Shown: positions 1 through 64,000 of the stretch, one piece after another
How positions within the stretch are numbered: the first letter of the stretch is position 1
Layout of the letters: each line of letters begins with the position of its first letter
DNA from: Stellaceae bacterium
GTDB taxonomy: Bacteria; Pseudomonadota; Alphaproteobacteria; ATCC43930; CGMCC-115725
DNA length: 64,000 nucleotides
Assembly: GCA_035623985.1 (NCBI GenBank)
Contig: DASPSJ010000109.1
Coordinates: forward strand, 979 to 64,978
Reading direction: 5' to 3'
Translations under genes and position numbers: made by a program
Notes under the pieces: generated by a model
The model's database searches: none
Seen by the model: the letters and a program-made list of their open reading frames with translations, nothing else
What the model was told of the DNA's origin: nothing

Positions 1-3
1 GCC

Positions 4-714
4 ATGACCGCGGCGTGGACGGCAACCGTGCTGACCATCTTCCCGGAGATGTTTCCCGGGCCGCTGGGTCATTCGCTCGCCGGCAAGGCGCTGCGCGAGG
101 GGCTGTGGCGGCTCGAGACGGTGGACATTCGCGCTTTCGCGCGCGATAAACACCGCTCTGTCGACGACGCGCCTTTCGGCGGCGGTCCCGGCATGGTGAT
201 GCGTCCCGACGTCGTCGACGCCGCCGTCGCGGGCGCGACGGGGCCGGGTCCGCTGATCTATCTCTCGCCGCGCGGCCGGCCGTTGGACGAGGCGCGCGTT
301 CGAGCGCTCGCCGCGGGCGCCGGAGTGCGGCTGCTCTGCGGCCGCTTCGAAGGCGTCGACGAGCGCGTGATCGAGGCGCGGGCGATGGAGGAGATCTGCC
401 TCGGCGACTTCGTGCTGTCGGGGGGCGAGCCGGCGGCGATCGCGCTGGTCGACGCCTGCGTGCGGCTGCTGCCGGGCGTGGTCGGCGATGCCGGTGCGCT
501 GGCGGAGGAGAGTTTCGCGCGGGGATTGCTCGAATATCCCCATTACACCCGGCCGCAGAGCTGGCAGGGGCGCGCGGTTCCGGAAGTGCTGCTTTCGGGA
601 CATCACGAGGAGATCCGCCGCTGGCGCGAGGCGCAGGCGGAGGCGGCGACGCGCCAGCGCCGCCCGGATCTTTGGGAACGCCACCTTGCCCGGCGCGAGC
701 GGGCGGGGTCTTAG
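4..714 (+). CDS. trmD: tRNA (guanine37-N1)-methyltransferase
   Basis: 236-aa ORF with '[14 protein letters not shown]', '[11 protein letters not shown]' and '[12 protein letters not shown]' TrmD-type motifs. It is followed by rplS, as in the conserved trmD-rplS arrangement. Confidence 0.93.
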
Positions 715-728
715 TCGGAGGTGATGCC

Positions 729-1175
729 ATGAACGTTATGCAGACGCTCGAGCAGGAAGAGATCAAGAAGGCGCTGGCCCGGCGGCCGGTGCCGGATTTC
801 GCGCCGGGCGACACGATCCGCGTCACCGTCGTGGTCGAAGAGGACAAGGCGACGGAGAAGCCGGAGAAGGGGGCGAAGGAGGAGAAGCCGCATCGCCGCA
901 CGCAGGCCTTCGAAGGCATCTGCATCGCGCGCAAGAACGCCGGCATCAACTCCAGCTTCACCTTGCGCAAGATTTCCTACGGCGAGGGGGTCGAGCGCGT
1001 CTTCCCGCTCTATTCGCCGCGCATCACCGCCATCGAGGTCGTGCGCCAGGGCTCGGTGCGCCGCGCCAAGCTCTATTATCTGCGCGGCCGCCGGGGCAAA
1101 TCGGCGCGCATCGCCGAGCGCGAGCACGAAACCGGCGAAGCTGCCGCTTCCGGCGCCGAGAAGGGGGAGCAATAG
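729..1175 (+). CDS. rplS: 50S ribosomal protein L19 (with internal Lys/Glu-rich insertion and C-terminal tail)
   Basis: Lies in the frame of ORF 672..1175, with the start placed at ATG 729 ([11 protein letters not shown]...). L19 core motifs are '[10 protein letters not shown]', '[21 protein letters not shown]' and '[18 protein letters not shown]'. Confidence 0.92.
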
Positions 1176-1221
1176 CCGCTCTCCGGGGGGACAGAGCAAG
1201 GCGATGGCAGGAGTGGGAACG

Positions 1222-2628
1222 ATGGCAGGACCGCGCACGCTGTTCGACAAGATCTGGGAGAGCCATGTGGTGGACCGTCAGGCGGACGGCACCTGCCTCA
1301 TCTACATCGACCGCCATCTCGTGCACGAGGTGACGAGCCCGCAGGCCTTCGAGGGCCTGCGCGCCAACGGCCGCAAGGTGCGCCGCCCCGAGCTCACCGT
1401 CGCGGTGGCCGATCACAACGTGCCGACCACCGACCGCAGCCATGGCATCGCCGAGCCCGAGAGCCGGCTCCAGGTCGAGACGCTCGAGCGCAACGTCAAG
1501 GAGTTCGGCATTCCCTATTTCGCCATCGACGACATTCGCCAGGGCATCGTCCACATCATCGGCCCCGAGCAGGGCATGACCCAGCCCGGCATGACCATCG
1601 TCTGCGGCGACAGCCACACCGCGACCCACGGCGCCTTTGGCGCGCTCGCCTTCGGCATCGGCACCTCGGAGGTGGAGCACGTGTTGGCGACGCAGACGCT
1701 GATCCAGCAGCCGGCCAAGAACATGCGCATCACGGTGGAGGGCGACCTTCCCTTTGGCGTCGTCGCCAAGGATCTGGTCCTTGCCGTCATCGGCCGGATC
1801 GGCACCGCCGGCGGCACCGGCCACGTCATCGAATACGCCGGCAGCGCCGTCCGCAAGCTCTCCATGGAGGGGCGGATGACGGTGTGCAACATGACGATTG
1901 AGGCCGGCGCGCGCGCCGGCCTCATCGCGCCGGACGAGACCACCTTCGCCTATCTCAGGGGCCGGCCGCACGCGCCCAAGGGCGCCGCCTGGGAGCAGGC
2001 GATGGCGTTCTGGCGGACGCTGCCCTCCGATCCCGGCGCGCGCTACGACACCGAAGTATCGCTCGCCGCCGCCGAGATCGCGCCGCAAGTCACCTGGGGC
2101 ACCAGCCCGCAGGACGTGCTGCCGATCACCGGCAGCGTTCCCGACCCGGCCGGAGAGGCCGACCAGAACCGGCGCGCGGCGATGGCGCGCTCGCTGGAAT
2201 ATATGGGGCTCACGCCGGGAACCCGGCTGGTCGACCTCAAGGTGCAGCGCGTCTTCATCGGCTCCTGCACCAACGGCCGCATCGAGGATCTGCGCGCCGC
2301 CGCCGCCGTGGCCAAGGGCCGCAAGGTGGCGGCGGGCGTCAACGCCCTGGTGGTGCCGGGCTCGGGCCTGGTGAAGCACCAGGCGGAGGAGGAGGGGCTC
2401 GACCGCGTGTTCCTCGCCGCGGGCTTCGAATGGCGCGAGCCCGGCTGCTCGATGTGCCTTGCCATGAACCCGGACAAGCTCGAGCCGGGCGAGCGCTGCG
2501 CCTCGACCTCGAACCGCAATTTCGAAGGCCGGCAGGGCCGCGGCGGGCGCACGCATCTCGTGAGCCCCGCCATGGCCGCGGCCGCCGCGGTCACGGGCCG
2601 GCTCGCCGACGTCCGCGATCTCGGCTGA
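1222..2628 (+). CDS. leuC: 3-isopropylmalate dehydratase large subunit
   Basis: Motifs '[13 protein letters not shown]', '[17 protein letters not shown]', 'CGDSHT', '[12 protein letters not shown]' and '[10 protein letters not shown]'. The start is placed at ATG 1222 behind GGAG; ATG 1204 is an alternative. Confidence 0.93.
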
Positions 2629-2639
2629 GGGAGGCCTCG

Positions 2640-3251
2640 ATGGACAAGTTCACCACGCTCGACGGGATCGCCGCGCCGCTGCCGATGATCAACGTCGACA
2701 CCGACAAGATCATTCCCAAGCAGCATTTGAAGACGATCAAGCGCAGCGGGCTCGGCAAGGTGCTGTTCGACGAGCTGCGCTATCGCGAGGACGGCTCGGA
2801 GAATCCGGACTTCATCCTCAACCAGCCCGCCTACCGCCAGGCCAAGCTGCTGGTCGCCGGCGAGAATTTCGGCTGCGGCAGTTCGCGCGAGCACGCGCCC
2901 TGGGCGCTGATGGATTTCGGCATCCGCTGCGTCATCGCCGCGAGCTTCGCCGACATCTTCTACAACAACTGCTTCAAGAACGGCATCCTGCCGATCAGGC
3001 TGCCGCAGGCGGTCGTCGATCGGCTCATGGACGACGCGCGCAAGGGCGCCAACGCGCGGCTCAGCGTCGATCTCGACAAGCAGACCATCACCCGGCCCGA
3101 CGGCGGCGTCATCGCCTTCGACATCGATCCCTTCCGCAAGCACTGCCTGCTGAACGGTCTCGACGACGTCGGCCTCACCCTCGAGAAGGCGCCGTCGATC
3201 GCCGCTTTCGAGGAGAAGAACAAACTGAACCGGCCCTGGCTCGGATCCTGA
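2640..3251 (+). CDS. leuD: 3-isopropylmalate dehydratase small subunit
   Basis: Start at ATG 2640 (MDKFTTLDG...). '[17 protein letters not shown]' is the LeuD motif. The gene lies directly after leuC. Confidence 0.93.
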
Positions 3252-3276
3252 GCGGCGCGCGGAAAGGGAGAAGAAC

Positions 3277-4386
<1,110 letters not shown>

Positions 4387-4429
4387 GGGCGGGGAGGGAA
4401 CTCGGACGGCGTCCTATGCCAGCGGGCGT

Positions 4430-5260
4430 CTATTGCGCCGCGAGCGCCGCCGCCTCGCCGTGCCGCGGCGGCGCGAGTTCCGGCCCGAAGACGCGTTCGC
4501 GATTGAGCCAGCGGTCGACCAGCGCGGGATCGCGGAGGATGGCGGCCACCGCCTGGGTGAGTTCGACGAGATCGTCTTGCAGCCCCATGTCGCGCAGGAT
4601 GCCGCGCAGGCCGGCCTGATCGCCGAGGATGAAGTATTGCGCGAAGAGAAAGATCTCGACCGGCGCGTCGAGCCCGTCGAGCCCGGCGAGATAGGCCCGG
4701 TGGCAGGCATCGCCGTCGCTCGCCATCATCGCCCGGCACATCAGCGGCCGGTCGTCATAGACCGAGCAGCGCTTGTCCTCGCCGAGCAACGCGCAAGCCG
4801 CGCCGGTGCGCCGTCGCTCGCGCTCGGCAAGGCCGCGGAAGCGGTCGGCGTTCTCCAGCACGCGGCGGCGGCGGGGATCGGCGGGATCGGCGAGATGGGC
4901 GGCGACCAAAATCGCTTCGGGGATGGTCGCCTCGACGCTCTGATGGCAGCACCAGGCGCAGCCGCTCTTGCAGCCGAGCCTGGGCGCGCTGCCGGCGACC
5001 TCGTCGAGCGTCTGCTGCGCGCGGCCGAACACCAGCAGCTTCAGCAGCGCCAGCACCGTGCGCAGCGTGCTCGAGGGGTCGGCGGCGATCTCGCGCGCCG
5101 CCATGACGATGCCGGCGCCGCGGGTGACCCCGGCAAGCCGCTTCACCAGCGCCTCGAGCTCGGCATCGACCGGCTGCGGCATGCCGAAGGGCAGGCGCAG
5201 GCCGATATCGTCTATGGCGCGAAACGGGGTCTGGTCGGCGTCTTGCATCGCGGGTTCCAT
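4430..5260 (-). CDS. YkgJ/UPF0153-type cysteine-cluster (putative Zn/Fe-chelating) protein
   Basis: Cys clusters 'CKSGCAWCCHQ' and 'CALLGEDKRCSVYDDRPLMCR' are typical of the YkgJ family. The start could be M1 or M5. Confidence 0.6.
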   Translation of the reverse strand: MEPAMQDADQTPFRAIDDIGLRLPFGMPQPVDAELEALVKRLAGVTRGAGIVMAAREIAADPSSTLRTVLALLKLLVFGRAQQTLDEVAGSAPRLGCKSGCAWCCHQSVEATIPEAILVAAHLADPADPRRRRVLENADRFRGLAERERRRTGAACALLGEDKRCSVYDDRPLMCRAMMASDGDACHRAYLAGLDGLDAPVEIFLFAQYFILGDQAGLRGILRDMGLQDDLVELTQAVAAILRDPALVDRWLNRERVFGPELAPPRHGEAAALAAQ

Positions 5261-5369
5261 GGTCTCGAAGGCCGGGTTGGCGACGAAGCCTAACCCGTCC
5301 CTCCTAAGGAATTATTAACCACAAGGCGTGGGATGCCAAGGCTTGCACCGCGATGCGGGGAATGCTTCG

Positions 5370-6389
5370 ATGGCGGCCATGGAACGGGGCTATGCCGCGC
5401 TGGCGCGGCTCTACAACGCCTGGATCATCGGGCTCATCCTGACGGTGGTGACCGCGGTCGGCACGGCGGAAGCCGCGGAGCTGGTGTTCCGCCTGTTCCG
5501 CCGCCAGCATCGCGAGAAATTCCTCCCGGGCCTCGCCAAGCTCGGCCTTGCCGGCCTGCCCGACGCGGTGGCCGCCGCGCGCTATCACTATCTCTCCAAC
5601 CGCATCGGCGGCGTGCGCGTCGAATATATCGAGGAAAGCCCGCGCAAGGCCTGGGTTCGCTATCCGCCGCCGCGCTGGATGTGGCAGGGGACGGCGCTCT
5701 GCGCCGTGCCGAGCGAGGTGTCGCGGGCGATGCTGCGCGGCTGGCACGCCCATAACGGCGTGACGCTCGGCAATCCCGGCCTCGGCTTCGTCTGCACCAA
5801 GCAGACGGTGGACGAGCAGGATGCGCTCGAAGGCTATTTCCAGGATTACGGCCGTCCGCTCGCGCCGGAGGAGCGGCTGCGCTTTTCCCCGGGGGAAGAG
5901 GCGCCGCTCTTCGATCCCGCCGCCGCGCCGCGCCTGCCGGAAGGCGAATGGTCGCCCGAGCGCCTCGCCAAGGCGCAGCGCAACTACGCGCTCGAGTATG
6001 TGCGCAGCGCGCTGCCGGAGCTCTATGGCCTTTTCGGCGCGGAGCAGGCCGGCGCGCTCGCCGGCCGCGCGGCCTATCTCGTGGGCATGCAGTTCTGCGA
6101 GGAGATCAAGGCCGAGCTTGGCGTGAGCCAAGGCGGCGCCGAGGGATTCGCCGAGCTGTTCCGCCTTCTGGCCGCGGCGCAAGGCGAGGCGGCGGAAGTC
6201 GCGCGCGACGGCGAGACGATCCTGATCCGCCAGCGCTCCTGGCGCCTGCTGCCGCGCGGCGAGGCGGACGGGTTTCAGCCGTGGAACCGGCTCTGGGAAG
6301 GCGGCCTCGCCGCCCATGACCGCCGCCTGCGCTGGAGCGTGGCGGCGCGCGAGGAGGGCGAGATCGTCTGGCGGCTGGCGCGGCGGTGA
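5370..6389 (+). CDS. hypothetical protein with N-terminal TM helix
   Basis: Long ORF with coding-like composition (not Arg/Ala shadow-like) and an N-terminal hydrophobic segment 'WIIGLILTVVTAVG'. No family was recognised. The start is uncertain (5328 or 5370). Confidence 0.5.
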   Translation: MAAMERGYAALARLYNAWIIGLILTVVTAVGTAEAAELVFRLFRRQHREKFLPGLAKLGLAGLPDAVAAARYHYLSNRIGGVRVEYIEESPRKAWVRYPPPRWMWQGTALCAVPSEVSRAMLRGWHAHNGVTLGNPGLGFVCTKQTVDEQDALEGYFQDYGRPLAPEERLRFSPGEEAPLFDPAAAPRLPEGEWSPERLAKAQRNYALEYVRSALPELYGLFGAEQAGALAGRAAYLVGMQFCEEIKAELGVSQGGAEGFAELFRLLAAAQGEAAEVARDGETILIRQRSWRLLPRGEADGFQPWNRLWEGGLAAHDRRLRWSVAAREEGEIVWRLARR

Positions 6390-6593
6390 GCGGCGGCCGT
6401 CGCGAGGGTAACGCGCGCGCCGCCGACCCGAACGACAACGATGGGCTCGCCGTCATCCGGAACCCGACCGACGGACGGTCGCCGCTTCGGCCCCGCGTTT
6501 GCGGGCGAGAGGATTTCGGCGCGGCATGATTGCGCGTTGCATGAGCGCGTGGCAATTTGCGATTGCCATTTGCGGTCGTGGGGGAGACGGACA

Positions 6594-7853
6594 ATGGCAC
6601 AAGCAAATCCGCTCACGTCCGGCGACGCTCGTCCCGATCGGACGAGCGCGTCGTCCGCGTGCGATGCCTTCGATCGGCCCGACGCTCCGCCTTTTGGATG
6701 GCGCCGCGTCCTCACGCAAGCTTGCCATGACCTTTACGGGACGAAGGACGTTCAGGATGCGATCACCGCCAGCTATGTCTGGATGGCCGATCAAATCGGC
6801 CATCTGACGCTCGGACTGGTGCCGACGCTGCTGCTCTGCTGGATCTTGTACCTCGCGCTGTCGGCGGTAGGGATCGCCGCCCATTGGTGGGAATTCGCCA
6901 TCGTCGCCGGCGCGATCTTCGCCTATTGGATCAAAAAAGAGCTGGACGACCTGAAAGAGACGCGAGGCCGCGCCGGCAACGTTTTCCCGTTCGATTCGGG
7001 CGACATCGTCTGGAACGTGAAGACCGCCCTGCTTTATTTCGCGATCGGGGGCCTCTTCGGTCTCGCGGCCTTCATGTCCTGGCGTTGGTTGCTGCTTTGC
7101 GTCGTGCTGGCATTGTGGCCGATCGCGATCGTCGCGTTCTGGTGGCTGCGGCGCAAGCTCGCGTTCCAGCAGGCGGGGCTGCCTTATCTCTATCGCCTGG
7201 CCAATTTCACCAGCGCGCTCGAGCCTGCGCTCGTGGAGGTCGTCTGCCGGATCGCCAATCTCAGGAATCGCAAGATACGGCTCCTCGAGGTGCTGTTGGG
7301 TCGCGACGTCGCGCGGTCCGCGGACGCCGAGGTTCGGCACATGCTCATCACCGGCCCGCTCGGCGCCGGCAAAACCAGCCTCTGCGTCGGGATCGGCACC
7401 GAGTTCTCCTTCGCGCTGGGCAAGGCCCGCTACCTCACTGTGTCAAAGCTTGTGCAGCTCGTGCTCGACGGCCGCGGCGACGGCAACGATCGCGAGTACG
7501 ATGACGGCCGCGTGTTGTGGCGCTGGAGGGATTGCGAGCTGCTGGCGATCGACGATGTCGACGCAGGCGTCAGCGTCCAGGCGCGCGACGCCGCGGACCC
7601 GTCGGCGCACCTCATCGAACCGGATACGCTGGTGAGAGCCTTGTCGGCCGGCGGATCGCGCCCCCCGCTCGATTGGCTCGGCCGGCGACGATCGGTCTGG
7701 GTGCTCGGCGATGCCGCGGGAGCCAAATCGTGGAGACGCGCGATCGCGGAGCTGATCGGGGTCCGCGAGGACGAGATCGCGGTCGTCGAACTCGCCGGCA
7801 AATTGGGCGCCGCCGAGCCGTCACTCCGCGCCAGGGGGAGACTCGTTGCATGA
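6594..7853 (+). CDS. membrane-anchored P-loop NTPase (DnaA/DnaC/IstB-like AAA+ core fused to a ~4-TM N-terminal domain)
   Basis: ATG 6594 is preceded by GGGGGAGA. Hydrophobic helices include 'LTLGLVPTLLLCWILYLALSAVGIAA', 'FAIVAGAIFAYWI', 'ALLYFAIGGLFGLAAFM' and 'LLLCVVLALWPIAIVAFWWL'. Walker A is 'ITGPLGAGKTSL' and Walker B is 'ELLAIDDVD'. Confidence 0.6.
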   Translation: MAQANPLTSGDARPDRTSASSACDAFDRPDAPPFGWRRVLTQACHDLYGTKDVQDAITASYVWMADQIGHLTLGLVPTLLLCWILYLALSAVGIAAHWWEFAIVAGAIFAYWIKKELDDLKETRGRAGNVFPFDSGDIVWNVKTALLYFAIGGLFGLAAFMSWRWLLLCVVLALWPIAIVAFWWLRRKLAFQQAGLPYLYRLANFTSALEPALVEVVCRIANLRNRKIRLLEVLLGRDVARSADAEVRHMLITGPLGAGKTSLCVGIGTEFSFALGKARYLTVSKLVQLVLDGRGDGNDREYDDGRVLWRWRDCELLAIDDVDAGVSVQARDAADPSAHLIEPDTLVRALSAGGSRPPLDWLGRRRSVWVLGDAAGAKSWRRAIAELIGVREDEIAVVELAGKLGAAEPSLRARGRLVA

Positions 7854-7952
7854 TTGCCGACCCCTCTCTCGGGCCGCTCGGGCGGGGCGAAGACCTTGCT
7901 TCCTCGCGCTTGCCCGAGCCGTCTCCCGGCGGGCCGGCAACGGAAGCGCAAA

Positions 7953-8768
7953 TCATGCATGGATCAAGGTGCCGACCGCTTCTCCCGCAAGCGCGCGCGT
8001 GAGATTGCCGGGAACCAGCCCGTTCACGATCCGGATGCTTTTCGCCAGCCTCGCCCGCGTCAGCAGGTCCAGGACGACGGGCTCGATCGGGAGGGTGGCA
8101 AGCCGCATGCCGCTCAACTCGGCGGCGCCGATTTCCGGAATGAGCTTTGCATTGGGATCGGTCTTCGGGTCGGCGGTGTAAACGCCGTCGACATCCTTCA
8201 AGAGGATGACGGCCCGTGCTCCGAAGACTTCGCCGACGAGATAGGAACCCGCATCGCTGCCGTGCGGCGGTATCTTGCCGATTGCGGGCGGATGTTCCCA
8301 GAGATCGTAGGGCGGAATGCCGTTGAATACGGCGCCTCGCGCCGCCGCCAGCATCGCGGGCAGCAATTGAACGATGAACGGCGCCTCAAGATAGACAAAT
8401 CCATGATTGGCCAGCAGGCAGGACACCATGTAGGCGTTCTGTGCCGACGATTTCGCGGCGAGCACCGCAAGCGCGCCCGTCGGCAACCCCAAGTCGAGGC
8501 CGACCGAAAGGATGTGGCGCGCACGCACGCCCGGGCCGACGCCGACCACCTGACTGTGGTCTTTCTGGTTGCGCACGATCTCATCCAACAGCGGCAAGAG
8601 GGCGGCACGGCCGCGGTCCATGATCGAGAGGCCGCCGATCTGGATCACGTTGAGGTCGGGGAGGATGGCCCGAACCGGACCTTGCGTGCCCGCAATGAGC
8701 TTCTTGTCCACCAGCGACTCCCGCATCAAGCGCGAGACGACGTGGTGCGCGCCGGTTTCCGTGTTCAT
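7953..8768 (-). CDS. mosA: molybdenum storage protein subunit, alpha-like (amino-acid-kinase/UMP-kinase fold)
   Basis: Start at MNTETG, sharing an ATGA overlap with the upstream gene's stop. Motifs 'VIQIGGLSIMDRGRAALLPLLDEI', 'GPGVRARHILSVGLDLGLP', 'VDGVYTADPKTDP' and 'IVNGLVPGNLTRALAGEAVGTLI' closely resemble my recollection of A. vinelandii MoSto subunits. Confidence 0.7.
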   Translation of the reverse strand: MNTETGAHHVVSRLMRESLVDKKLIAGTQGPVRAILPDLNVIQIGGLSIMDRGRAALLPLLDEIVRNQKDHSQVVGVGPGVRARHILSVGLDLGLPTGALAVLAAKSSAQNAYMVSCLLANHGFVYLEAPFIVQLLPAMLAAARGAVFNGIPPYDLWEHPPAIGKIPPHGSDAGSYLVGEVFGARAVILLKDVDGVYTADPKTDPNAKLIPEIGAAELSGMRLATLPIEPVVLDLLTRARLAKSIRIVNGLVPGNLTRALAGEAVGTLIHA

Positions 8769-9622
8769 GCCGAACGCCCCCGAGCGGCCGCGTTGAAAAC
8801 GACCGTCCCGACCGGCTCGCCGTCCAAAGCGGCCGTCAACTGGCCGGGCTTGAGCCCGTTGACGAACTGGATTTCCCGAATGTTGCGCGCGTTGAGCATG
8901 AGCTCCAAAACCGCCCGCTCGACGATGAGGTCGTCGAGGTCTCGCGCCAGCAAATCCTGCAAGCTGATGCGCGGGACGTGCGTCGCCTCCGGATCCTTCT
9001 TGGGGTCCGCGGTGTAGAGCCCGTCTTCGTCCTTGACGAAGATCATCTTTCTCGCCCCGAGCACTTCCGCGATCAGGAAGCAGCCGGTATCGGTGCGCTG
9101 CGGCGGGATTTGCCCGAGGCGCGGATTGGACTCCCAAAGCTTGTAGGGCGGCATGCCTTGGCAGATGACGGCGCCTCGCTCCATGAGATAGTGCGGAAGC
9201 GACGCGAAGCCTTCGGGCTCAAGAAAGGCGATGCCGTGCTTCGCCAGCAGATATTGCAGCATCTGGGCGTTCTGCCAGGCGACCGCCGTGCCGAGCACGG
9301 TCAGAACCCCGACCGGAAGACCGAGATCGATCGCTAGGCTGTAGACGTGCCGGGCGCGGGTGCCGGCGCCGGTCCCCAGGATCATCTTGTGGCGATCGAG
9401 GTTGGCGACGATCTCGTCGATCAACGGACCGACCGCGCTTCGGCCCCGGTCCATGATGCTTTGTCCCCCGATCTTCACCACGTTCACCCAGGGAAGAATA
9501 GGCAGCGTCGGAATCTCCTCGGTCGCTCGCTGAAGCGCCGCGTCGCTCAGCGATCCGCTGACCAGCCGCCTGCCCAGATCGGTCAGCAATGCGTCGTCTT
9601 TCGCGCGATCCAGGTCAGGCAC
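8765..9622 (-). CDS. mosB: molybdenum storage protein subunit, beta-like
   Basis: GTG start at 9622 behind GGAGGA. Motifs 'VVKIGGQSIMDRGRSAVGPLIDEIV', 'GTGAGTRARHVYSLAIDLGLPVG', 'GMPPYKLW', 'MIFVKDEDGLYTADPKKDP' and 'FVNGLKPGQLTAALDGEPVGTVV'. It is a paralogue of the downstream gene. Confidence 0.7.
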   Translation of the reverse strand: MPDLDRAKDDALLTDLGRRLVSGSLSDAALQRATEEIPTLPILPWVNVVKIGGQSIMDRGRSAVGPLIDEIVANLDRHKMILGTGAGTRARHVYSLAIDLGLPVGVLTVLGTAVAWQNAQMLQYLLAKHGIAFLEPEGFASLPHYLMERGAVICQGMPPYKLWESNPRLGQIPPQRTDTGCFLIAEVLGARKMIFVKDEDGLYTADPKKDPEATHVPRISLQDLLARDLDDLIVERAVLELMLNARNIREIQFVNGLKPGQLTAALDGEPVGTVVFNAAARGRSA

Positions 9623-10406
9623 GTCCGTCCTCCCCGAATTTGAAGACTTGCAGCTCGAACGCGCTGGGCTCCGCCACGACGGCGTCGAGCGTACCGAAGG
9701 CCGCGACGGCCCAGGCTTCCAGCCTGCGCAACGCCTCGTCCCTGACCGGCTCCGCCAATGCCGAGAACCGCGCGCCCGTGCGATGGCGATCGAGGAAGCG
9801 GCGCGGCGTCCGCGCCGCGGTCCACGTCGCCGCGACAATCCGCGCGCGGCTTCTCGATCCGGCCTCGAGGCAGCGCAGCGCATCCTCGCGCGCATTCATC
9901 CGGTCGAGGTGGACGCCCATCTCCTCGAGAATGGCTTTCGCGCGCCGTTTCATTCGAGCATCGAGGCCGTCCTCGGGCGCCACCGAGCGGCCCACGCACA
10001 CCGTTCCGGCCGCCCGCAGGACGCGCTTCGCCTCGGCCACGAAGCGGCGCCAGTCCGTCAATCCGGCGAACACTTGAATCAGCAGGATGGCGTCGAATGT
10101 CCCGTCGCGAAACGGCAGAAGCTGCCCGTCCGATTGGACCAGCCGGGGCCTATGCCCATGGCGCGACGCCGCGCGTCCGACAAATTCCCGCAGCATCCCC
10201 AATGACAGATCGACGCCGACATAATCGTCCTTCGCCAAGACAAAGGGCCAACCGATCCGTCCGGTGCCGGCGCCGAGATCGAGGAGACGCGGCCGCGAGG
10301 TCGCTGCGATGGCGGCGAGGACAGCCGATCGGATCGCGTCCGGCACGCCGTCGGGCAGGGCGCGATAGCGATCAAAGGTCGGAGCCACGGCGTCGAACAC
10401 GGCCAT
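9615..10406 (-). CDS. class I SAM-dependent methyltransferase
   Basis: Motif I 'LLDLGAGTGRIG' and 'FDAILLIQVF'. Its stop overlaps the mosB GTG start by 8 nt. Confidence 0.8.
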   Translation of the reverse strand: MAVFDAVAPTFDRYRALPDGVPDAIRSAVLAAIAATSRPRLLDLGAGTGRIGWPFVLAKDDYVGVDLSLGMLREFVGRAASRHGHRPRLVQSDGQLLPFRDGTFDAILLIQVFAGLTDWRRFVAEAKRVLRAAGTVCVGRSVAPEDGLDARMKRRAKAILEEMGVHLDRMNAREDALRCLEAGSRSRARIVAATWTAARTPRRFLDRHRTGARFSALAEPVRDEALRRLEAWAVAAFGTLDAVVAEPSAFELQVFKFGEDGRA

Positions 10407-10644
10407 GGACGTGGTTCCCTAATCCCTGGTGAAGGGGCGGGACAATACTGCTCCCTCGGGCAAGCGATCTTGGCAGAGCACGTTTCGGTAGTCGAGGAGA
10501 AAACGACAACCCACGCGAGCGCACGCCCCGCGCCCAAGCCCGCCTCCTAGAATCATGATTTCGACCGATTTTAAATCCGGCGTAGGATCACGCCTCAGTC
10601 ATCCGGGCGGCAACCCCGAGCCGTCCTCTTGTGGCGAAGCAGCG

Positions 10645-11286
10645 ATGCCGGAAAATGAATACCCGCCGCCGAAACCTGCCGCTGCCGCCCCATGCGGGGC
10701 CGTCCAGCTCTTTCTCCTGTTCTCGCAACTCGGCCTTTCGAGCTTCGGCGGCGGCGTTCCCGCCTGGATGCACAGGGCGTTCGTGCAGCGGCGCGGCTGG
10801 ATAGGGGAAGGCGAGTTTTCCGCGGCCTTGGCCCTGGCGCGCCTCATGCCGGGCGTCAATGTCATCAACCTTGCGGTCCTGATCGGCCAGCGCTTGAAGG
10901 GGGCGGCGGGCGCCGCCGCCGGGCTGCTCGGACTGACGATCGCGCCGAGCGCCGCGGTGATCGGCTTGGCGGCTCTCTATGACCGGTTCGCCGGAACGAC
11001 CGGCCTCGCCGTCATGCTCGAAGGCTGCGCCGTGGCCGCGGCGGGACTCCTCATCGGCATGGGGCTCCAATCCGGCGGACGCATCATCGCCAAGGGCTTG
11101 AGGCGGCGCGCTCGTTCGCCTCACAGCATCGGCGCGCCTGCAATCCTTGCCGTGGTCTTCGTCGCCGTCGGCGTGCTTCATCTGCCCACGGTTGCGACGG
11201 TGCTGTGTCTCTCCCCGCTGAGCATCGCGCTGGCCTTCCGCTACGGCAGCGCCTCGCGACCGGACGCCCGCGATGACCGACGATAG
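10645..11286 (+). CDS. chromate-ion-transporter (CHR) family protein, short-chain half 1
   Basis: 'LGLSSFGGGVPAWMHRAFVQRRGWIGEGEF' and 'LARLMPGVNVINLAVLIG' are CHR-domain motifs. The gene is paired with, and overlaps, the next CHR half. Confidence 0.75.
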   Translation: MPENEYPPPKPAAAAPCGAVQLFLLFSQLGLSSFGGGVPAWMHRAFVQRRGWIGEGEFSAALALARLMPGVNVINLAVLIGQRLKGAAGAAAGLLGLTIAPSAAVIGLAALYDRFAGTTGLAVMLEGCAVAAAGLLIGMGLQSGGRIIAKGLRRRARSPHSIGAPAILAVVFVAVGVLHLPTVATVLCLSPLSIALAFRYGSASRPDARDDRR

Positions 11287-11815
11287 CCGGACATTGGCCG
11301 CCCTGGTCGTCATATTCGCGCCGCTGTCGCTCGTGTCGGTGGGCGGGGGACCGGCAATTTTCGCCGAAATGCAGCGGCAAGCCGTGACGATACACGGGTG
11401 GATGACGGCCCGCGAATTTTCCGATCTGTTTGCCATTTCGCGCGCCGCTCCGGGACCGGGCGCGTTGCTGGCCACCCTGATCGGATGGAAAGCGGCGAGC
11501 TGGCCGGGAGCGCTCGTCGTCTCGCTGGCTTTCTTCCTGCCATCCTCGATCATGGCCTATGCCGCCGCGCGGCTCTGGAACCGGGGGCGCGGTTCTCGCT
11601 GGCACAGCGCCGTCGAGGCGGGCTTCGCGCCGATCGCTACGGGACTCGTGCTCGCCGGGGCCTTCGCGATCCTGAGCACGGAGGGCCGCGCTATTCTCGC
11701 CTGGACCATCGCTTTCGTGGTGGCCGCGATGCGCCTCTGGCGGCCCACCATTCACCCGCTTCTGCTGCTCGGCTTCGGTGCGGCCGTCTTCCTGCTTGCG
11801 CATCACCTGGGGTAG
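11273..11815 (+). CDS. chromate-ion-transporter (CHR) family protein, short-chain half 2
   Basis: 'LSLVSVGGGPAIFAEMQRQAVTIHGWMTAREFSDLFAISRAAPGPGAL' is a CHR motif. The gene overlaps the previous gene by 14 nt. Confidence 0.75.
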   Translation: MTDDSRTLAALVVIFAPLSLVSVGGGPAIFAEMQRQAVTIHGWMTAREFSDLFAISRAAPGPGALLATLIGWKAASWPGALVVSLAFFLPSSIMAYAAARLWNRGRGSRWHSAVEAGFAPIATGLVLAGAFAILSTEGRAILAWTIAFVVAAMRLWRPTIHPLLLLGFGAAVFLLAHHLG

Positions 11816-12063
11816 GGCGCGCCGTTCCCCGCGGAACGGCCTCGGTGACGTGCAAAGACCTTCCAGGCCGAGCCGATAAGCCGCGCGCCCAGCGCCGCCG
11901 ATCGATCGTCGTCCTCGCCGGGCGCTTGCCGAGATGCCCGTGCCGCGCTCGAAAAATCGCGCGCGGAAAAACGTTCGTCTCGTGACGCAGCAAGACGGCA
12001 GTGGGTCAGTTTGAAAAAGTCTTGCGGCTCAACTAGAAATCAGCCCCTGGCCTGCCGGAGAGC

Positions 12064-12290
12064 ATGAAGGAGCGTGGCGATGTTGGCGATGTCGGGACCT
12101 GGACCGCGATTGATGCGAATACAAAGCTGATCCTCTCTTGGCTCGTGGCCGATCGCAGCGCCGAGGCCGCGCGAGTTCATGAACGACGTGGCGAGCCGGG
12201 TTGTCCGGCGCGTCCAACTCACGAGCGACGGGCGGGCGATACTCCACAAAATACGCGCCGCGATGCTCCTTCACGGTATCGAAAAATAGC
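12064..12290 (+). pseudogene. truncated, frameshifted DDE transposase remnant (IS1/IS1595-like fragment)
   Basis: Frame 1 reads '...GTWTAIDANTKLILSWLVADRSAEAA'. A +1 shift then continues 'EFMNDVASRVVRRVQLTSDGRA...' to a stop. Both pieces resemble the catalytic-core region of small DDE transposases as I remember them. There are no ends or inverted repeats, and no N- or C-terminal parts. Confidence 0.45.
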
Positions 12291-12390
12291 TTTTCAGGGG
12301 CTTCGGCTACGTTGCTCATGCGGTGAACGTACTCTTCTTAAGGTCTGCAGGCCCTTGAAATTCACAAGGGGCTTCCTGCGCGGCCCAGAT

Positions 12391-13623
12391 TTACCGTCGA
12401 ATATCGAATGCAGATTCCATGCGCCTGATTTCGCTTGCCGACAAGCCTAACGCGGCGGCCACCTTCGGCCAGTTTCCGATCGCCGCCCGAACTTCCGCCG
12501 CGATCGTTTGCGCCTTGTCGGGCTTGAGGCCGAATTGCCGCGCGACCGAGAACGCAAGATCGAGTGAGCCTGTCGCGTCCGCTTCGTCGATCGCCAATGA
12601 GAGGACGCGCGGCTTGATGTCGATGGGCGTTGGATTGAGATCATAGGCGGGTGCCAGCCGCCAGCCGCCGGCCGGATCATAGAGGAAGCCGTGATTTCTG
12701 AGGTGATCGTCGGTATTCGAGGTGAGGATGTTGAAAACGATCCGGCGCCACAGCTCGGCGCAGTCCTCCCCAGGCCGCGATCCGTGCTGGCGCAGCGCGT
12801 CGGCTATTTCAAGATAGCTGCGTTGTTCGCGGTCGTCGGCGCCCAGCATGCTCATGGCGGATAGGAACGGGATGCGCTGTCCTGCTTTGCGGTCAAAGCG
12901 CCGCAGAAGAAGCACAGGACGGTCGGCGATCCGCTCGACGCGCCATGAGGAGGTGGCGATATGCGCGGCGGCGGCGAGCTTAAGCGCGACGGCTTCCCAC
13001 AACTCGATGCGGGTGGTATCGTTGTGTTGCGGAAACTTCGCGATCAGCAGATGACCATCCCGGTCAATGATGGAAGCTTTCGGGCGGCTGCCGCCCAGGG
13101 AAGAGCCGGGGGCCAGTAAAATTCTCAAATCGTCGTCGGCATTCTCATCGGTCGTTATGTGAAGCGCCGCCGTCAGCAATTCCGGCAACTTCACGAGCGG
13201 GGGGATTTGCGTTGCATCGCCGGGCGCGAGATATGGCCCCCCTTCCTTTTCCGCAAAACGCAGCGCGCCCTGACGCAAGATGTCTCCGACGCCCAGGAGA
13301 TAATCGACTTCCGTAAGGGTGCGGGCGGTGCGTTTTTGCTGGCGGGCCTTGCGCCTTTCCTCCCGTTGAATGAGCATTCGGCCCCAGCGGTCCGGCGCCG
13401 AATCGCCTATGGCGCCGAACAGCAAGCGGCCGGCCGGAGTGTGATAAGGCCCTTTGCCGAGCGTGAGGGCAGGCTCAAGCGCAAAACGCGATGGATCATT
13501 CAGCCACCGATCATCATATTCGAAAGTGGCGCTGTCGCGGCCCTTGCTGCTTCGTGTCCATAGCCTGCCGACGAGTTGCGTCGTGCCGGCAAGGTCCACA
13601 TAGACCAGGAGCCGCGTGTCCAC
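12391..13623 (-). CDS. hipA: type II toxin HipA-family serine/threonine kinase
   Basis: 410 aa with 'LLVYVDLAGTTQLVGRLW', 'GSSLGGSRPKA', 'LIAKFP' and 'NTDDHLRNHGFLYD' (HipA catalytic loop). It overlaps the upstream HTH gene by 1 nt. Confidence 0.88.
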   Translation of the reverse strand: MDTRLLVYVDLAGTTQLVGRLWTRSSKGRDSATFEYDDRWLNDPSRFALEPALTLGKGPYHTPAGRLLFGAIGDSAPDRWGRMLIQREERRKARQQKRTARTLTEVDYLLGVGDILRQGALRFAEKEGGPYLAPGDATQIPPLVKLPELLTAALHITTDENADDDLRILLAPGSSLGGSRPKASIIDRDGHLLIAKFPQHNDTTRIELWEAVALKLAAAAHIATSSWRVERIADRPVLLLRRFDRKAGQRIPFLSAMSMLGADDREQRSYLEIADALRQHGSRPGEDCAELWRRIVFNILTSNTDDHLRNHGFLYDPAGGWRLAPAYDLNPTPIDIKPRVLSLAIDEADATGSLDLAFSVARQFGLKPDKAQTIAAEVRAAIGNWPKVAAALGLSASEIRRMESAFDIRR

Positions 13624-13955
13624 TAGCGCGCTCGCTTGGCCGACGCGGCAGGCCGGCGAACGCGTTTAGGCAGGCTTTCCTCGGCGAGCTGGAGCCCCAC
13701 CTCATCGCTTCGCACATCGGCAAGTTCAGCCAGGCGTTCGGTAAGTCCGAGCACGAAAAGAACCGTGGCGTAGATGCCTAAGGATACGCCGGCATCGCCA
13801 CGCTCGACTTTGAGGAGCGTCGAGCGCGTGATGAAGGCACGCGACGCCATGATCGCAGTCGGAATGCCGCGACGGATGCGGGCGCTGCGAATGTCGCTGC
13901 CGAGTTTGGCCAAAGCCCGTTTGACCGGCAGGGGCAAGGGAGGTGTGGTGCGCAT
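13623..13955 (-). CDS. hipB: HipB-like XRE-family HTH antitoxin
   Basis: 110 aa with HTH 'IRSARIRRGIPTAIMASRAFITRSTLLKVERGD'. It lies immediately upstream of hipA on the same strand. Confidence 0.8.
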   Translation of the reverse strand: MRTTPPLPLPVKRALAKLGSDIRSARIRRGIPTAIMASRAFITRSTLLKVERGDAGVSLGIYATVLFVLGLTERLAELADVRSDEVGLQLAEESLPKRVRRPAASAKRAR

Positions 13956-14223
13956 ACGAACCCTCTATGCGCGTTAATATAGTCAATAAATAAGATAGTG
14001 TCCATGATAAGAGACATTGTACAGTCCAACGCGAATCACGCGCTCGCACTGAACTATTGATTCTTACAAGAACAAGGTGCTCCAAAGTTATCGCGCTACG
14101 CTTCTGTCATGAGTTCGGGCATCAAGTTGGACTGCGGCGAAAGCGGGATCGCGTGGCGGATGGTACGGAGATAAGGCACGCGAAGCGCGGGGCGGGCCGC
14201 GAAATTGCGACGGCGAGCGCCGG

Positions 14224-15123
14224 CTAAAGTCCGTCGATGAACGCCGCCATGCGCTTGCGCCGGTCGGGATCGGGCAAAGGGCCGCGCATGGCGCCGAGAT
14301 TGTCCGCCATGTGCGCGGGGTCGGAGGTGCCGGGAATGACCGCCGTCACCCGCTCGTCGGCGAGCAGGAATTTGAGGAAGAACTGCGCCCAGCTCTCGGC
14401 GAAATCCGTCGCCCAATCGGGAATCGCCTTGCCGCGCACCGCGCGGAAGAGCCGACCGCGGCCGAACGGGAGCGCGGTCAGCACGCCGGCCTTGACCTCG
14501 GCCGCCAGCGGCAGGATGCGCCGCTCCGCCTCGCGGTCGTCGAGCGAGTAATCGACCTGCACGAAATCCGGCTTCTCGCGCCCGAGCACCGCCTCGACCG
14601 CGGCGAAATCCCCGTGGAAGGTCGAAGTGACGCCGATATAGCGGCAGACGCCTTGAGCCTTCCACGCCTTGAACGGCGCCAGCGATTGCCGCGGGTCGCG
14701 CACGTTATGGAGCTGAAGCAAATCGAGCTTCGCCGTCTTGAGCCGCGCCCGCGAGCGCTCGAGCTCGGCCTCATCGGGCGCTTCGAGCTTGGTGGCGATG
14801 AAGACCTTGTCGCGCAGGCCCGCGGCGGCGGCGACCTCGCCGAGCACGCGCTCGGCATCGCCGTAAGAGGACGCGGTGTCGATGAGCCGGCCGCCGCCCG
14901 CGACCAGCGCCTGAACGACCTCCGCCGCGCTCCGCCGCGTCCGCTCGTCGTCGCTGTCGAACACATTGGCCGTGCCGAGGCCCACCGCCGGCAGGCGCTC
15001 GTTCGTCCCCGGAATGGCGCGCAGGATCAGCGGCGCCTCGCCGGGTTGCGCAACGGCGGGCCGGGCCAGCAGCGCGCCGGCGGCAAGGGCGGCAAAGTCG
15101 CGGCGGGTGAGGCGGGTCGTCAT
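14224..15123 (-). CDS. aldo/keto reductase with twin-arginine (Tat) signal peptide
   Basis: Start at MTTRLTRRDFAALAAGALLARPAVAQ (Tat-type 'TRRDF' followed by a hydrophobic region and AxA). AKR core motifs are 'LPAVGLGT', 'IDTASSYG' and 'IPGTSDPAHMADN'. Confidence 0.8.
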   Translation of the reverse strand: MTTRLTRRDFAALAAGALLARPAVAQPGEAPLILRAIPGTNERLPAVGLGTANVFDSDDERTRRSAAEVVQALVAGGGRLIDTASSYGDAERVLGEVAAAAGLRDKVFIATKLEAPDEAELERSRARLKTAKLDLLQLHNVRDPRQSLAPFKAWKAQGVCRYIGVTSTFHGDFAAVEAVLGREKPDFVQVDYSLDDREAERRILPLAAEVKAGVLTALPFGRGRLFRAVRGKAIPDWATDFAESWAQFFLKFLLADERVTAVIPGTSDPAHMADNLGAMRGPLPDPDRRKRMAAFIDGL

Positions 15124-15290
15124 GCGTCTCCTTGGACCGCCGCCCTCGACCAAGGCGCGGCGCAAACGGTCAACGGAACCATGCCCGGTCATCGCAACCG
15201 GCTCCGGCGCGGCACATTATATAGAGAATGGGGGGAACCGGCAGGGGGATCGACGCCGCCGTCGGGGCGTCGGCGATCCGACGCCCGACC

Positions 15291-16034
15291 TCACCGCGCC
15301 CGGCGCAGCAGGATCTCGACATAGGAAAGGTGCTCGTGCGCCGCCTGCGTCGCCTTCTCCGGGTCGCGCGTCCTGATCGCCGCCCAGATGGCTTCGTGCT
15401 GGTCGTTCAGCTTCTTGCCCGCGTCCGGCTGCTCCCACAAGCGTTCGATCGTCGCGCCGATCGACGAGCGCAACAGGTTGAAGAGGCCGCGCATCACATA
15501 GGACAGAGCCAGATTGTGCGATGCGTCGGCCACGGCGAGATGAAAGGCCGCGTCGCATTCGCCGAAACTCAGCGGGTCGTTTTCGATCGCCGCTTTCCGC
15601 AATTTTTTAATGCAATCAATTATTCTCTTGCAATCTTCCGAAGTGGCGCGCCGGGCCGCATGCGAGGCTGCGACCTGTTCGAGCGCGTGGCGCAGCTCCA
15701 GGATGTCGAAGCGCGCCTCGGGATAGTCGTCGAGCAGGCGGGCGAGCGGATCGGTCAGGGTCGGCGCATAGGCGTCGACGACTTGCATGCCGCCGCTGCG
15801 GTGCGGCTGGAGAAGGCCTTTCGTCTCGAGCTTGCGGATCGCCTCGCGCAGCGACGGCCGCGACACCGTAAACATCTGCGCCAGCTTGCGTTCCGGCGGC
15901 AAGGTGTCGCCGGGCCGCAGCGCGCCGTCGACGATGAGACGCTCGATATGCGACACGATCGAATCGGACAGGCGCAGGCGCGGGGGCGGTTCTATCCGCT
16001 CAAACAAACGCACGGCGCTTTGCTTGCTCATCAA
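15291..16034 (-). CDS. GntR/FadR-family transcriptional regulator (FCD domain)
   Basis: N-terminal wHTH 'LPPERKLAQMFTVSRPSLREAIRKLETKGLL' followed by a helical FCD-like C-terminal domain. Confidence 0.85.
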   Translation of the reverse strand: MMSKQSAVRLFERIEPPPRLRLSDSIVSHIERLIVDGALRPGDTLPPERKLAQMFTVSRPSLREAIRKLETKGLLQPHRSGGMQVVDAYAPTLTDPLARLLDDYPEARFDILELRHALEQVAASHAARRATSEDCKRIIDCIKKLRKAAIENDPLSFGECDAAFHLAVADASHNLALSYVMRGLFNLLRSSIGATIERLWEQPDAGKKLNDQHEAIWAAIRTRDPEKATQAAHEHLSYVEILLRRAR

Positions 16035-16532
16035 ACGACCTTCGCAAAGCGGAACCGCGGTCGGCCAGGAGGCTCGAGCGGCGCCACCCCCAGAAGAACA
16101 TCACCCCTATTTTCCCTATTTCCCTATTTATAGCAAATCTCGCAAATTTTTCGCTGGGAACCAGGCGGGCCGGCCGCGCCGCGCGCCGTGACGGTCCTTG
16201 CGCGGCCCCTAATCGACCGTTCCCGCTCTCGGTGTTGTTGACTCTCGCGGACCAGCCGGTTTACTTTTGGTCTTACCGCTCTATCCGGTCAGTGTCGCCA
16301 GCCGTTGCGCCGGAGCGAGCGTCTCTTTCGACCGTTCGCGATAGCCGAGCTTGCGACCCGCGCCTCCAGGGCGGCGCCACGCCGCCGCCTGCTGGTTCGC
16401 GCCGCAGCAAAGGGAAGGTGACCGACACGCCGTCAATTAAGGGGTGATCGCGACGCGCTGTTCCGCGCCCAGATGCCAAGAACAGGTGTGCGTCGCTTTG
16501 CGCTGACGTCGTCTCCTTGGGGAGGAGCATCG

Positions 16533-17033
16533 ATGAAGGACAAGCTGAGGGCTCTGTTCACCGAATACGACACCTATCATCGCCATCCGATCAATCAACT
16601 CACGCACAAGATCGCGATCCCGCTGATCTTCTTCAACGCAGTCGCCATGCTCGACTGGCTGCCGCTGGCGCCGGTCGCGGCGTTGCCCAACGGAATGCTG
16701 ACGGCGGCGGACGCCGTCCTGGTGCCGGTCGGCATCTGGTATCTCAGAGCCGACCTCAAGCTCGGCCTCCTGGCGCTCATCGGCCTGCTCGCCTGCCTGC
16801 CGATCGGCTGGGTGACGCCCGTCTGGGCGGTCATCCTGGCCGGCATCGCCGGCTGGATCATTCAACTCCTCGGCCACCTCGTCTGGGAGAAGAAGGCGCC
16901 GAACTTCACGCGCAACGGCATTCAATCCCTGGTCGGACCGATCTATTTCATCGCGCTCTACACCGGCGACTGGGCCGTGCCGCAAGCCGCCGTCGCGCCG
17001 CTTGCCGCCCGGCCGAAGGGAGGCGCGCTATGA
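16533..17033 (+). CDS. DUF962 / Mpo1-like membrane protein
   Basis: Start at ATG 16533 behind GGAGGAG. 'YHRHPINQLTHKIAIPLIFF' and 'GHLVWEKKAPNF' match the DUF962 (yeast Mpo1/YGL010w-like) pattern. The stop overlaps the next start (ATGA). Confidence 0.7.
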   Translation: MKDKLRALFTEYDTYHRHPINQLTHKIAIPLIFFNAVAMLDWLPLAPVAALPNGMLTAADAVLVPVGIWYLRADLKLGLLALIGLLACLPIGWVTPVWAVILAGIAGWIIQLLGHLVWEKKAPNFTRNGIQSLVGPIYFIALYTGDWAVPQAAVAPLAARPKGGAL

Positions 17034-18091
17034 TCGGCATCGTCGAGACGAGGCCGGCGCAGCCGGGCGCGCCGGCGTGCTGGGACGTCATCAGCGGCGG
17101 CGACGCGCCGCTCGCCGAGATCCTCGACTGGCTCGGCGGCGCCACGGGCAACATCGAACGCACGCTGCTCGAGGCGGGCGGACTCTGCCTGCGCGGCTTC
17201 GAGCGGGTCGCGACGGCGGCCGATTTCTCCGACGTCATGGCGGCGATCGCGCCGGAGCTGATGGATTACGTCGGCGGCACCTCGCCGCGCGACACGCTCC
17301 ACGGCAAGGTGATGACCGCAACCAAGCTGGTGCCGAGCTTCTCGATCCCGCTCCATCAGGAAATGTCCTACACCGACGGCTTCCCCGTCGAGATCGCCTT
17401 CTTCTGCGCGCAGCCGCCGACCGAGGGCGGCGAGACGACGACGGGCGACATGCGCGTGTTGACGCGCGCGCTCGATCCGGAGGTGCGCGAGCGTTTCGCG
17501 AGAAAGGGCGGCATCCAGCTCCGGCGCACGCTGCCGAGCCCCGACAGCCTGCGCAAGAAGCCCGGCGTGCAGAAATCCTGGCACGAGGTCTTCGGCACGG
17601 ACGACCGCGCCGCGGTCGAGCGCATCGCCGCCGCGCGCGGCTGGCGCGTCGACTGGCTCAAGGACGGCTCGGTGCAGCTCTGGCAGGAAATCCGCCCCTT
17701 CACCATCCGCCATCCGCTGACCGGCGACGAGGTCTGCTTCAATCAGGTTCATTTCTACTCGCCCCATTGCACGCTGCAATGGGCGCGCGACGACGGGCGC
17801 GCGGAGGACGTGGCGGCGATCGAGCGCGCCTTCGCCGAGGCGCCTTACATGCTCGACCGGATCTTCCACGGCGACGGCACCGAGGTCAGCCGGGAAGACG
17901 CGCTCTACGTCTACGACCTGCATCGCCGCTTCGCCGTGCCGCATCGCTGGGCGCGCGGCGACATCGTGCTGCTGGACAACGTCCTGTTCGGCCACGGCCG
18001 GCGCGCCTTCGCCGGCGAGCGCGCGATCCAGGTCGCCCTGGTCCGGCGGCGGGCGGCCGCGGCGGCGGCAACGGTGCGGGCGGCGGAGTGA
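17030..18091 (+). CDS. clavaminate-synthase-like Fe(II)/2-oxoglutarate dioxygenase (TauD/TfdA superfamily), copy 1
   Basis: 353 aa. The HxE facial-triad element is 'PLHQEMSY' and the distal His/Arg is 'LLDNVLFGHGRRAF', as in AsnO/VioC-type hydroxylases. Confidence 0.8.
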   Translation: MIGIVETRPAQPGAPACWDVISGGDAPLAEILDWLGGATGNIERTLLEAGGLCLRGFERVATAADFSDVMAAIAPELMDYVGGTSPRDTLHGKVMTATKLVPSFSIPLHQEMSYTDGFPVEIAFFCAQPPTEGGETTTGDMRVLTRALDPEVRERFARKGGIQLRRTLPSPDSLRKKPGVQKSWHEVFGTDDRAAVERIAAARGWRVDWLKDGSVQLWQEIRPFTIRHPLTGDEVCFNQVHFYSPHCTLQWARDDGRAEDVAAIERAFAEAPYMLDRIFHGDGTEVSREDALYVYDLHRRFAVPHRWARGDIVLLDNVLFGHGRRAFAGERAIQVALVRRRAAAAAATVRAAE

Positions 18092-18188
18092 CAGGGGGCT
18101 TGATCGTGCGATCGGGAGGCATCGGCAGTCGGTTCTAACGGACCTCGGGCGGAAGGCGGCTCGCCCTGCGCCCGAAGGGAGGGATGTC

Positions 18189-19250
18189 ATGATCGGAATC
18201 GTCGAGACGAAGCCGGCTGAGCCGGGGGCGCCGGCGTGCTGGGAAGTCACGAGCGGGCGCGATGCGCCGCTCGCCGAGATCGTCGACTGGCTCGGCGAGG
18301 CCGTGGGCGATCTCGAACGCACGGTCCTCGCGGCGGGCGGCGTCTGCCTGCGCGGCTTCGAGCGGGTCGCGACGGCGGCCGATTTCGCCGCGGTCATGGC
18401 GGCGATCTCCTCGGAGTTGATGGATTACGTCGGCGGCGCCTCGCCGCGCGACGTGGTCCACGGCAAGATCATGACCGCGACGAAGATGCATTCGAGCCTG
18501 TCGCTCCCGCTCCACCAGGAGATGGCCTACACCGACGATTTTCCCGCCGAGATCGCCTTCTTCTGCGCGCAGCCGCCGACCGAGGGCGGCGAGACGACGA
18601 CGGGCGACATGCGCCTCATAACGCGCGCGCTCGATCCGGCGTTGCGCGAGCGTTTCGCGAGAAAGGGCGGCGTCCAGCTCCGCCGCACGCTGCCGAGCCG
18701 CGACAGCCTGCACAAGAAGCCGGGCGTGCCCAAATCCTGGCACGAGGCCTTCGGCACGGACGACCGCGCCGCGGCCGAGCGCATCGCCGCCGCGCGCGGC
18801 TGGCGCGCCGACTGGCTCGAGGACGGCTCGATGCAGCTCTGGCAGGAGATCCGCCCCTTCACCATCCGCCATCCGCTGACCGGCGACGAGGTCTACTTCA
18901 ACCACGTCCATACCTTCTCGCCCTATTGCACGGTGAAATGGGCGCGCGACGACGGGCGCCTGGAGGAAGCGGCGGCAATCGAGCGCGCCTTCGCCGAGGC
19001 GCCGCACATGCTCGACCGCATGTTCCACGGCGACGGCAGCGAGATCAGCGCGGAAGACGCGCTCTCCCTGCGCGAGCTGCATCAGCGCTTCGCCGTGCCG
19101 CATCGCTGGATGCGCGGCGACATCCTGCTGCTCGACAACATTCTGTTCAGCCACGGCCGGCGCATTTTCGCCGGCGAGCGCTCGATCCAGGTCGCCCTGG
19201 TCAAGCAGCGGGCGGCGGCGAGGGCGGCAACGGCGTTCGCGGCGGAGTGA
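18189..19250 (+). CDS. clavaminate-synthase-like Fe(II)/2-oxoglutarate dioxygenase, copy 2 (tandem paralogue)
   Basis: 353 aa and collinear with copy 1 (roughly 80% identical by eye). Motifs 'PLHQEMAY' and 'LLDNILFSHGRRIF'. Confidence 0.8.
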   Translation: MIGIVETKPAEPGAPACWEVTSGRDAPLAEIVDWLGEAVGDLERTVLAAGGVCLRGFERVATAADFAAVMAAISSELMDYVGGASPRDVVHGKIMTATKMHSSLSLPLHQEMAYTDDFPAEIAFFCAQPPTEGGETTTGDMRLITRALDPALRERFARKGGVQLRRTLPSRDSLHKKPGVPKSWHEAFGTDDRAAAERIAAARGWRADWLEDGSMQLWQEIRPFTIRHPLTGDEVYFNHVHTFSPYCTVKWARDDGRLEEAAAIERAFAEAPHMLDRMFHGDGSEISAEDALSLRELHQRFAVPHRWMRGDILLLDNILFSHGRRIFAGERSIQVALVKQRAAARAATAFAAE

Positions 19251-19306
19251 CGACCTGCCGCCGCGGCGATGGGATTTGACGCAATGATCGTTCGGGAGGC
19301 CTGCTC

Positions 19307-20263
19307 ATGCGATTAGAAGATATCGACAGCCGCTTCTACCAGACCGCGGACGGACGGCGGGGCAAGAAGGCGATCCAGAGCACGTTCCTGCGCCGCATCC
19401 AGATCCGGCACTTCCTGCTCTTCACCGTGCTGCCGCCGATCGGCACGGCGGCCGCCCTGGCGCTGCTGTTCTGGTACCCGCTGAGCTGGCCGGTGATCGC
19501 CGTCTTCCTCGTCATGTGGTCGATCACCAGCATCGGCCAGACGGTGGGCTATCACCGGCTTTTCGCCCATCGCAGCTTCAAGGCGCATCCGGCGGTGCGC
19601 GCCGCCCTCGCGGTCGCCGGCTCGATGGCGGGACTGGGGTCGCTGATCTCCTGGACGGCGATGCATCGCCGCCATCACGAATGCTCCGACAAGCCCGGCG
19701 ACATGCATTCGCCCAATCTCCACGGCGACAGCCGGTCGCAACGGCTTCGCGGCTTCGTCCACGCCCATTTCACCTGGATGATGGGCCACGAATATCCCAA
19801 CGTGAACTACTACACGCCCGACCTGATGAGCGATTTCACCCTGCTGCGGATCAGCCGCCATTACATGAGCTGGATCGTGGCCGGCCTGGTCGTTCCGGCG
19901 GCGGCCGCCGGGCTGCTCACCGGCACCTGGATCGGCGCCATCGAGGGCTTCCTGTGGGGCGGCGCGGTGCGCATGTTCCTGGTGTCGAACGCGATGTGGA
20001 GCCTCAACTCGTTCCTGCACATCTGGGGAAGCAAGCCCTACACCTGCCGCGACAAGAGCGGCAACAGCGCCGTCCTGGCGCTGTTCTCCTGGGGCGAGGG
20101 CTGGCACCACAACCACCACGCCTTCCCGCATTCCGCCTCCTTCGCGCTCACCTGGTATCGCTTCGACCCCGGCTATTACCTGATCCTGCTGCTGCGCAAG
20201 CTGGGCCTCGTCTGGGACGTGAAATCCGTCTCCGCCGAGAGCCTCGCGCAACGGGCGGCGTGA
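19307..20263 (+). CDS. membrane acyl-CoA/acyl-lipid desaturase (Delta9-desaturase-like)
   Basis: Three His boxes ('HRLFAHRSF', 'HRRHHECSD', 'HNHHAFPHS') plus TM helices. Confidence 0.85.
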   Translation: MRLEDIDSRFYQTADGRRGKKAIQSTFLRRIQIRHFLLFTVLPPIGTAAALALLFWYPLSWPVIAVFLVMWSITSIGQTVGYHRLFAHRSFKAHPAVRAALAVAGSMAGLGSLISWTAMHRRHHECSDKPGDMHSPNLHGDSRSQRLRGFVHAHFTWMMGHEYPNVNYYTPDLMSDFTLLRISRHYMSWIVAGLVVPAAAAGLLTGTWIGAIEGFLWGGAVRMFLVSNAMWSLNSFLHIWGSKPYTCRDKSGNSAVLALFSWGEGWHHNHHAFPHSASFALTWYRFDPGYYLILLLRKLGLVWDVKSVSAESLAQRAA

Positions 20264-20321
20264 GCCGACCGCAACGTCCCTTTCCGCGTCCATCCAAGAG
20301 AGAAGAGAGAGGAGAAATCCG

Positions 20322-20609
20322 ATGAGTGTCAGTCGTTCGCCGGCCCTGACCATGGCTTCCGTCCGCGATCATTGCGTCCAGTTTCTCGCCAAGACGCTGC
20401 ATGCCGACGCCGGCACGATCGATCCCGCCGCCGATTTCGACCGTCTCGGCCTCGATTCGGTGATGGCCGTCGCGCTCGTTCTCGACCTCGAGGAGTGGAG
20501 CGGCCTCGACCTCGAGCCGTCGCTGCTCTTCGAGTATCCGACGATCAACGAGCTTGCGGCCTACGTCGTGCAGACCGTGGGCGAGCAGCCGCAGGCGAAC
20601 GTCGCCTGA
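20322..20609 (+). CDS. free-standing acyl carrier protein
   Basis: 95 aa with the phosphopantetheine attachment motif 'DRLGLDSVMAVAL'. Confidence 0.85.
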   Translation: MSVSRSPALTMASVRDHCVQFLAKTLHADAGTIDPAADFDRLGLDSVMAVALVLDLEEWSGLDLEPSLLFEYPTINELAAYVVQTVGEQPQANVA

Positions 20610-20628
20610 GCCGCCGAGGGAGGGAAAG

Positions 20629-21567
20629 ATGAGCGAAGTCACCGCGCTGCGGCGCCGCGAGGAGCACAAATACGGCGGGTCGCCGGAAGGCATCAAGCAT
20701 CACTACGACATCGGGAACGAGTTCTGGCGCCTGATGCTCGGCCCGTCCTACACCTATTCCGCCGCGCTGTTCACCAATCCCAACGACGATCTCGAGACCG
20801 CGCAGCTCCGCAAGATCAACTGGCACCTGACGAGCGCCAACGTCCAGGACGCCGCCTCGGTCCTCGAGGTCGGCTGCGGCTGGGGCACCATCCTCACCCG
20901 GCTCAACCGGCTGGCGCACGTCCGCCGCGTCGTCGGCCTCACGCTGAGCCAGGCGCAGGCCGACCTTCTCAACGGCTTCGGCCTCGAGAAGGTCGAGGTG
21001 CGGGTCGAGAACTGGGCGAATTACGAGCCGAAAGAGACCTTCGATTCGATCATCTCGATCGGCGCCTTCGAGCATTTCGCCAAGCCCGACGAGACGCAGG
21101 AGGAGAAGATCTCGGTCTACCGCGATTTCTTCGAGCGCTGCCATCGCTGGCTCACCCCGAAGGGCCGGCTGTCGCTGCAAACCATCGCCTACGGCACGAT
21201 GCAGCGGCAGGACGCGAACGAGTTCATGATCACCGAGATCTATCCCGAATCGGATCTGCCCTATCTCGCCGACATCATCGCCGCGGTCGACGGCCTGTTC
21301 GAAGTGGTGGCGGTGCGCAACGACCGTTTCGACTACGCGCGCAGCTATGACGAGTGGCTGAAGAACCTGCGCGGCCGGCGCGACGAGGCCGTCCGCCTGG
21401 TGGGCGAAGAGCAGGTACGGCGTTTCGAGCGCTTCTACAAGCTCGGCTCCATCGGCTTCCGCATGGGCAAGATCTGGCTGTTGCGCTTCTGCCTGCGGCC
21501 GATCACGCACGACTGGCGCGCCACGGGCGAGCCGCTGAAGCTCGACGGCAGCGTGTCGTTCGCCTAG
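20629..21567 (+). CDS. cyclopropane-fatty-acyl-phospholipid-synthase-like SAM methyltransferase
   Basis: Start at ATG 20629 behind GAGGGAGGGA. Motifs 'IKHHYDIGNEFWRLMLGPSYTYSAALF', 'VLEVGCGWGT' and 'ISIGAFEHF' indicate the CFA/mycolic-acid methyltransferase family. Confidence 0.85.
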   Translation: MSEVTALRRREEHKYGGSPEGIKHHYDIGNEFWRLMLGPSYTYSAALFTNPNDDLETAQLRKINWHLTSANVQDAASVLEVGCGWGTILTRLNRLAHVRRVVGLTLSQAQADLLNGFGLEKVEVRVENWANYEPKETFDSIISIGAFEHFAKPDETQEEKISVYRDFFERCHRWLTPKGRLSLQTIAYGTMQRQDANEFMITEIYPESDLPYLADIIAAVDGLFEVVAVRNDRFDYARSYDEWLKNLRGRRDEAVRLVGEEQVRRFERFYKLGSIGFRMGKIWLLRFCLRPITHDWRATGEPLKLDGSVSFA

Positions 21568-22035
21568 CGCCGCCGCCGCACATGCCGAGACGGCGCGCGA
21601 TCGCGGTCGCCGTCTCCGCCGTCGCTCAGGGAGAGAGCCGCTCCGCGGTTCTCTCCCGTCCGCTCCCCGAGGGCACTTGCTTATGAGAATCACCACGGAG
21701 ACACGGAGGACACGGAGAAGCGGCCAACCCGGCCGGCCGCTTTGCGGCCGGCCTCGGAGGGTTCGATCGCGAAGCGATCGAATGGGTTGGCGGCGCGCTT
21801 CGCCCGGCTACGCGAAGCCGAAGCTTCGCTTCGGCGAAGGCAGGCGCGCCCAACAACGCTTCTCCGTGCCCTCCCTGCCTCCGCGGTCAATCTTTTCCGC
21901 CGGCGTCTGGGCGGCATATGCGATTGCCCGGCCGCCGCTCGCGGCGGCGGAGAGCGCCGGGGCAACGCGAAACGACGCGGCGTCGCGATCGGCGGCGGAA
22001 GCAAGAAGACCGGGTTCGGCGAGGGAGACTTCGAG

Positions 22036-23325
22036 ATGCTGAAAGCCGATTTGCGCCAGAACAGCGCCGCACAGCCGCCCGGGAGCACCGGTCGGAAGCC
22101 GTTGCGCTTCAATCCGGTGAGCGAGGAGTTCCATCAGGATCCCTATCCCGTCTATCAGTGGCTGCAACGCGATGAGCCGCGCTATCGGCTGCTCGGAAGC
22201 TGGGTCCTCACGCGCTTCGCCGACGTCGTCGAGGTCCTGTCGAATCGCGCCTACAGCTCCCGCCTGTTCGAGGACATCATCTGGAAGAACAAGCCCGATT
22301 TCGGGATTCCCGAGCCCGATCCGATACAATTCTTCATCCGCAAGGCGATCGTCTTCACCGAGAATCCCGACCATGCGCGGCTGCGGCGGCTGACCAACGA
22401 CAGCTTCACGCAGCGCCAGATCGACGCCGAGCGGCCGCTGATCGCGGCGGTGGTGGACGCGGCGATCGAGCGGGCCGCCCGGAGCGGCGTCGCCGACGTG
22501 GTCGAGGCGATCGCCGAGCCCGTGCCGCTGCGCGTCATGGCGGGGCGGCTCGGCCTCGAGGTCGACGCCCATCCCGGCTTCGCGCGCCGGATCAACGACG
22601 CAAGGCAGCTCCTCGATCCCGGGCTGATGACGCGGGAGGATTACGAGCGCACGCACGCCTCCATGACGGAGCTGATGGAGATCATGCGCAAGCAGGCCGG
22701 CGGCGGCTGCCCCTTCCACGGCGTCGGCAAGCACAACCTCATGGAAGGCCTGGAAGCGGCGCGCTGGGGCGAGGACCGTCTCGACCACGAGGAGATCCTG
22801 CTGCTGTCGATCATGACCTTCGTGGCCGGGACCGAGACGACGAAGGCGTTGATCGGCAACAGCATCTATCTCCTGCTCAGCCATCCCGACCAGCTTGCGC
22901 TGCTGCGCCGCGACCGCAGCCTCTTGCGCAACGCCGTCGAGGAGGTCATGCGCTATGAATCGCCGCTGCAACAGACCAAGCGGGTCGCGATCGAGGACAC
23001 CAGGCTCGGCGATGCGTCGATCCGCAAGGGCGAGCAGCTCTTGCTGTGCCTCGGCGCCGCCAATCGCGATCCCGCGCAATTCGCCGACCCGCAGCGCTTC
23101 GACATCGGCCGCGCCAACGCCAACGAGCATCTCGCCTTCGGCTACGGCATGCGCAATTGCCTGGGCGGCGGCCTCGCCGCGACGATCGCCGAGACGGTGA
23201 TCGAACGCCTTCTCCTCGACCGCACGGACGTGACGCTCGCCGGCGACGGGCTCCATTGGCAGACCAAGAGCCGCATCCTGCGCAGCCTCCAGCGATTGCC
23301 GGTCCGGTTGGGCGCGGCGGCATAG
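22036..23325 (+). CDS. cytochrome P450
   Basis: Start at ATG 22036 behind GAGGGAGA. I-helix 'FVAGTETT', 'EEVMRYESP' (ExxR) and the heme-thiolate loop 'FGYGMRNCLGGGLA'. Confidence 0.9.
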   Translation: MLKADLRQNSAAQPPGSTGRKPLRFNPVSEEFHQDPYPVYQWLQRDEPRYRLLGSWVLTRFADVVEVLSNRAYSSRLFEDIIWKNKPDFGIPEPDPIQFFIRKAIVFTENPDHARLRRLTNDSFTQRQIDAERPLIAAVVDAAIERAARSGVADVVEAIAEPVPLRVMAGRLGLEVDAHPGFARRINDARQLLDPGLMTREDYERTHASMTELMEIMRKQAGGGCPFHGVGKHNLMEGLEAARWGEDRLDHEEILLLSIMTFVAGTETTKALIGNSIYLLLSHPDQLALLRRDRSLLRNAVEEVMRYESPLQQTKRVAIEDTRLGDASIRKGEQLLLCLGAANRDPAQFADPQRFDIGRANANEHLAFGYGMRNCLGGGLAATIAETVIERLLLDRTDVTLAGDGLHWQTKSRILRSLQRLPVRLGAAA

Positions 23326-23335
23326 GGCGGGCGCC

Positions 23336-24130
23336 ATGGGCGATGCCGAGGTTACGCCGCTGGCCGGCTGGCTGCGCCTGCCGCCGGTCCAAGCCGCGAC
23401 GCGCGCGCTTCTGCTGTGCTTTCCGCATGCCGGCGGCAACGCCCTGTCCTTTAACGGCTGGGCGAAGGACCTGCCGGACTGGCTGGGGCTGGTGCGGGCG
23501 CTGCTGCCGGGGCGCGACGACCTCGCCGCGCTCGCGCCGGTGGAGCAGGCGGAAGAGATGGCGCCGCGATACCTCGCCGCGCTCGCCCAGCTCGGCGATT
23601 ATCCGCTCATCTTCTACGGCCACAGCCTCGGCGCCATCCTCGCTTTCGACCTCGCCCGCGCCATGCGCCGGCGCGGCCTGCGCCCGCCGCTTGCGCTCTG
23701 CGTCTCCGGCCGGCGCGCGCCGCCGCTGCCGCTCTCGCACGCCGCGCTCTCCACGCTCGCGGATGCGGCGCTGATCGCGGCGATGCGCGAGATGGGCGGA
23801 CCCATGATCGGCATCTTCGACAATCCGCGCTGGCGCGACCGCTTGTTCCCGTTGATGCGCGCCGATCTCGCCGTTTCCGACCACTACCGCTACGCCGCGG
23901 AGGCGCCGCTCGGCTGTCCGATCATCGCCTTCCACGGCGCCGAGGATTCGCTGGTCAAGGCCGCCGAGGTCATGGCCTGGCGCGCCGAGACGATCGGCGG
24001 CTTCCGCTTCCTGCCGGTCGAGGGCCGCCATTTCTTCGAGGCGCCGACGCGGCGGCGCATCATCGCGACGATCGTCGCCGAGGCCGAGGCGCGCCTGGCC
24101 GACCGCGCCGGCCGGGCGGAGGCGCGATGA
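23336..24130 (+). CDS. type II thioesterase (alpha/beta hydrolase)
   Basis: 'LLCFPHAGGNA' and the nucleophile elbow 'GHSLGA' are typical of PKS/NRPS-associated TEII. The stop overlaps the next start. Confidence 0.85.
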   Translation: MGDAEVTPLAGWLRLPPVQAATRALLLCFPHAGGNALSFNGWAKDLPDWLGLVRALLPGRDDLAALAPVEQAEEMAPRYLAALAQLGDYPLIFYGHSLGAILAFDLARAMRRRGLRPPLALCVSGRRAPPLPLSHAALSTLADAALIAAMREMGGPMIGIFDNPRWRDRLFPLMRADLAVSDHYRYAAEAPLGCPIIAFHGAEDSLVKAAEVMAWRAETIGGFRFLPVEGRHFFEAPTRRRIIATIVAEAEARLADRAGRAEAR

Positions 24131-25923
24131 GCGCCGCCGGCGCACCGCGGCCCGAGGAGCGATTGCTGCCCGAGGTGCTGGCGGGCTGGGCGGCGCGCGC
24201 GCCGGACAAGCCCGCCCTCGCCTTGCTCGACGAGCGCGGCGTCGAGATAGCGGCCCTCGGCTATCGCCCGCTTTACGAGCGCGCGCTGGCTCTTGCCGGG
24301 CGGCTCGCCGCCGCAACCGCGCGCGGCGACCGCGTTCTCATCGGCACCGAATCGCCGCTCGACTTCCTGATCGGCTTTTTCGCCTGCCTCATCGGCGGCC
24401 GCGTCGCCGTGCCGGTCATCCTGCCGCGGCGCAACAAGATGCGCGAGGCGACGCGCTCGATCTTCCAGGACAGCCGGCCGCGCTGCATCCTGACCGACGG
24501 GGAAGCGATCGAGCCGTTCCGCGCGCTCGCCGCCACGGCGCCCGAGGGCGAGCGGGCGACATGCCTCGCGATCGACGGCATCGCGGCGAGCGCGCCCGCC
24601 GGTCCCGCCTTCGCCGGCCCGCCGGTCGGCCCGGCGGACCTCGCCTTCCTGCAATACACTTCGGGCTCGACCTCCTCGCCGAAGGGCGTCATGGCGAGCC
24701 ACGGCAATCTCCGCGCCAATCTGGAGATGATCGCGGCGCGCTGGGGCAGCGGGCCGCACTCCCGGTTCGTGAGCTGGATCCCGCTGTTTCACGACATGGG
24801 ACTCATCCTGGTGGCGCTCCAGGCGATCCATGTCGGCGGCCTCTGCGTGTTCATGCGCCCGGCGCTGTTCTCGCAGCGCCCGCTGCTCTGGCTCAAGGCG
24901 ATCTCCGACTACCGCGCCGACATCGCCGGAGCGCCCGACTTCGCCTACGATCTCTGCCTGCGCCATTTCTCGGCGGAGAAGGCGTCGGGATTGGATCTGT
25001 CCTGCTGGCGCCTCGCCTTCAACGCCGCCGAGCCGGTGCGCGCCGACACCATCCGCCGCTTCTCCGCCGCCTTCGCGCCCTACGGCTTCGACGGCGCCGC
25101 GACCTATCCCTGCTACGGGCTTGCCGAGGCGACCGTCTTCGTCTCCGGCGGCAGGCCGGGCAAGGCGTTGCGCATGGCCGCGCTCGACCGCCGCGCGCTC
25201 GAAAGCGACCGCGTCCGTCCCGCGGTCCCCGGCGGCGAGGTCCAGGAGCTTGTCGCCTGCGGCCACGCGGTCGAGGGCGAGGAGATCCGGATCGTCGATC
25301 CGGAGACCCGCCTGCCGCAGCCGGAGCGGGCGCTCGGCGAGATCTGGGTTGCCGGCGCGAACGTCGCGCAGGGCTATTGGGAGAAGCCTGAGGCCAGCGA
25401 GGAGACCTTCCGCGCCCGCCTTGCCGACGGGTCGCCGGGCTCATTCCTGCGCACCGGCGACCTGGGCTTCCTCGACGGCGGCGAGGTGTTCATCGCCGGG
25501 CGGCGCAAGGACATGCTGATCCTGCGCGGCCGCAACTTCTACCCGCAGGACATCGAGAAGCTCGCCGAAAACGCCCATCCGGCGCTGCGGCCGACCTGCT
25601 CGGCCGCGGTGAGCGTCGGCGAGGGCGCCGAGGCGGCGCTCGTCATCATCGCCGAGGTCGAGCGGAGCTGGCGCCAAAAGGCCGATGGCGGCGAGGTGAC
25701 GGCGGCGGTGCGCGCCGCCATCGTCGCGGAGTTCGATCTCCACGTCCGCGAGGTCGTGCTGATCCGCGTCGGCACGATCCCCAAGACCACCAGCGGCAAG
25801 ATCCGCCGCGCGGAAGCGTGCCATCGCCATCTCGCGGGGACGCTGGAACGCCTCGACCGGGAAACGCCCGTTGCCGCGGCGCGGAGGGCGATGCCGGACG
25901 GCGGCATCGCTCTCCAGGACTGA
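24127..25923 (+). CDS. fatty acyl-AMP ligase (FAAL)
   Basis: 598 aa with 'LAFLQYTSGSTSSPKGVMASHGNL', 'YGLAEAT', 'LRTGDLGF' and 'PKTTSGKIRR'. It is a stand-alone adenylating enzyme with no fused carrier domain. Confidence 0.85.
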   Translation: MSAAGAPRPEERLLPEVLAGWAARAPDKPALALLDERGVEIAALGYRPLYERALALAGRLAAATARGDRVLIGTESPLDFLIGFFACLIGGRVAVPVILPRRNKMREATRSIFQDSRPRCILTDGEAIEPFRALAATAPEGERATCLAIDGIAASAPAGPAFAGPPVGPADLAFLQYTSGSTSSPKGVMASHGNLRANLEMIAARWGSGPHSRFVSWIPLFHDMGLILVALQAIHVGGLCVFMRPALFSQRPLLWLKAISDYRADIAGAPDFAYDLCLRHFSAEKASGLDLSCWRLAFNAAEPVRADTIRRFSAAFAPYGFDGAATYPCYGLAEATVFVSGGRPGKALRMAALDRRALESDRVRPAVPGGEVQELVACGHAVEGEEIRIVDPETRLPQPERALGEIWVAGANVAQGYWEKPEASEETFRARLADGSPGSFLRTGDLGFLDGGEVFIAGRRKDMLILRGRNFYPQDIEKLAENAHPALRPTCSAAVSVGEGAEAALVIIAEVERSWRQKADGGEVTAAVRAAIVAEFDLHVREVVLIRVGTIPKTTSGKIRRAEACHRHLAGTLERLDRETPVAAARRAMPDGGIALQD

Positions 25924-26076
25924 AAGCCCCTGGCCGCCGCCGGCCCCCCGGCGCCGCTCCTTGCCGCGGCGACTCGCGGGGATCTCGCGCGTTCCGGAGA
26001 AATGCGCCATAATGGTTCAAGCGAAGGTGGCGAGTCGACACAGTGCGCCTCCCGCATAAAGGGAAGGAACCCGCCC

Positions 26077-27573
26077 ATGGCGCTGCTCTCACCGTCATTG
26101 CCGGACGAACAAACGGCCTTCGACCGGGCCCGGGTCGCGGCCGACCTGCGCCGCCTGCTCGGGGCGCAGGCGGTCATCGCCAGCGAGGAGGGGATGAAGC
26201 CCTATGAATGCGACGGGCTCACCGCCTACCGCCAGCTTCCCGGCGTCGTCGCCATCCCGACCAGCAGCGAGGAGCTGCGCGCCGTCATCGGCTATTGCCA
26301 CGAGCGGCGCATCCCCATCGTGCCGCGCGGCGCCGGCACGAGCCTGTCGGGCGGCGCGCTGCCGCACTCCCAGGGCGTCCTGCTCAATCTCGCCCGGCTC
26401 AACCGCATCCTGTCGATCGACCCGCTGAGCCGCACCGCGCGGGTGCAGCCCGGGGTGCGCAACCTGCAGATCTCCGAAGCCGCCGCCAAGTTCGGCCTCT
26501 TCTACGCGCCCGATCCGTCCTCGCAGATCGCCTGCACCATCGGCGGCAACATCGCCGAGAATTCGGGCGGGCTGCATTGCATCAAATACGGCCTCACCGT
26601 GCACAACATCCTGAAAATCGAGGTCGTGCTGAGCAACGGCGAGCTGGTCACCATCGGCAGCGACGCGCTCGACACGCCGGGCTTCGACCTCCTGGCGCTC
26701 ATGACCGGCTCGGAAGGGCTGCTCGGCGTCGTCGCCGAGGCCACGGTGAAGCTGCTGGCCAAGCCGCGCTGCGTGCGCCTCGTCCTCGCCTGCTTCGACG
26801 ACATCGCCAAGGCCGGGGACGCCGTCGGCAACGTCATCGCGCGCGGCATCATTCCGGCCGGCTTCGAGATGATGGACAACCCGACGATCCGCACCGTCGA
26901 AGCCTTCAGCTCGTCGGGCTACGACGTCGAGGCGGCGGCGGTGCTGCTCTGCGAGCTTGACGGCTCGGTCGAGGACGTGGAGGAGAATTTCGGCAAGGTC
27001 CAGGCGATCCTGCGGGAGAGCGGCGCGACCTCGCTGCGCGTCGCGCGCGACGAGGCGGAGCGCCAGCGCTTCTGGGCCGGGCGCAAGGGCGCGCTGCCCG
27101 CGGCCGGACGCATCTCGCCCGACTATTACTGCATGGACGGGACGATCCCGCGCCGGCACATCGCCGTGGTGCTGGCCCGCATCGCCGAGCTGTCGCGCCA
27201 ATACGGGCTGCGCGTCACCAACGTCTTCCACGCCGGCGACGGCAATCTCCACCCGCTCGTCCTCTATGACGCGAGCAAGCCCAAGGAGCTGCGCATCGCC
27301 GAGGAGCTTGGCGGCAAGATCCTCGAGCTGTGCGTCGAAATGGGCGGCACGGTGACCGGCGAGCACGGCGTCGGCGCGGAGAAGCTCAACCAGATGTGCG
27401 TCCAGTTCGGCGCCGACGAGCTCGATCAGTTCCACGCCGTCAAGCGCGCCTTCGACCCCGCCGGCATCTTCAACCCGGGCAAGGGCGTGCCGACGCTGCA
27501 TCGCTGCGCCGAGTTCGGCGCGATGCACGTCCACAAGGGCGAGCTGCGCTTCCCGGATCTGCCGCGCTTCTAG
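26077..27573 (+). CDS. glcD: glycolate oxidase subunit GlcD (FAD-linked oxidase)
   Basis: Start at ATG 26077. Motifs 'IVPRGAGTSLSGGALP', 'HAGDGNLHP' and 'GTVTGEHGVGAEK'. It is followed by glcE and glcF. Confidence 0.9.
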   Translation: MALLSPSLPDEQTAFDRARVAADLRRLLGAQAVIASEEGMKPYECDGLTAYRQLPGVVAIPTSSEELRAVIGYCHERRIPIVPRGAGTSLSGGALPHSQGVLLNLARLNRILSIDPLSRTARVQPGVRNLQISEAAAKFGLFYAPDPSSQIACTIGGNIAENSGGLHCIKYGLTVHNILKIEVVLSNGELVTIGSDALDTPGFDLLALMTGSEGLLGVVAEATVKLLAKPRCVRLVLACFDDIAKAGDAVGNVIARGIIPAGFEMMDNPTIRTVEAFSSSGYDVEAAAVLLCELDGSVEDVEENFGKVQAILRESGATSLRVARDEAERQRFWAGRKGALPAAGRISPDYYCMDGTIPRRHIAVVLARIAELSRQYGLRVTNVFHAGDGNLHPLVLYDASKPKELRIAEELGGKILELCVEMGGTVTGEHGVGAEKLNQMCVQFGADELDQFHAVKRAFDPAGIFNPGKGVPTLHRCAEFGAMHVHKGELRFPDLPRF

Positions 27574-27581
27574 GCGACCGC

Positions 27582-28664
27582 ATGCCCGCCATCGCCCTCA
27601 CCGAGGCGCCCGACGCCCGCAACGAGTTCCGCGAGATCATCCGCGACGCCGCGGCGCGCGGCGCGCCGCTGCGCCTCCAGGGCAGCAACAGCAAGGCGTT
27701 TCTCGGCCGCGCCACCGCGGGAACCGTCCTCGACACGCGCGGCCACGCCGGCGTCATCGACTATCATCCCTCGGAGCTCGTCATCACCGCGCGCGCCGGC
27801 ACCCCGCTCGCCGAGGTCGAGGCAACCCTCGCCGAGAAGGGGCAGATGCTGGCCTTCGAGCCGCCGCATTTCGGCGACGCGGCGACGCTGGGCGGCACGC
27901 TCGCCTGCGCGCTGTCCGGCCCGCGCCGGCCCTATGCCGGGGCGGCGCGCGATTTCGTGCTCGGCGTCACGCTGATCGACGGGCGCGGGCGGCTGCTGCG
28001 GTTCGGCGGCCAGGTCATCAAGAACGTCGCGGGATACGACGTCTCGCGCCTCGTCATCGGCGCGATGGGAACGCTGGGGCTGATGACCGAGATCTCGCTC
28101 AACGTGCTGCCGCGCCCGGCGGCGGAGGCGACGATCCGGCTCGAGCGCGACACGGCCGAGGCGATCCGCACGGTCAATGAATGGATGCGCACCCCCTCGC
28201 CGATATCGGCGGTCTGCTTCGGCGACGGGCAGCTCCATGTCCGCTTCTCCGGCTCGGCGGCCGACATGCGCGCCGCCGCCGCCAAGCTCGGCGGCGCCGA
28301 GATCGAGGACGCCGGGCGTTTCTGGAGCGACCTGCGCGAGCACCGCCTCGCGTTCTTCCGCGAGGCGCCGGCGCTGTGGCGGCTCTCCGTGCCGCCGACG
28401 ACGCCGCCGCTGCCGCTGCCGGGGCGCTGGCTGATCGAGTGGAACGGCGGCCTGCGCTGGCTGGTCTCCGCCGCCTCGACCGAGGAGATCCGCGCCGCCG
28501 CCGATGCCGCGGGCGGCCATGCCACGCTGTTCCGGGCCGAGAGGCCCTGCAACGACGTCTTCCATCCGCTGGCGCCCGGCATCGAGGCGCTGCACCACGC
28601 CCTCAAGGCGGCTTTCGACCCGCACCGGATCCTCAATCCCGGCCGCCAATACGAGACGATCTGA
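27582..28664 (+). CDS. glcE: glycolate oxidase FAD-binding subunit GlcE
   Basis: Start at ATG 27582 (MPAIALTE...). Motifs 'LRLQGSNSKAFLG', 'VIKNVAGYDVSRL' and 'FDPHRILNPG'. Confidence 0.85.
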   Translation: MPAIALTEAPDARNEFREIIRDAAARGAPLRLQGSNSKAFLGRATAGTVLDTRGHAGVIDYHPSELVITARAGTPLAEVEATLAEKGQMLAFEPPHFGDAATLGGTLACALSGPRRPYAGAARDFVLGVTLIDGRGRLLRFGGQVIKNVAGYDVSRLVIGAMGTLGLMTEISLNVLPRPAAEATIRLERDTAEAIRTVNEWMRTPSPISAVCFGDGQLHVRFSGSAADMRAAAAKLGGAEIEDAGRFWSDLREHRLAFFREAPALWRLSVPPTTPPLPLPGRWLIEWNGGLRWLVSAASTEEIRAAADAAGGHATLFRAERPCNDVFHPLAPGIEALHHALKAAFDPHRILNPGRQYETI

Positions 28665-28675
28665 AGGAGAGCGAC

Positions 28676-29917
28676 TTGGACGGCGCGATCGAGCCGCAGA
28701 TCGAGACCGAGGCGATCGAGGAGGCGAAAGCCATCCTCGCCAAATGCGTCCATTGCGGCTTTTGCGCCGCCACCTGCCCGACCTATCAGCTCACCGGCGA
28801 CGAGCTCGAGGGACCGCGCGGCCGGATCTACCTGATCAAGGAAATGCTGGAGGGCAAGCCCGTCTCGACCGAGACGCAAACGCATCTCGACCGCTGCCTC
28901 ACCTGCCTCGGCTGCGAGACGACCTGTCCCTCGGGCGTGCGCTACGGCCACCTCGTCGAGGTCGGCCGCACCGTCCTCGAGCGGCGCGTGCCGCGCACCG
29001 CCGGCGACCGGCTGTTGCGCGCGGCGCTGACCGCGGTCCTCCCCCATCGCCGCCGCTTCGCCGCCCTGCTGCGCCTGGGGCAGGCGGTGCGCGGCGTGCT
29101 GCCGGCGCGCCTCCAGCGCGCCGTGCCGCCCAGGGCCCGGGCCGGCGCCTGGCCGCCGCCGCGGCACAAGCGGCGGGTCGTCCTCATGCAAGGCTGCGTC
29201 CAGCCCTCGCTCGCGCCCGACATCAACGCGGCCAGCGCGCGGGTGCTCGATCGCCTCGGCATCTCGGCGGTCACGGTCGACGATCGCTGCTGCGGCGCGC
29301 TCGGCCATCACACCGGAGCGCCCGAGCAGGCGCGCCGGCTCATGAAGCACAACATCGACGCCTGGAGCGCGGCCATCGCCGAGGGATGCGAGGCGATCGG
29401 CGTCACCGCCACCGGCTGCGCCGCCTTCATCAAGGACTATGCCTATCTGCTGCGCGACGACCGCGCCTATGCCGACAAGGCCAAGGCGCTGATGCCGCGG
29501 CTCAGGGACCTGGCCGAGATCCTGCGCGGCGAGGCGCTGCGCGACCTGCCCGGCGCCGGCAGCGGCCGCATCGCCTGTCACGTCCCCTGCTCGCTCCAGC
29601 ACGGCGAGAAGCTGCCGGGCGTCGTCGAGAGCATCCTGAGGGAGCGCGGCTTCACGCTCACGGAAGTGCCGGAGGCGCATCTGTGCTGCGGCTCCGCCGG
29701 CAGCTATTCGCTGCGCGAGCCGGAGGCATCCGAGCAGCTCCGGCAGCGCAAGCTCGCGGCGCTGCAATCGGATTCGCCCGAGCTGATCGCGACCGCCAAT
29801 ATCGGCTGCCTGATGCATCTGGCGGCCGAGGCCGAGCGGCCCGTGCTGCACTGGATCGAGCTCTTCGCCGCGAGCCTCGAAGGCGAGCCGGGCCAAGCCC
29901 GCGCGGCAGCGCGGTAA
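28676..29917 (+). CDS. glcF: glycolate oxidase iron-sulfur subunit GlcF
   Basis: TTG start at 28676 behind GAAGGAGA. Two ferredoxin-type clusters ('CVHCGFCAATCPTY', 'CLTCLGCETTCPSGV') plus CCG-type Cys-rich repeats. Confidence 0.85.
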   Translation: MDGAIEPQIETEAIEEAKAILAKCVHCGFCAATCPTYQLTGDELEGPRGRIYLIKEMLEGKPVSTETQTHLDRCLTCLGCETTCPSGVRYGHLVEVGRTVLERRVPRTAGDRLLRAALTAVLPHRRRFAALLRLGQAVRGVLPARLQRAVPPRARAGAWPPPRHKRRVVLMQGCVQPSLAPDINAASARVLDRLGISAVTVDDRCCGALGHHTGAPEQARRLMKHNIDAWSAAIAEGCEAIGVTATGCAAFIKDYAYLLRDDRAYADKAKALMPRLRDLAEILRGEALRDLPGAGSGRIACHVPCSLQHGEKLPGVVESILRERGFTLTEVPEAHLCCGSAGSYSLREPEASEQLRQRKLAALQSDSPELIATANIGCLMHLAAEAERPVLHWIELFAASLEGEPGQARAAAR

Positions 29918-30858
29918 TGTTCGAGGCGGTGATCTCGACGATCGTGCCGGTGCTCGGCTGCACGCTCACCGGCTATCTGCTCGTCCGCTCCGGCCTCATC
30001 GCCAGCGGCGCCGTCGAGATACTGAACCAGCTCGTCTATTACGCCTCGTTCCCGGCGCTGCTCTTCACTTTTCTCGCCCGCACCCCCATCGCCCGGATCT
30101 GGCAGCAGGACTTCCTCGAGACCTGGACGCTCAGCCTCGCCGTCATCTATGGCCTCACCTTCGTGGTCAGCCGCCTGTTCTGGCGCGGCGGCACCGTGGA
30201 AGCGAGCGTGCGCGCGATGAATTGCAGTTGCGCCAGCACCGCCTTCATCGGCATCCCGGTGCTGGTCATCGCCTTGGGCAAGGACGGCGCGTTGCCGGCC
30301 ATCCTGGCCACGACGGTCATCGTCACCATCTTCTTCGGCCTGACCTTCGCGGTGATCGAATCGGCCCGGCACGGCATCGCCGCTTCGGGGCGGGCGCTCG
30401 CCTCGACGGCGCGCTCGCTCCTGCGCAACCCGCTGATGCTGGGCGTCGTTTTCGGCGCCTTCAGCTCCGCCTTCCTGACGCTGCCGAAGCCCGTCCTGGC
30501 CTTGGGCGAGCTGGTCGGCAGCGCCGCCATCCCGTGCTCGCTCATGACCATCGGGATCTTCATCGCCGGGCTCACGGCCAGGGAAAGCGTCGCGGGCACG
30601 ATCGGCCCGACCGTGATCAAGCTCGTCGTCCACCCGCTGGTGACCTGGGGCATCGTGCGCTGGGTCATCCGCCTCGACCCGACCTGGGCGGCCGCGGCGA
30701 TGCTGCTCTCCGCGCTGCCGCCGGCGACGAGTTGCTTCGTCATCGCCAAGCAGTACGACATCCTGGTCGCCGAGACCTCGGGGGCGATCTGGCTGTCGAC
30801 GGTGTTGAGCATCGTTTCGGTCGTCGCGGTCTTGTTCTTCATGGGTATCCGTCCCTGA
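29917..30858 (+). CDS. AEC (auxin efflux carrier / malate-permease-like) family transporter
   Basis: The start ATG overlaps the glcF TAA. The protein is polytopic: 'MFEAVISTIVPVLGCTLTGYLLV...' with about 10 hydrophobic segments and an AEC-like organisation. Confidence 0.75.
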   Translation: MFEAVISTIVPVLGCTLTGYLLVRSGLIASGAVEILNQLVYYASFPALLFTFLARTPIARIWQQDFLETWTLSLAVIYGLTFVVSRLFWRGGTVEASVRAMNCSCASTAFIGIPVLVIALGKDGALPAILATTVIVTIFFGLTFAVIESARHGIAASGRALASTARSLLRNPLMLGVVFGAFSSAFLTLPKPVLALGELVGSAAIPCSLMTIGIFIAGLTARESVAGTIGPTVIKLVVHPLVTWGIVRWVIRLDPTWAAAAMLLSALPPATSCFVIAKQYDILVAETSGAIWLSTVLSIVSVVAVLFFMGIRP

Positions 30859-30888
30859 CGCCAACCCGGCCGCAGGGCAGAGGGAGGA

Positions 30889-31965
30889 ATGATGGATAGC
30901 GCCGAGCCCCCGGTCGTCACCCGCGAGATCAGGCATCTGCTGGCGCGCGATTACGCCGCGCTCGATCCGGAGCTGGGCCGGGCGATCCATCTCCTCGCCG
31001 GGCGCAACGCGGCGGTAAGCTGGCACAAGCACGGCGTGTTCCTCGATCACCTGATCGGCACCTATCGCATCCTGCGCCTCTGGGGAGAGCCGCGCGCGAC
31101 CTGCCTGTGCGGGCTTTTCCACAGCGTCTACGCCAACGAGTACGTCGATCTCGCGCTGTTCGACGCGCGAACCGAGCGCGGCGTCCTCGCCGAGGCGGTC
31201 GGCGGCGAGGTGGAGGAGCTTGCCCATACGCTGTGCCTGATGCCGCGCACCGAGTTCGCGCTCCGCGTCCTCGACGACGCGGCGGCGTTGCAGCGCGGCA
31301 TGACCCTCGGCGATCCGCAAGGCGGCGCGGCCTGGCGGCTTTCCGCCGAGACCGTGCGCGCCTTTCTCGCGGTGACGATCGCCGATTTCGCCGAGCAGTG
31401 GTTCGGCTGGCAAGACGAGGTGATGGGCGGCTATCCCCATACCGACGAGCGGCGGCGCGCCGCCGAGCATTGGACGAAGGCGCTGTGGCCGGGACCCTTG
31501 CAGCCGAGCGCCGCCAATATGAGCCTGCAATCGCGATTGGCGCGGCGCCTGCCCGAGTTCCCGGGGCCGGTTCCGCCGATCTTCGAGCGCTGCACGCGCC
31601 TGTTGTCGCCGGAGGACGAGGCGGCGGCGGCGGCGCTCTATTGGCGCGTCGCGGGCGCCGGGCCGGCGCCGGACTCGATCGGGCGCGCCGCCGACATGCT
31701 CGCCGAGGCGATCGCGCGCAACCCCTGGCTCGGCGAAGCCCATCTGCATCTCGCCCAGCTCGAGCTGCTCGAAGGCGATTTCGCCGCGGCGGGCGAGCAT
31801 GCGCAGCGCGGCTTGCGCCTGCTGCTGGACTGGGGAACGCCGCGCGACAAGCGGATCCCGTGGGAAGGCTGGGTCGCCTGGTCGCGCGTCCTCATCAAGG
31901 GGGCGCGCGAGCGCGCCTGGCCGCAGACCCTGCGCGCCCTCAACAATCTCGGCCTGGTCGAGTAG
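30889..31965 (+). CDS. conserved hypothetical protein (His-rich N-terminal motif 'WHKHGVFLDHL...GLFHSVYANEY', helical C-terminal half)
   Basis: 358-aa ORF with coding-like composition, co-directional between the transporter and larA. It resembles a DUF6817-type protein from memory only. Confidence 0.55.
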   Translation: MMDSAEPPVVTREIRHLLARDYAALDPELGRAIHLLAGRNAAVSWHKHGVFLDHLIGTYRILRLWGEPRATCLCGLFHSVYANEYVDLALFDARTERGVLAEAVGGEVEELAHTLCLMPRTEFALRVLDDAAALQRGMTLGDPQGGAAWRLSAETVRAFLAVTIADFAEQWFGWQDEVMGGYPHTDERRRAAEHWTKALWPGPLQPSAANMSLQSRLARRLPEFPGPVPPIFERCTRLLSPEDEAAAAALYWRVAGAGPAPDSIGRAADMLAEAIARNPWLGEAHLHLAQLELLEGDFAAAGEHAQRGLRLLLDWGTPRDKRIPWEGWVAWSRVLIKGARERAWPQTLRALNNLGLVE

Positions 31966-32009
31966 CCGGGCCGCCCGCGAAAGGACCACCGCGAAAGGAG
32001 CACCGCGCC

Positions 32010-33296
32010 ATGAAGATCGAGCTGAGATACGGGCGAGGCGTCGTTCCCGTCACTGTGCCCGAGGGATTGCAGTGCACGATCATCCGCAAGGGGTCGAGCC
32101 GGCCGCTGGCCGATCCGCATCAGGCGATCGAGCGCGTCTTCGACGCGCCAATCGGCGCAGCGCCGCTCGAGACCGTCGCGCGCGGCAAGAAGAGCGCCTG
32201 CATCCTCATCTGCGACGTGACGCGGCCGGTGCCCAACCACCTTTTCCTCCAGCCGCTCATCCGCCGGCTCATCGGCGCCGGCATTCCCGCCGAGGCCATC
32301 ACGGTGCTCGTCGCCACCGGGCTGCATCGGCCCAATGAAGGGGAGGAGCTGGCGCGGCTCGTCGGCGATCCCTGGGTGCTCGAGACGGTGCGGGTGGTCA
32401 ATCACTTCGCGCGCAACGACGCCGACCACGCCGATCTCGGCCGCACGCGCAGGCGCGGCACGCCGGTCAAGGTCGACCGCCGCTTCGTCGAGGCCGAGCT
32501 GCGCATCGCCACCGGCCTCGTCGAGCCGCATTTCATGGCCGGCTATTCCGGCGGCCGCAAGGTGGTGGCGCCCGGCATCTGCCATGCCGACGTGATCCGG
32601 ACCTTCCACAGCGCGCGGTTCATGGAGGATCCGAACGTCATCGAGTGCAATCTGGTCGACAACGCGCTGCATGAAGAGCAGCTCGAAGTCGTGCGCATGA
32701 TCGGCGACATCCTGGCGCTCAACACCGTGGTCAACGAGGAGCGCGAGCTGATCCACGTCACCTTCGGCGCGATCGTCGAGAGCCATCTCGCCGCGGTGCG
32801 CTTCGTCGAGGAGTTCGTGCGGATCCCGGTGCCGCGCCGCTTCAAGACGGTGGTGACCTCCTCGGCGGGCTATCCGCTCGACGAGAACTATTACCAGACG
32901 GTCAAAGGCATGGTGACGCCGCTCAGCATCCTCGAGCCCGGCGGCACCCTGATCATCGCCTCGGCCTGTCCCCGCGGCCTGGGCTCGGAGGAATTCCGCG
33001 CCTCGCAGCGCCGCCTCCTCGCCATCGGGCCCGATGCCTTCATGAAAAGCATCCTGGCGAAGAGCATGGCCGATATCGACGAATGGCAGTCGGAGATGTA
33101 TCTGAAGGCGCGGCGGGTCGGCATGATCCAGCTCTTCACCGACGGGCTTTCCGCCGAGGACCGCACCTTGACCGGCGTCGAGGTGATCGACGACGTCGAC
33201 GCGGCGGTGCGCGCCTCGGTCGCGGCGAGCGGCGACCGCGCCATCGCCGTCATCCCGGAGGGCCCCTATGTCGTGCCGAAATACGTGGCCGCGTGA
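32010..33296 (+). CDS. larA: nickel-pincer-cofactor-dependent 2-hydroxyacid racemase/epimerase (LarA family)
   Basis: Start at ATG 32010 behind AGGAG. 'ILICDVTRPVP', 'ATGLHRPNEGEE' (catalytic His) and 'EPHFMAGYSGGRKVV' (second His and the cofactor-tethering Lys). Confidence 0.88.
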   Translation: MKIELRYGRGVVPVTVPEGLQCTIIRKGSSRPLADPHQAIERVFDAPIGAAPLETVARGKKSACILICDVTRPVPNHLFLQPLIRRLIGAGIPAEAITVLVATGLHRPNEGEELARLVGDPWVLETVRVVNHFARNDADHADLGRTRRRGTPVKVDRRFVEAELRIATGLVEPHFMAGYSGGRKVVAPGICHADVIRTFHSARFMEDPNVIECNLVDNALHEEQLEVVRMIGDILALNTVVNEERELIHVTFGAIVESHLAAVRFVEEFVRIPVPRRFKTVVTSSAGYPLDENYYQTVKGMVTPLSILEPGGTLIIASACPRGLGSEEFRASQRRLLAIGPDAFMKSILAKSMADIDEWQSEMYLKARRVGMIQLFTDGLSAEDRTLTGVEVIDDVDAAVRASVAASGDRAIAVIPEGPYVVPKYVAA

Positions 33297-34502
33297 ATGA
33301 CCGGCCCGGCCTCTCCCGCGCACATCCTGCTCGATCCGCTCGGCGGCTTTGCCGGCGACATGTTCATCGCCGCGGCGCTCGACGCCTGGCCCGAGCTGGA
33401 GCGGCCGGTGCTCGAGGCGATCGGCGCGAGCGGGCTGCCGCGCGGCTGGGAGGCCACGGTCCGGCGCACGGAGAAGGCCGGCCTCGCCGCCCGCGCCTTC
33501 CACTGCGCCGGGCCGCGCGACGCGCCCGCCAGCGGGCGCTATCGCGACTTCCGCGAGCGCCTTGCCGCAGCACCGCTCGGCGCGGCGACGCGCCGCCACG
33601 CGCTCGGCCTGCTCGAGCTGCTGGGCGAGGCGGAAGCCCAAGTGCACGGGGTGGCGCGCGACAGCGTCCATTTCCACGAGCTTGCCGATTGGGACACCCA
33701 GGCCGATCTCGTCGGCGCGGCCCGCCTTATCGAGCAGCTCGAGGGGACGCGCTGGTTCTGCCGGCCGTTGCCGCTGGGCGGCGGCGTCGTGCGCGGCGCG
33801 CACGGCCCCTTGCCGGTCCCCGCTCCGGCAACGACCTGGCTGCTCGAAGGCTTCGCCTGGCGCGAGGACGGCATCGCGGGCGAAAGGGTGACGCCGACCG
33901 GAGCAGCGATCCTGCGCTATCTCGGCGCCGAGCCGCCGCCGGCCGCTTCGCTCGGCCGCCTTGCCGCGAGCGGCGCCGGCGCCGGCACGCGCGAGCTTCC
34001 GGGCATTCCCAACATCCTCCGCCTGCTCGCCTTCGCCGCCGCCGACCGGCTCGCCGACAGCCTTCTCGTCATCGAATTCGAGATCGACGACCAGTCGCCC
34101 GAGGACCTCGCGCGCGGCCTCGACCGGCTGCGCGCCCTCGCGGCGGTGCGCGACGTCGTCCTCTTCCAGGGCATCGGCAAGAAGGGACGGCCGCTGCAAT
34201 CGGTGCGCCTGCTCGCCGAGGCGGAGGGGCGCGAGAGCGTGCTCGACGCGATCTTCCGCGAGACGACGACGATCGGCCTGCGGCTGCGCGAGGAGCAGCG
34301 CGTCCTCCTCTCGCGCCGCGTGGTGACGGTGAGCGCCGGCGACCGGCGGGTCCGCGTCAAGCTCGCCGAGCGGCCCGGCGGCGGGCTCAGCGGCAAGGCC
34401 GAGGCCGACGACATTGCCGAAGCCGGCGACGCGGCGGCGCGCCAGGCGCTGCGCGCGGCGGCGGTGCGGCAGGCGCTGGCGGACGAGGAGGAGCATGGTT
34501 GA
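33297..34502 (+). CDS. larC: nickel insertion protein LarC (CTP-dependent cyclometallase)
   Basis: 'LLDPLGGFAGDMFIAAALDA', 'HFHELADWDTQADLVGAA' and 'VTPTGAAIL'. It is a single uninterrupted ORF. Confidence 0.85.
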   Translation: MTGPASPAHILLDPLGGFAGDMFIAAALDAWPELERPVLEAIGASGLPRGWEATVRRTEKAGLAARAFHCAGPRDAPASGRYRDFRERLAAAPLGAATRRHALGLLELLGEAEAQVHGVARDSVHFHELADWDTQADLVGAARLIEQLEGTRWFCRPLPLGGGVVRGAHGPLPVPAPATTWLLEGFAWREDGIAGERVTPTGAAILRYLGAEPPPAASLGRLAASGAGAGTRELPGIPNILRLLAFAAADRLADSLLVIEFEIDDQSPEDLARGLDRLRALAAVRDVVLFQGIGKKGRPLQSVRLLAEAEGRESVLDAIFRETTTIGLRLREEQRVLLSRRVVTVSAGDRRVRVKLAERPGGGLSGKAEADDIAEAGDAAARQALRAAAVRQALADEEEHG

Positions 34503-35301
34503 AGCGACCTCTGCGCTGCGGCGCGTCTTCGAAAGCTGCGCCCGCGTCGCGGTGGCGGTGAGCGGCGGCGTCGACAGCATGACGCTCGCTCACGTCGCTC
34601 ACGCGCATTTCGGCGCGCGCGCGCGCTTCTTCCACGCCGTCTCGCCGGCCGTGCCGCGCGCCGCGACCGAGCGCGTCAAGGCGCATGCCGAACGCGGCGG
34701 CTGGCGGCTCACCTGCCTCGAGGCCGGCGAGTTCGCCGATCCGCGCTATCGCAGCAACCCGGTCAACCGCTGCTATTTCTGCAAGAGCAACCTTTACGAC
34801 GGCATCGCCGCGCTGAGCGACGCCGTCGTCTTCTCCGGCGCCAATCTCGACGACCTCGCCGATTACCGGCCGGGCCTCGAGGCGGCGAGCGAGCGCGGCG
34901 TGCGCCACCCCTTCATCGAGGCCGGCCTCGGCAAGGCGGCGATCCGCGCTCTCGCCCGGCATCTCGGCCTCGACGAGCTGAGCGAGCTGCCGGCGGCGCC
35001 CTGCCTCTCCAGCCGCGTCGAGACCAGGCTCGCCATCGATCCCGGCGAGCTTGCCCTCATCGATGCGGTCGAGGAAAGCCTCCGCGCCGCCCTGGGCCCG
35101 GTCGACCTGCGCTGCCGCCTCACCGCCGCCGGCGCAAGGCTCGAGCTTGCCGGCGCGGCGCTCGACCGCTTCCTCTCCGCCGACTTCGCCGAGCTGCGCC
35201 GGCGCGCCGAGGCGATGATCCGCGGCGCCGGCAAGCCCTATCTCGGCGCCGCCCCCTATCGCCGCGGCAGCGCCTTCCTGCGTCCCACCGCCGATGCGTG
35301 A
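34495..35301 (+). CDS. larE: ATP-dependent sulfur transferase LarE (PP-loop)
   Basis: The start ATG 34495 overlaps the larC stop. PP-loop 'AVSGGVDSMTLA', 'RCYFCKSNLY' and 'PAAPCLSSRV'. Confidence 0.85.
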   Translation: MVEATSALRRVFESCARVAVAVSGGVDSMTLAHVAHAHFGARARFFHAVSPAVPRAATERVKAHAERGGWRLTCLEAGEFADPRYRSNPVNRCYFCKSNLYDGIAALSDAVVFSGANLDDLADYRPGLEAASERGVRHPFIEAGLGKAAIRALARHLGLDELSELPAAPCLSSRVETRLAIDPGELALIDAVEESLRAALGPVDLRCRLTAAGARLELAGAALDRFLSADFAELRRRAEAMIRGAGKPYLGAAPYRRGSAFLRPTADA

Positions 35302-35959
35302 CCGGATCTGCATGGATTGGGGGCGCGAGGCGCGCACCGGCATCGGCGAGGCGGTGTTCTGCGCCGGCAAGACGCCCGATCAGATCAACGGCATCGTCCA
35401 TCTCGCCCGCACCGGCGGCCGGCGCCTGCTGCTCACCCGCCTCGAGCACGAGCAGTTCCACTGCCTCGACGCCGGCGCGCGCGGCGCGCTCGATTTCGAT
35501 GCGCCTTCGCGCACCGCCACGCTGGGCGGGCCGGCGCCGGAAGCGGCGAGCGACCTGGCCATCATCGTCTGCGCCGGCACCTCGGACGTGCCGGTGGCGC
35601 TCGAGGCGCGCCGCACCCTCGCCTTCTACGGCGTCGCCGCGCCGCTGATCGGCGACGTCGGCGTCGCCGGGCTATGGCGCCTGCTCGACCGCATCGAGGA
35701 GATCGCGGCCTTTCCCGTGGTCATCGCCGTCGCCGGCATGGAGGGGGCGCTGTTCTCGGTCCTTGCCGGCGCCGTTCCCGGCCTCGTCATCGCGGTTCCC
35801 TCCTCGGTCGGCTACGGCGTCGCTCAAGGCGGGACGACCGCCTTGCACAGCGCGCTCGCCTCCTGCGCACCGGGCGTCGTCGCGGTCAACATCGACAACG
35901 GCTTCGGCGCCGCCTGCGCCGCGCTCAAGGCGCTGCGCCGGGCGAAGCGGCCGGTCTAG
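35294..35959 (+). CDS. larB: nicotinic acid adenine dinucleotide carboxylase/hydrolase LarB (PurE-like)
   Basis: 'GEAVFCAGKT', 'IIVCAGTSDVPVALEA' and 'AGMEGALFSVLAG...VIAVPSSVGYG'. It overlaps the larE end. Confidence 0.85.
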   Translation: MRDRICMDWGREARTGIGEAVFCAGKTPDQINGIVHLARTGGRRLLLTRLEHEQFHCLDAGARGALDFDAPSRTATLGGPAPEAASDLAIIVCAGTSDVPVALEARRTLAFYGVAAPLIGDVGVAGLWRLLDRIEEIAAFPVVIAVAGMEGALFSVLAGAVPGLVIAVPSSVGYGVAQGGTTALHSALASCAPGVVAVNIDNGFGAACAALKALRRAKRPV

Positions 35960-37174
35960 CGGGGCGGCGGGATCGCCCGACAACAGCGGCAGGACGTGGC
36001 GCAAGGCGAGCGCCACGCCGTCGCTCGCCCGATAGGCGCGCTTCAGCCGCTCGGCGGCGGCGCGGGGACCGCCGTCCGGCGCGAGCAGCCGCGCCAGCGC
36101 GTCGCGGCAATTCTCGTAGGTCAGCGCGCCCGGCGCGATGGCGATGCCGGCGCCGGTCTGTTCGAGGAAATAGCCGTTGATCGGCTGATCGCTGCACAGG
36201 GGAACGGCGAGTTGCGGGACGCCCTCGTTGAGCGCCTCGGCGATGGTGTTGGCGCCGGCATGGGAAACCGCGATGGCGGCGCGCTTCAGGAGGTCGAGCT
36301 GCGGCGCGTAGCGCACGGCCAGAGTCGAGGGCGGCAGCTCCTCGACGAACGCCGTCTCGGCCATCGGACCCATGGCGGCCACGAGCTGCAGCCCCAGCGC
36401 CTCGGCCGCGCGGGCGACGATGCGGAAGAGATCCGGCTGGTCCCAGTAGAGCGTGCCGAAGCTGACATAGGCGAGTGGCCGGTCGGCGGCGAGGCGGTGC
36501 CAGGGGAAGTCGCGGGGATCGTCGCTGCGCTCGAGATAGATCGCGCGGCCCGCCAGCAGCGTGCGCGGCGGCACGGGGGCGCCGGCGCGGACGAATTCGG
36601 GCACGACGAAGGCGATGTTGAGATAAGGCGAGAAATAATCCCAGCCGGCGAAATTGGCGGGCATGCCGTGCCGCTCGAAGATTTCGGCGCGGCGCGGCGC
36701 CACCGCCGCCAGCGTGCGCGTCAGGTCGCAGGCGAAGCCGGGCGGCATGAGAAAGGCCGGCGAGGTGAGGACGCAGACGTAAGGGATGCCCTCCTCATGC
36801 GCCGCGATCTGCGCCGGGGAAATCTGGCCGTCGGTGATCAGCAGATCGGCGCCGAACTCGCGCAAGGCGCGCCGGTAGCGCGGGACGAGCGGCTCGATGC
36901 TGTTGACCCGGCCCTCCAGGTTGAACGCGACGTATTTGGCGAAATCGCGCGCCACGCCGGCAAAGAGCAATTCCTGGCCCGGCGGCATCCAGTTCCAATC
37001 GATCTGCCGCAGCTCGACGCCCGGCACGTCGGGCCGCCCGGTCATTGCGCCCATCGGGCGCGCGAGCCAAACGCCGGTGTGGCCGAGATCGACGAGGCCC
37101 TTGGCGAGGGCCTGGATCGGGTTGATATGGCCTTTGGCGGCAAAGGAAGAGAAGAGAATGCGGCTCATCGTCAT
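35672..37174 (-). CDS. GT1-family (UDP-glycosyltransferase/MGT-like) glycosyltransferase with ~95-aa C-terminal read-on
   Basis: 'RILFSSFAAKGHINPIQALAKGL' and 'SHAGANTIAEALNEGVPQLAVPLCSDQPING' form the GT1 donor-binding motif. The first in-frame stop is only at 35672, which lies inside the larB antisense. Confidence 0.75.
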   Translation of the reverse strand: MTMSRILFSSFAAKGHINPIQALAKGLVDLGHTGVWLARPMGAMTGRPDVPGVELRQIDWNWMPPGQELLFAGVARDFAKYVAFNLEGRVNSIEPLVPRYRRALREFGADLLITDGQISPAQIAAHEEGIPYVCVLTSPAFLMPPGFACDLTRTLAAVAPRRAEIFERHGMPANFAGWDYFSPYLNIAFVVPEFVRAGAPVPPRTLLAGRAIYLERSDDPRDFPWHRLAADRPLAYVSFGTLYWDQPDLFRIVARAAEALGLQLVAAMGPMAETAFVEELPPSTLAVRYAPQLDLLKRAAIAVSHAGANTIAEALNEGVPQLAVPLCSDQPINGYFLEQTGAGIAIAPGALTYENCRDALARLLAPDGGPRAAAERLKRAYRASDGVALALRHVLPLLSGDPAAPLDRPLRPAQRLERGAGGAEAVVDVDRDDARCAGGERAVQGGRPALSDAVADRGGNRDDEAGNGAGKDREQRPLHAGDGDDHGKGRDLLDAVEQAP

Positions 37175-37281
37175 CCCCCTTTCATGTCGGCGCCGCGGCG
37201 GCGGCGGCCCGCGGCAGAACGCCGCGCGATGCCGGCGCGTCGCCGCGGCCGGCCACTTTCAAGCGGAGGGAATGCCGCGCG

Positions 37282-37707
37282 CTATTGCAGGACGGCGATG
37301 GTGGCGAGCGCGGCGGCGACGAGGCGCTCGCGCTCGCCCTTCGCGGCAAAGACCTCCGAACGGGCAACGACCATGGACCTGCCGGACTTGAGGACGTAGC
37401 CGCGGCCGATGAGCTTGTCGCCGACCGCCGGGGCCAGCAGGTTTATCTTGTATTCGGCCGTGACCACGTCGCCCGCGACCGAGCCCGCCGCCCAGGCGCA
37501 AGCGCTGTCGGCGATGCAGCCGATGACCGCGCCATGCGCGTAGCCGTGATGCTGTGTCAACTCGCGGCGCATCGCCACGTGCAGCTCGGCATAGCCGTCC
37601 TCGCATTTGATGATCTCGGGCCTGAGGAAGGCGGCAAAAGGCGTCATGTCGAGCAGCGTCTTGAGATTCTCCACCGTGATGCCGTCCTTGAAGACCTTTA
37701 CCGACAT
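37282..37707 (-). CDS. PaaI-family hotdog thioesterase
   Basis: 141 aa with 'HHGYAHGAVIGCIADSACAWAA' and 'VVARSEVF' motifs typical of PaaI/YdiI thioesterases. Confidence 0.8.
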   Translation of the reverse strand: MSVKVFKDGITVENLKTLLDMTPFAAFLRPEIIKCEDGYAELHVAMRRELTQHHGYAHGAVIGCIADSACAWAAGSVAGDVVTAEYKINLLAPAVGDKLIGRGYVLKSGRSMVVARSEVFAAKGERERLVAAALATIAVLQ

Positions 37708-38219
37708 GGTTCTCCCCCGCTGGATGTGCGCCGGTGGTCCGGCCGGCGCCGCTGCGATGCCTCACGATTCACACAACGCGACGGCCGACCCCACAATCGG
37801 CATTCCCGTTTCCGCCCCTGCGGCCCGGCACAGCCTCGGCCGCTGCGCACAAGGCGACACGGAAAGACGCGAATTTTGCAAAAACGGTCCGACGCCGGCG
37901 AAGGCAACCTGCCAACGGCTGGGATCGACGCCGGCATGCGGCCGGACTGCCATCGGCTGACGCGGAAATCGTCGCCAACGCTCAGGCCGCCGACGATGCC
38001 GGCGCGATCATCGCAATCGCTGCCAGGCAGCCGAACAACCGTATCGTTGCAATTTTTGGGAGTCAATTGGACAATTGATGCGCCGAACCGGGCGGAGAAT
38101 TTTCGTTTCCAACCTTCGCGCAGAAGACGCATCCGCCGGCGCCGCCGTGATATGGTGTGAGGCGACAATCCCCGGCGATGCCGGCGATGCAGAAGAAGGT
38201 CAAGGGGAGGGAGAGCAGG

Positions 38220-38663
38220 ATGGCCGAGATCCCCGCCGGCTTCGAGCCGTTGTTCCGCAGCAGCCCCTATACCGAGACGATCGGGCCGCTCTATCATCGC
38301 AAAGGCAGCGCGCCGCTCGTCCTCGCCGTCCGCATTCTCGACAAGCACGCCAATGCGCGCGGCTTCGCGCATGGCGGGCTGCTGCTGACGCTGGCCGACC
38401 TCGCTCTCGGCTATGCGATGGCTTTCCGCGAGGACCCGCCGGCCTCGCTCATCACCGCCAGCCTGTCGGCCGATTTCGCCGGCACCGCCAAGGTCGGCGA
38501 CTGGGTCGAGGCGCATGTCGACATCCAGAAGAGCGGCAGCCGGCTCGCCTTCGCCAACGCCTATCTCACCGTCGGCGGCGAGCGCATCCTGCGCGCGAGC
38601 GCAGTGTTCGCGCGCATGGGCGCCTTGACGCCGAAAACGCCTCCCGCCGCCGAGGGCGGTTGA
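38220..38663 (+). CDS. PaaI-family hotdog thioesterase
   Basis: Start at ATG 38220 behind GGGGAGGGAGAG. Motifs 'NARGFAHGGLLLTLADLALGYA' and 'RLAFANAYL'. Confidence 0.8.
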   Translation: MAEIPAGFEPLFRSSPYTETIGPLYHRKGSAPLVLAVRILDKHANARGFAHGGLLLTLADLALGYAMAFREDPPASLITASLSADFAGTAKVGDWVEAHVDIQKSGSRLAFANAYLTVGGERILRASAVFARMGALTPKTPPAAEGG

Positions 38664-38673
38664 GGGAGCGTCC

Positions 38674-40782
38674 TCACGCCGGCAGGAGGATGGCGTCGAG
38701 CGCGAGCGCGCCCTGTCCCTCGGGCAGCACCATGAACGGGTTGACGTCGAGGCTGCGGAGCGCCGGGCCCTGCGCCGCGGCAAAGCGCGAAAGCCGCGCC
38801 AGCGCGCGGGCGAGCGCCGCGAGATCGGCCGGCGGGCGGCCGCGCATGCCGCGCAGCACCGGCAGCGCGCGCAGCTCGGCGATCATGCGCCGCGCCTCGT
38901 CCTCCTCGAAAGGCGCCAGGCGGAAGGTCACGTCGCCCACCGCCTCGACGAAGATGCCGCCGAGCCCCAGCATCACCACCGGGCCGAAGACGGGATCCCA
39001 TTGCGCGCCGAGAATGACCTCGACGCCGTCCGTCACCATCGGCGCGACGAGGCAGCCGGCAAGCGCCGCCTGGGGCGCCGCCTGGCGCACGCGCGCGGTC
39101 ACCTCGTCGAAGGCGCGGCGCACCGCCTCGGGCGTCTGAAGGCCGAGGGCGACGCCGCCGAGATCGGTCTTGTGGGCGATGTCCGGCGAGACGATCTTGA
39201 GCGCCACCGGCAGGCCCAGCGCCTCGGCTGCCGCCGCCGCCTCGGCCGGCGACCCTGCCAGGCGGTGCGGCACCACCGGCAGGCCGGCGCGCGCGAGGAC
39301 GGCAAGCGCCGTCGCCTCGTCGCACGGCCCCGGCGGCAGCTTTTCCGGCGCGGGCAGCGCCGCGGGCGCGGCGGACATCGCATCGAAGCCGCGGCGGAAT
39401 TGCGTCAGCGCGGCGATGGCGCGCAGCGCGTGGGTCGGCTCGTCGAACACCAGGCAGCCCGCCTGGTCGAGCGCGGCGCGGAACTGCGGCGTGTAATAGC
39501 AGGCCACCGCGAGCAGGCTCTCGGGATAGCGCCGGCGCAGCCGCGGGAACGCCTCGATGAAGCGCGGCGCGTTCACCGGCGAGCGGCCGACCGAGCCGAC
39601 GAAGCAGGCGACGCTCTCATAGAAGCCGCTGGCGAGCGTCATCTCGATGGCGCGTTCGAGAATGCCCATGTCGCTGACGATCTGGCCGGTGACGTCGATC
39701 GGGTTGCGGGTGGCGGCGAAGGGCACCATGGCGCGGACGTCGTCCTGAAGCCGTTGCGGCGCCGGCGTCACCTCGAGGCCGCGCGCCGCCGCGCTGTCCG
39801 CCATCAGCACGCCGACGCCGCCCGAGACGGTGATGATGCCGACGCGCTTGCCGGCGGGCGGCTCGCGCACCTGGCCGGCGGCATAGCCGATGTCGAAGAA
39901 CTCCTCCATGCTGGCGCAGCGATAGACGCCGTATTGGCGGAACATGGCGTCGAAGATCTCGTCGGCGCCGGCGAGCGCCGCGGTGTGTGAGGCGACCGCG
40001 GCGATGCCCGCCTCGGTGCGCCCGACCTTGAGGCAGATCACCGGCTTGCGCCTGAGGCGCGCGCGCGCCAGCGCTTCGGCGAGCTTGCGCCCGTCGCGGC
40101 AGCCCTCGACATAGAGCATTATGACCGCGGTCTCGGGATCCTCGGCGAGATAGGCGATGCCGTCGGCGGCGTCGACATCGCCCTCATTGCCGGTGGTGAG
40201 GATGACGCTGTAGGCGAGGGCGCGGTCCTGCGCCACCTGATAGGCGAGGCCGCCGAAGGCGCCGCTCTGGGTGATGAGGCCGATGCGGCCCTTGGGCGCC
40301 AGGCCGGGGCCGAAGGCGGGGTGAAAGGTCGCCACGAGGCCGTTGGCGAAATTGACGAGGCCCATGCAGTTGGGGCCGAGAAGCCGCATGCCGCCGGCGC
40401 GGGCGATGGCCTTGATCTCTTCCTGCGCGCGCGCGCCGGCCTCGCCCATCTCGGCAAAGCCCGAGGTGAAAAGCACGACGGCGCGCACGCCCTTTTGGGC
40501 GCAGTCGCGCATCGCCTGCGCCACCAGCGTCTCCGGCACGGAAATGACGGCGAGGTCGACCGGCCCGGGGATGGCGAGCACGCTCGGGAAGGCAGGAATG
40601 TCCTGCACCAGGGGCGCGCGCGGATTGATCGGGTAGATCGGACCCTTGAAGCCGCTGGTCTTCATGTGAAGGAGCGGGATGGTGCCGAGCTTGGCCGGAT
40701 CGGTCGAGGCGCCGATCACCGCCACCGAGGCGGGGCGGAAGAGCGGCGCGAGCGAGCTGGGATCGAGGAGGTCGGCGTGCAT
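38674..40782 (-). CDS. ADP-forming acyl-CoA synthetase (acetate--CoA ligase family; CoA-binding, succinyl-CoA-synthetase-like and ATP-grasp domains)
   Basis: Start at MHADLLDP. 'SVAVIGASTDPAKLG', 'GMRLLGPNCMG' and 'SGAFG' in the N-terminal half, with an ATP-grasp-like C-terminal half 'LPVALKIVSPDIAHKTDLGGV'. Confidence 0.85.
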   Translation of the reverse strand: MHADLLDPSSLAPLFRPASVAVIGASTDPAKLGTIPLLHMKTSGFKGPIYPINPRAPLVQDIPAFPSVLAIPGPVDLAVISVPETLVAQAMRDCAQKGVRAVVLFTSGFAEMGEAGARAQEEIKAIARAGGMRLLGPNCMGLVNFANGLVATFHPAFGPGLAPKGRIGLITQSGAFGGLAYQVAQDRALAYSVILTTGNEGDVDAADGIAYLAEDPETAVIMLYVEGCRDGRKLAEALARARLRRKPVICLKVGRTEAGIAAVASHTAALAGADEIFDAMFRQYGVYRCASMEEFFDIGYAAGQVREPPAGKRVGIITVSGGVGVLMADSAAARGLEVTPAPQRLQDDVRAMVPFAATRNPIDVTGQIVSDMGILERAIEMTLASGFYESVACFVGSVGRSPVNAPRFIEAFPRLRRRYPESLLAVACYYTPQFRAALDQAGCLVFDEPTHALRAIAALTQFRRGFDAMSAAPAALPAPEKLPPGPCDEATALAVLARAGLPVVPHRLAGSPAEAAAAAEALGLPVALKIVSPDIAHKTDLGGVALGLQTPEAVRRAFDEVTARVRQAAPQAALAGCLVAPMVTDGVEVILGAQWDPVFGPVVMLGLGGIFVEAVGDVTFRLAPFEEDEARRMIAELRALPVLRGMRGRPPADLAALARALARLSRFAAAQGPALRSLDVNPFMVLPEGQGALALDAILLPA

Positions 40783-41083
40783 CTTTGCCTGTGCGTGGCC
40801 CGTGAGGCAGGCGAGGGAGATACACGAAGCCGCCGCGCACCGCAATTTTCCGCCACGCGGCGGCGGCGGCGGCGCGGAAAGCGCGGGCGGGGACCGATGG
40901 TCCTGAGCGGCGCGAGGCGTCGCGGCGACCGTTCCCTCTATCGCGCCACAATATTGTCACAGGCGACCGGCGCCGAGGCGTGAACCCTGCCGCCTTTGCC
41001 GCGTTTCCATAGGACCAAAGGCACGCCGGGCCGAAAGGCCGCGGAGGGCGACGATTGTTCCGCGCAAGAGAAGGAGGCGAACC

Positions 41084-41329
41084 ATGACACGATCGATCAT
41101 CGCTCTTGCTCTGGCCGGCGCCACGCTCGCCGGCTGCGGCACCACGCCGGGCGATCGCGGCCTGTCCGGCGCCGGCATCGGCGCCGCCACCGGCGCCGTG
41201 GTCGGCGCGCTGGTCGGCGCGCCGCTGGTGGGCGCCGCCATCGGCGCGGGCACGGGCGCGGCCCTCGGCGCCGCGACGAGCCCCTCCACGGTCGATCTCG
41301 GCCCGCCGGTCTGGAGTCAGCGGCAATAG
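41084..41329 (+). CDS. glycine-zipper lipoprotein
   Basis: Lipobox 'LAGC' after a signal peptide. Gly-zipper 'GAGIGAATGAVVGALVGAPLVGAAIGAGTGAALGAA'. Confidence 0.75.
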   Translation: MTRSIIALALAGATLAGCGTTPGDRGLSGAGIGAATGAVVGALVGAPLVGAAIGAGTGAALGAATSPSTVDLGPPVWSQRQ

Positions 41330-41379
41330 CGCTGCGCCCGCGCACCTGGCCGCGCGGGCGACCGGCCGGTGCCGCCGTC

Positions 41380-41850
41380 ATGAAACCCGCCGGGCATTGG
41401 CCTTCCGCGCGGCCGTTGCCACGGCCGACCCGATCCGCCCGATATCGGGCCGGGGCGGCGATGCTGGCGATCCTCCTCGTCGCCGCGGCGCACCAATTCG
41501 ACTTCGCCGCGCATCGCCTCGACGTCGCGGCGCCGGCACAGGCGCTGGCCATCCGCGCCGCTCTCTTCGAACTCGCTGCCGCGACGCGCGCCTTGCCGGC
41601 GGGCATGACCGGCGATAGCGCGGCGAAGGCGCTCTATCGCCACGTCGCGGACCGCGACGCCCTCCTCGACGTGACGCGCTTTCCGAGCGAAGTCGACGTC
41701 ACTTTCCGTGGGCTCGGCAGAGCGGCGTGCATCGAGACCGAAAGCATGGCGCGACGTCTCGAGGGCTCGGTGGTGGTCCAGCTCGAAGGCTATGCCACGG
41801 CGTCGGATTGCGGCGGCAGCAATGCCATGACTTGGCGCATCATGCCCTGA
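41380..41850 (+). CDS. hypothetical protein (signal-anchor-like N-terminus)
   Basis: In-frame ATG 41380 within ORF 40996..41850, with a hydrophobic 'AAMLAILLVAAA' segment. No family was recognised. Confidence 0.4.
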   Translation: MKPAGHWPSARPLPRPTRSARYRAGAAMLAILLVAAAHQFDFAAHRLDVAAPAQALAIRAALFELAAATRALPAGMTGDSAAKALYRHVADRDALLDVTRFPSEVDVTFRGLGRAACIETESMARRLEGSVVVQLEGYATASDCGGSNAMTWRIMP

Positions 41851-42359
41851 CCCGGCAGTCCCGCGCCCGGATCCGGATCCGCGACCGCGACCGCGGCAAA
41901 AGGGGTTTTCACATGGCGCCCTGGACACGCCTTCGACGGTTGCCGCAACGAGACGGCGCCGATGCGCCCGGGCGCGAGGCTGCGCCATGCCGGCCGCCGC
42001 TCGTCCCATCGGGTGCTTGAATAATCGTCGGAAGAGGAAGCACGAAAACCAATAATGAGTCGCTGAATCAGCATCAGCTCGCCGTAATTTCGTCACACTT
42101 CAGTGTAAGTGGTCAATCACTCCCAAGCAGGAACAGAGGCGCCGTGGGAAATTAACCATAAGTGTCATTTTTTGGACCAACCGTCTTTCGAATTGCGTCC
42201 ACGGAATCGCGATCTATATTGGATCAATCATCCCGGATTGCTGGCGTCGGCGATCTCGTGCGATCGACCGACCGCGGTCCCCGGCCGCCTCTTTGCGGCG
42301 GCGACCCGCCGGCCTCTCTTTGCACCACAAGATCCGAAACGGCCCGAGGAGGAACGAGA

Positions 42360-42899
42360 ATGGTCGCCACGCTGGGTGTCGAAATCGTCGAGCATCTGGA
42401 CCATCTGCGCGCCTGCGCCCGCAGCCTGGCGCGCGATCGCGCTCTCGCCGACGACCTCGTGCAGGAGGCCGTCCTCCGCGCGCTCGTCCATGCGGATCAT
42501 TTCCGCCCGGGCAGCAATTTGAGGGCCTGGCTCTCGACGATCCTGCGCAACGCATTCTTCGACGAGAAACGAGCCGAAAAGCGGCGGATGCAGTTCGTCG
42601 ATGCCCTCGCGAGCGCGCCGGCATCGACCAAGGGCGAGCAGGAGGCGCGCCTCGCGATGCAGGACGTCTGCCGCGCCTTCGCGCGCCTGCCGGCGGGCCA
42701 GCGCACGGCCCTGGCGCTGGTGGGCGCCGAGGGCTTCTCCTACGAAGAGGCCGCGCGCCAGGCGGGTTGCACCATTGGCACGGTGAAAAGCCGAGCATCG
42801 CGGGCGCGGGTCAACCTTCATCGGCTGCTCGATGCCGACGAGGGCCGCGCCGCCAACGATGCGGCGTCCGGCGGCCTCTGGCGCCCTCGGGCGGCCTGA
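42360..42899 (+). CDS. ECF-type RNA polymerase sigma-70 factor
   Basis: Start at ATG 42360 behind GAGGAGGAA. Region 2 is 'DDLVQEAVLRALVHADHFRPGSNLRAWLSTILRNAFFDE' and region 4 is 'GFSYEEAARQAGCTIGTVKSRASRAR'. Confidence 0.88.
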   Translation: MVATLGVEIVEHLDHLRACARSLARDRALADDLVQEAVLRALVHADHFRPGSNLRAWLSTILRNAFFDEKRAEKRRMQFVDALASAPASTKGEQEARLAMQDVCRAFARLPAGQRTALALVGAEGFSYEEAARQAGCTIGTVKSRASRARVNLHRLLDADEGRAANDAASGGLWRPRAA

Positions 42900-43073
42900 G
42901 GCCGGTGCCGGCGTCCAAGGCCGGCGAGGAAGGTGCAACAGCCGCCCGCTGATTTTCCGCTACGCGGCACTCCGGCCCCGCGCCATACTCCGGCAAGGCG
43001 TCCTCGGAGACGGTCAGATCAGAAAGGGCGCGCGGCGGCTTGCGCCGCCGCCACCGGGGTCGGGAGGAAGGGC

Positions 43074-44456
43074 ATGGCCGGCGGCATCACCATGGGCGCT
43101 CGGCTCGACCGGCTGCCGGTCGCGCCGTTCCATTACCGCGTCTTCTGCCTCATCGCCGCCGGCATGTTCTTCGACGGCTATGACCTCTACGTCGCGGCGC
43201 CGGTGCTCGGCGCGGCGATGCAGAGCGGCTTCTCCACCGTGGCGCAGAACGGCTGGTTCATCTCGCTCACCTTCCTCGGCATGACGCTGGGCTCGCTGCT
43301 GGCGGGCTTCCTCGGCGACCGCTACGGCCGACGCTTCGCCTATCAGTTCAACCTGATGATCTTCGGCCTGGCCTCGCTCGCCGCCGCGTTCGCGCCCGAT
43401 ATCGAGACGCTGAACGCGCTGCGCTTCGTCATGGGCGTGGGGCTCGGCGCCGAGATCGTCGTCGGCTACGGCACCATGACCGAGTTCGTGCCGCCGCGGG
43501 TGCGCGGCACATGGATGGCGCTGATGGCCCTCGTCGTCGTCGCGGGCCTGCCGGTCACCGCCTTCCTCGCCTGGCTGATCGTGCCCGGCCATGGCTGGCG
43601 GCCGATGTTCGTCATAGCCGGCCTGGGCGCGCTCGTGGTCTGGTATCTGCGCAAGAATTTGCCCGAGTCGCCGCGCTGGCTCGAGGCCAAGGGCCGAAAC
43701 GACGAGGCCGAGGCGCTGATGCAGCGCATCGAGCGCGAGGCGGCGGGGAGCGGCGCGTTGCCGCCGCCGGTGCCGGCGCCGCCGCTGCCGAGCCTCGGGC
43801 TTGCCGCGCTGCTGAGCCCGAGCCTGCTGCCGCGCATGGTGGTCGGCAGCGTCGTGCTGATCACCACCAATGCGCTGATCTTCGGCTTCGTCACCTGGCT
43901 GCCGATCTTCTTCGGGCAGCAAGGGCTCACCATCGCGAAATCGCTGGGCTATACGCTGGTGATCGACCTCGGCTCGCTCGCCGGCTGCGCGCTGGGCGCG
44001 CTCAGCGCCGACCGCGCCGGACGGCGCCCGACGATCATCGCCGCCTCCTTATGGACCATTCTTTTCGGCGCGCTCTACCCCCTCGTCGCGGCGTCGCGGG
44101 CGGTGCTCGCCGTGGGCTTCCTGCTGTTCATCGGCATCTATGTCCTGACCTCGATCCTCTACGGCGTCTATACCGCGGAGCTGTTCCCGACCGAGGTCCG
44201 GCTGCGCGCCAACGGGATCTGCAACATGTTCGGCCGCGGCGCCACCATCTTGACGCCGCTGATCGTCGTGGCGCTCTTCAAAGCCTACGGCGTCGCCGGC
44301 GTGCTCGCCTTCATGATCGCGCTGCTGGTTGTGCAGATCGCCGTCGTCGCGCTCTGGGGCATCGAGCCCGCCCGCCGCGGCCTCGAGGATCTCGACCGCA
44401 CGCGGGAGACCGGCCTGACGCGGGCTCCGGCGGCAAGGCCGAGCGCGCCCGCCTGA
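43074..44456 (+). CDS. MFS transporter
   Basis: Start at ATG 43074 behind GGGAGGAAGG. 'FFDGYDLY', 'GDRYGRR' (MFS motif A), 'PESPRWL' and about 12 TM segments. Confidence 0.85.
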   Translation: MAGGITMGARLDRLPVAPFHYRVFCLIAAGMFFDGYDLYVAAPVLGAAMQSGFSTVAQNGWFISLTFLGMTLGSLLAGFLGDRYGRRFAYQFNLMIFGLASLAAAFAPDIETLNALRFVMGVGLGAEIVVGYGTMTEFVPPRVRGTWMALMALVVVAGLPVTAFLAWLIVPGHGWRPMFVIAGLGALVVWYLRKNLPESPRWLEAKGRNDEAEALMQRIEREAAGSGALPPPVPAPPLPSLGLAALLSPSLLPRMVVGSVVLITTNALIFGFVTWLPIFFGQQGLTIAKSLGYTLVIDLGSLAGCALGALSADRAGRRPTIIAASLWTILFGALYPLVAASRAVLAVGFLLFIGIYVLTSILYGVYTAELFPTEVRLRANGICNMFGRGATILTPLIVVALFKAYGVAGVLAFMIALLVVQIAVVALWGIEPARRGLEDLDRTRETGLTRAPAARPSAPA

Positions 44457-44647
44457 ATCCGTCTCCTTCCGGAACACAGAAGAACTTGCCGCATAAGCAA
44501 TAGAGACGTGTGTTTGGGAAGAGGGCTGCCCGCGTTTATGGGCACACTATTAATCACTCGTTAAGGATTACCGGCCAGCTTAGAGGGCCAGAGTTTGGCG
44601 ACGCCAAGCGCCGGACGCGCACCGGACAACCGCCTTTTGATCGCGAC

Positions 44648-46072
<1,425 letters not shown>

Positions 46073-46108
46073 TCGGGCGCGCGCCGGCGCGCCGAGGACG
46101 GCGGCGGC

Positions 46109-46387
46109 TCAGGCCAGAGCGTGGTCGGGGACGCCGAGATAGGCGGCGAGGCGGCGGCGGACCCAGCCCGGCAAGGCCCGGGGGATGCCATGCTCGAGAT
46201 AGGCGCGCAGGTAGGTGCTTGGCATGTCGATCGCCAAGGAGACCTGCTCCGCCGATTCCCCCAGCTCCTCCAGGGCGGTTCCCAGCACCGCCCGCGGCGC
46301 CTCCTCAAAGGCTGCCGGGCTGTTGTTCGCAAGATTGGTCGGCGGCATGAGCCTACTCCATTTCATCGTCTTGCGAGTCTGATGCAA
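46109..46387 (-). CDS. small putative HTH (XRE-like) protein
   Basis: About 80-92 aa. 'GESAEQVSLAIDMPSTYLRAYLEHG' looks like a helix-turn-helix. It is divergent from the cqsA-like gene. Start ambiguous (46387, 46366 or 46348). Confidence 0.45.
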   Translation of the reverse strand: MHQTRKTMKWSRLMPPTNLANNSPAAFEEAPRAVLGTALEELGESAEQVSLAIDMPSTYLRAYLEHGIPRALPGWVRRRLAAYLGVPDHALA

Positions 46388-46407
46388 CTAGAGTTAAGAT
46401 TGTGTAA

Positions 46408-46434
46408 ATGGCATGGATCGCCAATCCGTGCCAT
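46408..46434. promoter_or_regulatory. imperfect inverted repeat ATGGCATGGAT-N5-ATCCGTGCCAT (candidate operator)
   Basis: Read directly from the sequence: 11-bp arms with 1 mismatch and a 5-bp spacer, located in the 109-bp divergent intergenic region between the small HTH gene and the cqsA-like gene. Confidence 0.35.
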
Positions 46435-46496
46435 GGGCAATGGCCGTTACCCTTGCGCTCCCTGAAAAAGAGGGGTAGGTCCAAAGGCGCAACGGA

Positions 46497-47735
46497 ATGG
46501 AGTCAACGGTCAACCGGTTTGACGGGAACGGTGTCGAAATGTCGTCGGGGGAACGCACTTTTGCCTTCAGGGATTGGAGATCGTCTCCGCCCTCGACCCT
46601 CCATGCGGTGAATCAGCGCTACCAGGAATGGAAGTCGGGCTATGCCGCGGCCAATCTCATCGTCGTCGGCGGCAAGCCCGGCCCCGGCGCCATTCTGCTG
46701 GCCGGCAATGACTACCTGTCGCTGGCAAGGCACCCGAAAATCGTGCAGGCGATCGCCAGTACCCTGCTCAACACCCATTCCGACGTGCTGATGTCGACGG
46801 TTTACGTCCAGCATCTCGACGAGCAGCAGCACTATGAGGCCGCCATGGCGGCCTATCTCGGGAGCGAGGCGGCGGTGCTGTGCCAATCCGGCTGGTCGGC
46901 CAATGACGGGCTGATCCAGGTCCTGGCCGATGAGGACACGCCGGTCTACATCGATATCGGCGCGCACGCCTCGCTCTGGCAGGGAATTCACAGCGCCGGC
47001 GCGACGGCGCGCCCCTTCCGGCACAATGACCCCGCCAGCCTCGCCGCGCTCGCCAAGCGCTATGGCCCGGGCCTCATCGTGGCCGACGCGGTCTACAGCA
47101 CGACCGGGGACATCTGCCCGCTCGCCGACGTCGTCGACATCGCCGAGCGGCAAGGCTCCCTGGTGCTGCTGGACGAGTCGCATGCGGTCGGCGTGCGCGG
47201 GCCGAAAGGCGCCGGGCTCGCGGCCGAGCTGGGCCTCGTCGATCGCGTCCCGTTCCGCACGGTCAGCCTGTCGAAAGCCTTTGTCGGCCGCGGCGGCATC
47301 GTCGCCGGGCCGAGGCAGTTGCTGGAATATTTCCGGTTCGTGGCGCGCCCGTCGGTCTTCAGCTCGGCGGTGCTGCTGCACGAGATCGCGGCGTTCTCGG
47401 CGGCGCTCGAGATCATCCGCCTGGAAGAGTGGCGCCGGCAGGCGCTGCGGCAGAAATCGGGCTATCTGCGGCAGGGCCTGCTGGCCGCGGGATGGCCGAT
47501 CGCGAACAACGATGCCCCGATCATCGCGCTGATGGGCGGCGCGGAGGAGATCACCGTGCGGCTGCGCGACGCGCTCGAGGCGCGCAACGTCTTCGGCGCG
47601 GTGTTCTGCGCGCCGTCGACGCCGAAGAACCGGTCGCTGGTCCGGCTGACGGCGAATGCGACGGTGCCGGAAAGCGATCTCGACCGGGTGATCGAAGCTT
47701 GCGCGGCGGCGAAACGGGAAGCGGGCCTAGGCTGA
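46497..47735 (+). CDS. cqsA: CqsA/LqsA-like PLP-dependent alpha-oxoamine synthase family enzyme (putative alpha-hydroxyketone autoinducer synthase)
   Basis: 'LAGNDYLSLARHP', 'VLCQSGWSANDGLIQ', 'VYIDIGAHASLWQG', 'RYGPGLIVADAVYSTTGD', 'LLDESHAVGVRGPKGAGL', PLP-Lys 'SLSKAF' and 'VFGAVFCAPSTPKNRSLVRL'. These match my recollection of V. cholerae CqsA better than BioF, Kbl or ALAS, and the ALAS 'GSGGTRNISG' loop is absent. An alternative start is ATG 46539. Confidence 0.65.
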   Translation: MESTVNRFDGNGVEMSSGERTFAFRDWRSSPPSTLHAVNQRYQEWKSGYAAANLIVVGGKPGPGAILLAGNDYLSLARHPKIVQAIASTLLNTHSDVLMSTVYVQHLDEQQHYEAAMAAYLGSEAAVLCQSGWSANDGLIQVLADEDTPVYIDIGAHASLWQGIHSAGATARPFRHNDPASLAALAKRYGPGLIVADAVYSTTGDICPLADVVDIAERQGSLVLLDESHAVGVRGPKGAGLAAELGLVDRVPFRTVSLSKAFVGRGGIVAGPRQLLEYFRFVARPSVFSSAVLLHEIAAFSAALEIIRLEEWRRQALRQKSGYLRQGLLAAGWPIANNDAPIIALMGGAEEITVRLRDALEARNVFGAVFCAPSTPKNRSLVRLTANATVPESDLDRVIEACAAAKREAGLG

Positions 47736-49214
47736 GACCGCGATATCGCCGAGCGAGGCGCCGGGCAGGGGAAACCACAGCACCGTCTCGTCGGTGCGTC
47801 CGAAGGCGATGGACCGCGTCACCGTGCCGCCCATGCGTTCCAGCGCCAAATTGGCCAGCGCCAGATCCGGCCGGTTGGAAAATTCCCGATCGTTCCAGGA
47901 GACGCGGCGCAGGAGCCGAACCGCCGTCCCGCGCAGGCCGGCCGAGGAATCGGTGAGGCGCAGATAGTTCCAGCAGCCGGCCTGGCCGAGATTGACCACC
48001 AGCTCCGCTCCGGTCTCGCTGTAGATCTCGTTCAACGCCGCTTCGAGGACGCGCGCCAGCACGTGCGCCATCAGGACGGGCGAGCCGTGGAAGAGGAAAT
48101 CGTTGCGGCGGTCGATGAGGATGCGGGCGCGGTCGAGCTCGGCCGCAAAGGGCAGCCGCGCGACGGCGTCGTCGAGACAGCGCAGCATCGACGCGGCGCG
48201 CTGCTCGCCGGCCGCGGCATCGCCGCCCTCGGGGATGAGCATGCCGATGATGCCGCCGATCTGCTCGGCGGCTTCCTCGACGCGCGCCGGAACGCGCTCC
48301 AAGGCGGCGAGCTGGCGCGACGTCGGCTCCGACGCGCCCGGCTGGCGCCCGCCCTGCGGATAGGCGTGCACCAGCGTCGGCAGGAAGCGGCTCAGGCTCG
48401 CGGCATTGGTCCGGATGCTGACCAACGGGGATTGCATCTCCTTTGCCAGGAGAAGGCCGAGCTCGAGCCGCGCGCGCTCCTTGGCCTGGCGCAGGCCGGC
48501 GGCCTTGTAGCTGAAGATGGTGCCGGCGGTGAGCGTGAACAGGAAGATGGGCACGAATTCGAAGTAGAGGTTGACCGAAGTGGGGACGCCCGGCGAGACC
48601 ATGGCGTGGATCTGCCAGGCCAGGAGGGAGCCGGTGATGAACAGCAGGAACACGCTGATCCAGTCCAACAGCAGCACCACCAGGAACAGGCCGGCCATCG
48701 TCGACATGAGCCAGATGGTGGAAGTGTCGTTCTGCAGCAGCATGAAGGTGAAGAAGAACGGCCCGCAATAGAGCACCGTGCCCAGCCACAGGACCGGCAG
48801 GTAGCGCCGCCAGCGGCTCGGCCAGCGGTCCTTGGCCGCAATCGCGAAGCAGAGCAGCGTGCCGAAGAGGCGGATCCAGATGTTCTCGTAAGGCTGGGGA
48901 AACAGGAACTTCCAGACGAACCAATAGGCCGGGAACATGACGGCGGCGCACAGGCAGACCGGCACCATGTTGCTTTCGACATGGCGGACGCCGCCGAGGA
49001 TGACGGCGGCGACGTATTGGGTTGCCCGCTGAAGGGCCGAGCCGATGTCGCCGCTGCCGGTGGGCAGCGGGTTGCCGGCATCGAGCACCGTCGTCTGGTC
49101 GGTCGCGAGCGTCATGAGGGAGAAGACGGCTCCCGTCTCTTGAGTGGTGCGTGCATCGGCGTCGTGAACAGCGCTCGAAGCATGGCAAAGCGCATCTCTG
49201 CCCCAATTTGGCAC
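47727..49214 (-). CDS. cqsS: CqsS/LqsS-like multi-TM receptor with degenerate histidine-kinase core (H-box His replaced by Lys)
   Basis: TM domain 'FPAYWFVWKFLFPQPYENIWIR' and 'NDTSTIWLMS' resemble the CqsS sensor domain from memory. The DHp H-box position reads 'LAKEMQSPLVSI'. N-box 'LEAALNE'; G1 is 'DSSAGL' and G2 is 'DLALAN' in place of DxGxG and GxGLGL. There is no receiver domain. It converges on cqsA with a 9-nt overlap. An alternative start is 49115. Confidence 0.6.
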   Translation of the reverse strand: MPNWGRDALCHASSAVHDADARTTQETGAVFSLMTLATDQTTVLDAGNPLPTGSGDIGSALQRATQYVAAVILGGVRHVESNMVPVCLCAAVMFPAYWFVWKFLFPQPYENIWIRLFGTLLCFAIAAKDRWPSRWRRYLPVLWLGTVLYCGPFFFTFMLLQNDTSTIWLMSTMAGLFLVVLLLDWISVFLLFITGSLLAWQIHAMVSPGVPTSVNLYFEFVPIFLFTLTAGTIFSYKAAGLRQAKERARLELGLLLAKEMQSPLVSIRTNAASLSRFLPTLVHAYPQGGRQPGASEPTSRQLAALERVPARVEEAAEQIGGIIGMLIPEGGDAAAGEQRAASMLRCLDDAVARLPFAAELDRARILIDRRNDFLFHGSPVLMAHVLARVLEAALNEIYSETGAELVVNLGQAGCWNYLRLTDSSAGLRGTAVRLLRRVSWNDREFSNRPDLALANLALERMGGTVTRSIAFGRTDETVLWFPLPGASLGDIAVSA

Positions 49215-49355
49215 CGTCTAGTACCAAGGGAGTGTTAACGACGACTTAAAAAGCGGTTAATGCAGACCCCGGAATGAAGCTTTTGTCGCCATGGAGTTTT
49301 TCCCGCAAGCGGCAGGAGGCGGCAGCAGGTCTTCCACTCTTTCTGAGAGTATCGG

Positions 49356-49685
49356 TTAAGCGAGGCTGGCGCGGTCGAGCTCGGCGCCGAGGCGGCCGGT
49401 CGCCCAGCAATAAAGCATGTAGAAATCGCCGCGGAACGACCACAGCGGGTGCGTGAAGGTGGCGGGGCGGTTGCGCTCGACATAGGCATGGGCGAACCAG
49501 GCGAAGCCGTAGCCCGCGACCGGCGCGCCCGCCAACAGCCGCCAGTCGCCGGCGAAGAGGAAGCCCGCCAGCAGCGCCACGCCCAGCGTGGTGCCGACAT
49601 AGTGGAGGAGACGGGTGAGCGGCCGGCGATGCTCGTGCAGGTAATAGGGCCAGAACTCGGCAAAGCTTTGGAAGTCCTCGACCAT
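49356..49685 (-). CDS. DUF962 / Mpo1-like small membrane protein
   Basis: Start at MVEDFQSFAEFWPYYLHEHRRPLTRLLHYVGT. 'FAHAYVERNRPATF' is the DUF962 pattern. It is on the same strand as the cqsS-like gene and directly upstream of it. Confidence 0.7.
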   Translation of the reverse strand: MVEDFQSFAEFWPYYLHEHRRPLTRLLHYVGTTLGVALLAGFLFAGDWRLLAGAPVAGYGFAWFAHAYVERNRPATFTHPLWSFRGDFYMLYCWATGRLGAELDRASLA

Positions 49686-49813
49686 CGACCGCTCCTTTGG
49701 CGCGAGCCCGTCCTTCGCCACTTTGGCCCGTCCCCGCCTCTTGTCAATCGCCCGCCGAATGCGTAAGTCAAGCCGTTGCAGGGGGCTGGTCCTCATTCCC
49801 GGGAGTGGATTTC

Positions 49814-50884
49814 ATGGGATTCAAGGTAGCGGTGGTGGGCGCCACCGGCGTGGTCGGCCATGAGATGCTGAACATCCTCGCCGAGCGCGATTTTCCGGTC
49901 TCCGAGGTCTATGCGGTCGCCTCCGAGCGCTCCGCCGGCGGCGAGGTCTCCTTCGGCGAGGACAAGGTGCTGAAGGTGCAGGATCTCGACCGCTTCGACT
50001 TCACCGGCGTCGATATCGGCCTGTTCTCGCCGGGCGCCAAGGTCTCGGCCGTGCACGCTCCGCGCGCCGCCAAGGCCGGCACCGTGGTGATCGACAACAC
50101 CTCGCAGTTCCGCATGGACCCCGACGTGCCGCTGGTGGTGAGCGAGGTCAACCCGCAGGCGATCGCGCAGTACAAGAAGCGCGGCATCATCGCCAATCCC
50201 AATTGTTCGACCATGCAGATGGTGGTGGCGCTGAAGCCGCTGCACGACATCGCGCGCATCAAGCGCGTGGTGGTGGCGACATACCAGTCGGTCTCCGGCG
50301 CCGGGCGCGAGGCGATGGACGAGCTGTTCACCCAGACGCGCGCGATCTACGTCAACGATCCCCCGAAGAAGGAGCATTTCACCAAGCAGATCGCCTTCAA
50401 CGTCATTCCCCACATCGACGTCTTCATGGAGGACGGCTCGACCAAGGAGGAATGGAAGATGGCGGCGGAGACGCGCAAGATCCTCGACCCCGACATCGCC
50501 GTCACCGCCACCTGCGTGCGCGTGCCGGTGTTCATCGGCCATGCCGAGGCGGTCAACGTCGAGTTCGAGCGGCCGATCAGCGAGGCCGAGGCGCGCGCCG
50601 CGCTCAAGGCGGCGCCGGGGGTCAGCGTCGTCGACCACCGCGCCGACGAGGGCTATGTCAGCCCGCAGGAATCGGCGGGCGAGGATCCCGTCTTCGTCAG
50701 CCGCATCCGCAAGGATCCGACCGTGCCCTACGGCCTCAATCTCTGGGTCGTCGCCGACAATCTGCGCAAGGGCGCGGCGCTGAACGCGGTGCAGATCGCC
50801 GAGATCCTGGCGCGCGACTATCTGCAATCCTCCGCATCATCCTCGGCCAAAATGGCCGGCGGCAGCCGGCGCAGCACCGGCTAA
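49814..50884 (+). CDS. asd: aspartate-semialdehyde dehydrogenase
   Basis: Start at ATG 49814. Motifs 'KVAVVGATGVVG', 'IIANPNCSTMQMVVALKPL' (catalytic Cys), 'SGAGREAMDEL' and 'CVRVPVFIGHAEAV'. Confidence 0.93.
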   Translation: MGFKVAVVGATGVVGHEMLNILAERDFPVSEVYAVASERSAGGEVSFGEDKVLKVQDLDRFDFTGVDIGLFSPGAKVSAVHAPRAAKAGTVVIDNTSQFRMDPDVPLVVSEVNPQAIAQYKKRGIIANPNCSTMQMVVALKPLHDIARIKRVVVATYQSVSGAGREAMDELFTQTRAIYVNDPPKKEHFTKQIAFNVIPHIDVFMEDGSTKEEWKMAAETRKILDPDIAVTATCVRVPVFIGHAEAVNVEFERPISEAEARAALKAAPGVSVVDHRADEGYVSPQESAGEDPVFVSRIRKDPTVPYGLNLWVVADNLRKGAALNAVQIAEILARDYLQSSASSSAKMAGGSRRSTG

Positions 50885-50971
50885 CGCCGTCGTCCGGCAA
50901 GCAGTGCGCCCAAGTCAAGCCAAAAAACAATGCGTAAGAAGAAGCACTAAGCGAACGTCGTCGGCGAGCGC

Positions 50972-51562
50972 CTAATCACCGTGCTTTAGGGGATGGGTCT
51001 GATCTTGATAGCGATCAGTGGGGCGAGTTCCATAGGCCATGTCTGGAGGTAACTCTGTCTTTAATTCAAAGAAGGTGATCTGGCAGGGTCGATCGATCAT
51101 GGGAGTTAGTTTTATGTCCAACGGACCGTTGTTCATCATTTCTAGAATTATGGGGCCGCTCCAGCCTGGCTGAATCCATGGAGCGGTTTGATGCATACTC
51201 AAGCCAACGCGCGCGTAGGTGCTGCGACCTTCGATAAGTGCGATCATATTGGTCGGCACTTTTATGCTTTCATACGTCATCCCAAGAATGAAGGCGCTCG
51301 GATGTAGTATAAAGCTCTCGGGATCTCCGAACTCGTCTTTGATCTTGAGTTCTTTGGTTGTGAAAAAACCGGATCGCCCAAGTGCGCCAAGACCATCTGC
51401 CACGGAGACGATTAGGCCTGGTGCCTTCTCGAGTTTCGTGAAGCTGAAGCCCAGTCTGAGATCAATAGAGGCCTCTCCCCATTGTCGCGGCTCCAATGGA
51501 GGATCAAAATCTATGGTGCCAGCTTCGACCGCCGCTCGCAGATTGACCTGCGAGAGTATCAT
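50972..51562 (-). CDS. dCTP deaminase family protein (dUTPase-fold, Dcd-like)
   Basis: 196 aa. 'ASIDLRLG', 'GRSTYARVGLSMHQTAPWIQPGWSGPIILEMMNNG' aligns with E. coli Dcd 'GRSSLARLGLMVH...DPGWSGCIVLEFYNSG', including the catalytic Glu. The gene is visibly AT-richer than the flanking DNA. Confidence 0.75.
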   Translation of the reverse strand: MILSQVNLRAAVEAGTIDFDPPLEPRQWGEASIDLRLGFSFTKLEKAPGLIVSVADGLGALGRSGFFTTKELKIKDEFGDPESFILHPSAFILGMTYESIKVPTNMIALIEGRSTYARVGLSMHQTAPWIQPGWSGPIILEMMNNGPLDIKLTPMIDRPCQITFFELKTELPPDMAYGTRPTDRYQDQTHPLKHGD

Positions 51563-51570
51563 TGTGCCCC

Positions 51571-51867
51571 CTATGCCGCGGGCTTAACGTGCTCTTTCGC
51601 CCATTCGCGGTTCAAGTACGCCAAGCCGGTAGTTGTAAAGAAAGAACCAGACACCACAACCGTAATCGTGTCTCCGGACACTTCTTGTATGGTTGCCCGA
51701 ATGTATCCTTCGTGTTGTCCCTCAGCTCTTTCAACGTTTTCACGGCGAACGAAACCCGAGAGAGGTCCTTCCGCAGTTTCAAAGGTCACGAGCACCTCGG
51801 TTGGGAATGCGCCTCTCTGAACCTCACAGCGAATACGGACGGCTTGGCCAGGAGCAAAGCTCGGCAT
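51571..51867 (-). CDS. hypothetical 98-aa protein co-transcribed with the Dcd-like gene
   Basis: ORF ending 8 nt upstream of the Dcd-like start, with the same low-GC composition and a beta-rich sequence 'AVRIRCEVQRGAFPTEVLVTF...YIRATIQEVSGDTITVVVSG'. No family was recognised. Confidence 0.5.
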   Translation of the reverse strand: MPSFAPGQAVRIRCEVQRGAFPTEVLVTFETAEGPLSGFVRRENVERAEGQHEGYIRATIQEVSGDTITVVVSGSFFTTTGLAYLNREWAKEHVKPAA

Positions 51868-52064
51868 AGAGTGTCCCTTCCCTATAAGTAGCTACATATA
51901 GCGCTTCGTTCTTCTTATGTACTCATATTCGATGCCATATCTAGTATGTTTGTTCCTGTCAAGAAGTGTCAATCCAATTTGTATCTTCTAGGACAACTAT
52001 CCCCCGCAATCTGTCTCCTGGGGATAAAAGTTTTTGAGATGCATAATTCTGCAGCGGTTTTTTT

Positions 52065-52343
52065 TCACTCCGCCTCGAACGCCCCGAGCTCCGGCCAAGG
52101 GGCTTGATCCGCCATTGCGGGGTGGAGACGTCCAGCCTGGCGGGTGAAGCTGAGCCGGCCGCGCTTCAGGCCGCAGAGCGGCTGCGCCAGCTCGGCGACC
52201 GCGGCTTTGGCATCGCGGCAATCGAAGATGACGAGGTCGGCCGGCCGGCCGACGGCGGTGCCGTACTCCGCGCGGCGCATCAGCCGCGCCGAGCGCGTCG
52301 TCAGCATGGCGAAGCACTCGGCGAGATCCTCCGCCCCGCCGAC
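52065..52343 (-). pseudogene. orphan duplicate of the 3' end (last ~90 codons) of the amidohydrolase gene; left copy of a 279-bp direct repeat
   Basis: It aligns base for base with 59196..59474, with 5 mismatches counted by eye. It translates to '...VGGAEDLAECFAMLTTRSARLMRRAEYG...PELGAFEAE' but lacks the rest of the gene. Confidence 0.85.
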
Positions 52344-52558
52344 GAAGGCAGGCGGTTGTCGCTGACTTTATGAATGGGTTCGACCTCGCCGCCAAGGCAC
52401 GCCGATGCGTCCCGGCCTGCGCTTGATCTACATGACAGGGTATCGGCGCCGGGATCGTAAGCCGACAGCAGCCTTGTCGATCCCGCAGCACTCGTTCTAT
52501 TTCTTGCCGGTCGCCTAAAAGCAGGGTGCTTACGAGGTGGTATCCCTTTCATCGTTGC

Positions 52559-55500
52559 TTACGACCAGTCGCGCTTTTCGACGTCTTGGTCGTGTCGGCG
52601 CGCGTCGTTTTCGTAAAATTGAGCGATGCGTTCCAGCATCGCGGCGGTTTGGGGCCATTCGATACGCAACGTCTGGGAAAAGCGCCGGTATTGCGCGGCG
52701 ATCTCACGCTCCTGATCGCCGCCATCGTTCATGGCCCGCCAGGTCGGGCCGCGCTTGCGGATTAATCCCATCATGACGCCGTCTTCGATTTCGGCACTAT
52801 GAAGCGTGTCAACGATGTCGCGCACCGGTGGTGGCGGCCAAATGCCGTCAGCCTCGGCGACAGCATAAGCGAAGACACTTCCAATTTGCCGGTCACAGAC
52901 CTTTCTGCGTCCTATCACCGCACACGCGCGCCGTGCCTCTGTAATCCATCGCTCAAGGGTATCCCGATTGATCGTAGCTCCTTCTTGGCCAGGGATTTGA
53001 GTCCACGAATTCAGGAGCTGATAACCGCGTGAGAACATTGCCTCCCGATTTTCAGACGAATCCGATTCCGGTTCGGAGATGCCGCTTTCGGGATCAGGCC
53101 GATAGACGATCCGGATTACCTCAGCAAAAAATGCCGGATCGTTCGCAAGTTCTCGATGAAGCGCGCTAAGTGACCTCTGCGAACGGCGGAGTATCGGACA
53201 ATACGCCCATTCAAGCTGCGCGATCGTGGAATTTTCGACTTCAGACCGCTTATCGAGCGCTTGAAGAACATGCTCAAGGTAATATTGGAAATTGCTGACA
53301 TCAAAATCGACACGCTTGTCCGTCAATGGTTCGCTCGCCGCGTTTTCAAGAATCGTAACGAGTGTGGCGGTCGGAATTTCTTTTCCGTGGCGTGCCGCGA
53401 CGGATACGGTTGCCCGTGGGCGGCCGACGGACATCAATTTGTTGATGGCAAACAGTCCTTCGCCGGGGACGCCGGCGGCGGTGATGGATGGGATCCGTCG
53501 CCAATACTCATTTTCGATATCTGATCCGAACACGCTGATGCGGTCCCAGAGGCGCCGCGATTCCCGAATAAGCAGGGCGACCACGATGACCATATCTTTG
53601 GTCCAGCTCTCAGCGAGCGCTCGGTCGAGCAGCTTATATCCCCAATCTGCATCGTTGGAGCGCAGGCAGCCGAGCACAATCCCTCGTGCGACATCGACCA
53701 ACTGGCTATCGCCCTTCAGACAGTGCACAAGGATGGTCTCGCGCCGCTCTTCGGTGATGGTTGCGCTGGCAATCGCGTTGCCGATGCTGAAGGGGCTTTC
53801 GACATAATGTGCGAAGCGGAAGACAGCATCGTCACCTTGTGTACCCAAGATTTTGTCGACGGCCTGCTGCCGCAAGAGATTTGCTTGAACCTCTTGAGCT
53901 TCCCAACCACCGTTCGGCGGATGTGGCAAGGGAACTTCACCATTGACGAAAAGCCAAGCAATCTGCTCGTCACGATCGTTGGGCGTTAGTTGCTCGTAGA
54001 TCGGGTCGAGCGGCGTGAGTTCAGCATCGGGCAGGGACCAGTCCGCATCGGGAAATTCCCGATGCTTATGAAGGAGCGAGCGGACAGCAACCCATACCGC
54101 CGATCGCGTTCTTTGGTCGAATTGGCCGACGCGCTCGCCGAGGAGAGTGATCGCGTTTCTCCGGTAGACTGGCGGAAGGTCGGCCAGGTGATCCACCAAC
54201 AACACCCAGCGGTTCCGGTCGGTGCCGACATCCTCAAGAAGACGTTTTGCAACTTCTTCGGCACTCTGGATCCAGAGTGGCGTCGTTATCTCTTCCTCGG
54301 CGCGGCCTTCGGAAAAATCGCGCCAGCGCGGCCGAGCTGATGGCCACATGGTGTCGTACGAAGTCGGCAGCAAGTCGCACATGAGGCGCCACGCAACCCC
54401 AGGTTCGTGCTTGCGAAGAATGGCATCCAGCACACCAAGCCGTTCGGTTAGAGATGCGTAGGTTTGGGGCATCCACAGTACGAACAAGTTGCGAAGGCTG
54501 TTAGCCGGACGATTACCGGAGCGTCCGCCGCCCGTATCCAGCGCGGCTAGCCGGGCGAGCAGGTGAGCCGCGCGGGAGATATATTTCGGGCTCCGAGCGA
54601 GGGTCTCCAGCGCCCAAAGCAAATGGCTATGATTGGCGCCGCTTGCGAGGGGCGTTTCGTCTTCAACAAACAACACCATGACCGGAGGATCGTTGAGGTC
54701 GAGGCTCGCCGCGACCGCGGATAAGAAGGTCTCCGGCGCGGCTTCGGCCAAAAGATCGAGAAGACGGGAAACCGACCACCACCGTCGTGCATCGGCATCG
54801 GTGAGAAGTTTTGAGACGATCGCCGCGGCTCTTTGCGCGGCGTCAGCGATACCGGCCTGATTGCCGAAGATCGCGAGTGCCATGAGCGTTTCGCTTAACC
54901 CGGCGCGGAGGAACTCCGAATGTTCCGGCATTTGCCCATGAATGGGCGCGTACCAGCGCTGGTCCTTGGGCATATCGAAACGAGGGTCGGGCCTGCCCAA
55001 CACATCAACCGCGACGTTGGCGTAAGCCTCAAGGGCCTGAGGCGTGAGGTAGGGTGCGAGCCGAAAGAGAGCGTCTCGTGGTGAGGCAATCTTCCACACA
55101 GAGCCGGATTTCCGTAGCGGGCTATCGGGGACTGTGAGCCAGGGGGTCAGTGACCGAACGATTGAATCGTAGTCGGCGTGAACGAGTTGCTCCATGACGG
55201 CACGGTCTGCGGGCTTTGCCTCATCCCAGGCCCCGGCAAGAAGCGCCGGGATCATGGTTGGGGCATGTAGCGGCGAAGCCCATTCGGGCACCATCCGCGC
55301 GTTTACGGACGGATGCAGCCTCCGAAATATTGCCAAACTGCCAGCCATGTCGCGTGCGACTTCGGATGCTTCTTGGTCGGGAAGCCCCATCGATTTGAGA
55401 GCAGCGTCTATCTCGATCCGGAGGGCACGGGAGAGGCGTATGACAGTTTCCGGTGTACCGACTTCGGACCCGAAGACGCTGTAGACGTGATGTCCTTGCC

Positions 55501-56599
55501 CCACAAGCCAGCGCGCTAATCCGGGATCGGCATTCTCAAGAACGATGATGAGCGACGTTGCGCTGTGCCCTAAAGCGCGTGCCTGGCCCGGCTCTGTGGC
55601 TATAAGGCACCGTGCCAGGTAGGAAAGGCGATAATCGGCAGGAAGGCGATCGATGGCGGCATAGAGGAACGCCATTGCCTCTTCCGGAGATTCCGCCTGG
55701 ATCGTGATTGGGGCGGGCTCGCCATAGAGCCAGTTCAGAGCCTGCGTGGTCTCTTCGTCGCGGCCAGCAAGAACGAGATCGGTGCTTATGGGCCATTCGG
55801 TCGATAACGACCACTCCTCCCAAACTTTCTCGATCTGGCGCAGGCCCAGCGGGAGCTTGCCGGTCAGCACGGCGAGCCAATGGCCGACGGCCGGGTTCAG
55901 CTCGATCCAATGAACAAGGTCAACGGCATCGAGCGCGCGGATATCGCCCCATTTTCCTTCTGCTTTTTTCTCGTTGAGCCACGCAGCCTTGCCGGAGAAC
56001 CGCAAGGGTGTCACGAAGACGAACGTCGAGTTCACCGGAACGATATCTTCCGGCTTTTGGCTGCGGTCGTTGAAAACCTTATCCGCCTTTTTGCGGATGT
56101 TGGCGGCTTGCGCCGTGAGCTCCCAACCGGATTCGCCTGCCGGAATATATTTCGAGCCGGCCGCGACGGTGCAACGGCCATCCCAACCGTGGAGGGAGAT
56201 GGCATCACCGCTCGGAAAGCGAAGCAAGGCCTCGTGCCCTTTTTCGGCGCGAATGAGGCGCGTCAGCAGTTCCGGCAGACGCGCTTGGCAATCGCGCGTT
56301 GCGGCCCATTGGCGTAGCTCGGTCTCATCGATGAAACGGAATGGGGTGTTGCCCTTTGGAAGGAAAGGCGGGTGTCCTGGCGGTGTTCCACGCACCGTGC
56401 CATCGTCGGAAAACGTAATGCGTTCTTTTTCGAAGCTTTTCACAATGGCATGAAGATTGTTCTGAATGGGTTCACGAAACCCGCGCTCAAAATCGGCGAC
56501 GGTGGATAGTGCCACGCCTGCTCGTTGCGCCAACGCGCGTTGAGACCAGCCAAGAAGCGCACGAGCGGCTTTGACCTGTGTGGCGGTGGGTATCGGCAT
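52559..56599 (-). CDS. 1346-aa protein of unknown function with N-terminal XRE-type HTH
   Basis: Uninterrupted ORF in a moderate-GC region. HTH 'QVKAARALLGWSQRALAQRAGVALSTVADFERG'. The following domain 'FPSGDAISLHGWDGRCTV...GESGWELTAQAANIRKKAD' is possibly nuclease-fold-like. The remainder is long and helical-repeat-like. No Walker A was seen by eye. Confidence 0.8.
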   Translation of the reverse strand: MPIPTATQVKAARALLGWSQRALAQRAGVALSTVADFERGFREPIQNNLHAIVKSFEKERITFSDDGTVRGTPPGHPPFLPKGNTPFRFIDETELRQWAATRDCQARLPELLTRLIRAEKGHEALLRFPSGDAISLHGWDGRCTVAAGSKYIPAGESGWELTAQAANIRKKADKVFNDRSQKPEDIVPVNSTFVFVTPLRFSGKAAWLNEKKAEGKWGDIRALDAVDLVHWIELNPAVGHWLAVLTGKLPLGLRQIEKVWEEWSLSTEWPISTDLVLAGRDEETTQALNWLYGEPAPITIQAESPEEAMAFLYAAIDRLPADYRLSYLARCLIATEPGQARALGHSATSLIIVLENADPGLARWLVGQGHHVYSVFGSEVGTPETVIRLSRALRIEIDAALKSMGLPDQEASEVARDMAGSLAIFRRLHPSVNARMVPEWASPLHAPTMIPALLAGAWDEAKPADRAVMEQLVHADYDSIVRSLTPWLTVPDSPLRKSGSVWKIASPRDALFRLAPYLTPQALEAYANVAVDVLGRPDPRFDMPKDQRWYAPIHGQMPEHSEFLRAGLSETLMALAIFGNQAGIADAAQRAAAIVSKLLTDADARRWWSVSRLLDLLAEAAPETFLSAVAASLDLNDPPVMVLFVEDETPLASGANHSHLLWALETLARSPKYISRAAHLLARLAALDTGGGRSGNRPANSLRNLFVLWMPQTYASLTERLGVLDAILRKHEPGVAWRLMCDLLPTSYDTMWPSARPRWRDFSEGRAEEEITTPLWIQSAEEVAKRLLEDVGTDRNRWVLLVDHLADLPPVYRRNAITLLGERVGQFDQRTRSAVWVAVRSLLHKHREFPDADWSLPDAELTPLDPIYEQLTPNDRDEQIAWLFVNGEVPLPHPPNGGWEAQEVQANLLRQQAVDKILGTQGDDAVFRFAHYVESPFSIGNAIASATITEERRETILVHCLKGDSQLVDVARGIVLGCLRSNDADWGYKLLDRALAESWTKDMVIVVALLIRESRRLWDRISVFGSDIENEYWRRIPSITAAGVPGEGLFAINKLMSVGRPRATVSVAARHGKEIPTATLVTILENAASEPLTDKRVDFDVSNFQYYLEHVLQALDKRSEVENSTIAQLEWAYCPILRRSQRSLSALHRELANDPAFFAEVIRIVYRPDPESGISEPESDSSENREAMFSRGYQLLNSWTQIPGQEGATINRDTLERWITEARRACAVIGRRKVCDRQIGSVFAYAVAEADGIWPPPPVRDIVDTLHSAEIEDGVMMGLIRKRGPTWRAMNDGGDQEREIAAQYRRFSQTLRIEWPQTAAMLERIAQFYENDARRHDQDVEKRDWS

Positions 56600-56716
56600 G
56601 AGAATATGACCTCATACTTTTTCTATGAGGTAGGATGAAAACTCGGCTGTTCAAGAGGCGAAGGAACCTGGCTATTTCCTATTTACCGTGTTGATAATAA
56701 TAGCTTAATTTTTATA

Positions 56717-56836
56717 GCAGAACACGCTTGTAATATTTCGACATAATATGATTGTAAATGATCGACATGATTTGCTTGTATAAATTCAACATGATATGCT
56801 TGTAAACATACGCAGAAAAAGCTTGTGGGACTACAA
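56717..56836. repeat. tandem array of four to five 24-bp units with core ACATGATATGCTTGTAAA (iteron/operator-like)
   Basis: Units start at 56717, 56741, 56765 and 56789 in exact 24-bp phase, with a fifth copy at ~56813 shifted by 1 nt. The core (G/A)(C/A)TTGT(A/G) recurs at 56726, 56750, 56774, 56798 and 56821. The array lies in the 259-bp divergent intergenic region. Confidence 0.8.
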
Positions 56837-56858
56837 AAGTTGAGTTGAGACGGGGCAT

Positions 56859-58421
56859 ATGCCGACACCCCACGAAAAGCTCGCTGCATCGCTCAGCGCG
56901 CTTCATGAACTCCAAAAGGGCGGGCGGCGTGTCTTCCGATCGAGCGAGCTCACGCGCCTCCATCGCGAACGCTTGACCCGAAACGGCTTCCTCCGGGAAG
57001 TCATGAAGGGATGGCTTATTTCATCAAGCCCCGATACGCGGGCCGGCGATAGCGCGCCTTGGTATGCCTCGTTCTGGGAGTTTTGCGCCCGCTATTGCGA
57101 CGACCGCTTCGGCGATCGATGGCACCTCTCGCCCGAGCAATCGCTGCTGCTGCTCGCCGAGAACACGGTCATCCCGCAACAGCTTATCGTCTATAGCCCG
57201 AAAGCGACGAACCACGATCTGAAGCTGTTGTTCGGCACGTCGCTTTACGATCTCAGGCAGCCGGAAATGCCGGCGCCCGCGAACCTGACCACACGCGACG
57301 GCTTGCGCCTTTTTTCACCGGCTGCGGCTTTGGTGAAAGCCCCGGAGGCATTCTTCGCCCGTTATCCGATAGAAGCACAGATTGCGCTGGCGAGCCTCAG
57401 AGACGCGACCGACGTGCTTCGTCGTCTTCTTGACGGGGGGCATTCTGTCGTCGCCGGCAGGCTGGCGGGCGCGTTTCGCCGCGTCGGCCGCGCCGACGCC
57501 GCCGACGAGATCGTCAAGACGATGAAGGCCGCGAGCTACGATGTCCGGGAATCCGATCCCTTCGCGCCCCAGCAAACATTTGGCGCGCTGCGCGGGGCCG
57601 CCGAGGCTCCGATTGTCGCCCGTATTCAGGCCCTATGGGAAACGACGCGCGGCTTGGTCATCGATGCTTTTCCGAAAGCGCCCGGCTTACCGGCGGATAA
57701 AACCGCTTACCTGGATTTCGTCGACGAGATCTATGCGCACGACGCCTATCATTCGCTCTCCATCGAAGGGTATCGCGTCAGCCCAGAGCTGATTGACCGG
57801 GTGCGATCGGGGGCTTGGAATCCCGCTCAAAACGAGGCCGACCGCAACAGCCGTGACGCTTTGGCCGCGCGCGGCTATTGGCAGGCTTTTCAGGTCGTCA
57901 AAGCCGATGTCGCGGAAATCATCGGCGGCGCCAACCCCGGCGCCTTGGTTCGCACCACTCATCGCGATTGGTATCGCGAACTATTCCAGCCTTGCATTGC
58001 GGCGGGATTGCTCCCCGCAGTCGCGCTCGCCGGATATCGCAACGATGCGGTCTATCTGCGCACGTCGCGTTACGTTCCGCCTCGGTGGGAAGCGGTGCGG
58101 GACGCCATGCCGGCGCTGTTCGACCTGCTTGAGAATGAAAAGGAACCTGCCGCACGCGCCGTCTTGGGCCATTGGCTGTTCGGCTACATTCATCCTTATC
58201 CGGACGGAAACGGAAGAATGGCGCGCTTTCTCATGAATGCGATGCTTGCCTCCGGCGGCTATCCATGGACCGTGATTCGGGTGGAGGACCGGGACGCCTA
58301 TTTGTCGGCGCTGGACCGCGCCAGCATCGATACGGATATTCGGCCATTTGCGGCCTTTATCGCCGAGCGCGTGCGGCGGTCGATCGACCAAGCGACACGC
58401 GGCAGTCGTCCCTCACAATAA
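56859..58421 (+). CDS. Fic-domain protein (putative AMPylase) with N-terminal extension
   Basis: Fic motif 'HPYPDGNGRMARFLMN'. A candidate intramolecular inhibitory motif 'SLSIEG' (S/TxxxE(G/N)) lies upstream of the core. Confidence 0.85.
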   Translation: MPTPHEKLAASLSALHELQKGGRRVFRSSELTRLHRERLTRNGFLREVMKGWLISSSPDTRAGDSAPWYASFWEFCARYCDDRFGDRWHLSPEQSLLLLAENTVIPQQLIVYSPKATNHDLKLLFGTSLYDLRQPEMPAPANLTTRDGLRLFSPAAALVKAPEAFFARYPIEAQIALASLRDATDVLRRLLDGGHSVVAGRLAGAFRRVGRADAADEIVKTMKAASYDVRESDPFAPQQTFGALRGAAEAPIVARIQALWETTRGLVIDAFPKAPGLPADKTAYLDFVDEIYAHDAYHSLSIEGYRVSPELIDRVRSGAWNPAQNEADRNSRDALAARGYWQAFQVVKADVAEIIGGANPGALVRTTHRDWYRELFQPCIAAGLLPAVALAGYRNDAVYLRTSRYVPPRWEAVRDAMPALFDLLENEKEPAARAVLGHWLFGYIHPYPDGNGRMARFLMNAMLASGGYPWTVIRVEDRDAYLSALDRASIDTDIRPFAAFIAERVRRSIDQATRGSRPSQ

Positions 58422-59195
58422 GAGATACGGAGTCGACGACGACGATAACGGAGCCTCGCGTGGTTCCAACGGTTGCTTTTGACACGAATACGCTCGCATC
58501 GGTGCTCTCTCCCGAGATCGCTCAACGGGGGACGGGGGTAACGGCGCGGTGATTGGAAACGCGATTTTGGAGGGACGCATACGGGGATTTTTCAGCGAAA
58601 CGCTCGTGACGCTTGAAGGCATCGAGAAAAAAGATCGTGCCGACGTTCTTGGGAGTCGGGCTCATCGCCACCAGAAAGGGTTCGGGCAACGGAAGATCGA
58701 GATCAACAGCGACCATGGCTGCCATCGCTTCCCGTACAAGGCCATTTACGCCCGTGTCCCAGCCGGCGGATAGCTTGACGAGACACTCAATCTCGTCCTC
58801 TTGCCCTTCCTATCGACAAGCTATCCAACACGGCTTGGTCCGACCCGACGTTGCGGCACGGTCAAAGCGTGTGGCCTGCACCAAGTCGAGCATGCATACC
58901 TCGCGCCCCTCACGCCGGCGACCGAACCGTCTTTGGGCTCCCGTCGCAATGCCGGCGCCGCGTCAACCCGTATCTTTGGTCCCGACGCTGACCGCACCGC
59001 CTTTCATAGACCAGACCAGCGCCGACTACCAGCGGTTGCGCGACCTTTCGAGGTCACTGCCAAGCGCTTGGGATATCGTTCGGTCATCGCGCTCCTACGA
59101 CACCTTCGATGATGCGATCGAATGGCAGGCAACGACCTTACCGGGAGCGCCGTCACATTCGCCGATCGGTACACGCGGGACAGGCGCGTCGCAGC

Positions 59196-59474
59196 TCACC
59201 CCGCCTCGAACGCTCCGAGCTCCGGCCAAGGGGCTTGATCCGCCATTGCGGGGTGGAGACGTCCAGCCTGGCGGGTGAAGCTGAGCCGGCCGCGCTTCAG
59301 GCCGCAGAGCGGCTGCGCCAGCTCGGCGATCGCGGCTTTGGCATCGCGGCAATCGAAGATGACGAGGTCGGCCGGCCGGCCGACGGCGATGCCGTACTCC
59401 GCGCGGCGCATCAGCCGCGCCGAGCGCGTCGTCAGCATGGCGAAGCACTCGGCGAGATCCTCGGCCCCGCCGAC
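59196..59474. repeat. right copy of the 279-bp direct repeat (forms the functional 3' end of the amidohydrolase gene)
   Basis: See 52065..52343. The repeat ends at the same '...CCGCCGAC' boundary in both copies. Confidence 0.85.
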
Positions 59475-60467
59475 ATGGCAGACATTGGCGTAAAGATTGG
59501 CCATGCGGATGAGCGAGGCGTCGCCATAGGGCGTGAAGGGGTTCAGCACGTTGTTGGTCGAGAGCGAGCAGTTGACGCCGAGGCGGAGCAGCTTGTGCGC
59601 CGGCGTCACGCCGCGCTGAACGCGGTGATCCTGCTGCCGGCCGCAGAGATAGAGATCGGTCGAGGGCAGCACGGTGACGGCAACGCCGACATCGGCAAGC
59701 CGCCGCGCGATCGCCTCGAAGCGCGCGGGCGGCACGGTGGAGAGCCGGGTGACGTGGCCGACGGCGACGCGGCCGCCATAGCCGTAGCGCTCGGTCGCGT
59801 CGCAGACATACTCGATGTCCATGCCTTCGGGGCCGTCGCCGAGGTCGAGATGCATGTCGATGTCGACGTCATGGGCGCGCGCGAGCGCGAAGATGCGATC
59901 GATCTGGCCGTGGGGATCGCTGTCGGTGTAGGGGACCGCGCCGATCACGCGCGCGCCGCGGCGAAGCGCCTCGGCGAGCAGTTCCTCGGTGCCGGGATTG
60001 TTGGTGAGGCCCTCTTGCGGAAAGGCGCAGATCTCGAGGTCGATCGCCCAGGCATAGTCCCGCGCAAGCTGCCGGATGGCGTCGAAGCCCAGAAAGCGGA
60101 TGGCGGGGTCGATCTCGACATGGGTGCGCATCAGCATGGTGCCGTTGAGGACGGCGCGCTCGAGCGTGCGCCGCGCCCGCGCGTAGACGTCGGCCTCGGT
60201 GAAGCGGCGCTTGGCCGCGGCGGTCAGCGCGACGGCTTCCTGCACGGTGCCCTCGCTCACGGTGCAGCGATCGATGATGCGCGTCTTGTCGAGATGGATG
60301 TGCGTCTCGACCAGCCCGGCCGAGACCAGGCGGCCGCCGGCATCGAGCCTTGCCGCCGCCGCTTCCAGCCGCGGCTCGATCGCGATGATGCGCCCGCCGG
60401 CGACGCCGATATCGGCGAGGCCGTCCTCGCGGCCGAAGATGCGGGCATTGGCGATAACGAGATCCAT
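59196..60467 (-). CDS. cytosine-deaminase-like metal-dependent amidohydrolase
   Basis: 423 aa with 'GLVETHIHLDK' (HxH metal site), 'VDIDMHLD', 'GHVTRL' and 'LSTNNVLNPFTP' motifs of the CodA/AtzC-type amidohydrolases. Confidence 0.8.
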   Translation of the reverse strand: MDLVIANARIFGREDGLADIGVAGGRIIAIEPRLEAAAARLDAGGRLVSAGLVETHIHLDKTRIIDRCTVSEGTVQEAVALTAAAKRRFTEADVYARARRTLERAVLNGTMLMRTHVEIDPAIRFLGFDAIRQLARDYAWAIDLEICAFPQEGLTNNPGTEELLAEALRRGARVIGAVPYTDSDPHGQIDRIFALARAHDVDIDMHLDLGDGPEGMDIEYVCDATERYGYGGRVAVGHVTRLSTVPPARFEAIARRLADVGVAVTVLPSTDLYLCGRQQDHRVQRGVTPAHKLLRLGVNCSLSTNNVLNPFTPYGDASLIRMANLYANVCHVGGAEDLAECFAMLTTRSARLMRRAEYGIAVGRPADLVIFDCRDAKAAIAELAQPLCGLKRGRLSFTRQAGRLHPAMADQAPWPELGAFEAG

Positions 60468-60481
60468 CCGCTCCTCCGCCT

Positions 60482-62965
60482 TCAGGAAGTGGGCTCGCGC
60501 CCGCCCAGATAGGCTTGGCGCAAGGCCGCGTCGCGGGCGATCTCGGCGGCGGCGCCGGCGCCGACCACCCGCCCGGTCTCGAGGATATAGGCGCGATCGG
60601 CGAGCGCCAGCGCCATGGCCGCCATCTGATCGACGAGCAGCAGCGTCACCCCTTCCTCGCGCAGCTCCGCCAGCGCGGCAAACAGGCGGGCGATGACCGC
60701 CGGGGCGAGGCCGAGCGAGGGCTCGTCGAGCAGCAGCACCCGCGGCGCCGCGACGAGCCCGCGCGCCAGGACCAGCATCTGCTGTTCGCCGCCGGAGAGC
60801 AGTCCGGCGCGCTGATGCCGCCGCTCGCGCAGGATGGGAAAGCGCGCGAGCAGGCGCTCGATATCGGCCTCGACCGCGGCGCCGGAGCGCGCATAGGCGC
60901 CGAGGCGTAGATTGTCGATGACGGCGAGATCGGGAAACACCTGGCGGCCCTCCGGCACCAGGACCACGCCTGTGCGGACGACGCGATGCGCCGGCTCTTG
61001 CGCGATGTCCACCGCGCCGACCCGTATCGTCCCGCTCACGGGCCGCAGCAAGCCGCTCACGGCGCGCATCATCGTCGATTTGCCCGCGCCATTGGCGCCG
61101 AGCACGGCCACCAGCTCGCCGGCGCGGACGTCGATCGTGATGTCTTTCAGCACCGGGACCGCGCCGTAGCCGGCCTCGAGCGCGGCGACGGACAGCGCCG
61201 GCGGCGCTTCGGCGGGCAGCGGCGAGGGCCGCGGCCGCGGCCGGACGTCGCCGTCGCCGAGATAGGCCTTGATGACCACGGGGTCGCTCTGCACCGCGGC
61301 CGGCGGTCCGGCGGCGATGCAGCGGCCGGCGTCGAGCACCACCACCCGGTCGGACAGCTCCATCACCAGCCCCATGTCGTGCTCGACCAGCACGACGGCG
61401 ATGCCTGCCGCGGCGATGCGGCGAAGCTGCGCCGCCAGGCGGCGCGTATCGGCTTCGCCGAGGCCGGCGGCGGGCTCGTCGAGCAGCAGCACGGCCGGCC
61501 GCGTCGCCAGCGCGCGCGCGATCTCGACCAGCCGCCTGTCGACATGGGCGAGATCGGCCGCGGCCCGGTCGCTCGGACCGTCATAGCCGACGAAGCGCAA
61601 CAGGCTTTCGGCGCGGCGCCGCTCTTCGGCCGCGCCGCGCCCCGAGACAACGGGAAAGAGGCCGCCGAGCCGCGGCCCGCGCAGCGCCACCGCGACGTTG
61701 TCGAGAACGGAAAGCTCCGCGAAGAGCCGGCTCGTCTGGAAGGTGCGGGCGATGCCGGCGCGCGCGACCTTGTGAGGCGGCAGGCCGGCAAGCGCCTGCG
61801 CGCCCAACCACACCGCCCCCGCCTTCGGCCGGCAGAAGCCGCTGAGCAGGTTGAGCAGCGTGCTCTTGCCGGCGCCGTTGGGCCCGATGAGGCTGGTGAT
61901 CTTGCCGGCTTTCGCGCGAAACGACACGTCGGCGACGGCGCGAATGCCGCCGAAGGCGACGGTAAGCGCCTCGGCCACGAGATCGCGGCCGCTCTCGCCG
62001 CGCAGGCCGTCGCCGGCGGGCGCGGTCGCGGCGGCCCGCGGCGCGCGCGGCAGCCGCCGCGCCACGGCCCCGACGATCCCCTCCGGCGCCAGCCACAGCA
62101 CCAGCAGCAGCGCCGCGCCGAAGCACAGGAGCTGATACTCGGCAAAGCGCGCGCCGAGCTGGGGCAGCAGCACGACGACGATCGCGCCGACCAGCGGGCC
62201 CGCGGTGGTGCCGGCGCCGCCGATGATCACCACCAGCAGGAACAGGATCGACTGAAAGAAGGTGAAGCTGCTCGGCCCGATGAAACCGCTCAGCGGCGCG
62301 AAGACGGCGCCGGCAAGGCCCGCCGCCGCCGCAGACAAGGCGAAGGCGGTGATGCGCACGGCGACGAGGTTGAGGCCCAGCGACTGAGCCGCCGCTTCCG
62401 AGGCGCGCACCGCGCGCATCGCGCGTCCCCAGGCACCCTCTCGCAAGAGATGAAAGAGAGCGAGCAGGAGCGCGGCGAGCACGAGCGCGAGGATCGCCGT
62501 GTCCTTGATGGCGAAGGCGTGGCCCAAAAGCATCGGCGGCGGGATGTTCATGAGGCCGTTGGCGCCGCCGGTCAGCGAGCGCCATTCGATCGCCGCGTTC
62601 TGGACGATGAAGCCGAAGGCGATGGTCACCATGGCGAGATAAGGTCCCGCGACGCGCAGCGCCGGCAGCGCGAGCGCGACGCCGAGCGCGCCCGCCACCG
62701 CCCCGGCGATCGGCAGGGCGAGCCAGAAATCGACGCCGTAGCGCGTCGTCAGGATCGCCGTCGCATAGGCGCCCAGCGCATAGAAGCCGACATGGCCCAG
62801 CGAGACCTGGCCCGTGAGCCCCAGCAGCACGTTGAGCCCGACGCCGACCATGGCGGTGAGGCACACCATGGCGATGAGATAGACCTGATAGCCGTTGCCG
62901 AGCCGGCAGCCGGCGACGGCCAGCGCGGCGAGCGCGGCCGACGCGGCGAGCGCGCGAGCGCTCAC
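60482..62965 (-). CDS. fused branched-chain-amino-acid-type ABC transporter: LivM-like permease + LivG-like ATPase + LivF-like ATPase in one ORF
   Basis: The GTG start at 62965 overlaps the livH stop (GTGA). The permease part contains 'GQVSLGHVGFYALGAY'. The first ATPase has 'GPNGAGKSTLLN' and 'LLLDEPAAGL'; the second has 'GANGAGKSTMM', 'LSGGEQQML' and 'LLLDEPSLGL'. There is no in-frame stop between the modules. Confidence 0.75.
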   Translation of the reverse strand: MSARALAASAALAALAVAGCRLGNGYQVYLIAMVCLTAMVGVGLNVLLGLTGQVSLGHVGFYALGAYATAILTTRYGVDFWLALPIAGAVAGALGVALALPALRVAGPYLAMVTIAFGFIVQNAAIEWRSLTGGANGLMNIPPPMLLGHAFAIKDTAILALVLAALLLALFHLLREGAWGRAMRAVRASEAAAQSLGLNLVAVRITAFALSAAAAGLAGAVFAPLSGFIGPSSFTFFQSILFLLVVIIGGAGTTAGPLVGAIVVVLLPQLGARFAEYQLLCFGAALLLVLWLAPEGIVGAVARRLPRAPRAAATAPAGDGLRGESGRDLVAEALTVAFGGIRAVADVSFRAKAGKITSLIGPNGAGKSTLLNLLSGFCRPKAGAVWLGAQALAGLPPHKVARAGIARTFQTSRLFAELSVLDNVAVALRGPRLGGLFPVVSGRGAAEERRRAESLLRFVGYDGPSDRAAADLAHVDRRLVEIARALATRPAVLLLDEPAAGLGEADTRRLAAQLRRIAAAGIAVVLVEHDMGLVMELSDRVVVLDAGRCIAAGPPAAVQSDPVVIKAYLGDGDVRPRPRPSPLPAEAPPALSVAALEAGYGAVPVLKDITIDVRAGELVAVLGANGAGKSTMMRAVSGLLRPVSGTIRVGAVDIAQEPAHRVVRTGVVLVPEGRQVFPDLAVIDNLRLGAYARSGAAVEADIERLLARFPILRERRHQRAGLLSGGEQQMLVLARGLVAAPRVLLLDEPSLGLAPAVIARLFAALAELREEGVTLLLVDQMAAMALALADRAYILETGRVVGAGAAAEIARDAALRQAYLGGREPTS

Positions 62966-63834
62966 AGCTTCCGCGTCCCCGCGGCGCCGAGCAGGCCGTT
63001 CGGCATCGCCGCCAGCGCCAGGATGACGACGGCGAAAGTCAGGATTTGCGTATAGGTCGAGCCGAAGAGCGCGGTGATCATCGCCTCGACCGCGCCGTAG
63101 CAGAAGCCGGCGAGCACCACGCCCCAGGGGCTGGCGATGCCGCCGACGATGGCGACGGCAAAAGCCTTGATGCCGAACAGCGTTCCCATATCGGAAGAAA
63201 CGTTGAACAGCGGCGCGATGAGGATGCCGGCGATGCCGGCGAAGACGGTCGAGACGGCATAGGCAAGAGCAATGGCGCGGCCGACATCGATGCCCATCAG
63301 CCGCGCCGCGTCCTGGTTTTGCGCCACCGCGAGCAGCGCCTTGCCGAGCCGCGTGCCGCGCGCCAGCAAATGGAGGACCGCGGCGGCGGCGAGCCCCACC
63401 GCCGGGATCGCAAGCTGCAGCGGCAGCACCGGGATGCCGGCGAGGTCGAGCGGCGTATCGGCCAGCACCGAAGGGTAGTTGCGCGGCTCCCTGCCGAAGA
63501 GAAAGAGCGTCGCGTTCTCGAGAATGATGCCGAGCGCCACCGTCGCCATCAGCCAGCCATTGGAGCCGCGCGCGGCAAAGGGCCGGACGGCGATGCGCTC
63601 GACGATCACGCCCCAGAAGCCGCACAGCAGCAGCGCCAGAAGGATGGCGGCGAGCGGCGGCCAGCCCAGCGTCACGGCGAAGCTGTAGCAGAGCACGGCG
63701 CCCAGCATCATCGAGCTGCCCTGCGCGAAATTGACCGTGCCCGAGACCGCGTAGGTGACGGAGAAGCCCAGCGCGAGCAGCCCGTACATGCTGCCGAGTC
63801 CGAGGCCGGAAACCAGGGCGAGGGCGATCAGCAC
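62962..63834 (-). CDS. livH: branched-chain-amino-acid-type ABC transporter permease (LivH-like)
   Basis: 290 aa with 'GLGLGSMYGLLALGFSVTYAVSGTVNFAQGS' and about 8 TM segments. Confidence 0.85.
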   Translation of the reverse strand: MLIALALVSGLGLGSMYGLLALGFSVTYAVSGTVNFAQGSSMMLGAVLCYSFAVTLGWPPLAAILLALLLCGFWGVIVERIAVRPFAARGSNGWLMATVALGIILENATLFLFGREPRNYPSVLADTPLDLAGIPVLPLQLAIPAVGLAAAAVLHLLARGTRLGKALLAVAQNQDAARLMGIDVGRAIALAYAVSTVFAGIAGILIAPLFNVSSDMGTLFGIKAFAVAIVGGIASPWGVVLAGFCYGAVEAMITALFGSTYTQILTFAVVILALAAMPNGLLGAAGTRKL

Positions 63835-63898
63835 GGCGATGGGCGTCCAGGATGCACCGGCGCTCGGCGCCCATCGGCGCCAGCGCCGGCGCCCGCGG

Positions 63899-64000
63899 TC
63901 AGTTCGTCACCGGCTCGATCTGGCTGCCGACGAAATGCACCATGATGTAATCGCCCGCGGAGAGCGCGTCGTGGTTCTGCGGCGAAAACGGCGGGTCATA
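63899..64000 (-). CDS. ABC transporter substrate-binding protein, C-terminal fragment (runs off the window)
   Basis: The reverse strand reads '...YDPPFSPQNHDALSAGDYIMVHFVGSQIEPVTN*'. Its position upstream of livH fits a LivK-like binding protein. Only 33 codons are visible. Confidence 0.45.
   Translation of the reverse strand, partial: YDPPFSPQNHDALSAGDYIMVHFVGSQIEPVTN

Follow-up and report, generated by a model that had tools for sequence, protein, structure and literature searches.

What does a gene cluster make that pairs a fatty acyl-AMP ligase (FAAL) with a free-standing acyl carrier protein (ACP) but has no polyketide synthase (PKS) or nonribosomal peptide synthetase (NRPS) to work with? 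We examined such a locus in a 64,000-nucleotide stretch of DNA (here, the window) from a Stellaceae bacterium, an alphaproteobacterium of soil. An earlier note had described nine co-directional, closely spaced or overlapping genes at positions 16533 to 25923, and coordinates, Pfam matches, and motifs bore this out. An ORF check together with Pfam indicated that all nine genes were intact at the coordinates first given, and motif inspection found the catalytic motifs complete in every member. Neighboring genes overlapped by as much as 4 nt or stood up to 97 nt apart, except for a 468-nt gap between the methyltransferase and P450 genes. The note had also reported no ketosynthase, condensation, or amino-acid adenylation domain, and we found none in any ORF of at least 450 amino acids or in the GC3-supported genes of 300 to 500 amino acids across the whole window. 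The same scan recovered no PKS or NRPS gene, with small stand-alone domains in shorter ORFs falling outside its scope.

Divergent from the operon lies a GntR/FCD-family regulator (15291 to 16034, minus strand; Pfam GntR and FCD), which may control the cluster or may instead be a GlcC-like regulator of the glcDEF genes discussed below. An equivalent neighbor was also present in close relatives (loci L001 and L004). All other genes described here are on the plus strand unless stated otherwise.

The acyl-tailoring core

The membrane-type fatty acid desaturase (19307 to 20263; Pfam PF00487, with three His boxes) is, judged by its context, of the JamB/polyyne-cassette type and was 36 to 46% identical to desaturases from FAAL-ACP cassettes. 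It is followed by the ACP gene (20322 to 20609; Pfam PP-binding, 61 bits; phosphopantetheine site GLDSV) and by a short-form CMAS/CFAS-family S-adenosylmethionine (SAM) methyltransferase (20629 to 21567; Pfam PF02353, 182 bits; motifs VLEVGCGWG and GAFEH), whose best PDB relatives were PcaA, CmaA1/2, and MmaA2. By analogy, the methyltransferase may methylate or cyclopropanate an ACP-bound alkene; an ACP-CMAS fusion homologue, encoded beside an FAAL gene, was found elsewhere. The cytochrome P450 (22036 to 23325; Pfam PF00067; heme motif FGYGMRNCLG and an I-helix motif) was retained in variant-1 and variant-3 loci and could hydroxylate or epoxidize the chain. The co-conserved type II (alpha/beta-hydrolase) thioesterase (TE) (23336 to 24130; Pfam PF00975, 110 bits; motifs GHSLG and GRHFF) is a candidate for freeing the acid from the ACP. 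The last of the nine genes encodes the ligase (24127 to 25923; Pfam AMP-binding/DIP2-like and NCBIfam; motif YTSGST). Its top PDB matches were all FAALs (E values from 1e-140 to 1e-65), and it is predicted to be an FAAL that loads the ACP of the cluster.

Distribution and extent of the cluster

The earlier note had set co-conservation as a test beforehand, and the outcome was a shared gene order across Alphaproteobacteria, Betaproteobacteria, and Eremiobacterota: desaturase, ACP, CMAS, P450, TE, and FAAL recur in this order with a TauD gene within 10 kb. Carriers included a Xanthobacteraceae MAG, six Stappia genomes, plasmid pCSC3H3 of Thalassospira marina, several Eremiobacterota MAGs, Burkholderia ubonensis, Variovorax paradoxus, and Bordetella genomosp. 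13. The canonical order runs on as PaaI, AEC transporter, TauD, and DUF6817, and a Stappia/Thalassospira variant lacks both DUF6817 and the transporter. Copies were plasmid-borne in Thalassospira and Pseudonocardia. Because the gene order is kept across phyla, horizontal transfer of an accessory unit is suggested, and the cluster family appears from these comparisons to be both conserved and horizontally spread. We found no matching cluster with an assigned product.

The boundary that the earlier note drew was too short. The cluster extends past position 25923, with conserved partners at 29917 to 31965 and at 37282 to 37707. One of these is an AEC-family (Mem_trans) transporter (29917 to 30858; Pfam PF03547), orthologues of which, 40 to 72% identical, adjoin TauD in L003, L005, L016 to L019, and L088; this recurrence points to a conserved partner of TauD that may act as an exporter. 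Another is a PaaI-type hotdog thioesterase (37282 to 37707, minus strand; Pfam 4HBT), with orthologues (49 to 55% identity) directly 3' of the FAAL gene in L003, L005, L006, L017, L019, L086, and L088; the Thalassospira counterpart is annotated as PaaI family. A UDP-glycosyltransferase gene adjoins the PaaI gene (35672 to 37174, minus strand; Pfam UDPGT/EryCIII-like_C) and had no match among the compared cluster loci, and its tie to the cluster is uncertain. A second hotdog protein (38220 to 38663; Pfam 4HBT/4HBT_3) is shared with the closest relative, a 67% identical copy lying upstream of Mpo1 in L005. Flanking genes for leucine and aspartate belong to primary metabolism.

Iron enzymes and 2-hydroxy acids

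Two of the nine genes encode TauD/TfdA-type Fe(II)/2-oxoglutarate (2OG) dioxygenases (copy a, 17030 to 18091; Pfam PF02668; triad HQE109/HGR322; copy b, 18189 to 19250; Pfam TauD; HQE...HGR present). They are tandem paralogues with 79% identity, and TauD was single-copy in L005 and in every other genome compared. In single-sequence and profile searches of the PDB, their nearest solved relatives were the sulfoquinovose dioxygenase SqoD and the uncharacterized At3g21360. Relatives with 28 to 36% identity carry a SyrP-like annotation, and more distant ones occur in NRPS clusters. The clade is small (∼20 of 185,579 species genomes), and its genes nearly always adjoin an alpha-hydroxy-acid enzyme: a SmaX-like DUF6817 protein, a 2-hydroxyacid dehydrogenase, a GlcD-like oxidase (L016, L018, L021, L022, and L027), or Mpo1. 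The earlier note had called these enzymes CAS-like, had read the oxygenations as taking place on the carrier, and had left room for an amino-acid-derived moiety; given these neighbors, they are probably neither further on-carrier oxygenases nor hydroxylases of amino acids. Because DUF6817, 2-hydroxyacid dehydrogenases with an aminotransferase, or Mpo1 accompany TauD, we read its substrate from the neighboring genes and regard the TauD enzymes as probable alpha-hydroxylases of the released acid, supplying a one-carbon oxidative trimming.

The DUF6817 gene (30889 to 31965; Pfam PF20680, 79 bits) adjoins TauD in at least 10 loci, and the two stand side by side in nearly all loci. Its product combines an N-terminal, atypical HD-fold domain that is SmaX-like with a C-terminal TPR-like domain (AF2 model, pLDDT 91). 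Foldseek matches of the N-terminal domain fell in the HD superfamily, with only weak matches to PhnZ and TmpB (ranks 20 to 50; E values of about 1 to 4). SmaX is a mono-iron oxygenase that cleaves alpha-hydroxy-carboxylates downstream of an Fe/2OG hydroxylase, and PF20680 is the family tied to SmaX by HHpred. From published residue numbers and an alignment with SmaX-like ORFs, we matched all seven functional residues of SmaX (H31, H39, H63, T68, R104, N143, and Q147) to H46, H54, H78, N83, R120, D166, and Q170 of DUF6817. In 26 sequences, six of these seven positions were invariant and N83 was nearly so. DUF6817 departs from SmaX by two substitutions among the seven (T to N and N to D) and by its extra TPR-like domain. 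A profile of the N-terminal domain also retrieved, from actinobacterial NRPS loci, SmaX-type ORFs that lie immediately 3' of a TauD-like gene and have H, H, H, T, R, N, and Q at the aligned positions. By analogy, DUF6817 may carry out an Fe-dependent oxidative cleavage of an alpha-hydroxy-carboxylate. To date, iron-enzyme pairs of this kind have been described only in peptide biosynthesis; the SmaO/SmaX-type pair in NRPS clusters uses aspartate.

The first of the nine genes encodes an Mpo1-like (DUF962) membrane protein (16533 to 17033; Pfam PF06127, 53 bits) and overlaps TauD copy a by 4 nt, being translationally coupled to it. Yeast Mpo1 is an Fe(II) 2-hydroxy fatty-acid dioxygenase (PMC10398889). 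Among the loci fetched, only L005 and the close relatives L001/L004 had the gene, which is a lineage-specific addition. Between the FAAL and transporter genes lie glcD, glcE, and glcF for a glycolate/2-hydroxyacid oxidase (26077 to 29917; Pfam), and in the sequence TAATG the stop codon of glcF overlaps the start codon of the transporter gene. These genes sit within the operon only in the lineage of the window; their membership in the cluster is uncertain, and they may be no more than housekeeping genes that ended up in the operon. Downstream of DUF6817, genes for a LarA-like 2-hydroxyacid racemase, LarC, and a LarE-like PP-loop protein (32010 to 35301; Pfam Lar_N/LarA_C, Ni_insertion, and a weak PP-loop match), spaced by 0 and -8 nt, form a lineage-specific operon tail with no match among the compared cluster loci. 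The elaborations of this window (the second TauD, Mpo1, glcDEF, and the LarA racemase system) are all predicted 2-hydroxy-acid enzymes.

Proposed pathway and comparison with known systems

Taken together, the genes suggest that a fatty acid is tailored and freed without PKS or NRPS and then trimmed at its carboxyl end by alpha-oxidation, a reading that we consider to have about an even chance of being right. The steps from loading to release are drawn from homology and precedent, and the TauD, DUF6817, and export steps from gene pairing and active-site conservation. The FAAL would adenylate a fatty acid and load it onto the dedicated ACP, where the membrane desaturase would introduce a double bond and the CFAS/CMAS methyltransferase would add a SAM-derived carbon to the alkene, with a cyclopropane, a vinyl group, or a branch (methyl or methylene) as the possible outcome. 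The P450 would oxygenate the chain. The type II thioesterase would free the acid, with the PaaI hotdog enzyme proofreading or assisting. The TauD-clade enzyme would then hydroxylate the carbon adjacent to the carboxylate, and the SmaX-like DUF6817 would cleave the 2-hydroxy acid to CO2 and an acid one carbon shorter; in the lineage of the window, the Mpo1-like dioxygenase may share this cleavage. The AEC transporter would carry the product out.

It is also conceivable, although unlikely, that TauD and DUF6817 spare the fatty acid and convert aspartate or another small carboxylate through beta-hydroxy-aspartate to aminomalonate, to be joined to the acyl chain as a lipoamino acid; this would correspond to the amino-acid-derived moiety for which the earlier note left room. 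The sole characterized SmaX-type reaction runs from hydroxy-Asp to aminomalonate, and the SmaX-like ORFs beside TauD-like genes in NRPS loci and the SyrP-like annotation of TauD relatives point the same way. However, condensation enzymes, N-acyltransferases, alpha-oxoamine synthases, and ketosynthases are all missing from the conserved core; a thioesterase and an exporter are conserved; and in the window TauD is translationally coupled to Mpo1, which is known to act on a 2-hydroxy long-chain fatty acid. GNAT genes do adjoin TauD in a variant found in B. singularis, where 2-Hacid_dh and an aminotransferase are also present, and in Myxococcus fulvus, whose orthologous locus carries GNAT and aminotransferase genes and, where the contig ends, a truncated gene for an FAD-oxidase, but this variant is more simply read as turning the acid's own alpha-carbon into an N-acetyl-amino group. 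We consider it very improbable that the cluster is an isonitrile-lipid cassette like ScoB-E or Rv0097-0100. The four corresponding protein types (ACP, FAAL, hotdog thioesterase, and TauD-family enzyme) are conserved together, and a nitrile hydratase gene lies directly 3' in one relative; yet single-sequence and profile PDB searches with TauD gave no chain bearing the name ScoE or isonitrile synthase, the hotdog protein is of the PaaI type with no Rv0098- or FcoT-named chain among its matches, and the NRPS is absent.

Two further explanations were considered. An operon for membrane-lipid remodeling or for fatty-acid salvage or catabolism, lying by chance beside glycolate and lactate genes, would account for the CFAS and desaturase, classical membrane-lipid enzymes, and for the primary metabolism represented by glcDEF, LarA, and the flanking genes. 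It is a poor candidate, as the dedicated ACP, FAAL, thioesterase, and exporter come with no acyltransferase back to lipids, and the rarity and patchiness of the TauD clade, the plasmid copies, and the cross-phylum gene order all argue against it. Rather improbable, too, is an alkyne/polyyne-type cluster with a JamB/TtuB-like acetylenase and a further-decorated alkynyl fatty acid as its product. The FAAL, desaturase, and ACP have homologues in alkyne/polyyne cassettes, with 36 to 39% identity to a polyyne-type locus of Streptomyces sp. Mg1 and 42 to 46% to the desaturases that FAAL-ACP cassettes encode on B. gladioli plasmids, where the methyltransferase is also present. The cay cluster likewise has a TE and a P450, and Mullins et al. 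assigned B. ubonensis to an "alkyne cassette" clade of Burkholderia. Against this, the window has one desaturase and no rubredoxin was found in it, whereas polyynes require a triad of desaturases along with a redox partner; in addition, the always-adjacent CFAS-like methyltransferase requires an alkene, and sequence cannot reveal regiochemistry or acetylenase activity.

The reading of a tailored and trimmed free fatty acid keeps close to known systems in its early steps. The earlier note knew of no characterized pathway with this gene set; as regards the logic this goes too far, since polyyne pathways share it. Bacterial polyynes (cay/pgn) were shown experimentally to use FAAL, ACP, desaturase, and TE without a PKS (PMC9828172), and the CFAS-like FshF acts on an ACP-tethered unsaturated acyl chain (PMC13548996). 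Together with the ACP-CMAS fusion, these precedents agree with the note's scheme of loading by the FAAL, on-carrier desaturation and methylation, and hydrolytic release. In its overall logic, the Stellaceae cluster agrees with thiotemplated polyyne biosynthesis in bacteria and with FshF-type methylation on an ACP.

Gene content and organization of the cluster

The nine co-directional genes that an earlier note had described from this stretch were recovered at the same positions by ORF listing and by Pfam and NCBIfam scans. All lie on the forward strand. They encode an Mpo1-like/DUF962 protein (PF06127; 16533-17033), two TauD/TfdA Fe(II)/2OG dioxygenases with 79% identity to each other (TauD-a, 17030-18091, and TauD-b, 18189-19250), a membrane desaturase (19307-20263), an ACP (20322-20609), a short CMAS/CFAS methyltransferase (PF02353; 20629-21567), a P450 (22036-23325), a thioesterase (PF00975; 23336-24130), and an adenylating ligase matched by both Pfam and NCBIfam (24127-25923). 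Diagnostic motifs are intact in all nine, including GHSLG/GRHFF in the thioesterase, which is co-conserved with the cluster, and identical proteins are present on soil-metagenome contigs in ENA. Neighboring genes overlap or are separated by less than 100 nt, the single exception being a 468-nt gap before the P450 gene. The absence of PKS and NRPS modules was likewise borne out: across all 64 kb, ketosynthase, condensation, and amino-acid adenylation domains were absent from ORFs of at least 450 aa and from GC3-supported genes of 300 to 500 aa.

Further genes follow on the same strand: glcDEF (26077-29917), an AEC-family (Mem_trans) transporter (29917-30858), a DUF6817 protein (PF20680; 30889-31965), and LarA, LarC, and LarE-like genes (32010-35301). 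The Mpo1 gene overlaps TauD-a by 4 nt, the glcF stop and the transporter start overlap as TAATG, and the Lar genes downstream of DUF6817 are spaced at 0 and -8 nt. Based on this tight spacing, the 17 co-directional genes from 16533 to 35301 look like one operon. A GntR/FCD regulator gene on the reverse strand (15291-16034) faces it, and a PaaI hotdog thioesterase is encoded on the reverse strand at 37282-37707. One possible history is the insertion of the tailoring genes between a glcC-like regulator and glcDEF. The LarA homologue may serve as a racemase for a 2-hydroxy acid of the cluster; among the window genes that were scanned, LarB was not seen. The flanking genes code for transporters, regulators, and leucine and aspartate-pathway enzymes. 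An Rfam search of the window returned no RNA family, and a promoter scan, which was not informative, returned 0 promoters and terminators at chance level.

The ligase is most probably a stand-alone FAAL with a dedicated ACP. Its best solved relatives are exclusively FAALs (7r7e, 3kxw, FadD32/23/28, and 3pbk; E values of 1e-140 to 1e-65), compared with about 1e-21 for acyl-CoA synthetases, and its top NCBIfam matches are FAAL models, with scores under the equivalog cutoffs. The methyltransferase scored 182 bits against PF02353 and retains the SAM motif VLEVGCGWG78 and GAFEH145 with the catalytic Glu; PcaA and CmaA matched at about 1e-31 in a PDB search. At 312 aa it is a short form, aligning to the catalytic region (residues ~100 to 376) of the ~400-aa phospholipid CFA synthases and resembling the ~290-aa mycolic-acid enzymes in size. 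This short-form family has 2,644 matches at E <= 1e-40 and reaches cyanobacteria, myxobacteria, actinobacteria, and acidobacteria. In the compared loci, the methyltransferase gene always follows the ACP gene. Further, a natural ACP-CMAS fusion is encoded beside a FAAL, which adds independent support for the proposed methylation on the carrier.

Several other features of the window were recorded. The noncoding gap at 21568-22035, between the methyltransferase and P450 genes of an otherwise tightly packed operon, is rich in GC palindromes (for example, GGCCGGCCGCTTTGCGGCCGGCC); it is kept in near-identical contigs and missing from the closest genome (L005). A HipA-type toxin kinase (Couple_hipA/HipA_C, 410 aa) and, after it, a 110-aa partner are encoded on the reverse strand at 12391-13955, ~2.5 kb upstream of the cluster. 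A low-GC region at 50000-58500 (58%, versus ~70%), which may be a mobile or defense island, encodes a 1,346-aa protein with an N-terminal HTH_3 as its sole domain (52559-56599, reverse strand) and a Fic/DOC protein (56859-58421).

Co-conservation and alternative architectures

Co-conservation was examined with a clade alignment scan of one genome per species (185,579 genomes), followed by tblastn searches of the fetched loci with every window protein as a query. The TauD clade is small, with 39 clusters among 5.8 billion proteins. The block desaturase-ACP-CMAS-P450-thioesterase-FAAL was found in conserved order, with a TauD gene at most 10 kb away, in a Xanthobacteraceae MAG (66 to 88% identity), six Stappia genomes, Thalassospira marina plasmid pCSC3H3, several Eremiobacterota MAGs, Burkholderia ubonensis, Variovorax paradoxus, and Bordetella genomosp. 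13. Among loci whose TauD has at least 44% identity, 17 of about 19 informative ones carry the block, so the co-conservation by which the earlier note proposed to judge the cluster holds. The genes therefore form a unit, which occurs in several phyla and is partly plasmid borne.

The cluster end at 25923 proposed by the same note proved too short. Clustering of all neighbors identified three further conserved families: PaaI directly after the FAAL gene, the AEC transporter, and DUF6817 directly after TauD. The canonical order is thus desaturase-ACP-CMAS-P450-thioesterase-FAAL-PaaI-AEC-TauD-DUF6817. All three families are present in the window but displaced, and in this lineage the TauD gene has been shifted to the operon front and duplicated, Mpo1 has been added, glcDEF separates the FAAL gene from the transporter gene, and the Lar genes come after DUF6817.

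The loci represent a family of cross-phylum, PKS/NRPS-independent fatty-acid clusters with at least three architectures. The first, to which the canonical loci belong, carries DUF6817. In the second, represented by Burkholderia singularis and Burkholderia sp. TSV86, TauD is accompanied by a D-2-hydroxyacid dehydrogenase, an aminotransferase, and a GNAT; at the orthologous locus of Myxococcus fulvus, GNATs and an aminotransferase are joined by an FAD-oxidase gene truncated at the contig end. The third, in Thalassospira marina pCSC3H3 (L086, 19700-24603) and Stappia (L006 to L010 and L023), lacks the transporter and DUF6817 in the fetched flanks. In T. marina, the genes after TauD encode a class II aldolase/adducin protein, a "Pnap_2097 family" protein, and an AMP-binding protein of ~1,000 aa, with a PPTase ~5 kb upstream; the Stappia loci have unannotated ORFs of similar sizes downstream of TauD.

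Individual loci carry additional genes. In an otherwise canonical cluster (MAG GCA_963795695.1; L088, 12224-13774), nitrile hydratase alpha, beta, and accessory genes and an MFS transporter directly follow DUF6817. Downstream of DUF6817 in an Eremiobacterota MAG (L003, 12263-16378) are an MBOAT, a class-II aaRS-like amino-acid:carrier-protein ligase, and a 75-aa carrier protein, a D-alanylation-like set that may attach an amino acid in that lineage. The desaturase-ACP-CMAS(-P450)-thioesterase-FAAL genes also occur without TauD, on a Pseudonocardia alni plasmid and, in two forms, on Burkholderia gladioli BSR3 plasmids bgla_1p and bgla_4p (L087 and L093), further relatives of the desaturase-ACP-methyltransferase-FAAL module. 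One BSR3 form combines two desaturases and a second ACP with a small PKS (700 aa), a P450, and LuxR regulators; an amidohydrolase and PaaI are found in the other, with IS elements on its flanks. The methyltransferase of the window (20629-21567) has 71% identity to those of B. singularis and Burkholderia sp. TSV86 (L002 and L020) but only ~50% to those of other Betaproteobacteria, and the neighboring genes have 40 to 57% identity. These uneven identities hint at mosaic horizontal transfer within the cluster.

Predicted function of the TauD/DUF6817 pair

The earlier note had likened the two dioxygenases to clavaminate synthase, but clavaminate synthase and amino-acid hydroxylases were weak matches. 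Their nearest solved relatives are sulfoquinovose dioxygenase (SqoD) and the uncharacterized Arabidopsis protein At3g21360, and in the TauD clade an invariant Tyr occupies the position of the Gln that binds the sulfonate in SqoD. The genes that accompany this clade were more informative. DUF6817 lies beside a TauD-clade gene in at least 10 loci (adjacent in L003, L013 to L019, and L088, with both at the same locus in L005); in the window the two belong to the same operon, 11.6 kb apart. GlcD-like FAD oxidases lie beside the clade in Ramlibacter, Variovorax, a Pyrinomonadaceae MAG (which also has an aminotransferase), a gammaproteobacterial MAG, and Micromonospora. In the window, the neighbors are glcDEF, the LarA-type 2-hydroxyacid racemase, and the Mpo1-like protein, which has four His and scored 53 bits against PF06127 (cutoff, 24). 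Judging from their families, every TauD partner would act on alpha-hydroxy acids. The simplest reading of these partners is therefore that TauD hydroxylates the carbon adjoining the carboxylate and that the acid is then cleaved (in the DUF6817 architecture and the window) or oxidized and transaminated (in the dehydrogenase/aminotransferase architecture).

The DUF6817 protein scored 79.3 bits against PF20680 (cutoff, 25.2). A profile search of the PDB matched its C-terminal TPR-like part only, and TPR matches dominated the Foldseek search with the full-length AlphaFold model (pLDDT, 91); the HD fold became visible after the N-domain was modeled alone (pLDDT, 84). Foldseek PDB ranks 1 to 26 for this domain were all of the HD superfamily (RelH, Mesh1, Rel/SpoT-type HD_4, PDE4, PhnZ, and TmpB), with modest scores (probability up to 1.0; best E = 8e-3; TM, 0.4 to 0.5). 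A 2025 paper described SmaX as an atypical mono-Fe(II) HD-domain oxygenase that, after the Fe/2OG hydroxylase SmaO, converts beta-hydroxy-aspartate to aminomalonate by cleaving an alpha-hydroxy-carboxylate. In that paper, HHpred ties SmaX to DUF6817 and HD_4 only, a SmaX homologue adjoins a TauD-like oxygenase in 52 NRPS clusters, the Fe ligands are H39, H63, and N143, and the substrate residues are H31, T68, R104, and Q147.

Using these published residue numbers and an alignment to SmaX-like ORFs of NRPS loci, we assigned the equivalent positions in the window protein as H54/H78/D166 for Fe and H46/N83/R120/Q170 for substrate, with the same spacing. Two of these are conservatively changed (T to N and N to D), and the HD dyad is HS, like that of SmaX, with no Asp. 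Among 26 bacterial and plant homologues, six of the seven positions are invariant and N83 is nearly so. Further, in actinobacterial NRPS loci an N-domain HMM detected ORFs of ~200 residues (E values of 1e-16 to 1e-18) that directly follow TauD-like genes and carry H, H, H, T, R, N, and Q at the aligned columns. On the shared residues, the HD fold, and these ORFs, we therefore infer that the TauD/DUF6817 pair is homologous to the hydroxylase/cleavage pair of peptide pathways. Plants have homologues of both families (DUF6817 in Asteraceae, with 31 to 35% identity, and At3g21360, PDB 1y0z, for the TauD clade), and the pair might cooperate there too.

In the pathway that we propose, FAAL would load a fatty acid onto the ACP, the desaturase would form an alkene, the CFAS-like enzyme would add a SAM-derived carbon, the P450 would oxygenate the chain, and the thioesterase would free the acid. 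TauD would then make the 2-hydroxy acid, DUF6817 (here with Mpo1) would take off C1 as CO2, and the AEC transporter would export the product. The steps from loading to release are based on homology and published precedent (cay/pgn polyynes and FshF on acyl-ACP), and the TauD, DUF6817/Mpo1, and export steps on gene pairing and active-site conservation. We tentatively suggest, while regarding it as doubtful, that TauD and SmaX-like DUF6817 form an unrecognized fatty-acid alpha-oxidation system that trims one carbon from a carrier-tailored (desaturated, methylated or cyclopropanated, and oxygenated) acid before export, yielding secreted odd-chain lipids of a new class that serve as signals or antibiotics.

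Other readings were weighed against this pathway. The substrate of the TauD/DUF6817 pair could be aspartate, as it is in peptide clusters, and an amino-acid unit would then need to be attached; however, the conserved core includes neither a condensing nor an N-acylating enzyme. FAAL, membrane desaturase, and ACP are encoded together as in the JamABC/TtuABC alkyne cassettes, and an alkyne or polyyne product via the desaturase is possible, but tblastn found one desaturase only in the 64-kb window, two rubredoxin queries had no significant match there (best E = 0.015 over 27 residues), and the adjoining methyltransferase requires an alkene. Membership in the polyyne clusters was rejected on the desaturase count and the lack of rubredoxin. 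A housekeeping lipid role does not fit a rare cluster that is carried on plasmids and has a dedicated ACP, thioesterase, and exporter.

The isonitrile cassette (ScoA-E/Rv0097-0101) has the same four protein types, yet the match fails at the sequence level. PDB searches with the TauD sequence and family profile (E <= 1) gave no chain named ScoE or isonitrile synthase, the best matches being SqoD and At3g21360; the hotdog protein is of the PaaI type, with no chain named Rv0098 or FcoT among its PDB matches; and a ScoA-type NRPS is absent from the window. A ScoE-type identity was rejected because of the missing ScoE-named chain and the PaaI-type hotdog. No product assignment for the gene set was found in the literature, including searches on FAAL/ACP/desaturase/cyclopropane synthase/P450/thioesterase, TauD, DUF6817, At3g21360, and Pnap_2097. 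Burkholderia pseudomallei was not among the TauD or CMAS matches, though Mullins et al. mention its "alkyne locus."

If the alpha-oxidation pathway is true, a mono-iron HD-type C-C-cleaving oxygenase would for the first time have a lipid as its substrate, and a role would be suggested for the plant members of both families (At3g21360 and plant DUF6817). If alpha-hydroxylation is true, the sister variants would offer natural pathways by which fatty acids become chain-shortened acids or 2-amino fatty acids. The analysis proposes a testable function for three poorly understood families: the At3g21360-like TauD clade, DUF6817 outside peptide pathways, and bacterial DUF962/Mpo1. It also suggests that two very recent findings, CFAS-like chemistry on acyl-ACP and SmaX-type oxidative C-C cleavage, reach much wider bacteria. 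Cultured carriers include B. ubonensis LMG 20358, V. paradoxus ISL-3, Bordetella genomosp. 13, Stappia species, T. marina CSC3H3, and M. fulvus.

Comparison with known systems

The overall logic of the cluster appears, by analogy, to be that of known thiotemplated fatty-acid pathways; we did not find the combination of the methyltransferase with the TauD/SmaX-like pair, or the three architectures, described in the literature. The polyyne clusters (cay, pgn, ccn, and col) likewise lack PKS/NRPS: a stand-alone FAAL loads a dedicated ACP, membrane desaturases act on the ACP-bound chain, and, as predicted here, an alpha/beta-hydrolase thioesterase frees the acid, with P450 tailoring in cay. Thiotemplated polyyne biosynthesis has been reconstituted for cay/pgn (PMC9828172). 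The FAAL and desaturase of the window have 36 to 39% identity to a polyyne-type locus. However, there is one desaturase rather than three, with no rubredoxin or ferritin, and the CFAS-like methyltransferase, PaaI, the TauD/DUF6817 pair, and the AEC transporter are not among the described conserved polyyne core genes. JamABC/TtuABC share the trio of FAAL, membrane desaturase, and ACP, and more than 80 such operons, most of them uncharacterized, have been reported across bacteria; JamABC, in contrast to the cluster here, feeds a PKS/NRPS in jamaicamide biosynthesis.

The FshA/FshE/FshD/FshF module of fischerazole biosynthesis in Fischerella shares a P450 with the cluster and includes FshF, a CFAS-family enzyme shown to act on acyl-ACP (PMC13548996). 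Whereas fsh proceeds into PKS/NRPS modules and halogenases, thioesterase release is predicted here, and the methylation outcome, set beside fsh, could be vinyl, cyclopropane, or methyl.

For the final steps, SmaO-SmaX and PhnY-PhnZ/TmpA-TmpB each pair an Fe/2OG hydroxylase with a subsequent HD-domain oxygenase, as the adjacent TauD-family and HD-fold DUF6817 genes may do. Compared with SmaX, DUF6817 is ~150 residues longer, with a TPR-like C-terminal domain, and occurs in a fatty-acid cluster rather than a RiPP, NRPS, or phosphonate pathway. The net chemistry proposed here is that of yeast Mpo1, by which a 2-hydroxy fatty acid loses one carbon as CO2 and yields the correspondingly shortened acid. 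An Fe/2OG enzyme yielding a 2-hydroxy intermediate also parallels phytanoyl-CoA hydroxylase (PhyH) in alpha-oxidation, although the hydroxylase here belongs to the TauD/TfdA family. In contrast to both Mpo1 and PhyH, the second enzyme is SmaX-like in most members, and the operon is predicted to be biosynthetic rather than catabolic.

Follow-up and report, generated by a model that had tools for sequence, protein, structure and literature searches.

A CqsA/LqsA-family synthase gene beside a CqsS/LqsS-family pseudokinase receptor in an alphaproteobacterial locus

A real CqsA-type synthase gene beside a gene for a CqsS/LqsS-type membrane receptor is confirmed in the window, the whole 64,000-nucleotide stretch of DNA analysed here; the two convergent genes lie within positions 46109–49685, together with all of the motifs quoted in an earlier note on this DNA. 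The earlier note described a CqsA/CqsS-type signalling locus. The synthase and the family of the receptor stand, but the interpretation holds only in part, since the receptor, judged from its sequence, is a CqsS/LqsS-family member turned pseudokinase. The receptor lacks the His and ATP motifs, and an intact histidine kinase (HK2) and a small DNA-binding protein accompany it, so that contact between proteins, not the usual phosphorelay, probably transmits the signal.

Organisation of the locus

Four genes form a conserved module between unrelated flanks: HK2, an intact membrane histidine kinase (44684–46072, + strand, 462 aa; longest open reading frame from 44510); a 79-aa protein with an XRE/Cro-like helix-turn-helix (HTH) fold (46109–46348, − strand, divergent from cqsA); cqsA (46497–47735, + strand, 412 aa); and the His-less pseudo-receptor (47727–49115, − strand, 462 aa), whose 3' end overlaps that of cqsA over 9 bp (47727–47735). 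The earlier note recognised the synthase/receptor pair and overlooked the other two conserved members: position 46109, taken as the left limit of the locus, is the end of the separate HTH gene, and HK2 falls outside the range 46109–49685. For the receptor, the ATG at 49115 is the most probable start codon, rather than 49214 or 49685; the identical database protein P0001 and all homologues have this 462-aa form.

Among relatives that carry a name, the closest are MAGs of Alphaproteobacteria, Rhodospirillales and Stellaceae, in agreement with the alphaproteobacterial background proposed earlier, and all members of the receptor clade come from metagenomes or MAGs. The earlier note overstated the restriction of this receptor family to Vibrio and Legionella, since it is not rare elsewhere: a scan of species-representative genomes found 469 stretches encoding a relative, and such clusters already appear in reviews (PMC3376566).

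The synthase

The open reading frame at 46497–47735 contains all six quoted motifs (NDYLSLARHP, QSGWSAN, YIDIGAHASLWQG, GPGLIVADAVYST, DESHAVG and VFGAVFCAPSTPKN), and its product scores 466.6 bits (E 5e-140) against the NCBIfam CqsA/LqsA model NF005526, above the cut-off of 428, whereas other family models give at most 243.6 bits, all far under their own cut-offs. The best relative in the PDB is V. cholerae CqsA (2wk8; 289.6 bits, E 3.5e-85), the rest reaching at most 147 bits, and the SLSKAF segment containing the PLP-binding Lys260 (codon 47274–47276, + strand) aligns with SLAKTF of 2wk8. At the level of sequence, then, the enzyme can be taken as a genuine alpha-hydroxyketone (CAI-1/LAI-1-type) autoinducer synthase, as the earlier note had proposed. 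Identity as BioF, Kbl, ALAS or SPT is ruled out by the NF005526 score and the PDB ranking.

The sensing domain of the receptor

Both motifs quoted for the membrane protein (FPAYWFVWKFLFPQPYEN and NDTSTIWLMS) occur in the convergent open reading frame 47727–49214 (− strand). Comparison of the receptor clade with canonical CqsS/LqsS-like kinases by hhalign reveals full-length homology (probability 100%, E 1.7e-99, 433 columns) that, like the synthase matches, is well outside what chance would give, and the ligand-contact residues are intact, which upholds the suggested CqsS/LqsS-type sensing domain. This six-helix transmembrane domain spans residues about 40–205 (48501–48998, − strand) and carries the motifs FPAYWFVWKFLFPQPYEN and PFFFTFMLLQNDTSTIWLMS. 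In the AlphaFold2 model (mean pLDDT 83) there are six N-terminal helices, the last of which (TM6) is continuous into a cytoplasmic helical hairpin. The fold resembles that of a histidine kinase, with Foldseek matches to DHp and CA domain structures including the pseudokinase DivL (4q20) and the RetS/GacS complex (7n0e).

Nine of the 11 positions that contact CAI-1 in V. harveyi CqsS (taken from PMC13174287) are identical in the receptor, including the head-group ligands W, R and S; these residues (F61, Y64, W68, R82, F121, F122, S138, F193 and F201) are all conserved. The two differences from V. harveyi CqsS, Leu83 to Gly118 and Phe162 to Ala197, hint at a different acyl tail on the putative ligand. 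The receptor thus keeps both the six-helix ligand pocket and the continuous helix from TM6 into the cytoplasm.

Loss of the kinase motifs

The phospho-acceptor His position is occupied by Lys225 (LLAKEMQS; codon 48441–48443, − strand), which aligns with the His of the AHELRTPL motif in 40 of 40 canonical relatives and matches His190 of V. harveyi CqsS by a constant offset of +35. The residue is K, R, Q, N or S in 29 of 29 clade members, R in P0030 as well, and His in all 40 canonical sequences. The ATP-binding boxes have changed as well, from NLLKNAL to RVLEAAL (N box), DTGxGI to DSSAGL (G1) and GxGIGLAF to RPDLALAN (G2), and the losses of His and of the N, G1 and G2 boxes are common to all 29 closest homologues. 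No Pfam or NCBIfam model, HisKA and HATPase_c included, reaches its threshold on the receptor (HATPase_c stays at 12.9 bits, the cut-off being 26.4); a search of the helical hairpin for an alternative conserved His found none, and neither the window nor the module loci yielded a receiver domain. With no LqsR-type partner either, the two-component pair envisaged in the earlier note does not hold.

The degenerate catalytic remnant (residues about 301–455; 47751–48215, − strand) is still modelled by AlphaFold2 as an alpha/beta domain with pLDDT mostly 72–95, and new invariant motifs specific to the clade, such as RPDLALA, have appeared. Compared with the closest locus (L009), dN/dS is 0.18–0.23 in all three regions of the receptor, which is under purifying selection and still functional.

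Conserved neighbours

HK2 has about 5–6 N-terminal hydrophobic segments followed by HisKA (Pfam, 1.1e-19) and HATPase_c (1.8e-25), and none of the H, N, G1 and G2 boxes is missing (SHELRTPLN, LLNLLSNAVKFT, DTGIGM and GTGLGL). Its own membrane domain is conserved. Full-length orthologues (45–93% identity) belong to the module in L003, L004, L006, L009, L010, L012, L038 and L089, and relatives that match in the kinase core only (44–50%) adjoin cqsA in L013, L014, L018, L031 and L034. The orthologue is adjacent in the window, L003, L004, L009, L010, L012 and L089, while the outer flanks differ between the more distant loci. Around more distant His-less receptors with another gene order, HK2 is adjacent in L006 and L038 and kinase-core matches are found in L013, L014 and L018. 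L011 has receptor, cqsA and HTH gene with no HK2 at that position, and L093 has an HK2-type gene without the module.

A canonical AHELRTPL-type His box is found in 67 of the 88 loci, and 66 of these have an LqsR-type regulator after the receptor, the lone exception being a locus (L049) whose contig stops at the receptor. Among the same 88 loci no LqsR was found where the His is missing, and the His-less receptors lie near an HK2 orthologue rather than before LqsR. The second kinase is nevertheless not strictly tied to loss of the His: in two relatives, L031 and L034, the His is retained, LqsR is absent and a kinase of HK2 type is present.

The small protein has 34 homologues of 77–84 aa (57–97% identity), none with a Pfam domain, and its gene lies between HK2 and cqsA in every locus examined. 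The AlphaFold2 model of the 79-aa protein (pLDDT 73) has four helices; nearly all of its top 50 Foldseek matches in the PDB are HTH proteins of XRE/Cro type, although with E of at least 0.1, SinR matches with a TM score of 0.69 and an rmsd of 1.7 Å, and Pfam HTH_25 falls under its cut-off (E 0.045). An XRE/Cro-like HTH fold is thus predicted with medium confidence. Between this gene and cqsA lies a conserved AT-rich motif, GTTAAGATTGTGTAAA (46393–46408, no strand assigned), a candidate operator or promoter element. In seven orthologous intergenic regions its consensus is GTTAAnATTnTGTAAA, with GTTAA and GT.AA invariant, and the remainder of these regions has diverged (mean column identity 47%).

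Proposed mechanism and alternatives

The best model, for which the chances appear about even, is a ligand-gated pseudokinase that controls HK2, the control step being the inferred part. CqsA would make a hydrophobic ketone signal that builds up with cell density, and its binding to the transmembrane domain of the pseudo-receptor would shift TM6 as in Vibrio CqsS. Unable to autophosphorylate, the receptor would relay the change by protein contact rather than by its own phosphorylation. HK2 is the most likely target: the pseudo-receptor would switch its kinase/phosphatase balance, and a response regulator encoded at another locus would be the next step after HK2. Transcription of cqsA and of the divergent HTH gene is probably under the control of the small HTH protein, acting at the AT-rich motif. 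There is precedent both for control of a kinase by a pseudokinase, in DivL and CckA (PMC4211667, PMC5361649), and for a non-kinase output driven by the six-helix domain of CqsS (PMC4821796). On the other hand, HK2 could be an independent sensor, and its adjacency to the receptor could reflect co-regulation alone.

A possible though unlikely alternative is that the pseudokinase docks CqsA at the membrane, tunes CqsA by ligand occupancy, or both, and that HK2 is an independent kinase; this would imply feedback or coupled release of the hydrophobic signal and no downstream phosphorelay from the receptor. V. harveyi CqsA tightly binds the intracellular domain of CqsS independently of catalysis; one of the interfaces, with the DHp hairpin, is essential, and the authors suggested that the binding regulates CqsA or places it at the membrane (PMC13174287). 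A DHp-like hairpin is present in the window receptor too, the receptor gene and cqsA overlap, and L011 retains both genes and the HTH gene without HK2. However, RecL and Rec domains, which the window receptor does not have, contribute to two of the three Vibrio interfaces, the receptor does not conserve the DHp residues assigned to interface 1, and docking leaves the replacement of LqsR by HK2 unexplained.

It seems improbable that the receptor is a phosphatase only, in which the ligand switches a retained response-regulator phosphatase that opposes HK2 on a shared regulator, the two functions being split between the proteins. Ligand-bound Vibrio CqsS does act as a phosphatase (PMC13174287). 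The Glu beside the His position and the following Pro-Leu are also invariant in 70 of 70 aligned sequences. In HisKA kinases, phosphatase activity depends on a Thr four positions beyond the His. This residue is Thr in every canonical member but S, L, A, T or V in the clade; moreover, the catalytic domain is degenerate and no linked response regulator was found in the window or the module loci.

Equally doubtful is a receptor that holds the HTH protein at the membrane, with ligand releasing or capturing it as the direct transcriptional output. The confinement of the HTH gene to the module, always between HK2 and cqsA, the lack of a sensory domain in the protein itself and the conserved candidate operator beside the gene favour tethering, whereas distant His-less loci (L006, L013, L014, L018 and L038) have HK2-type kinases and no HTH homologue, and the HTH assignment depends on a medium-confidence model and weak E-values.

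Decay of the receptor gene after rewiring of the pathway is very unlikely: the receptor does evolve faster than HK2 and CqsA (receptor/HK2/CqsA identity to the window 84/91/87% in L009, 66/76/75% in L010 and 53/58/60% in L012), but full-length reading frames are intact in all clade members, dN/dS is about 0.2 even in the degenerate domain, the replacement motifs are themselves invariant across the clade, and the ligand pocket is strictly conserved. Finally, an ordinary autophosphorylating CqsS/LqsS kinase signalling via a response regulator, the reading of the earlier note, has family homology, the adjoining cqsA and the JGI label 'CqsS' on some clade members in its favour, but is contradicted by the receptor sequence (Lys for His; N, G1 and G2 boxes lost) and by the lack of any HisKA or HATPase_c match, alternative conserved His, receiver domain or LqsR, and is scarcely credible.

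Comparison with known systems

The Lqs system of Legionella pneumophila (LqsA, LqsS/LqsT, LqsR) and its relatives in Nitrococcus, Paraburkholderia, Janthinobacterium and others use the same synthase family. Their receptor, likewise devoid of a receiver, consists of a six-helix membrane domain, a helical hairpin and an alpha/beta domain at the C-terminus (PMC3376566); its gene converges on that of the neighbouring synthase, and the transmembrane motifs are conserved. However, the canonical loci compared here have the AHELRTPL His box and intact ATP-binding boxes, both missing from the window module, and carry an LqsR-type regulator directly downstream where the contig allows, whereas the window has HK2 and the HTH gene.

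Vibrio CqsA is the closest solved structure to the window synthase, with the PLP lysine conserved, and the window receptor matches V. harveyi CqsS at 9 of 11 CAI-1 contacts and in a TM6 that runs into a cytoplasmic helix (PMC13174287). Vibrio CqsS is a hybrid kinase, however, in which His190 and a functional ATP site are joined by RecL and receiver domains feeding LuxU-LuxO; the window receptor has Lys for His, has lost the ATP site and has no receiver.

DivL, paired with CckA in Caulobacter, is also a histidine kinase fold without a phospho-acceptor His, under selection, alphaproteobacterial and partnered with a bona fide kinase (PMC4211667, PMC5361649). In DivL, Tyr replaces the His, and the protein is a cytoplasmic one that contains PAS domains and senses response-regulator state; the window protein belongs to an unrelated subfamily and is a membrane-bound ligand receptor, its partnership with HK2 being presumed. 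RetS of Pseudomonas aeruginosa retains kinase-like and receiver domains, is unlinked to an autoinducer synthase, and differs in family and input; in its action on GacS it nevertheless resembles the proposed arrangement, as a membrane kinase-like protein that regulates another through hairpin contacts, without its own phosphorylation.

Organization of the locus

The four genes of the module span 44.5–49.2 kb of the window. HK2 encodes a 462-aa histidine kinase (44684–46072, plus strand; longest ORF from 44510) and is followed by a small ORF of 79 aa on the minus strand (46109–46348), by the gene for the 412-aa PLP enzyme, cqsA, on the plus strand (46497–47735), and, convergent with cqsA, by the minus-strand gene for a 462-aa membrane protein, the receptor (47727–49115; longest ORF to 49214). 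The stop codons of cqsA and the receptor gene fall in a 9-bp overlap of the two genes. Gene calls were taken from the identical metagenomic ENA contig ERZ27251322 (64,928 bp), nearly all of which is covered by the window, and a second copy of the module was seen on a JGI contig from a different sample.

Several neighboring genes were also considered. Genes for an ECF sigma factor and an MFS transporter lie upstream of HK2 (42162–44456); they are common to the closest related loci (L002, L089, and L090) and absent from more distant module loci, so that their linkage is probably synteny by descent and not part of the module. Directly upstream of the receptor gene and on the same strand is an Mpo1-like gene (DUF962; 2-hydroxy fatty acid dioxygenase family; 49356–49796, minus strand; Pfam E-value 2.4e-34), which was rejected as a module member, being missing at the matching position in L003, L004, and L005. 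In L005 a fatty-acid hydroxylase gene is found near the receptor gene, upstream and on the opposite strand; both enzymes are lipid-acting, but the Mpo1-like gene is not conserved across module loci. Farther along the window, the segment 50000–58000 has a GC content of 0.58–0.61 compared with 0.66–0.74 elsewhere, and contains a dCTP-deaminase-like gene (50972–51562, minus strand), a 1346-aa ORF with a weak N-terminal HTH_3 match (52559–56599, minus strand), and, further on, a Fic-domain gene. This segment looks like an acquired island, possibly a defense-related one.

The autoinducer synthase

On the NCBIfam model for alpha-hydroxyketone-type quorum-sensing autoinducer synthases, NF005526 (curated cut-off 428), the 412-aa protein reaches 466.6 bits, whereas its scores on the models for BioF (243.6 bits, cut-off 426), Kbl (207.5, cut-off 460), SPT (198.6, cut-off 500), and ALAS (181.4, cut-off 338) all fall far below the respective thresholds. 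The closest solved structure is V. cholerae CqsA (2wk8, 3hqt; 289.6 bits, E-value 3.5e-85), the runner-up being an alpha-oxoamine synthase of the BioF/Kbl type at 147 bits. The PLP lysine, Lys260 in SLSKAF, aligns with Lys236 of V. cholerae CqsA in SLAKTF, and the K236A CqsA protein is catalytically inactive (PMC13174287). The earlier note had proposed a CqsA/CqsS-type locus on the strength of short motifs, every one of which is present exactly as quoted; because the protein does not group with BioF, ALAS, or SPT, its assignment as a CqsA/LqsA-family synthase stands, and the predicted product is an alpha-hydroxyketone or enamino-ketone.

Fold and kinase motifs of the receptor

The receptor has no match in Pfam or NCBIfam at default thresholds or among PDB sequences, and was identified solely through homologue searches and profile comparison. 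A homologue search returned 82 relatives. The 29 closest, at 47–100% identity, carry no precomputed Pfam domain with the exception of one HATPase_c (P0028), and relatives of no more than 37% identity have HATPase_c, sometimes together with HisKA, and are in some cases labeled CqsS. Comparison by hhalign of the window clade, which comprises the receptor and its closest homologues, with canonical kinases gives a probability of 100% and an E-value of 1.7e-99 over 433 columns, the homology extending from the first transmembrane helix through the C-terminus. Exhaustive searching with phmmer recovered 206 representatives (E ≤ 1e-30). The AlphaFold2 model (pLDDT 83) has six N-terminal helices, of which the sixth is a single 76-residue helix running into a hairpin, with an alpha/beta domain after it. 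In Foldseek the model matches the DHp and CA domains of histidine kinase structures with E-values of 1e-6 to 1e-4 and a probability of 1.0, DivL and the RetS–GacS complex being among the matches.

Alignments separate canonical relatives from the window clade cleanly. At the H box, all 40 canonical sequences read AHELRTPL and the clade mostly AKEMQSPL, the phospho-acceptor His being replaced by K, R, Q, N, or S. The canonical N box NLLKNAL, G1 box DTGxGI, and G2 box GxGIGLAF (40 of 40 in each case) correspond to RVLEAAL, DSSAGL, and RPDLALAN, respectively, in the 29 clade sequences. The phospho-acceptor position in the window protein is Lys225 (codon 48441–48443), the His is missing from every clade member (29/29), and no alternative conserved His was found in the helical hairpin. 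The receptor reaches 12.9 bits on Pfam HATPase_c (cut-off 26.4), and the protein stops after this remnant of the catalytic domain, with no fused receiver. Judged by these motifs, the clade receptors are almost certainly not kinases. The proposal that the receptor is of the CqsS type is thus only partly upheld: the membrane-domain motifs and full-length homology are borne out, but the phospho-acceptor His, the ATP boxes, and a phosphorelay partner are lacking.

The receptor is nevertheless maintained by purifying selection and is not decaying. Relative to the closest locus, L009 (dS ∼0.36), dN/dS is 0.23 for the membrane domain, 0.18 for the hairpin, and 0.22 for the degenerate C-terminal domain, comparisons with loci more distant than L009 being saturated. 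The replacement motifs are invariant across the clade, and on both grounds a reading of the receptor as a pseudogene or relic was rejected. Combining a histidine kinase fold lacking the phospho-acceptor His with purifying selection, the receptor qualifies as a pseudo-histidine kinase.

The ligand pocket of the receptor

Cryo-EM structures of V. harveyi CqsS and its CAI-1 contact residues are described in a 2026 preprint (PMC13174287). With the contact positions mapped on the basis of nine letter matches under one offset and of agreement with a MAFFT alignment, Phe26, Tyr29, Trp33, Arg47, Phe86, Phe87, Ser103, Phe158, and Phe166 correspond to identical residues F61, Y64, W68, R82, F121, F122, S138, F193, and F201 of the window protein at a constant offset of +35. 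The same offset places V. harveyi His190 at Lys225. Two pocket positions are changed, Leu83 to Gly118 and Phe162 to Ala197, and the head-group ligands W, R, and S are invariant in 29/29 clade members. Judged by this pattern of residue conservation, the ligand pocket is intact.

HK2, the small putative HTH protein, and the intergenic motif

HK2 has all the kinase boxes. Its N-terminal ∼200 aa comprise roughly five to six hydrophobic segments joined by very short loops, include several invariant Trp, Arg, Pro, and Gln residues, and match no family in Pfam. For the 79-aa protein, 34 similarly sized homologues were recovered, none with a Pfam domain, and its gene lies inside the module at every locus examined. 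Its sole Pfam match is HTH_25 (E-value 0.045; 14 bits, below the cut-off of 24.6). The AlphaFold2 model of this protein has four helices (pLDDT 73), and nearly all of its best 50 PDB matches are HTH domains of the XRE/Cro type, including SinR, HigA, and lambda repressor, with TM scores of 0.6–0.69 and E-values of only 0.1–0.4. Between the gene for this putative HTH protein (the HTH gene) and cqsA, an AT-rich motif, GTTAAnATTnTGTAAA (also given as GTTAAGATTGTGTAAA), occupies 46393–46408; seven loci share its core bases without change, whereas the remaining intergenic sequence has diverged. An 11-nt imperfect palindrome, ATGGCATGGAT/ATCCGTGCCAT (46408–46434), is present in the window only.

Comparison of module and canonical loci

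Related loci were compared by looking up their gene contexts, scanning species-representative genomes once, and running tblastn against 88 loci. A canonical His box of the AHELRTPL type is found in 67 of the 88, and in 66 of these 67 a regulator of the type of LqsR, the response regulator of Legionella-type loci, lies immediately downstream of the receptor gene; the one exception, L049, is on a contig that stops at the receptor. A convergent cqsA follows LqsR in 65 of the 66, the arrangement of Legionella, Nitrococcus, and Paraburkholderia. By contrast, tblastn over the 88 loci found no LqsR in any locus with a His-less receptor, and phmmer together with a small home-made HMM, a combination of limited sensitivity, turned up no receiver domain, whether in the module loci or anywhere in the 64 kb of the window.

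In the window and in L003, L004, L009, L010, L012, and L089, HK2 is followed by the small ORF, cqsA, and the His-less receptor gene, in that order; the genes flanking the module differ among the more distant loci, and the HK2 orthologues are 58–93% identical over their full length, including the membrane domain. More distant His-less receptors (36–38% identity; His replaced by R, N, G, or Q), mostly from marine Rhodospirillaceae-type MAGs, also have an HK2-type kinase encoded nearby, with the genes arranged differently (L006, L013, L014, L018, and L038). In L011 (3155–5195) the receptor, cqsA, and HTH genes are accompanied by an EnvZ/OmpR-like pair in the place of HK2. L093 has an HK2-type kinase (60% identity) and no other module gene on its 7.6-kb contig. 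A metagenome scan from the HK2 side returned only five loci: three with the HTH gene and cqsA, one contig already known, and one with HK2 alone. In two loci, L031 and L034, the His is kept (NLSHELRSPL), an HK2-type kinase gene lies next to and upstream of cqsA, and LqsR is absent, so that these loci may be intermediate between the canonical and His-less designs. A neighbor-joining tree of receptors gives the window clade a long branch and suggests two groups of His-less receptors, although its topology is unreliable, with two sequences misplaced.

Some of these loci have further features. One of L031 and L034 is a Marinicaulis MAG, and in L031 a 922-aa receiver-containing protein is encoded just upstream of the receptor. 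Among marine alphaproteobacterial cqsA loci, a gene of the LolA-like lipoprotein-carrier type (Pfam LolA_like, E-value ∼1e-58) lies between the receptor and HK2-type kinase genes (L013, 9584–10456; L031, 8275–9198), and its product could be a carrier for a hydrophobic signal. In L038, a 1195-aa protein encoded next to cqsA and the HK2-type kinase (1953–5540, minus strand) combines a transporter domain of the MMPL/RND type with a second domain of aminotransferase class I/II, which is alpha-oxoamine-synthase-like; judged by its domains, it would be a transporter–synthase fusion in an autoinducer locus.

Proposed signaling and alternatives

In the circuit proposed here, the CqsA product would bind the membrane domain of the receptor and shift TM6, as in Vibrio. 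The signal would leave the receptor by protein contact, most probably switching HK2, which would then phosphorylate an unlinked regulator, and the HTH protein would regulate the divergent promoters. The evidence for the putative control of HK2 by direct contact is conserved gene adjacency. The model as a whole, from ligand through pseudokinase contact with HK2 to an unlinked regulator, with the HTH protein at the divergent promoters, is assigned an even chance of being correct. Its precedents are DivL–CckA, in which a pseudokinase controls a kinase (PMC4211667, PMC5361649), and RetS–GacS, whose structure is matched by the receptor model, along with the control of a foreign output domain by the 6-TM domain of CqsS (PMC4821796).

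The main alternative, that the pseudokinase acts on CqsA itself, was prompted by the complex of CqsS with CqsA (PMC13174287), but of the three interfaces in Vibrio, two involve domains missing here, and the hairpin interface residues of the V. harveyi complex are not conserved in the receptor, making this alternative unlikely. On the CqsA side, numbering transfer via V. cholerae did not reproduce the published V. harveyi interface residues, so the comparison covers the receptor side. A receptor acting only as a phosphatase is less likely, since the Thr four residues past the His position is not conserved, and sequestration of the HTH protein by the receptor is likewise among the less likely readings. 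Less likely, too, is a receptor working as an ordinary kinase.

Control of HK2 by the pseudokinase is also one form of a broader evolutionary reading, which is advanced tentatively: the receptor family may have yielded a ligand-gated pseudokinase that reads the autoinducer in the membrane without phosphorylating itself, that acts through a partner histidine kinase in a "three-component" circuit or through its own synthase, and that has replaced the LqsR-type regulator in an uncultured lineage of Alphaproteobacteria.

Distribution and relation to known systems

A CqsA-type synthase in Alphaproteobacteria is of a known kind, because CqsA/LqsA–LqsS clusters beyond Vibrio and Legionella have been noted previously (PMC3376566) and the scan of species-representative genomes found 469 stretches encoding a receptor relative. 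No description was found in the literature of a receptor branch that lacks both the His and the ATP site and is linked to a second kinase in place of LqsR. Of the 150 top-ranking family representatives, 129 keep the His and ∼16 lack it, the latter mostly from among the closest relatives of the window protein. The clade of the window receptor is itself small: at 50% identity it makes up a single full-length cluster in a set of 1.84 billion representatives, and its sources are metagenomes and four MAGs only, two of which bear the labels Sulfotelmatobacter and Cybelea, probably through binning errors. The module is restricted to uncultured bacteria. Surveys of metagenomes in which "CqsS" is counted by homology, as with some JGI labels, will score the clade proteins as kinases.

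To our knowledge, Vibrio and Legionella are the only genera in which alpha-hydroxyketone signaling has been worked out, and their receptors are active kinases. Here, within a conserved module, the ligand-contact residues are kept and the kinase chemistry is discarded; the kinase having been lost and the sensing domain kept, the sensing domain can therefore feed another output in nature. Such natural rewiring was foreshadowed by engineered chimeras, in which the 6-TM domain of CqsS can drive a foreign output domain (PMC4821796), and the module also ties in with the binding of CqsS to its own synthase, as found in 2026 (PMC13174287). It offers a natural system in which to study how a membrane pseudokinase transmits a signal.

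Follow-up and report, generated by a model that had tools for sequence, protein, structure and literature searches.

To our knowledge, what is understood of alpha-hydroxyketone (AHK; CAI-1/LAI-1) signalling comes solely from CqsS of Vibrio and from LqsS and LqsT of Legionella, all of them active kinases. LqsS and LqsT of Legionella pneumophila, like the LqsS-type receptors of Nitrococcus, Paraburkholderia and Polaromonas, are proteins of about 440 to 460 aa in which a six-transmembrane (six-TM) domain is followed by DHp and CA domains without a receiver, and they are encoded beside lqsA or cqsA. The phospho-acceptor of LqsS is H200 (PMC3376566). CqsS of Vibrio cholerae and V. harveyi has H190 and an active CA domain, followed by RecL and receiver domains that feed LuxU and LuxO.

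The receptor analysed here lies in a 64,000-nucleotide stretch of a Stellaceae genome (the window). It has the architecture and gene neighbourhood of the LqsS-type proteins, with 31 to 37% full-length identity to them, and is 26% identical to CqsS, with which it shares a homologous TM domain, the same spacing from TM6 to the H-box and an adjacent cqsA. However, where canonical LqsS-type receptors have the His, the N-box, G1 and G2 together with an LqsR-type regulator, this one has none of them, and a second, canonical histidine kinase (HK) is encoded nearby instead. Neither of the cognate outputs of the CqsS/LqsS type, a fused receiver or an adjacent LqsR-type regulator, was found at this receptor.

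HK-like proteins that act on other HKs have been described. DivL of Caulobacter, with Tyr in place of His, likewise has an HK fold under selection without phospho-acceptor function, and controls a real kinase by protein-protein contact (PMC4211667). DivL, however, is cytoplasmic and PAS-rich, has a recognisable HATPase_c and exerts its control on CckA, and what it senses is a phosphorylated regulator, whereas the protein of the window would be a membrane receptor for a small molecule, and its ATP-binding motifs are all erased. In Pseudomonas, RetS acts on GacS through DHp contact (PMC8498467); unlike the window receptor, RetS still has its catalytic motifs, and its gene does not lie beside gacS. 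FasB and FasC of group A Streptococcus form an obligate heterodimer with divided labour (PMC12675982), to which each contributes a catalytic part, whereas the window receptor supplies no catalytic residue to what is a putative interaction. A ligand-sensing pseudokinase paired with a kinase is not described in the literature that we searched.

The receptor gene and its putative signal-binding domain

We place the receptor gene at 47727..49115 on the minus strand, encoding 462 aa. The sequence-only reading had begun it at a GTG at 49214; the open reading frame 47727..49214 on the minus strand is indeed intact, but this start is probably wrong, as it adds 33 codons and is used by no homologue. 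All homologues start as at the ATG at 49115 ('MTLATDQ'), their N-termini reading 'MT[LI]..'. Three parts can be delimited. A six-TM signal-binding domain (aa 1-205; 48501..49115, minus strand) is defined by the alignment with V. campbellii CqsS, by invariant columns and by the helices of an AF2 model. It is followed by a DHp-like helical hairpin (aa 206-300; 48216..48500, minus strand), placed by alignments, a family profile and the AF2 model, in which TM6 runs unbroken into DHp helix alpha1. The C-terminal part is a CA-like alpha/beta domain (aa 301-462; 47730..48215, minus strand), assigned from the predicted fold. Databases list such receptors under labels such as 'hypothetical protein' or, alternatively, 'CqsS sensor kinase/phosphatase', and neither fits.

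Eleven CAI-1 contacts known from cryo-EM (PMC13174287) could be followed in the alignment with V. campbellii CqsS, and nine of them are identical: F61, Y64, W68, R82, F121, F122, S138, F193 and F201 of the receptor, corresponding in this order to V. harveyi F26, Y29, W33, R47, F86, F87, S103, F158 and F166. All three polar contacts (W33, R47 and S103, here W68, R82 and S138) are among those kept, and the two changes are Vibrio L83 to G118 and F162 to A197. The receptor thus appears to keep a signal-binding pocket, and probably binds an AHK. The receptor gene is adjacent to, and convergent with, a gene for a cqsA/lqsA-type AHK autoinducer synthase (46497..47735, plus strand; 466.6 bits with NF005526, whose cut-off is 428). 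The two 3' ends overlap by 9 nt, and this linkage is conserved in related loci.

Catalytic motifs, selection and predicted fold

The H-box His is replaced by Lys225 (Lys258 in the numbering of the longer frame), encoded by AAG at 48441..48443 on the minus strand, within 'LLAKEMQSPLVSI'. Its context, 'LAKEMQSPL', aligns without gaps to that of H190 in V. harveyi/campbellii CqsS ('IAHEMRNPL'), and no indel separates TM6 from the H-box relative to these proteins. The same column holds the phospho-acceptor His of the canonical relatives ('AHELRTPL') and, in the family profile, the H-box His of the solved kinases ZraS and VicK, so that the DHp motif reads A224-K225-E226-x-x-S229-P230-L231 in place of A-H-E-x-x-T-P-L. 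Solved HKs were retrieved with the family-wide profile (E 5e-21); a profile of the clade alone did not find them (best E 0.35), and a search of the PDB with the single receptor sequence gave nothing useful. The DHp offers no other conserved His as acceptor: its only His ('LVHAYP') varies within the clade. As had been pointed out, two base changes separate AAG from every His codon. It is shared by all seven loci of the Lys clade, and it recurs in three independent assemblies. A sequencing error behind Lys225 is thereby ruled out.

The nucleotide-binding motifs have also gone. In the alignment of canonical relatives and Vibrio CqsS, G1 has changed from 'DTGxGI' to 'DSSAGL' and G2 from 'GxGLxF' to 'RPDLALAN', in agreement with the erosion first described. 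The N-box Asn, on the other hand, is not retained as had been thought: in register, 'HVLFNLLKNAL' has become 'HVLARVLEAAL', with Arg and Ala in place of the two Asn. The 'ALNE' Asn, taken at first for the N-box residue, is found three residues further downstream, in a column that is variable in the clade (N/S/H/D/G/A); we reject it as a stand-in, being out of register and unconserved. Neither HisKA nor HATPase_c is matched in the receptor by Pfam or NCBIfam models. The lack of a receiver domain, also remarked upon earlier, is real but not unusual, since every LqsS-type relative found (about 430 to 460 aa) lacks one. With the acceptor His, the Mg-binding Asn, G1 and G2 all gone, these alignments support the proposal of a CqsS-like ligand-binding receptor that would be unable to autophosphorylate.

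The question arises as to whether such a protein is merely decaying. Between the window and locus L008, dN/dS is 0.24 for the whole receptor, with 0.26 for the TM part, 0.20 for the DHp and 0.25 (0.13-0.45) for the CA-like domain, and the confidence intervals are far under 1 in all domains. In the same comparison, the adjacent cqsA gives about the same value (0.23) and the neighbouring kinase gives 0.18. The frame is intact in the seven sequenced loci and in about 29 protein clusters at 47 to 100% identity, without frameshifts or stops. Intact frames and a dN/dS of 0.20 to 0.26 in every domain show that the receptor is not decaying, and the early stage of decay that had been suggested is contradicted. 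The protein thus combines absent catalytic residues with purifying selection, as expected of a histidine pseudokinase. It is also predicted with good confidence to retain the HK fold (DHp and CA): the AF2 model (pLDDT 84, pTM 0.69) was built from an alignment that included canonical kinases, from which the retention of the fold is partly inherited, and Foldseek matches it with probability 1.0 to HK DHp-CA structures, including DivL (4q20), GacS and RetS-GacS.

A second kinase at degenerate receptor loci

A gene for a PleC/DivJ-like HK of 462 aa, hereafter the partner kinase, lies at 44684..46072 on the plus strand. It has a multi-TM N-terminus, an intact HisKA ('SHELRTPLN') and a HATPase_c with intact N, G1 and G2 boxes. 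Between it and cqsA, at 46109..46348 on the minus strand, is an ORF for a conserved 79-aa protein found only in modules of the Lys clade, with a dN/dS of 0.22. It is possibly a Cro/C1-type helix-turn-helix protein, given a sub-threshold match to HTH_25 and non-significant matches to Cro/C1-type folds; it has no PHROG match. The module of kinase, small ORF, cqsA and receptor recurs amid differing flanking genes. In the interval 44.3-49.5 kb, a promoter scan found no sigma-70-like sites, and terminator-like matches did not exceed the shuffled expectation.

We surveyed 85 non-redundant receptor loci. Canonical receptors account for 67 of these; an LqsR-type regulator lies downstream in 67/67 complete loci, and none of the 67 has a second kinase. 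All 13 receptors with the conserved PleC-like partner kinase are degenerate and without LqsR: in 11 of them the His or the N-box Asn is missing, and the other two retain the His beside degenerate G1 and G2. Degeneracy of the receptor thus co-varies strictly with the presence of the partner kinase and the absence of LqsR. Expressed the other way, of the 17 informative loci with degenerate or semi-degenerate receptors 13 have the partner kinase, as against 0 of 67 canonical ones, counts that are not phylogenetically independent. The exceptions without an adjacent partner kinase are L010, with an EnvZ/OmpR-like pair instead, and L019, where it is absent from 1.1 kb. A canonical PleC/DivJ-like kinase accompanies degenerate receptors across deep divergence and in varied gene orders. 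The same kinase family also occurs alone, without cqs genes (P0131, P0155), so that adjacency is not universal for it. No LqsR homologue was found in the window or at any degenerate locus, and neither the module nor its surroundings contain a conserved regulator gene. A neighbour-joining tree allows for the degenerate lineage having arisen only once; the association of receptor and kinase could therefore be one evolutionary event.

Intermediate states are found among these receptors. The HATPase_c score drops stepwise, from 68-73 to 54 and 40 bits and then to no match. The His is kept beside a degenerate ATP lid in L030 and L033, while in P0030 and L012 it is gone and HATPase_c is still recognisable; in the window receptor all catalytic motifs are erased. 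The receptors of Tistrella bauzanensis and T. mobilis (307 and 297 aa) consist of TM and DHp only, the CA domain having been deleted, and their genes start 4 to 6 nt past the stop codon of the kinase gene, an operon layout. The pair persists in T. mobilis without a nearby cqsA. T. mobilis KA081020-065, cultured and with a complete genome, is presumably the didemnin producer.

Two side observations may be recorded here. Four receptors (P0240, P0313, P0337 and P0350) are without the His and have intact ATP-binding motifs. As to habitat, the degenerate branch includes Stellaceae/Rhodospirillales from soil and peat as well as Rhodospirillaceae that are abundant in the sea.

How the receptor may signal

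A receptor that is conserved under selection and nearly always found beside a normal HK is most likely a sensing subunit of that kinase. Our preferred reading, to which we give a probability of roughly 55%, is that it is a ligand-sensing pseudokinase controlling the neighbouring kinase. The six-TM domain would bind the AHK that the neighbouring CqsA produces. This would shift TM6, a helix that passes into alpha1 of the DHp without a break, as it does in V. harveyi CqsS. Without autophosphorylation, the receptor would touch the PleC/DivJ-like kinase through its DHp, together with the CA-like domain, and alter the balance between its kinase and phosphatase activities; the partner kinase would then signal to a response regulator encoded elsewhere. 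A pair of 'sensor subunit and catalytic subunit' would in this way replace LqsS-to-LqsR phosphotransfer in an alphaproteobacterial lineage. As expected of pairs of the RetS-GacS or FasBC type, the receptor is conserved together with one particular second HK, in 13/17 loci and in the Tistrella operons. The contact itself, its direction of regulation and the identity of the output regulator are all inferred. Among the routes envisaged from the sequence (a partner kinase, a mechanism without phosphorelay, or decay), the comparative data favour signalling through the partner kinase.

Four other explanations are considered. The dead DHp-CA module might act as an adaptor in the manner of DivL, binding a response regulator, or its phosphorylated form, as a scaffold or sequestering device under ligand control, and making no direct contact with the neighbouring kinase. 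DivL, whose DHp-CA (4q20) is among the structural matches, acts so (PMC4211667), and A224, E226, P230, L231, R235 and T236 of DHp alpha1, the regulator-docking surface in canonical kinases, are invariant in the clade. Conservation of the DHp is expected equally for contact with a kinase, however, the module has no conserved regulator gene in or near it, LqsR is missing from every degenerate locus, and the Tistrella forms do without a CA domain altogether; we regard this explanation as unlikely. Still less likely, in our opinion, is that the cytoplasmic module has been kept to bind CqsA, so that the receptor regulates synthesis, is regulated by it, or hands off the signal without a phosphorelay. 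A 2026 cryo-EM preprint describes a tight CqsS-CqsA complex that includes the DHp surface (PMC13174287), and cqsA is always adjacent and convergent with an overlapping 3' end. Yet the CqsA-contacting residues of Vibrio, D204, S208, N212, K214 and E215, are A239, R243, T247, V249 and H250 in the receptor, the other two Vibrio interfaces involve the RecL and Rec domains, absent here, and the T. mobilis pair persists without a cqsA near it. The conserved partner kinase would moreover be left unexplained.

A kinase-dead DHp could also serve as a dedicated phosphatase, dephosphorylating the regulator of the neighbouring kinase under AHK control. The HisKA phosphatase motif is H-E-x-x-T/N, with Thr or Asn at H+4. 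The Glu at H+1 and the Pro-Leu at H+5/6 are invariant, but the acceptor His is lost, and the Thr at H+4, invariant in canonical relatives, is S/A/T/E/G in degenerate receptors and Ala in several members of the Lys clade. Vibrio CqsS does turn phosphatase upon ligand binding (PMC13174287; PMC3376566); because the H+4 Thr is unconserved, we nevertheless give this explanation little weight. There is finally the view of the receptor as a functionless relic, a decoy or an assembly artefact, in favour of which every catalytic motif is eroded and the clade is known from metagenomes and MAGs only. Selection on all domains, the intact frames of the 29 clusters, the recurrence of the AAG codon and the conserved ligand contacts already largely refute it, and we consider it very improbable.

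Returning to the sensing subunit, we tentatively extend the proposal to a whole alphaproteobacterial lineage of CqsS/LqsS receptors, which may quite possibly have given up autonomous kinase activity and become sensing subunits, themselves non-catalytic, of a separate HK, with intermediates of each step surviving. If true, this would be the first natural series of a two-component sensor becoming an accessory receptor, and the first AHK quorum-sensing pathway to bypass the receptor's own phosphorylation.

The loci point to a widespread environmental branch in which the receptor is catalytically dead and a second kinase replaces the LqsR output. Since the Tistrella versions are found in cultured strains with complete genomes, the hypothesis is directly testable. 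If the receptor does control the kinase, it would show quorum sensing to be wired in a new way, add a membrane, small-molecule-binding member to the small set of histidine pseudokinases known in bacteria, and provide a graded natural series in which the needs of signal transmission are separated from those of catalysis.

Loss of catalytic motifs and retention of the ligand site

The open reading frame at 47727..49214 (-), described as intact in the sequence-only reading, is so, and an internal ATG at 49115 ('MTLATDQ...') is the start in every homologue and in both public gene calls, giving a receptor of 462 amino acids (47727..49115, -). Residues are numbered from this ATG, the earlier numbers being these plus 33. 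HisKA and HATPase_c found no match in the protein (Pfam and NCBIfam). Of the 82 relatives that a database search returned, those sharing at most 37% identity are standard LqsS-type kinases, about 430 to 460 amino acids long and carrying HATPase_c, and the 29 closest (47 to 100% identity) have no detectable domain. The lack of a receiver domain, also remarked on from the sequence, is real but not unusual, as LqsS-type architecture is normally without one.

Alignment with relatives confirms that Lys replaces the H-box His: 'AKEMQSPL' sits under the canonical 'AHELRTPL'. By BLASTP, 'IAHEMRNPL' of Vibrio campbellii CqsS (H190, the H1 residue) faces 'LAKEMQSPL' (K225), with no indel from TM6 to the H-box; the CqsS used is the chromosome 2 sequence of this species (formerly harveyi), and its numbers, counted from 'MDAIRK', match those of a 2026 cryo-EM preprint. 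A family-wide profile places K225 in the column that holds the H-box His in ZraS and VicK, two kinases of solved structure. The AAG codon proposed at 48441-48443 is present, and recurs in three independent assemblies and in 7/7 loci of the Lys clade. G1 (DSSAGL vs DTGxGI) and G2 (RPDLALAN vs GxGLxF) are degenerate, as had been claimed. The N-box Asn had been thought to be retained; in register, RVLEAAL faces the canonical NLLKNAL and both Asn are replaced. The Asn of 'ALNE' was rejected as the N-box residue, since it lies three residues downstream of the register and is not conserved. The HATPase_c score declines stepwise, from 68 to 73 bits in canonical receptors to 54 in the database protein P0030, 40 at the related locus L012 and no match in the window's receptor. 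With a profile restricted to the degenerate clade, no solved kinase was found (best E 0.35, vs 5e-21 with the family-wide profile). Judged by such profiles, the kinase signal has almost vanished from this clade.

Related loci carry other codons at the former His: CGG, CGC or CGT (Arg), AAC (Asn) and GGC (Gly). Inside the Lys clade there are also variants with Asn, Gln or Ser (P0017, P0021, P0027), and the change from His (CAC) to Lys (AAG) by way of Asn (AAC) takes single steps only. Searching 1.84 billion representative proteins with a profile recovered 2,635 relatives; among the best 150 of these, the His is present in 128 and replaced in about 20 (by R, Q, N, D, K, S, A or Y). In four proteins (P0240, P0313, P0337 and P0350) the His position holds N, Q, N and, as in DivL, Y, with the N, G1 and G2 motifs intact; these are a different kind of His-less receptor. 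Because His-less members are this numerous, some with intact ATP-binding motifs, His loss is recurrent in the CqsS/LqsS family.

In V. harveyi CqsS, CAI-1 makes polar contacts with W33, R47 and S103 and hydrophobic ones with F26, Y29, L83, F86, F87, F158, F162 and F166 (PMC13174287). Across the whole family most of them vary little or not at all, and 9 of the 11 are identical in the receptor when aligned with V. campbellii CqsS (W68, R82, S138, F61, Y64, F121, F122, F193 and F201). The ligand site is thus predicted to be intact. The two changes are L83 to G118 and F162 to A197, and we speculate that these smaller residues might accommodate a bulkier or longer signal.

A module with a partner kinase

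The receptor belongs to a four-gene module, with a canonical PleC/DivJ-like partner kinase (44684..46072, +), a 79-amino acid protein (46109..46348, -) and a CqsA synthase (46497..47735, +; NCBI equivalog for the CqsA/LqsA alpha-hydroxyketone synthase, 466.6 bits vs a cut-off of 428). The partner kinase is identical to a protein from a Stellaceae MAG, and the window thus most likely derives from a genome of this family (Rhodospirillales). Four GTDB MAGs and further metagenomic contigs carry the module too, amid unrelated flanking genes. The convergent cqsA and receptor genes overlap by 9 nt at their 3' ends (47727-47735), as they do at L004, and no terminator-like structure was found between these ends in the window; the two genes might be linked by transcriptional interference or antisense coupling. 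The small protein (79 to 92 amino acids; also at L003, L004 and L008 to L011), encoded between partner kinase and cqsA, is conserved in the Lys clade only and, with a dN/dS of 0.22, evolves under purifying selection. It resembles Cro/C1-type HTH proteins weakly and without significance, and could either regulate cqsA or serve as a transcriptional output.

Scanning species-representative genomes yielded 80 loci, each of which was scored for H-box, ATP-binding motifs and neighbour genes. Among 85 non-redundant loci, all 67 canonical, complete ones (Paraburkholderia, Nitrococcus, Propionivibrio, Alcanivorax and others) have LqsR downstream and none has the partner kinase, whereas the 13 receptors adjacent to a partner kinase all lack LqsR. 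Eleven of these 13 have lost both the His (now K, R or N) and the N-box Asn; the other two (L030, L033) keep both, with G1 and G2 degenerate. Four degenerate loci show neither LqsR nor the partner kinase: at L014 and L066 the contigs end too early, and L010 and L019 are true exceptions. The association holds although gene order varies among sub-lineages, and its Fisher p-value of 4.5e-9 is descriptive only. A neighbor-joining tree places all canonical receptors on the same side of one split, so that the association may go back to one ancestral event. Since the kinase family also has stand-alone members, the partner seems to have been drawn from a wider pool of orphan kinases.

Several marine Rhodospirillaceae/Marinicaulis loci (L012 7196-9456; L033 7275-8198; L089/L090 3668-5847) have a LolA_like/TP_0789-like lipoprotein, which might carry a hydrophobic signal, between degenerate receptor and partner kinase. 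It is preceded by a protein of 436 to 463 amino acids without Pfam match in the Rhodospirillaceae loci (L012-14, L017, L019, L089/L090), and stands without it at L033. A second CqsA-like domain lies in large fusion proteins (L089 8766-12326, L090 8733-12326, L030 6272-9382, L035 1953-5540); at L089/L090 it is joined to an MMPL domain (RND-type lipid transporter) in a protein of about 1186 to 1197 amino acids, directly downstream of the ordinary cqsA, which suggests synthesis coupled to export. Elsewhere in the window, positions 50900-58500 have lower GC (0.50-0.62 vs 0.65-0.72 in the flanks) and encode a dCTP-deaminase-like protein (50972..51562, -), a 98-amino acid ORF, a 1346-amino acid protein recognisable only by its N-terminal XRE-type HTH (52559..56599, -) and a Fic-domain protein (56859..58421, +; PADLOC SoFic match). 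The stretch is possibly a mobile island or one devoted to defence.

Selection, minimal receptors and a proposed mode of action

Decay, which the sequence-only reading had left as an option in an early stage, or an artefact, is contradicted by the following. Between the window and MAG locus L008 (84% identical), Nei-Gojobori dN/dS is 0.26 in the TM domain of the receptor, 0.20 in its DHp and 0.25 in the dead CA-like domain (95% bootstrap interval 0.13-0.45), alongside 0.23 in cqsA, 0.18 in the partner kinase and 0.22 in the small ORF; it is below 1 in more distant pairs too, and no member of the clade has a frameshift or stop. The AlphaFold2 model (pLDDT 84), whose input alignment included canonical kinases, a caveat on fold retention, has six TM helices, TM6 continuous into DHp alpha1, a second DHp helix and an alpha/beta domain, and among its Foldseek matches are the DHp-CA structures of DivL, GacS and the RetS-GacS complex. 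The catalytic death of the receptor and its selection are solid.

Homologues of the partner kinase were traced to the complete Tistrella bauzanensis genome, where a 307-amino acid protein, 44% identical to receptor residues 11-286, starts 4 nt after the kinase gene, with cqsA convergent 122 nt downstream. It consists of TM and DHp only (H-box 'GRMVQTPL'), the CA domain being absent. Hence the lineage containing Tistrella can do without the CA-like domain, TM plus DHp is the minimal receptor, and receptor and kinase are co-transcribed there; all of this would follow from signalling between the DHp (or TM domain) and the kinase. In T. mobilis KA081020-065 the same pair, again with a TM/DHp-only receptor, is on the conjugative 1.13-Mb megaplasmid pTM3 (L093 4388-6801); no cqsA lies within 6 kb, and the pair may be 'listening-only' or the synthase located elsewhere.

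In full-text searches, no paper linked CqsS with 'pseudokinase', and none described a histidine pseudokinase in quorum sensing; reviews of alpha-hydroxyketone signalling present active kinases only, in lqsA-lqsR-lqsS or cqsA-cqsS layouts. Histidine pseudokinases are known as a class from DivL, PsmA of Streptomyces (PMC12963549) and, in evolved form, ChrS (PMC9491836).

How such a receptor would act is inferred from comparative genomics. The conserved DHp surface would suit a DivL-like adaptor binding a response regulator as well as it suits contact with a kinase, but the module has no linked regulator. Binding to CqsA, for which the Vibrio CqsS-CqsA complex is a precedent, is another alternative; the contact residues of that complex, however, are not conserved in the receptor, and two of its three interfaces lie in domains that the receptor lacks. 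A role as dedicated phosphatase is weakened, the H+4 Thr not being conserved. Most economically, the receptor would be a pseudokinase that senses its ligand and steers, through direct contact, the PleC/DivJ-like kinase encoded next to it, as in the RetS-GacS (PMC8498467) and FasB/FasC (PMC12675982) precedents and, conceptually, DivL-CckA (PMC4211667). As no response regulator is conserved near the module at the loci examined, the partner kinase would then pass the signal on to a regulator whose gene lies elsewhere.
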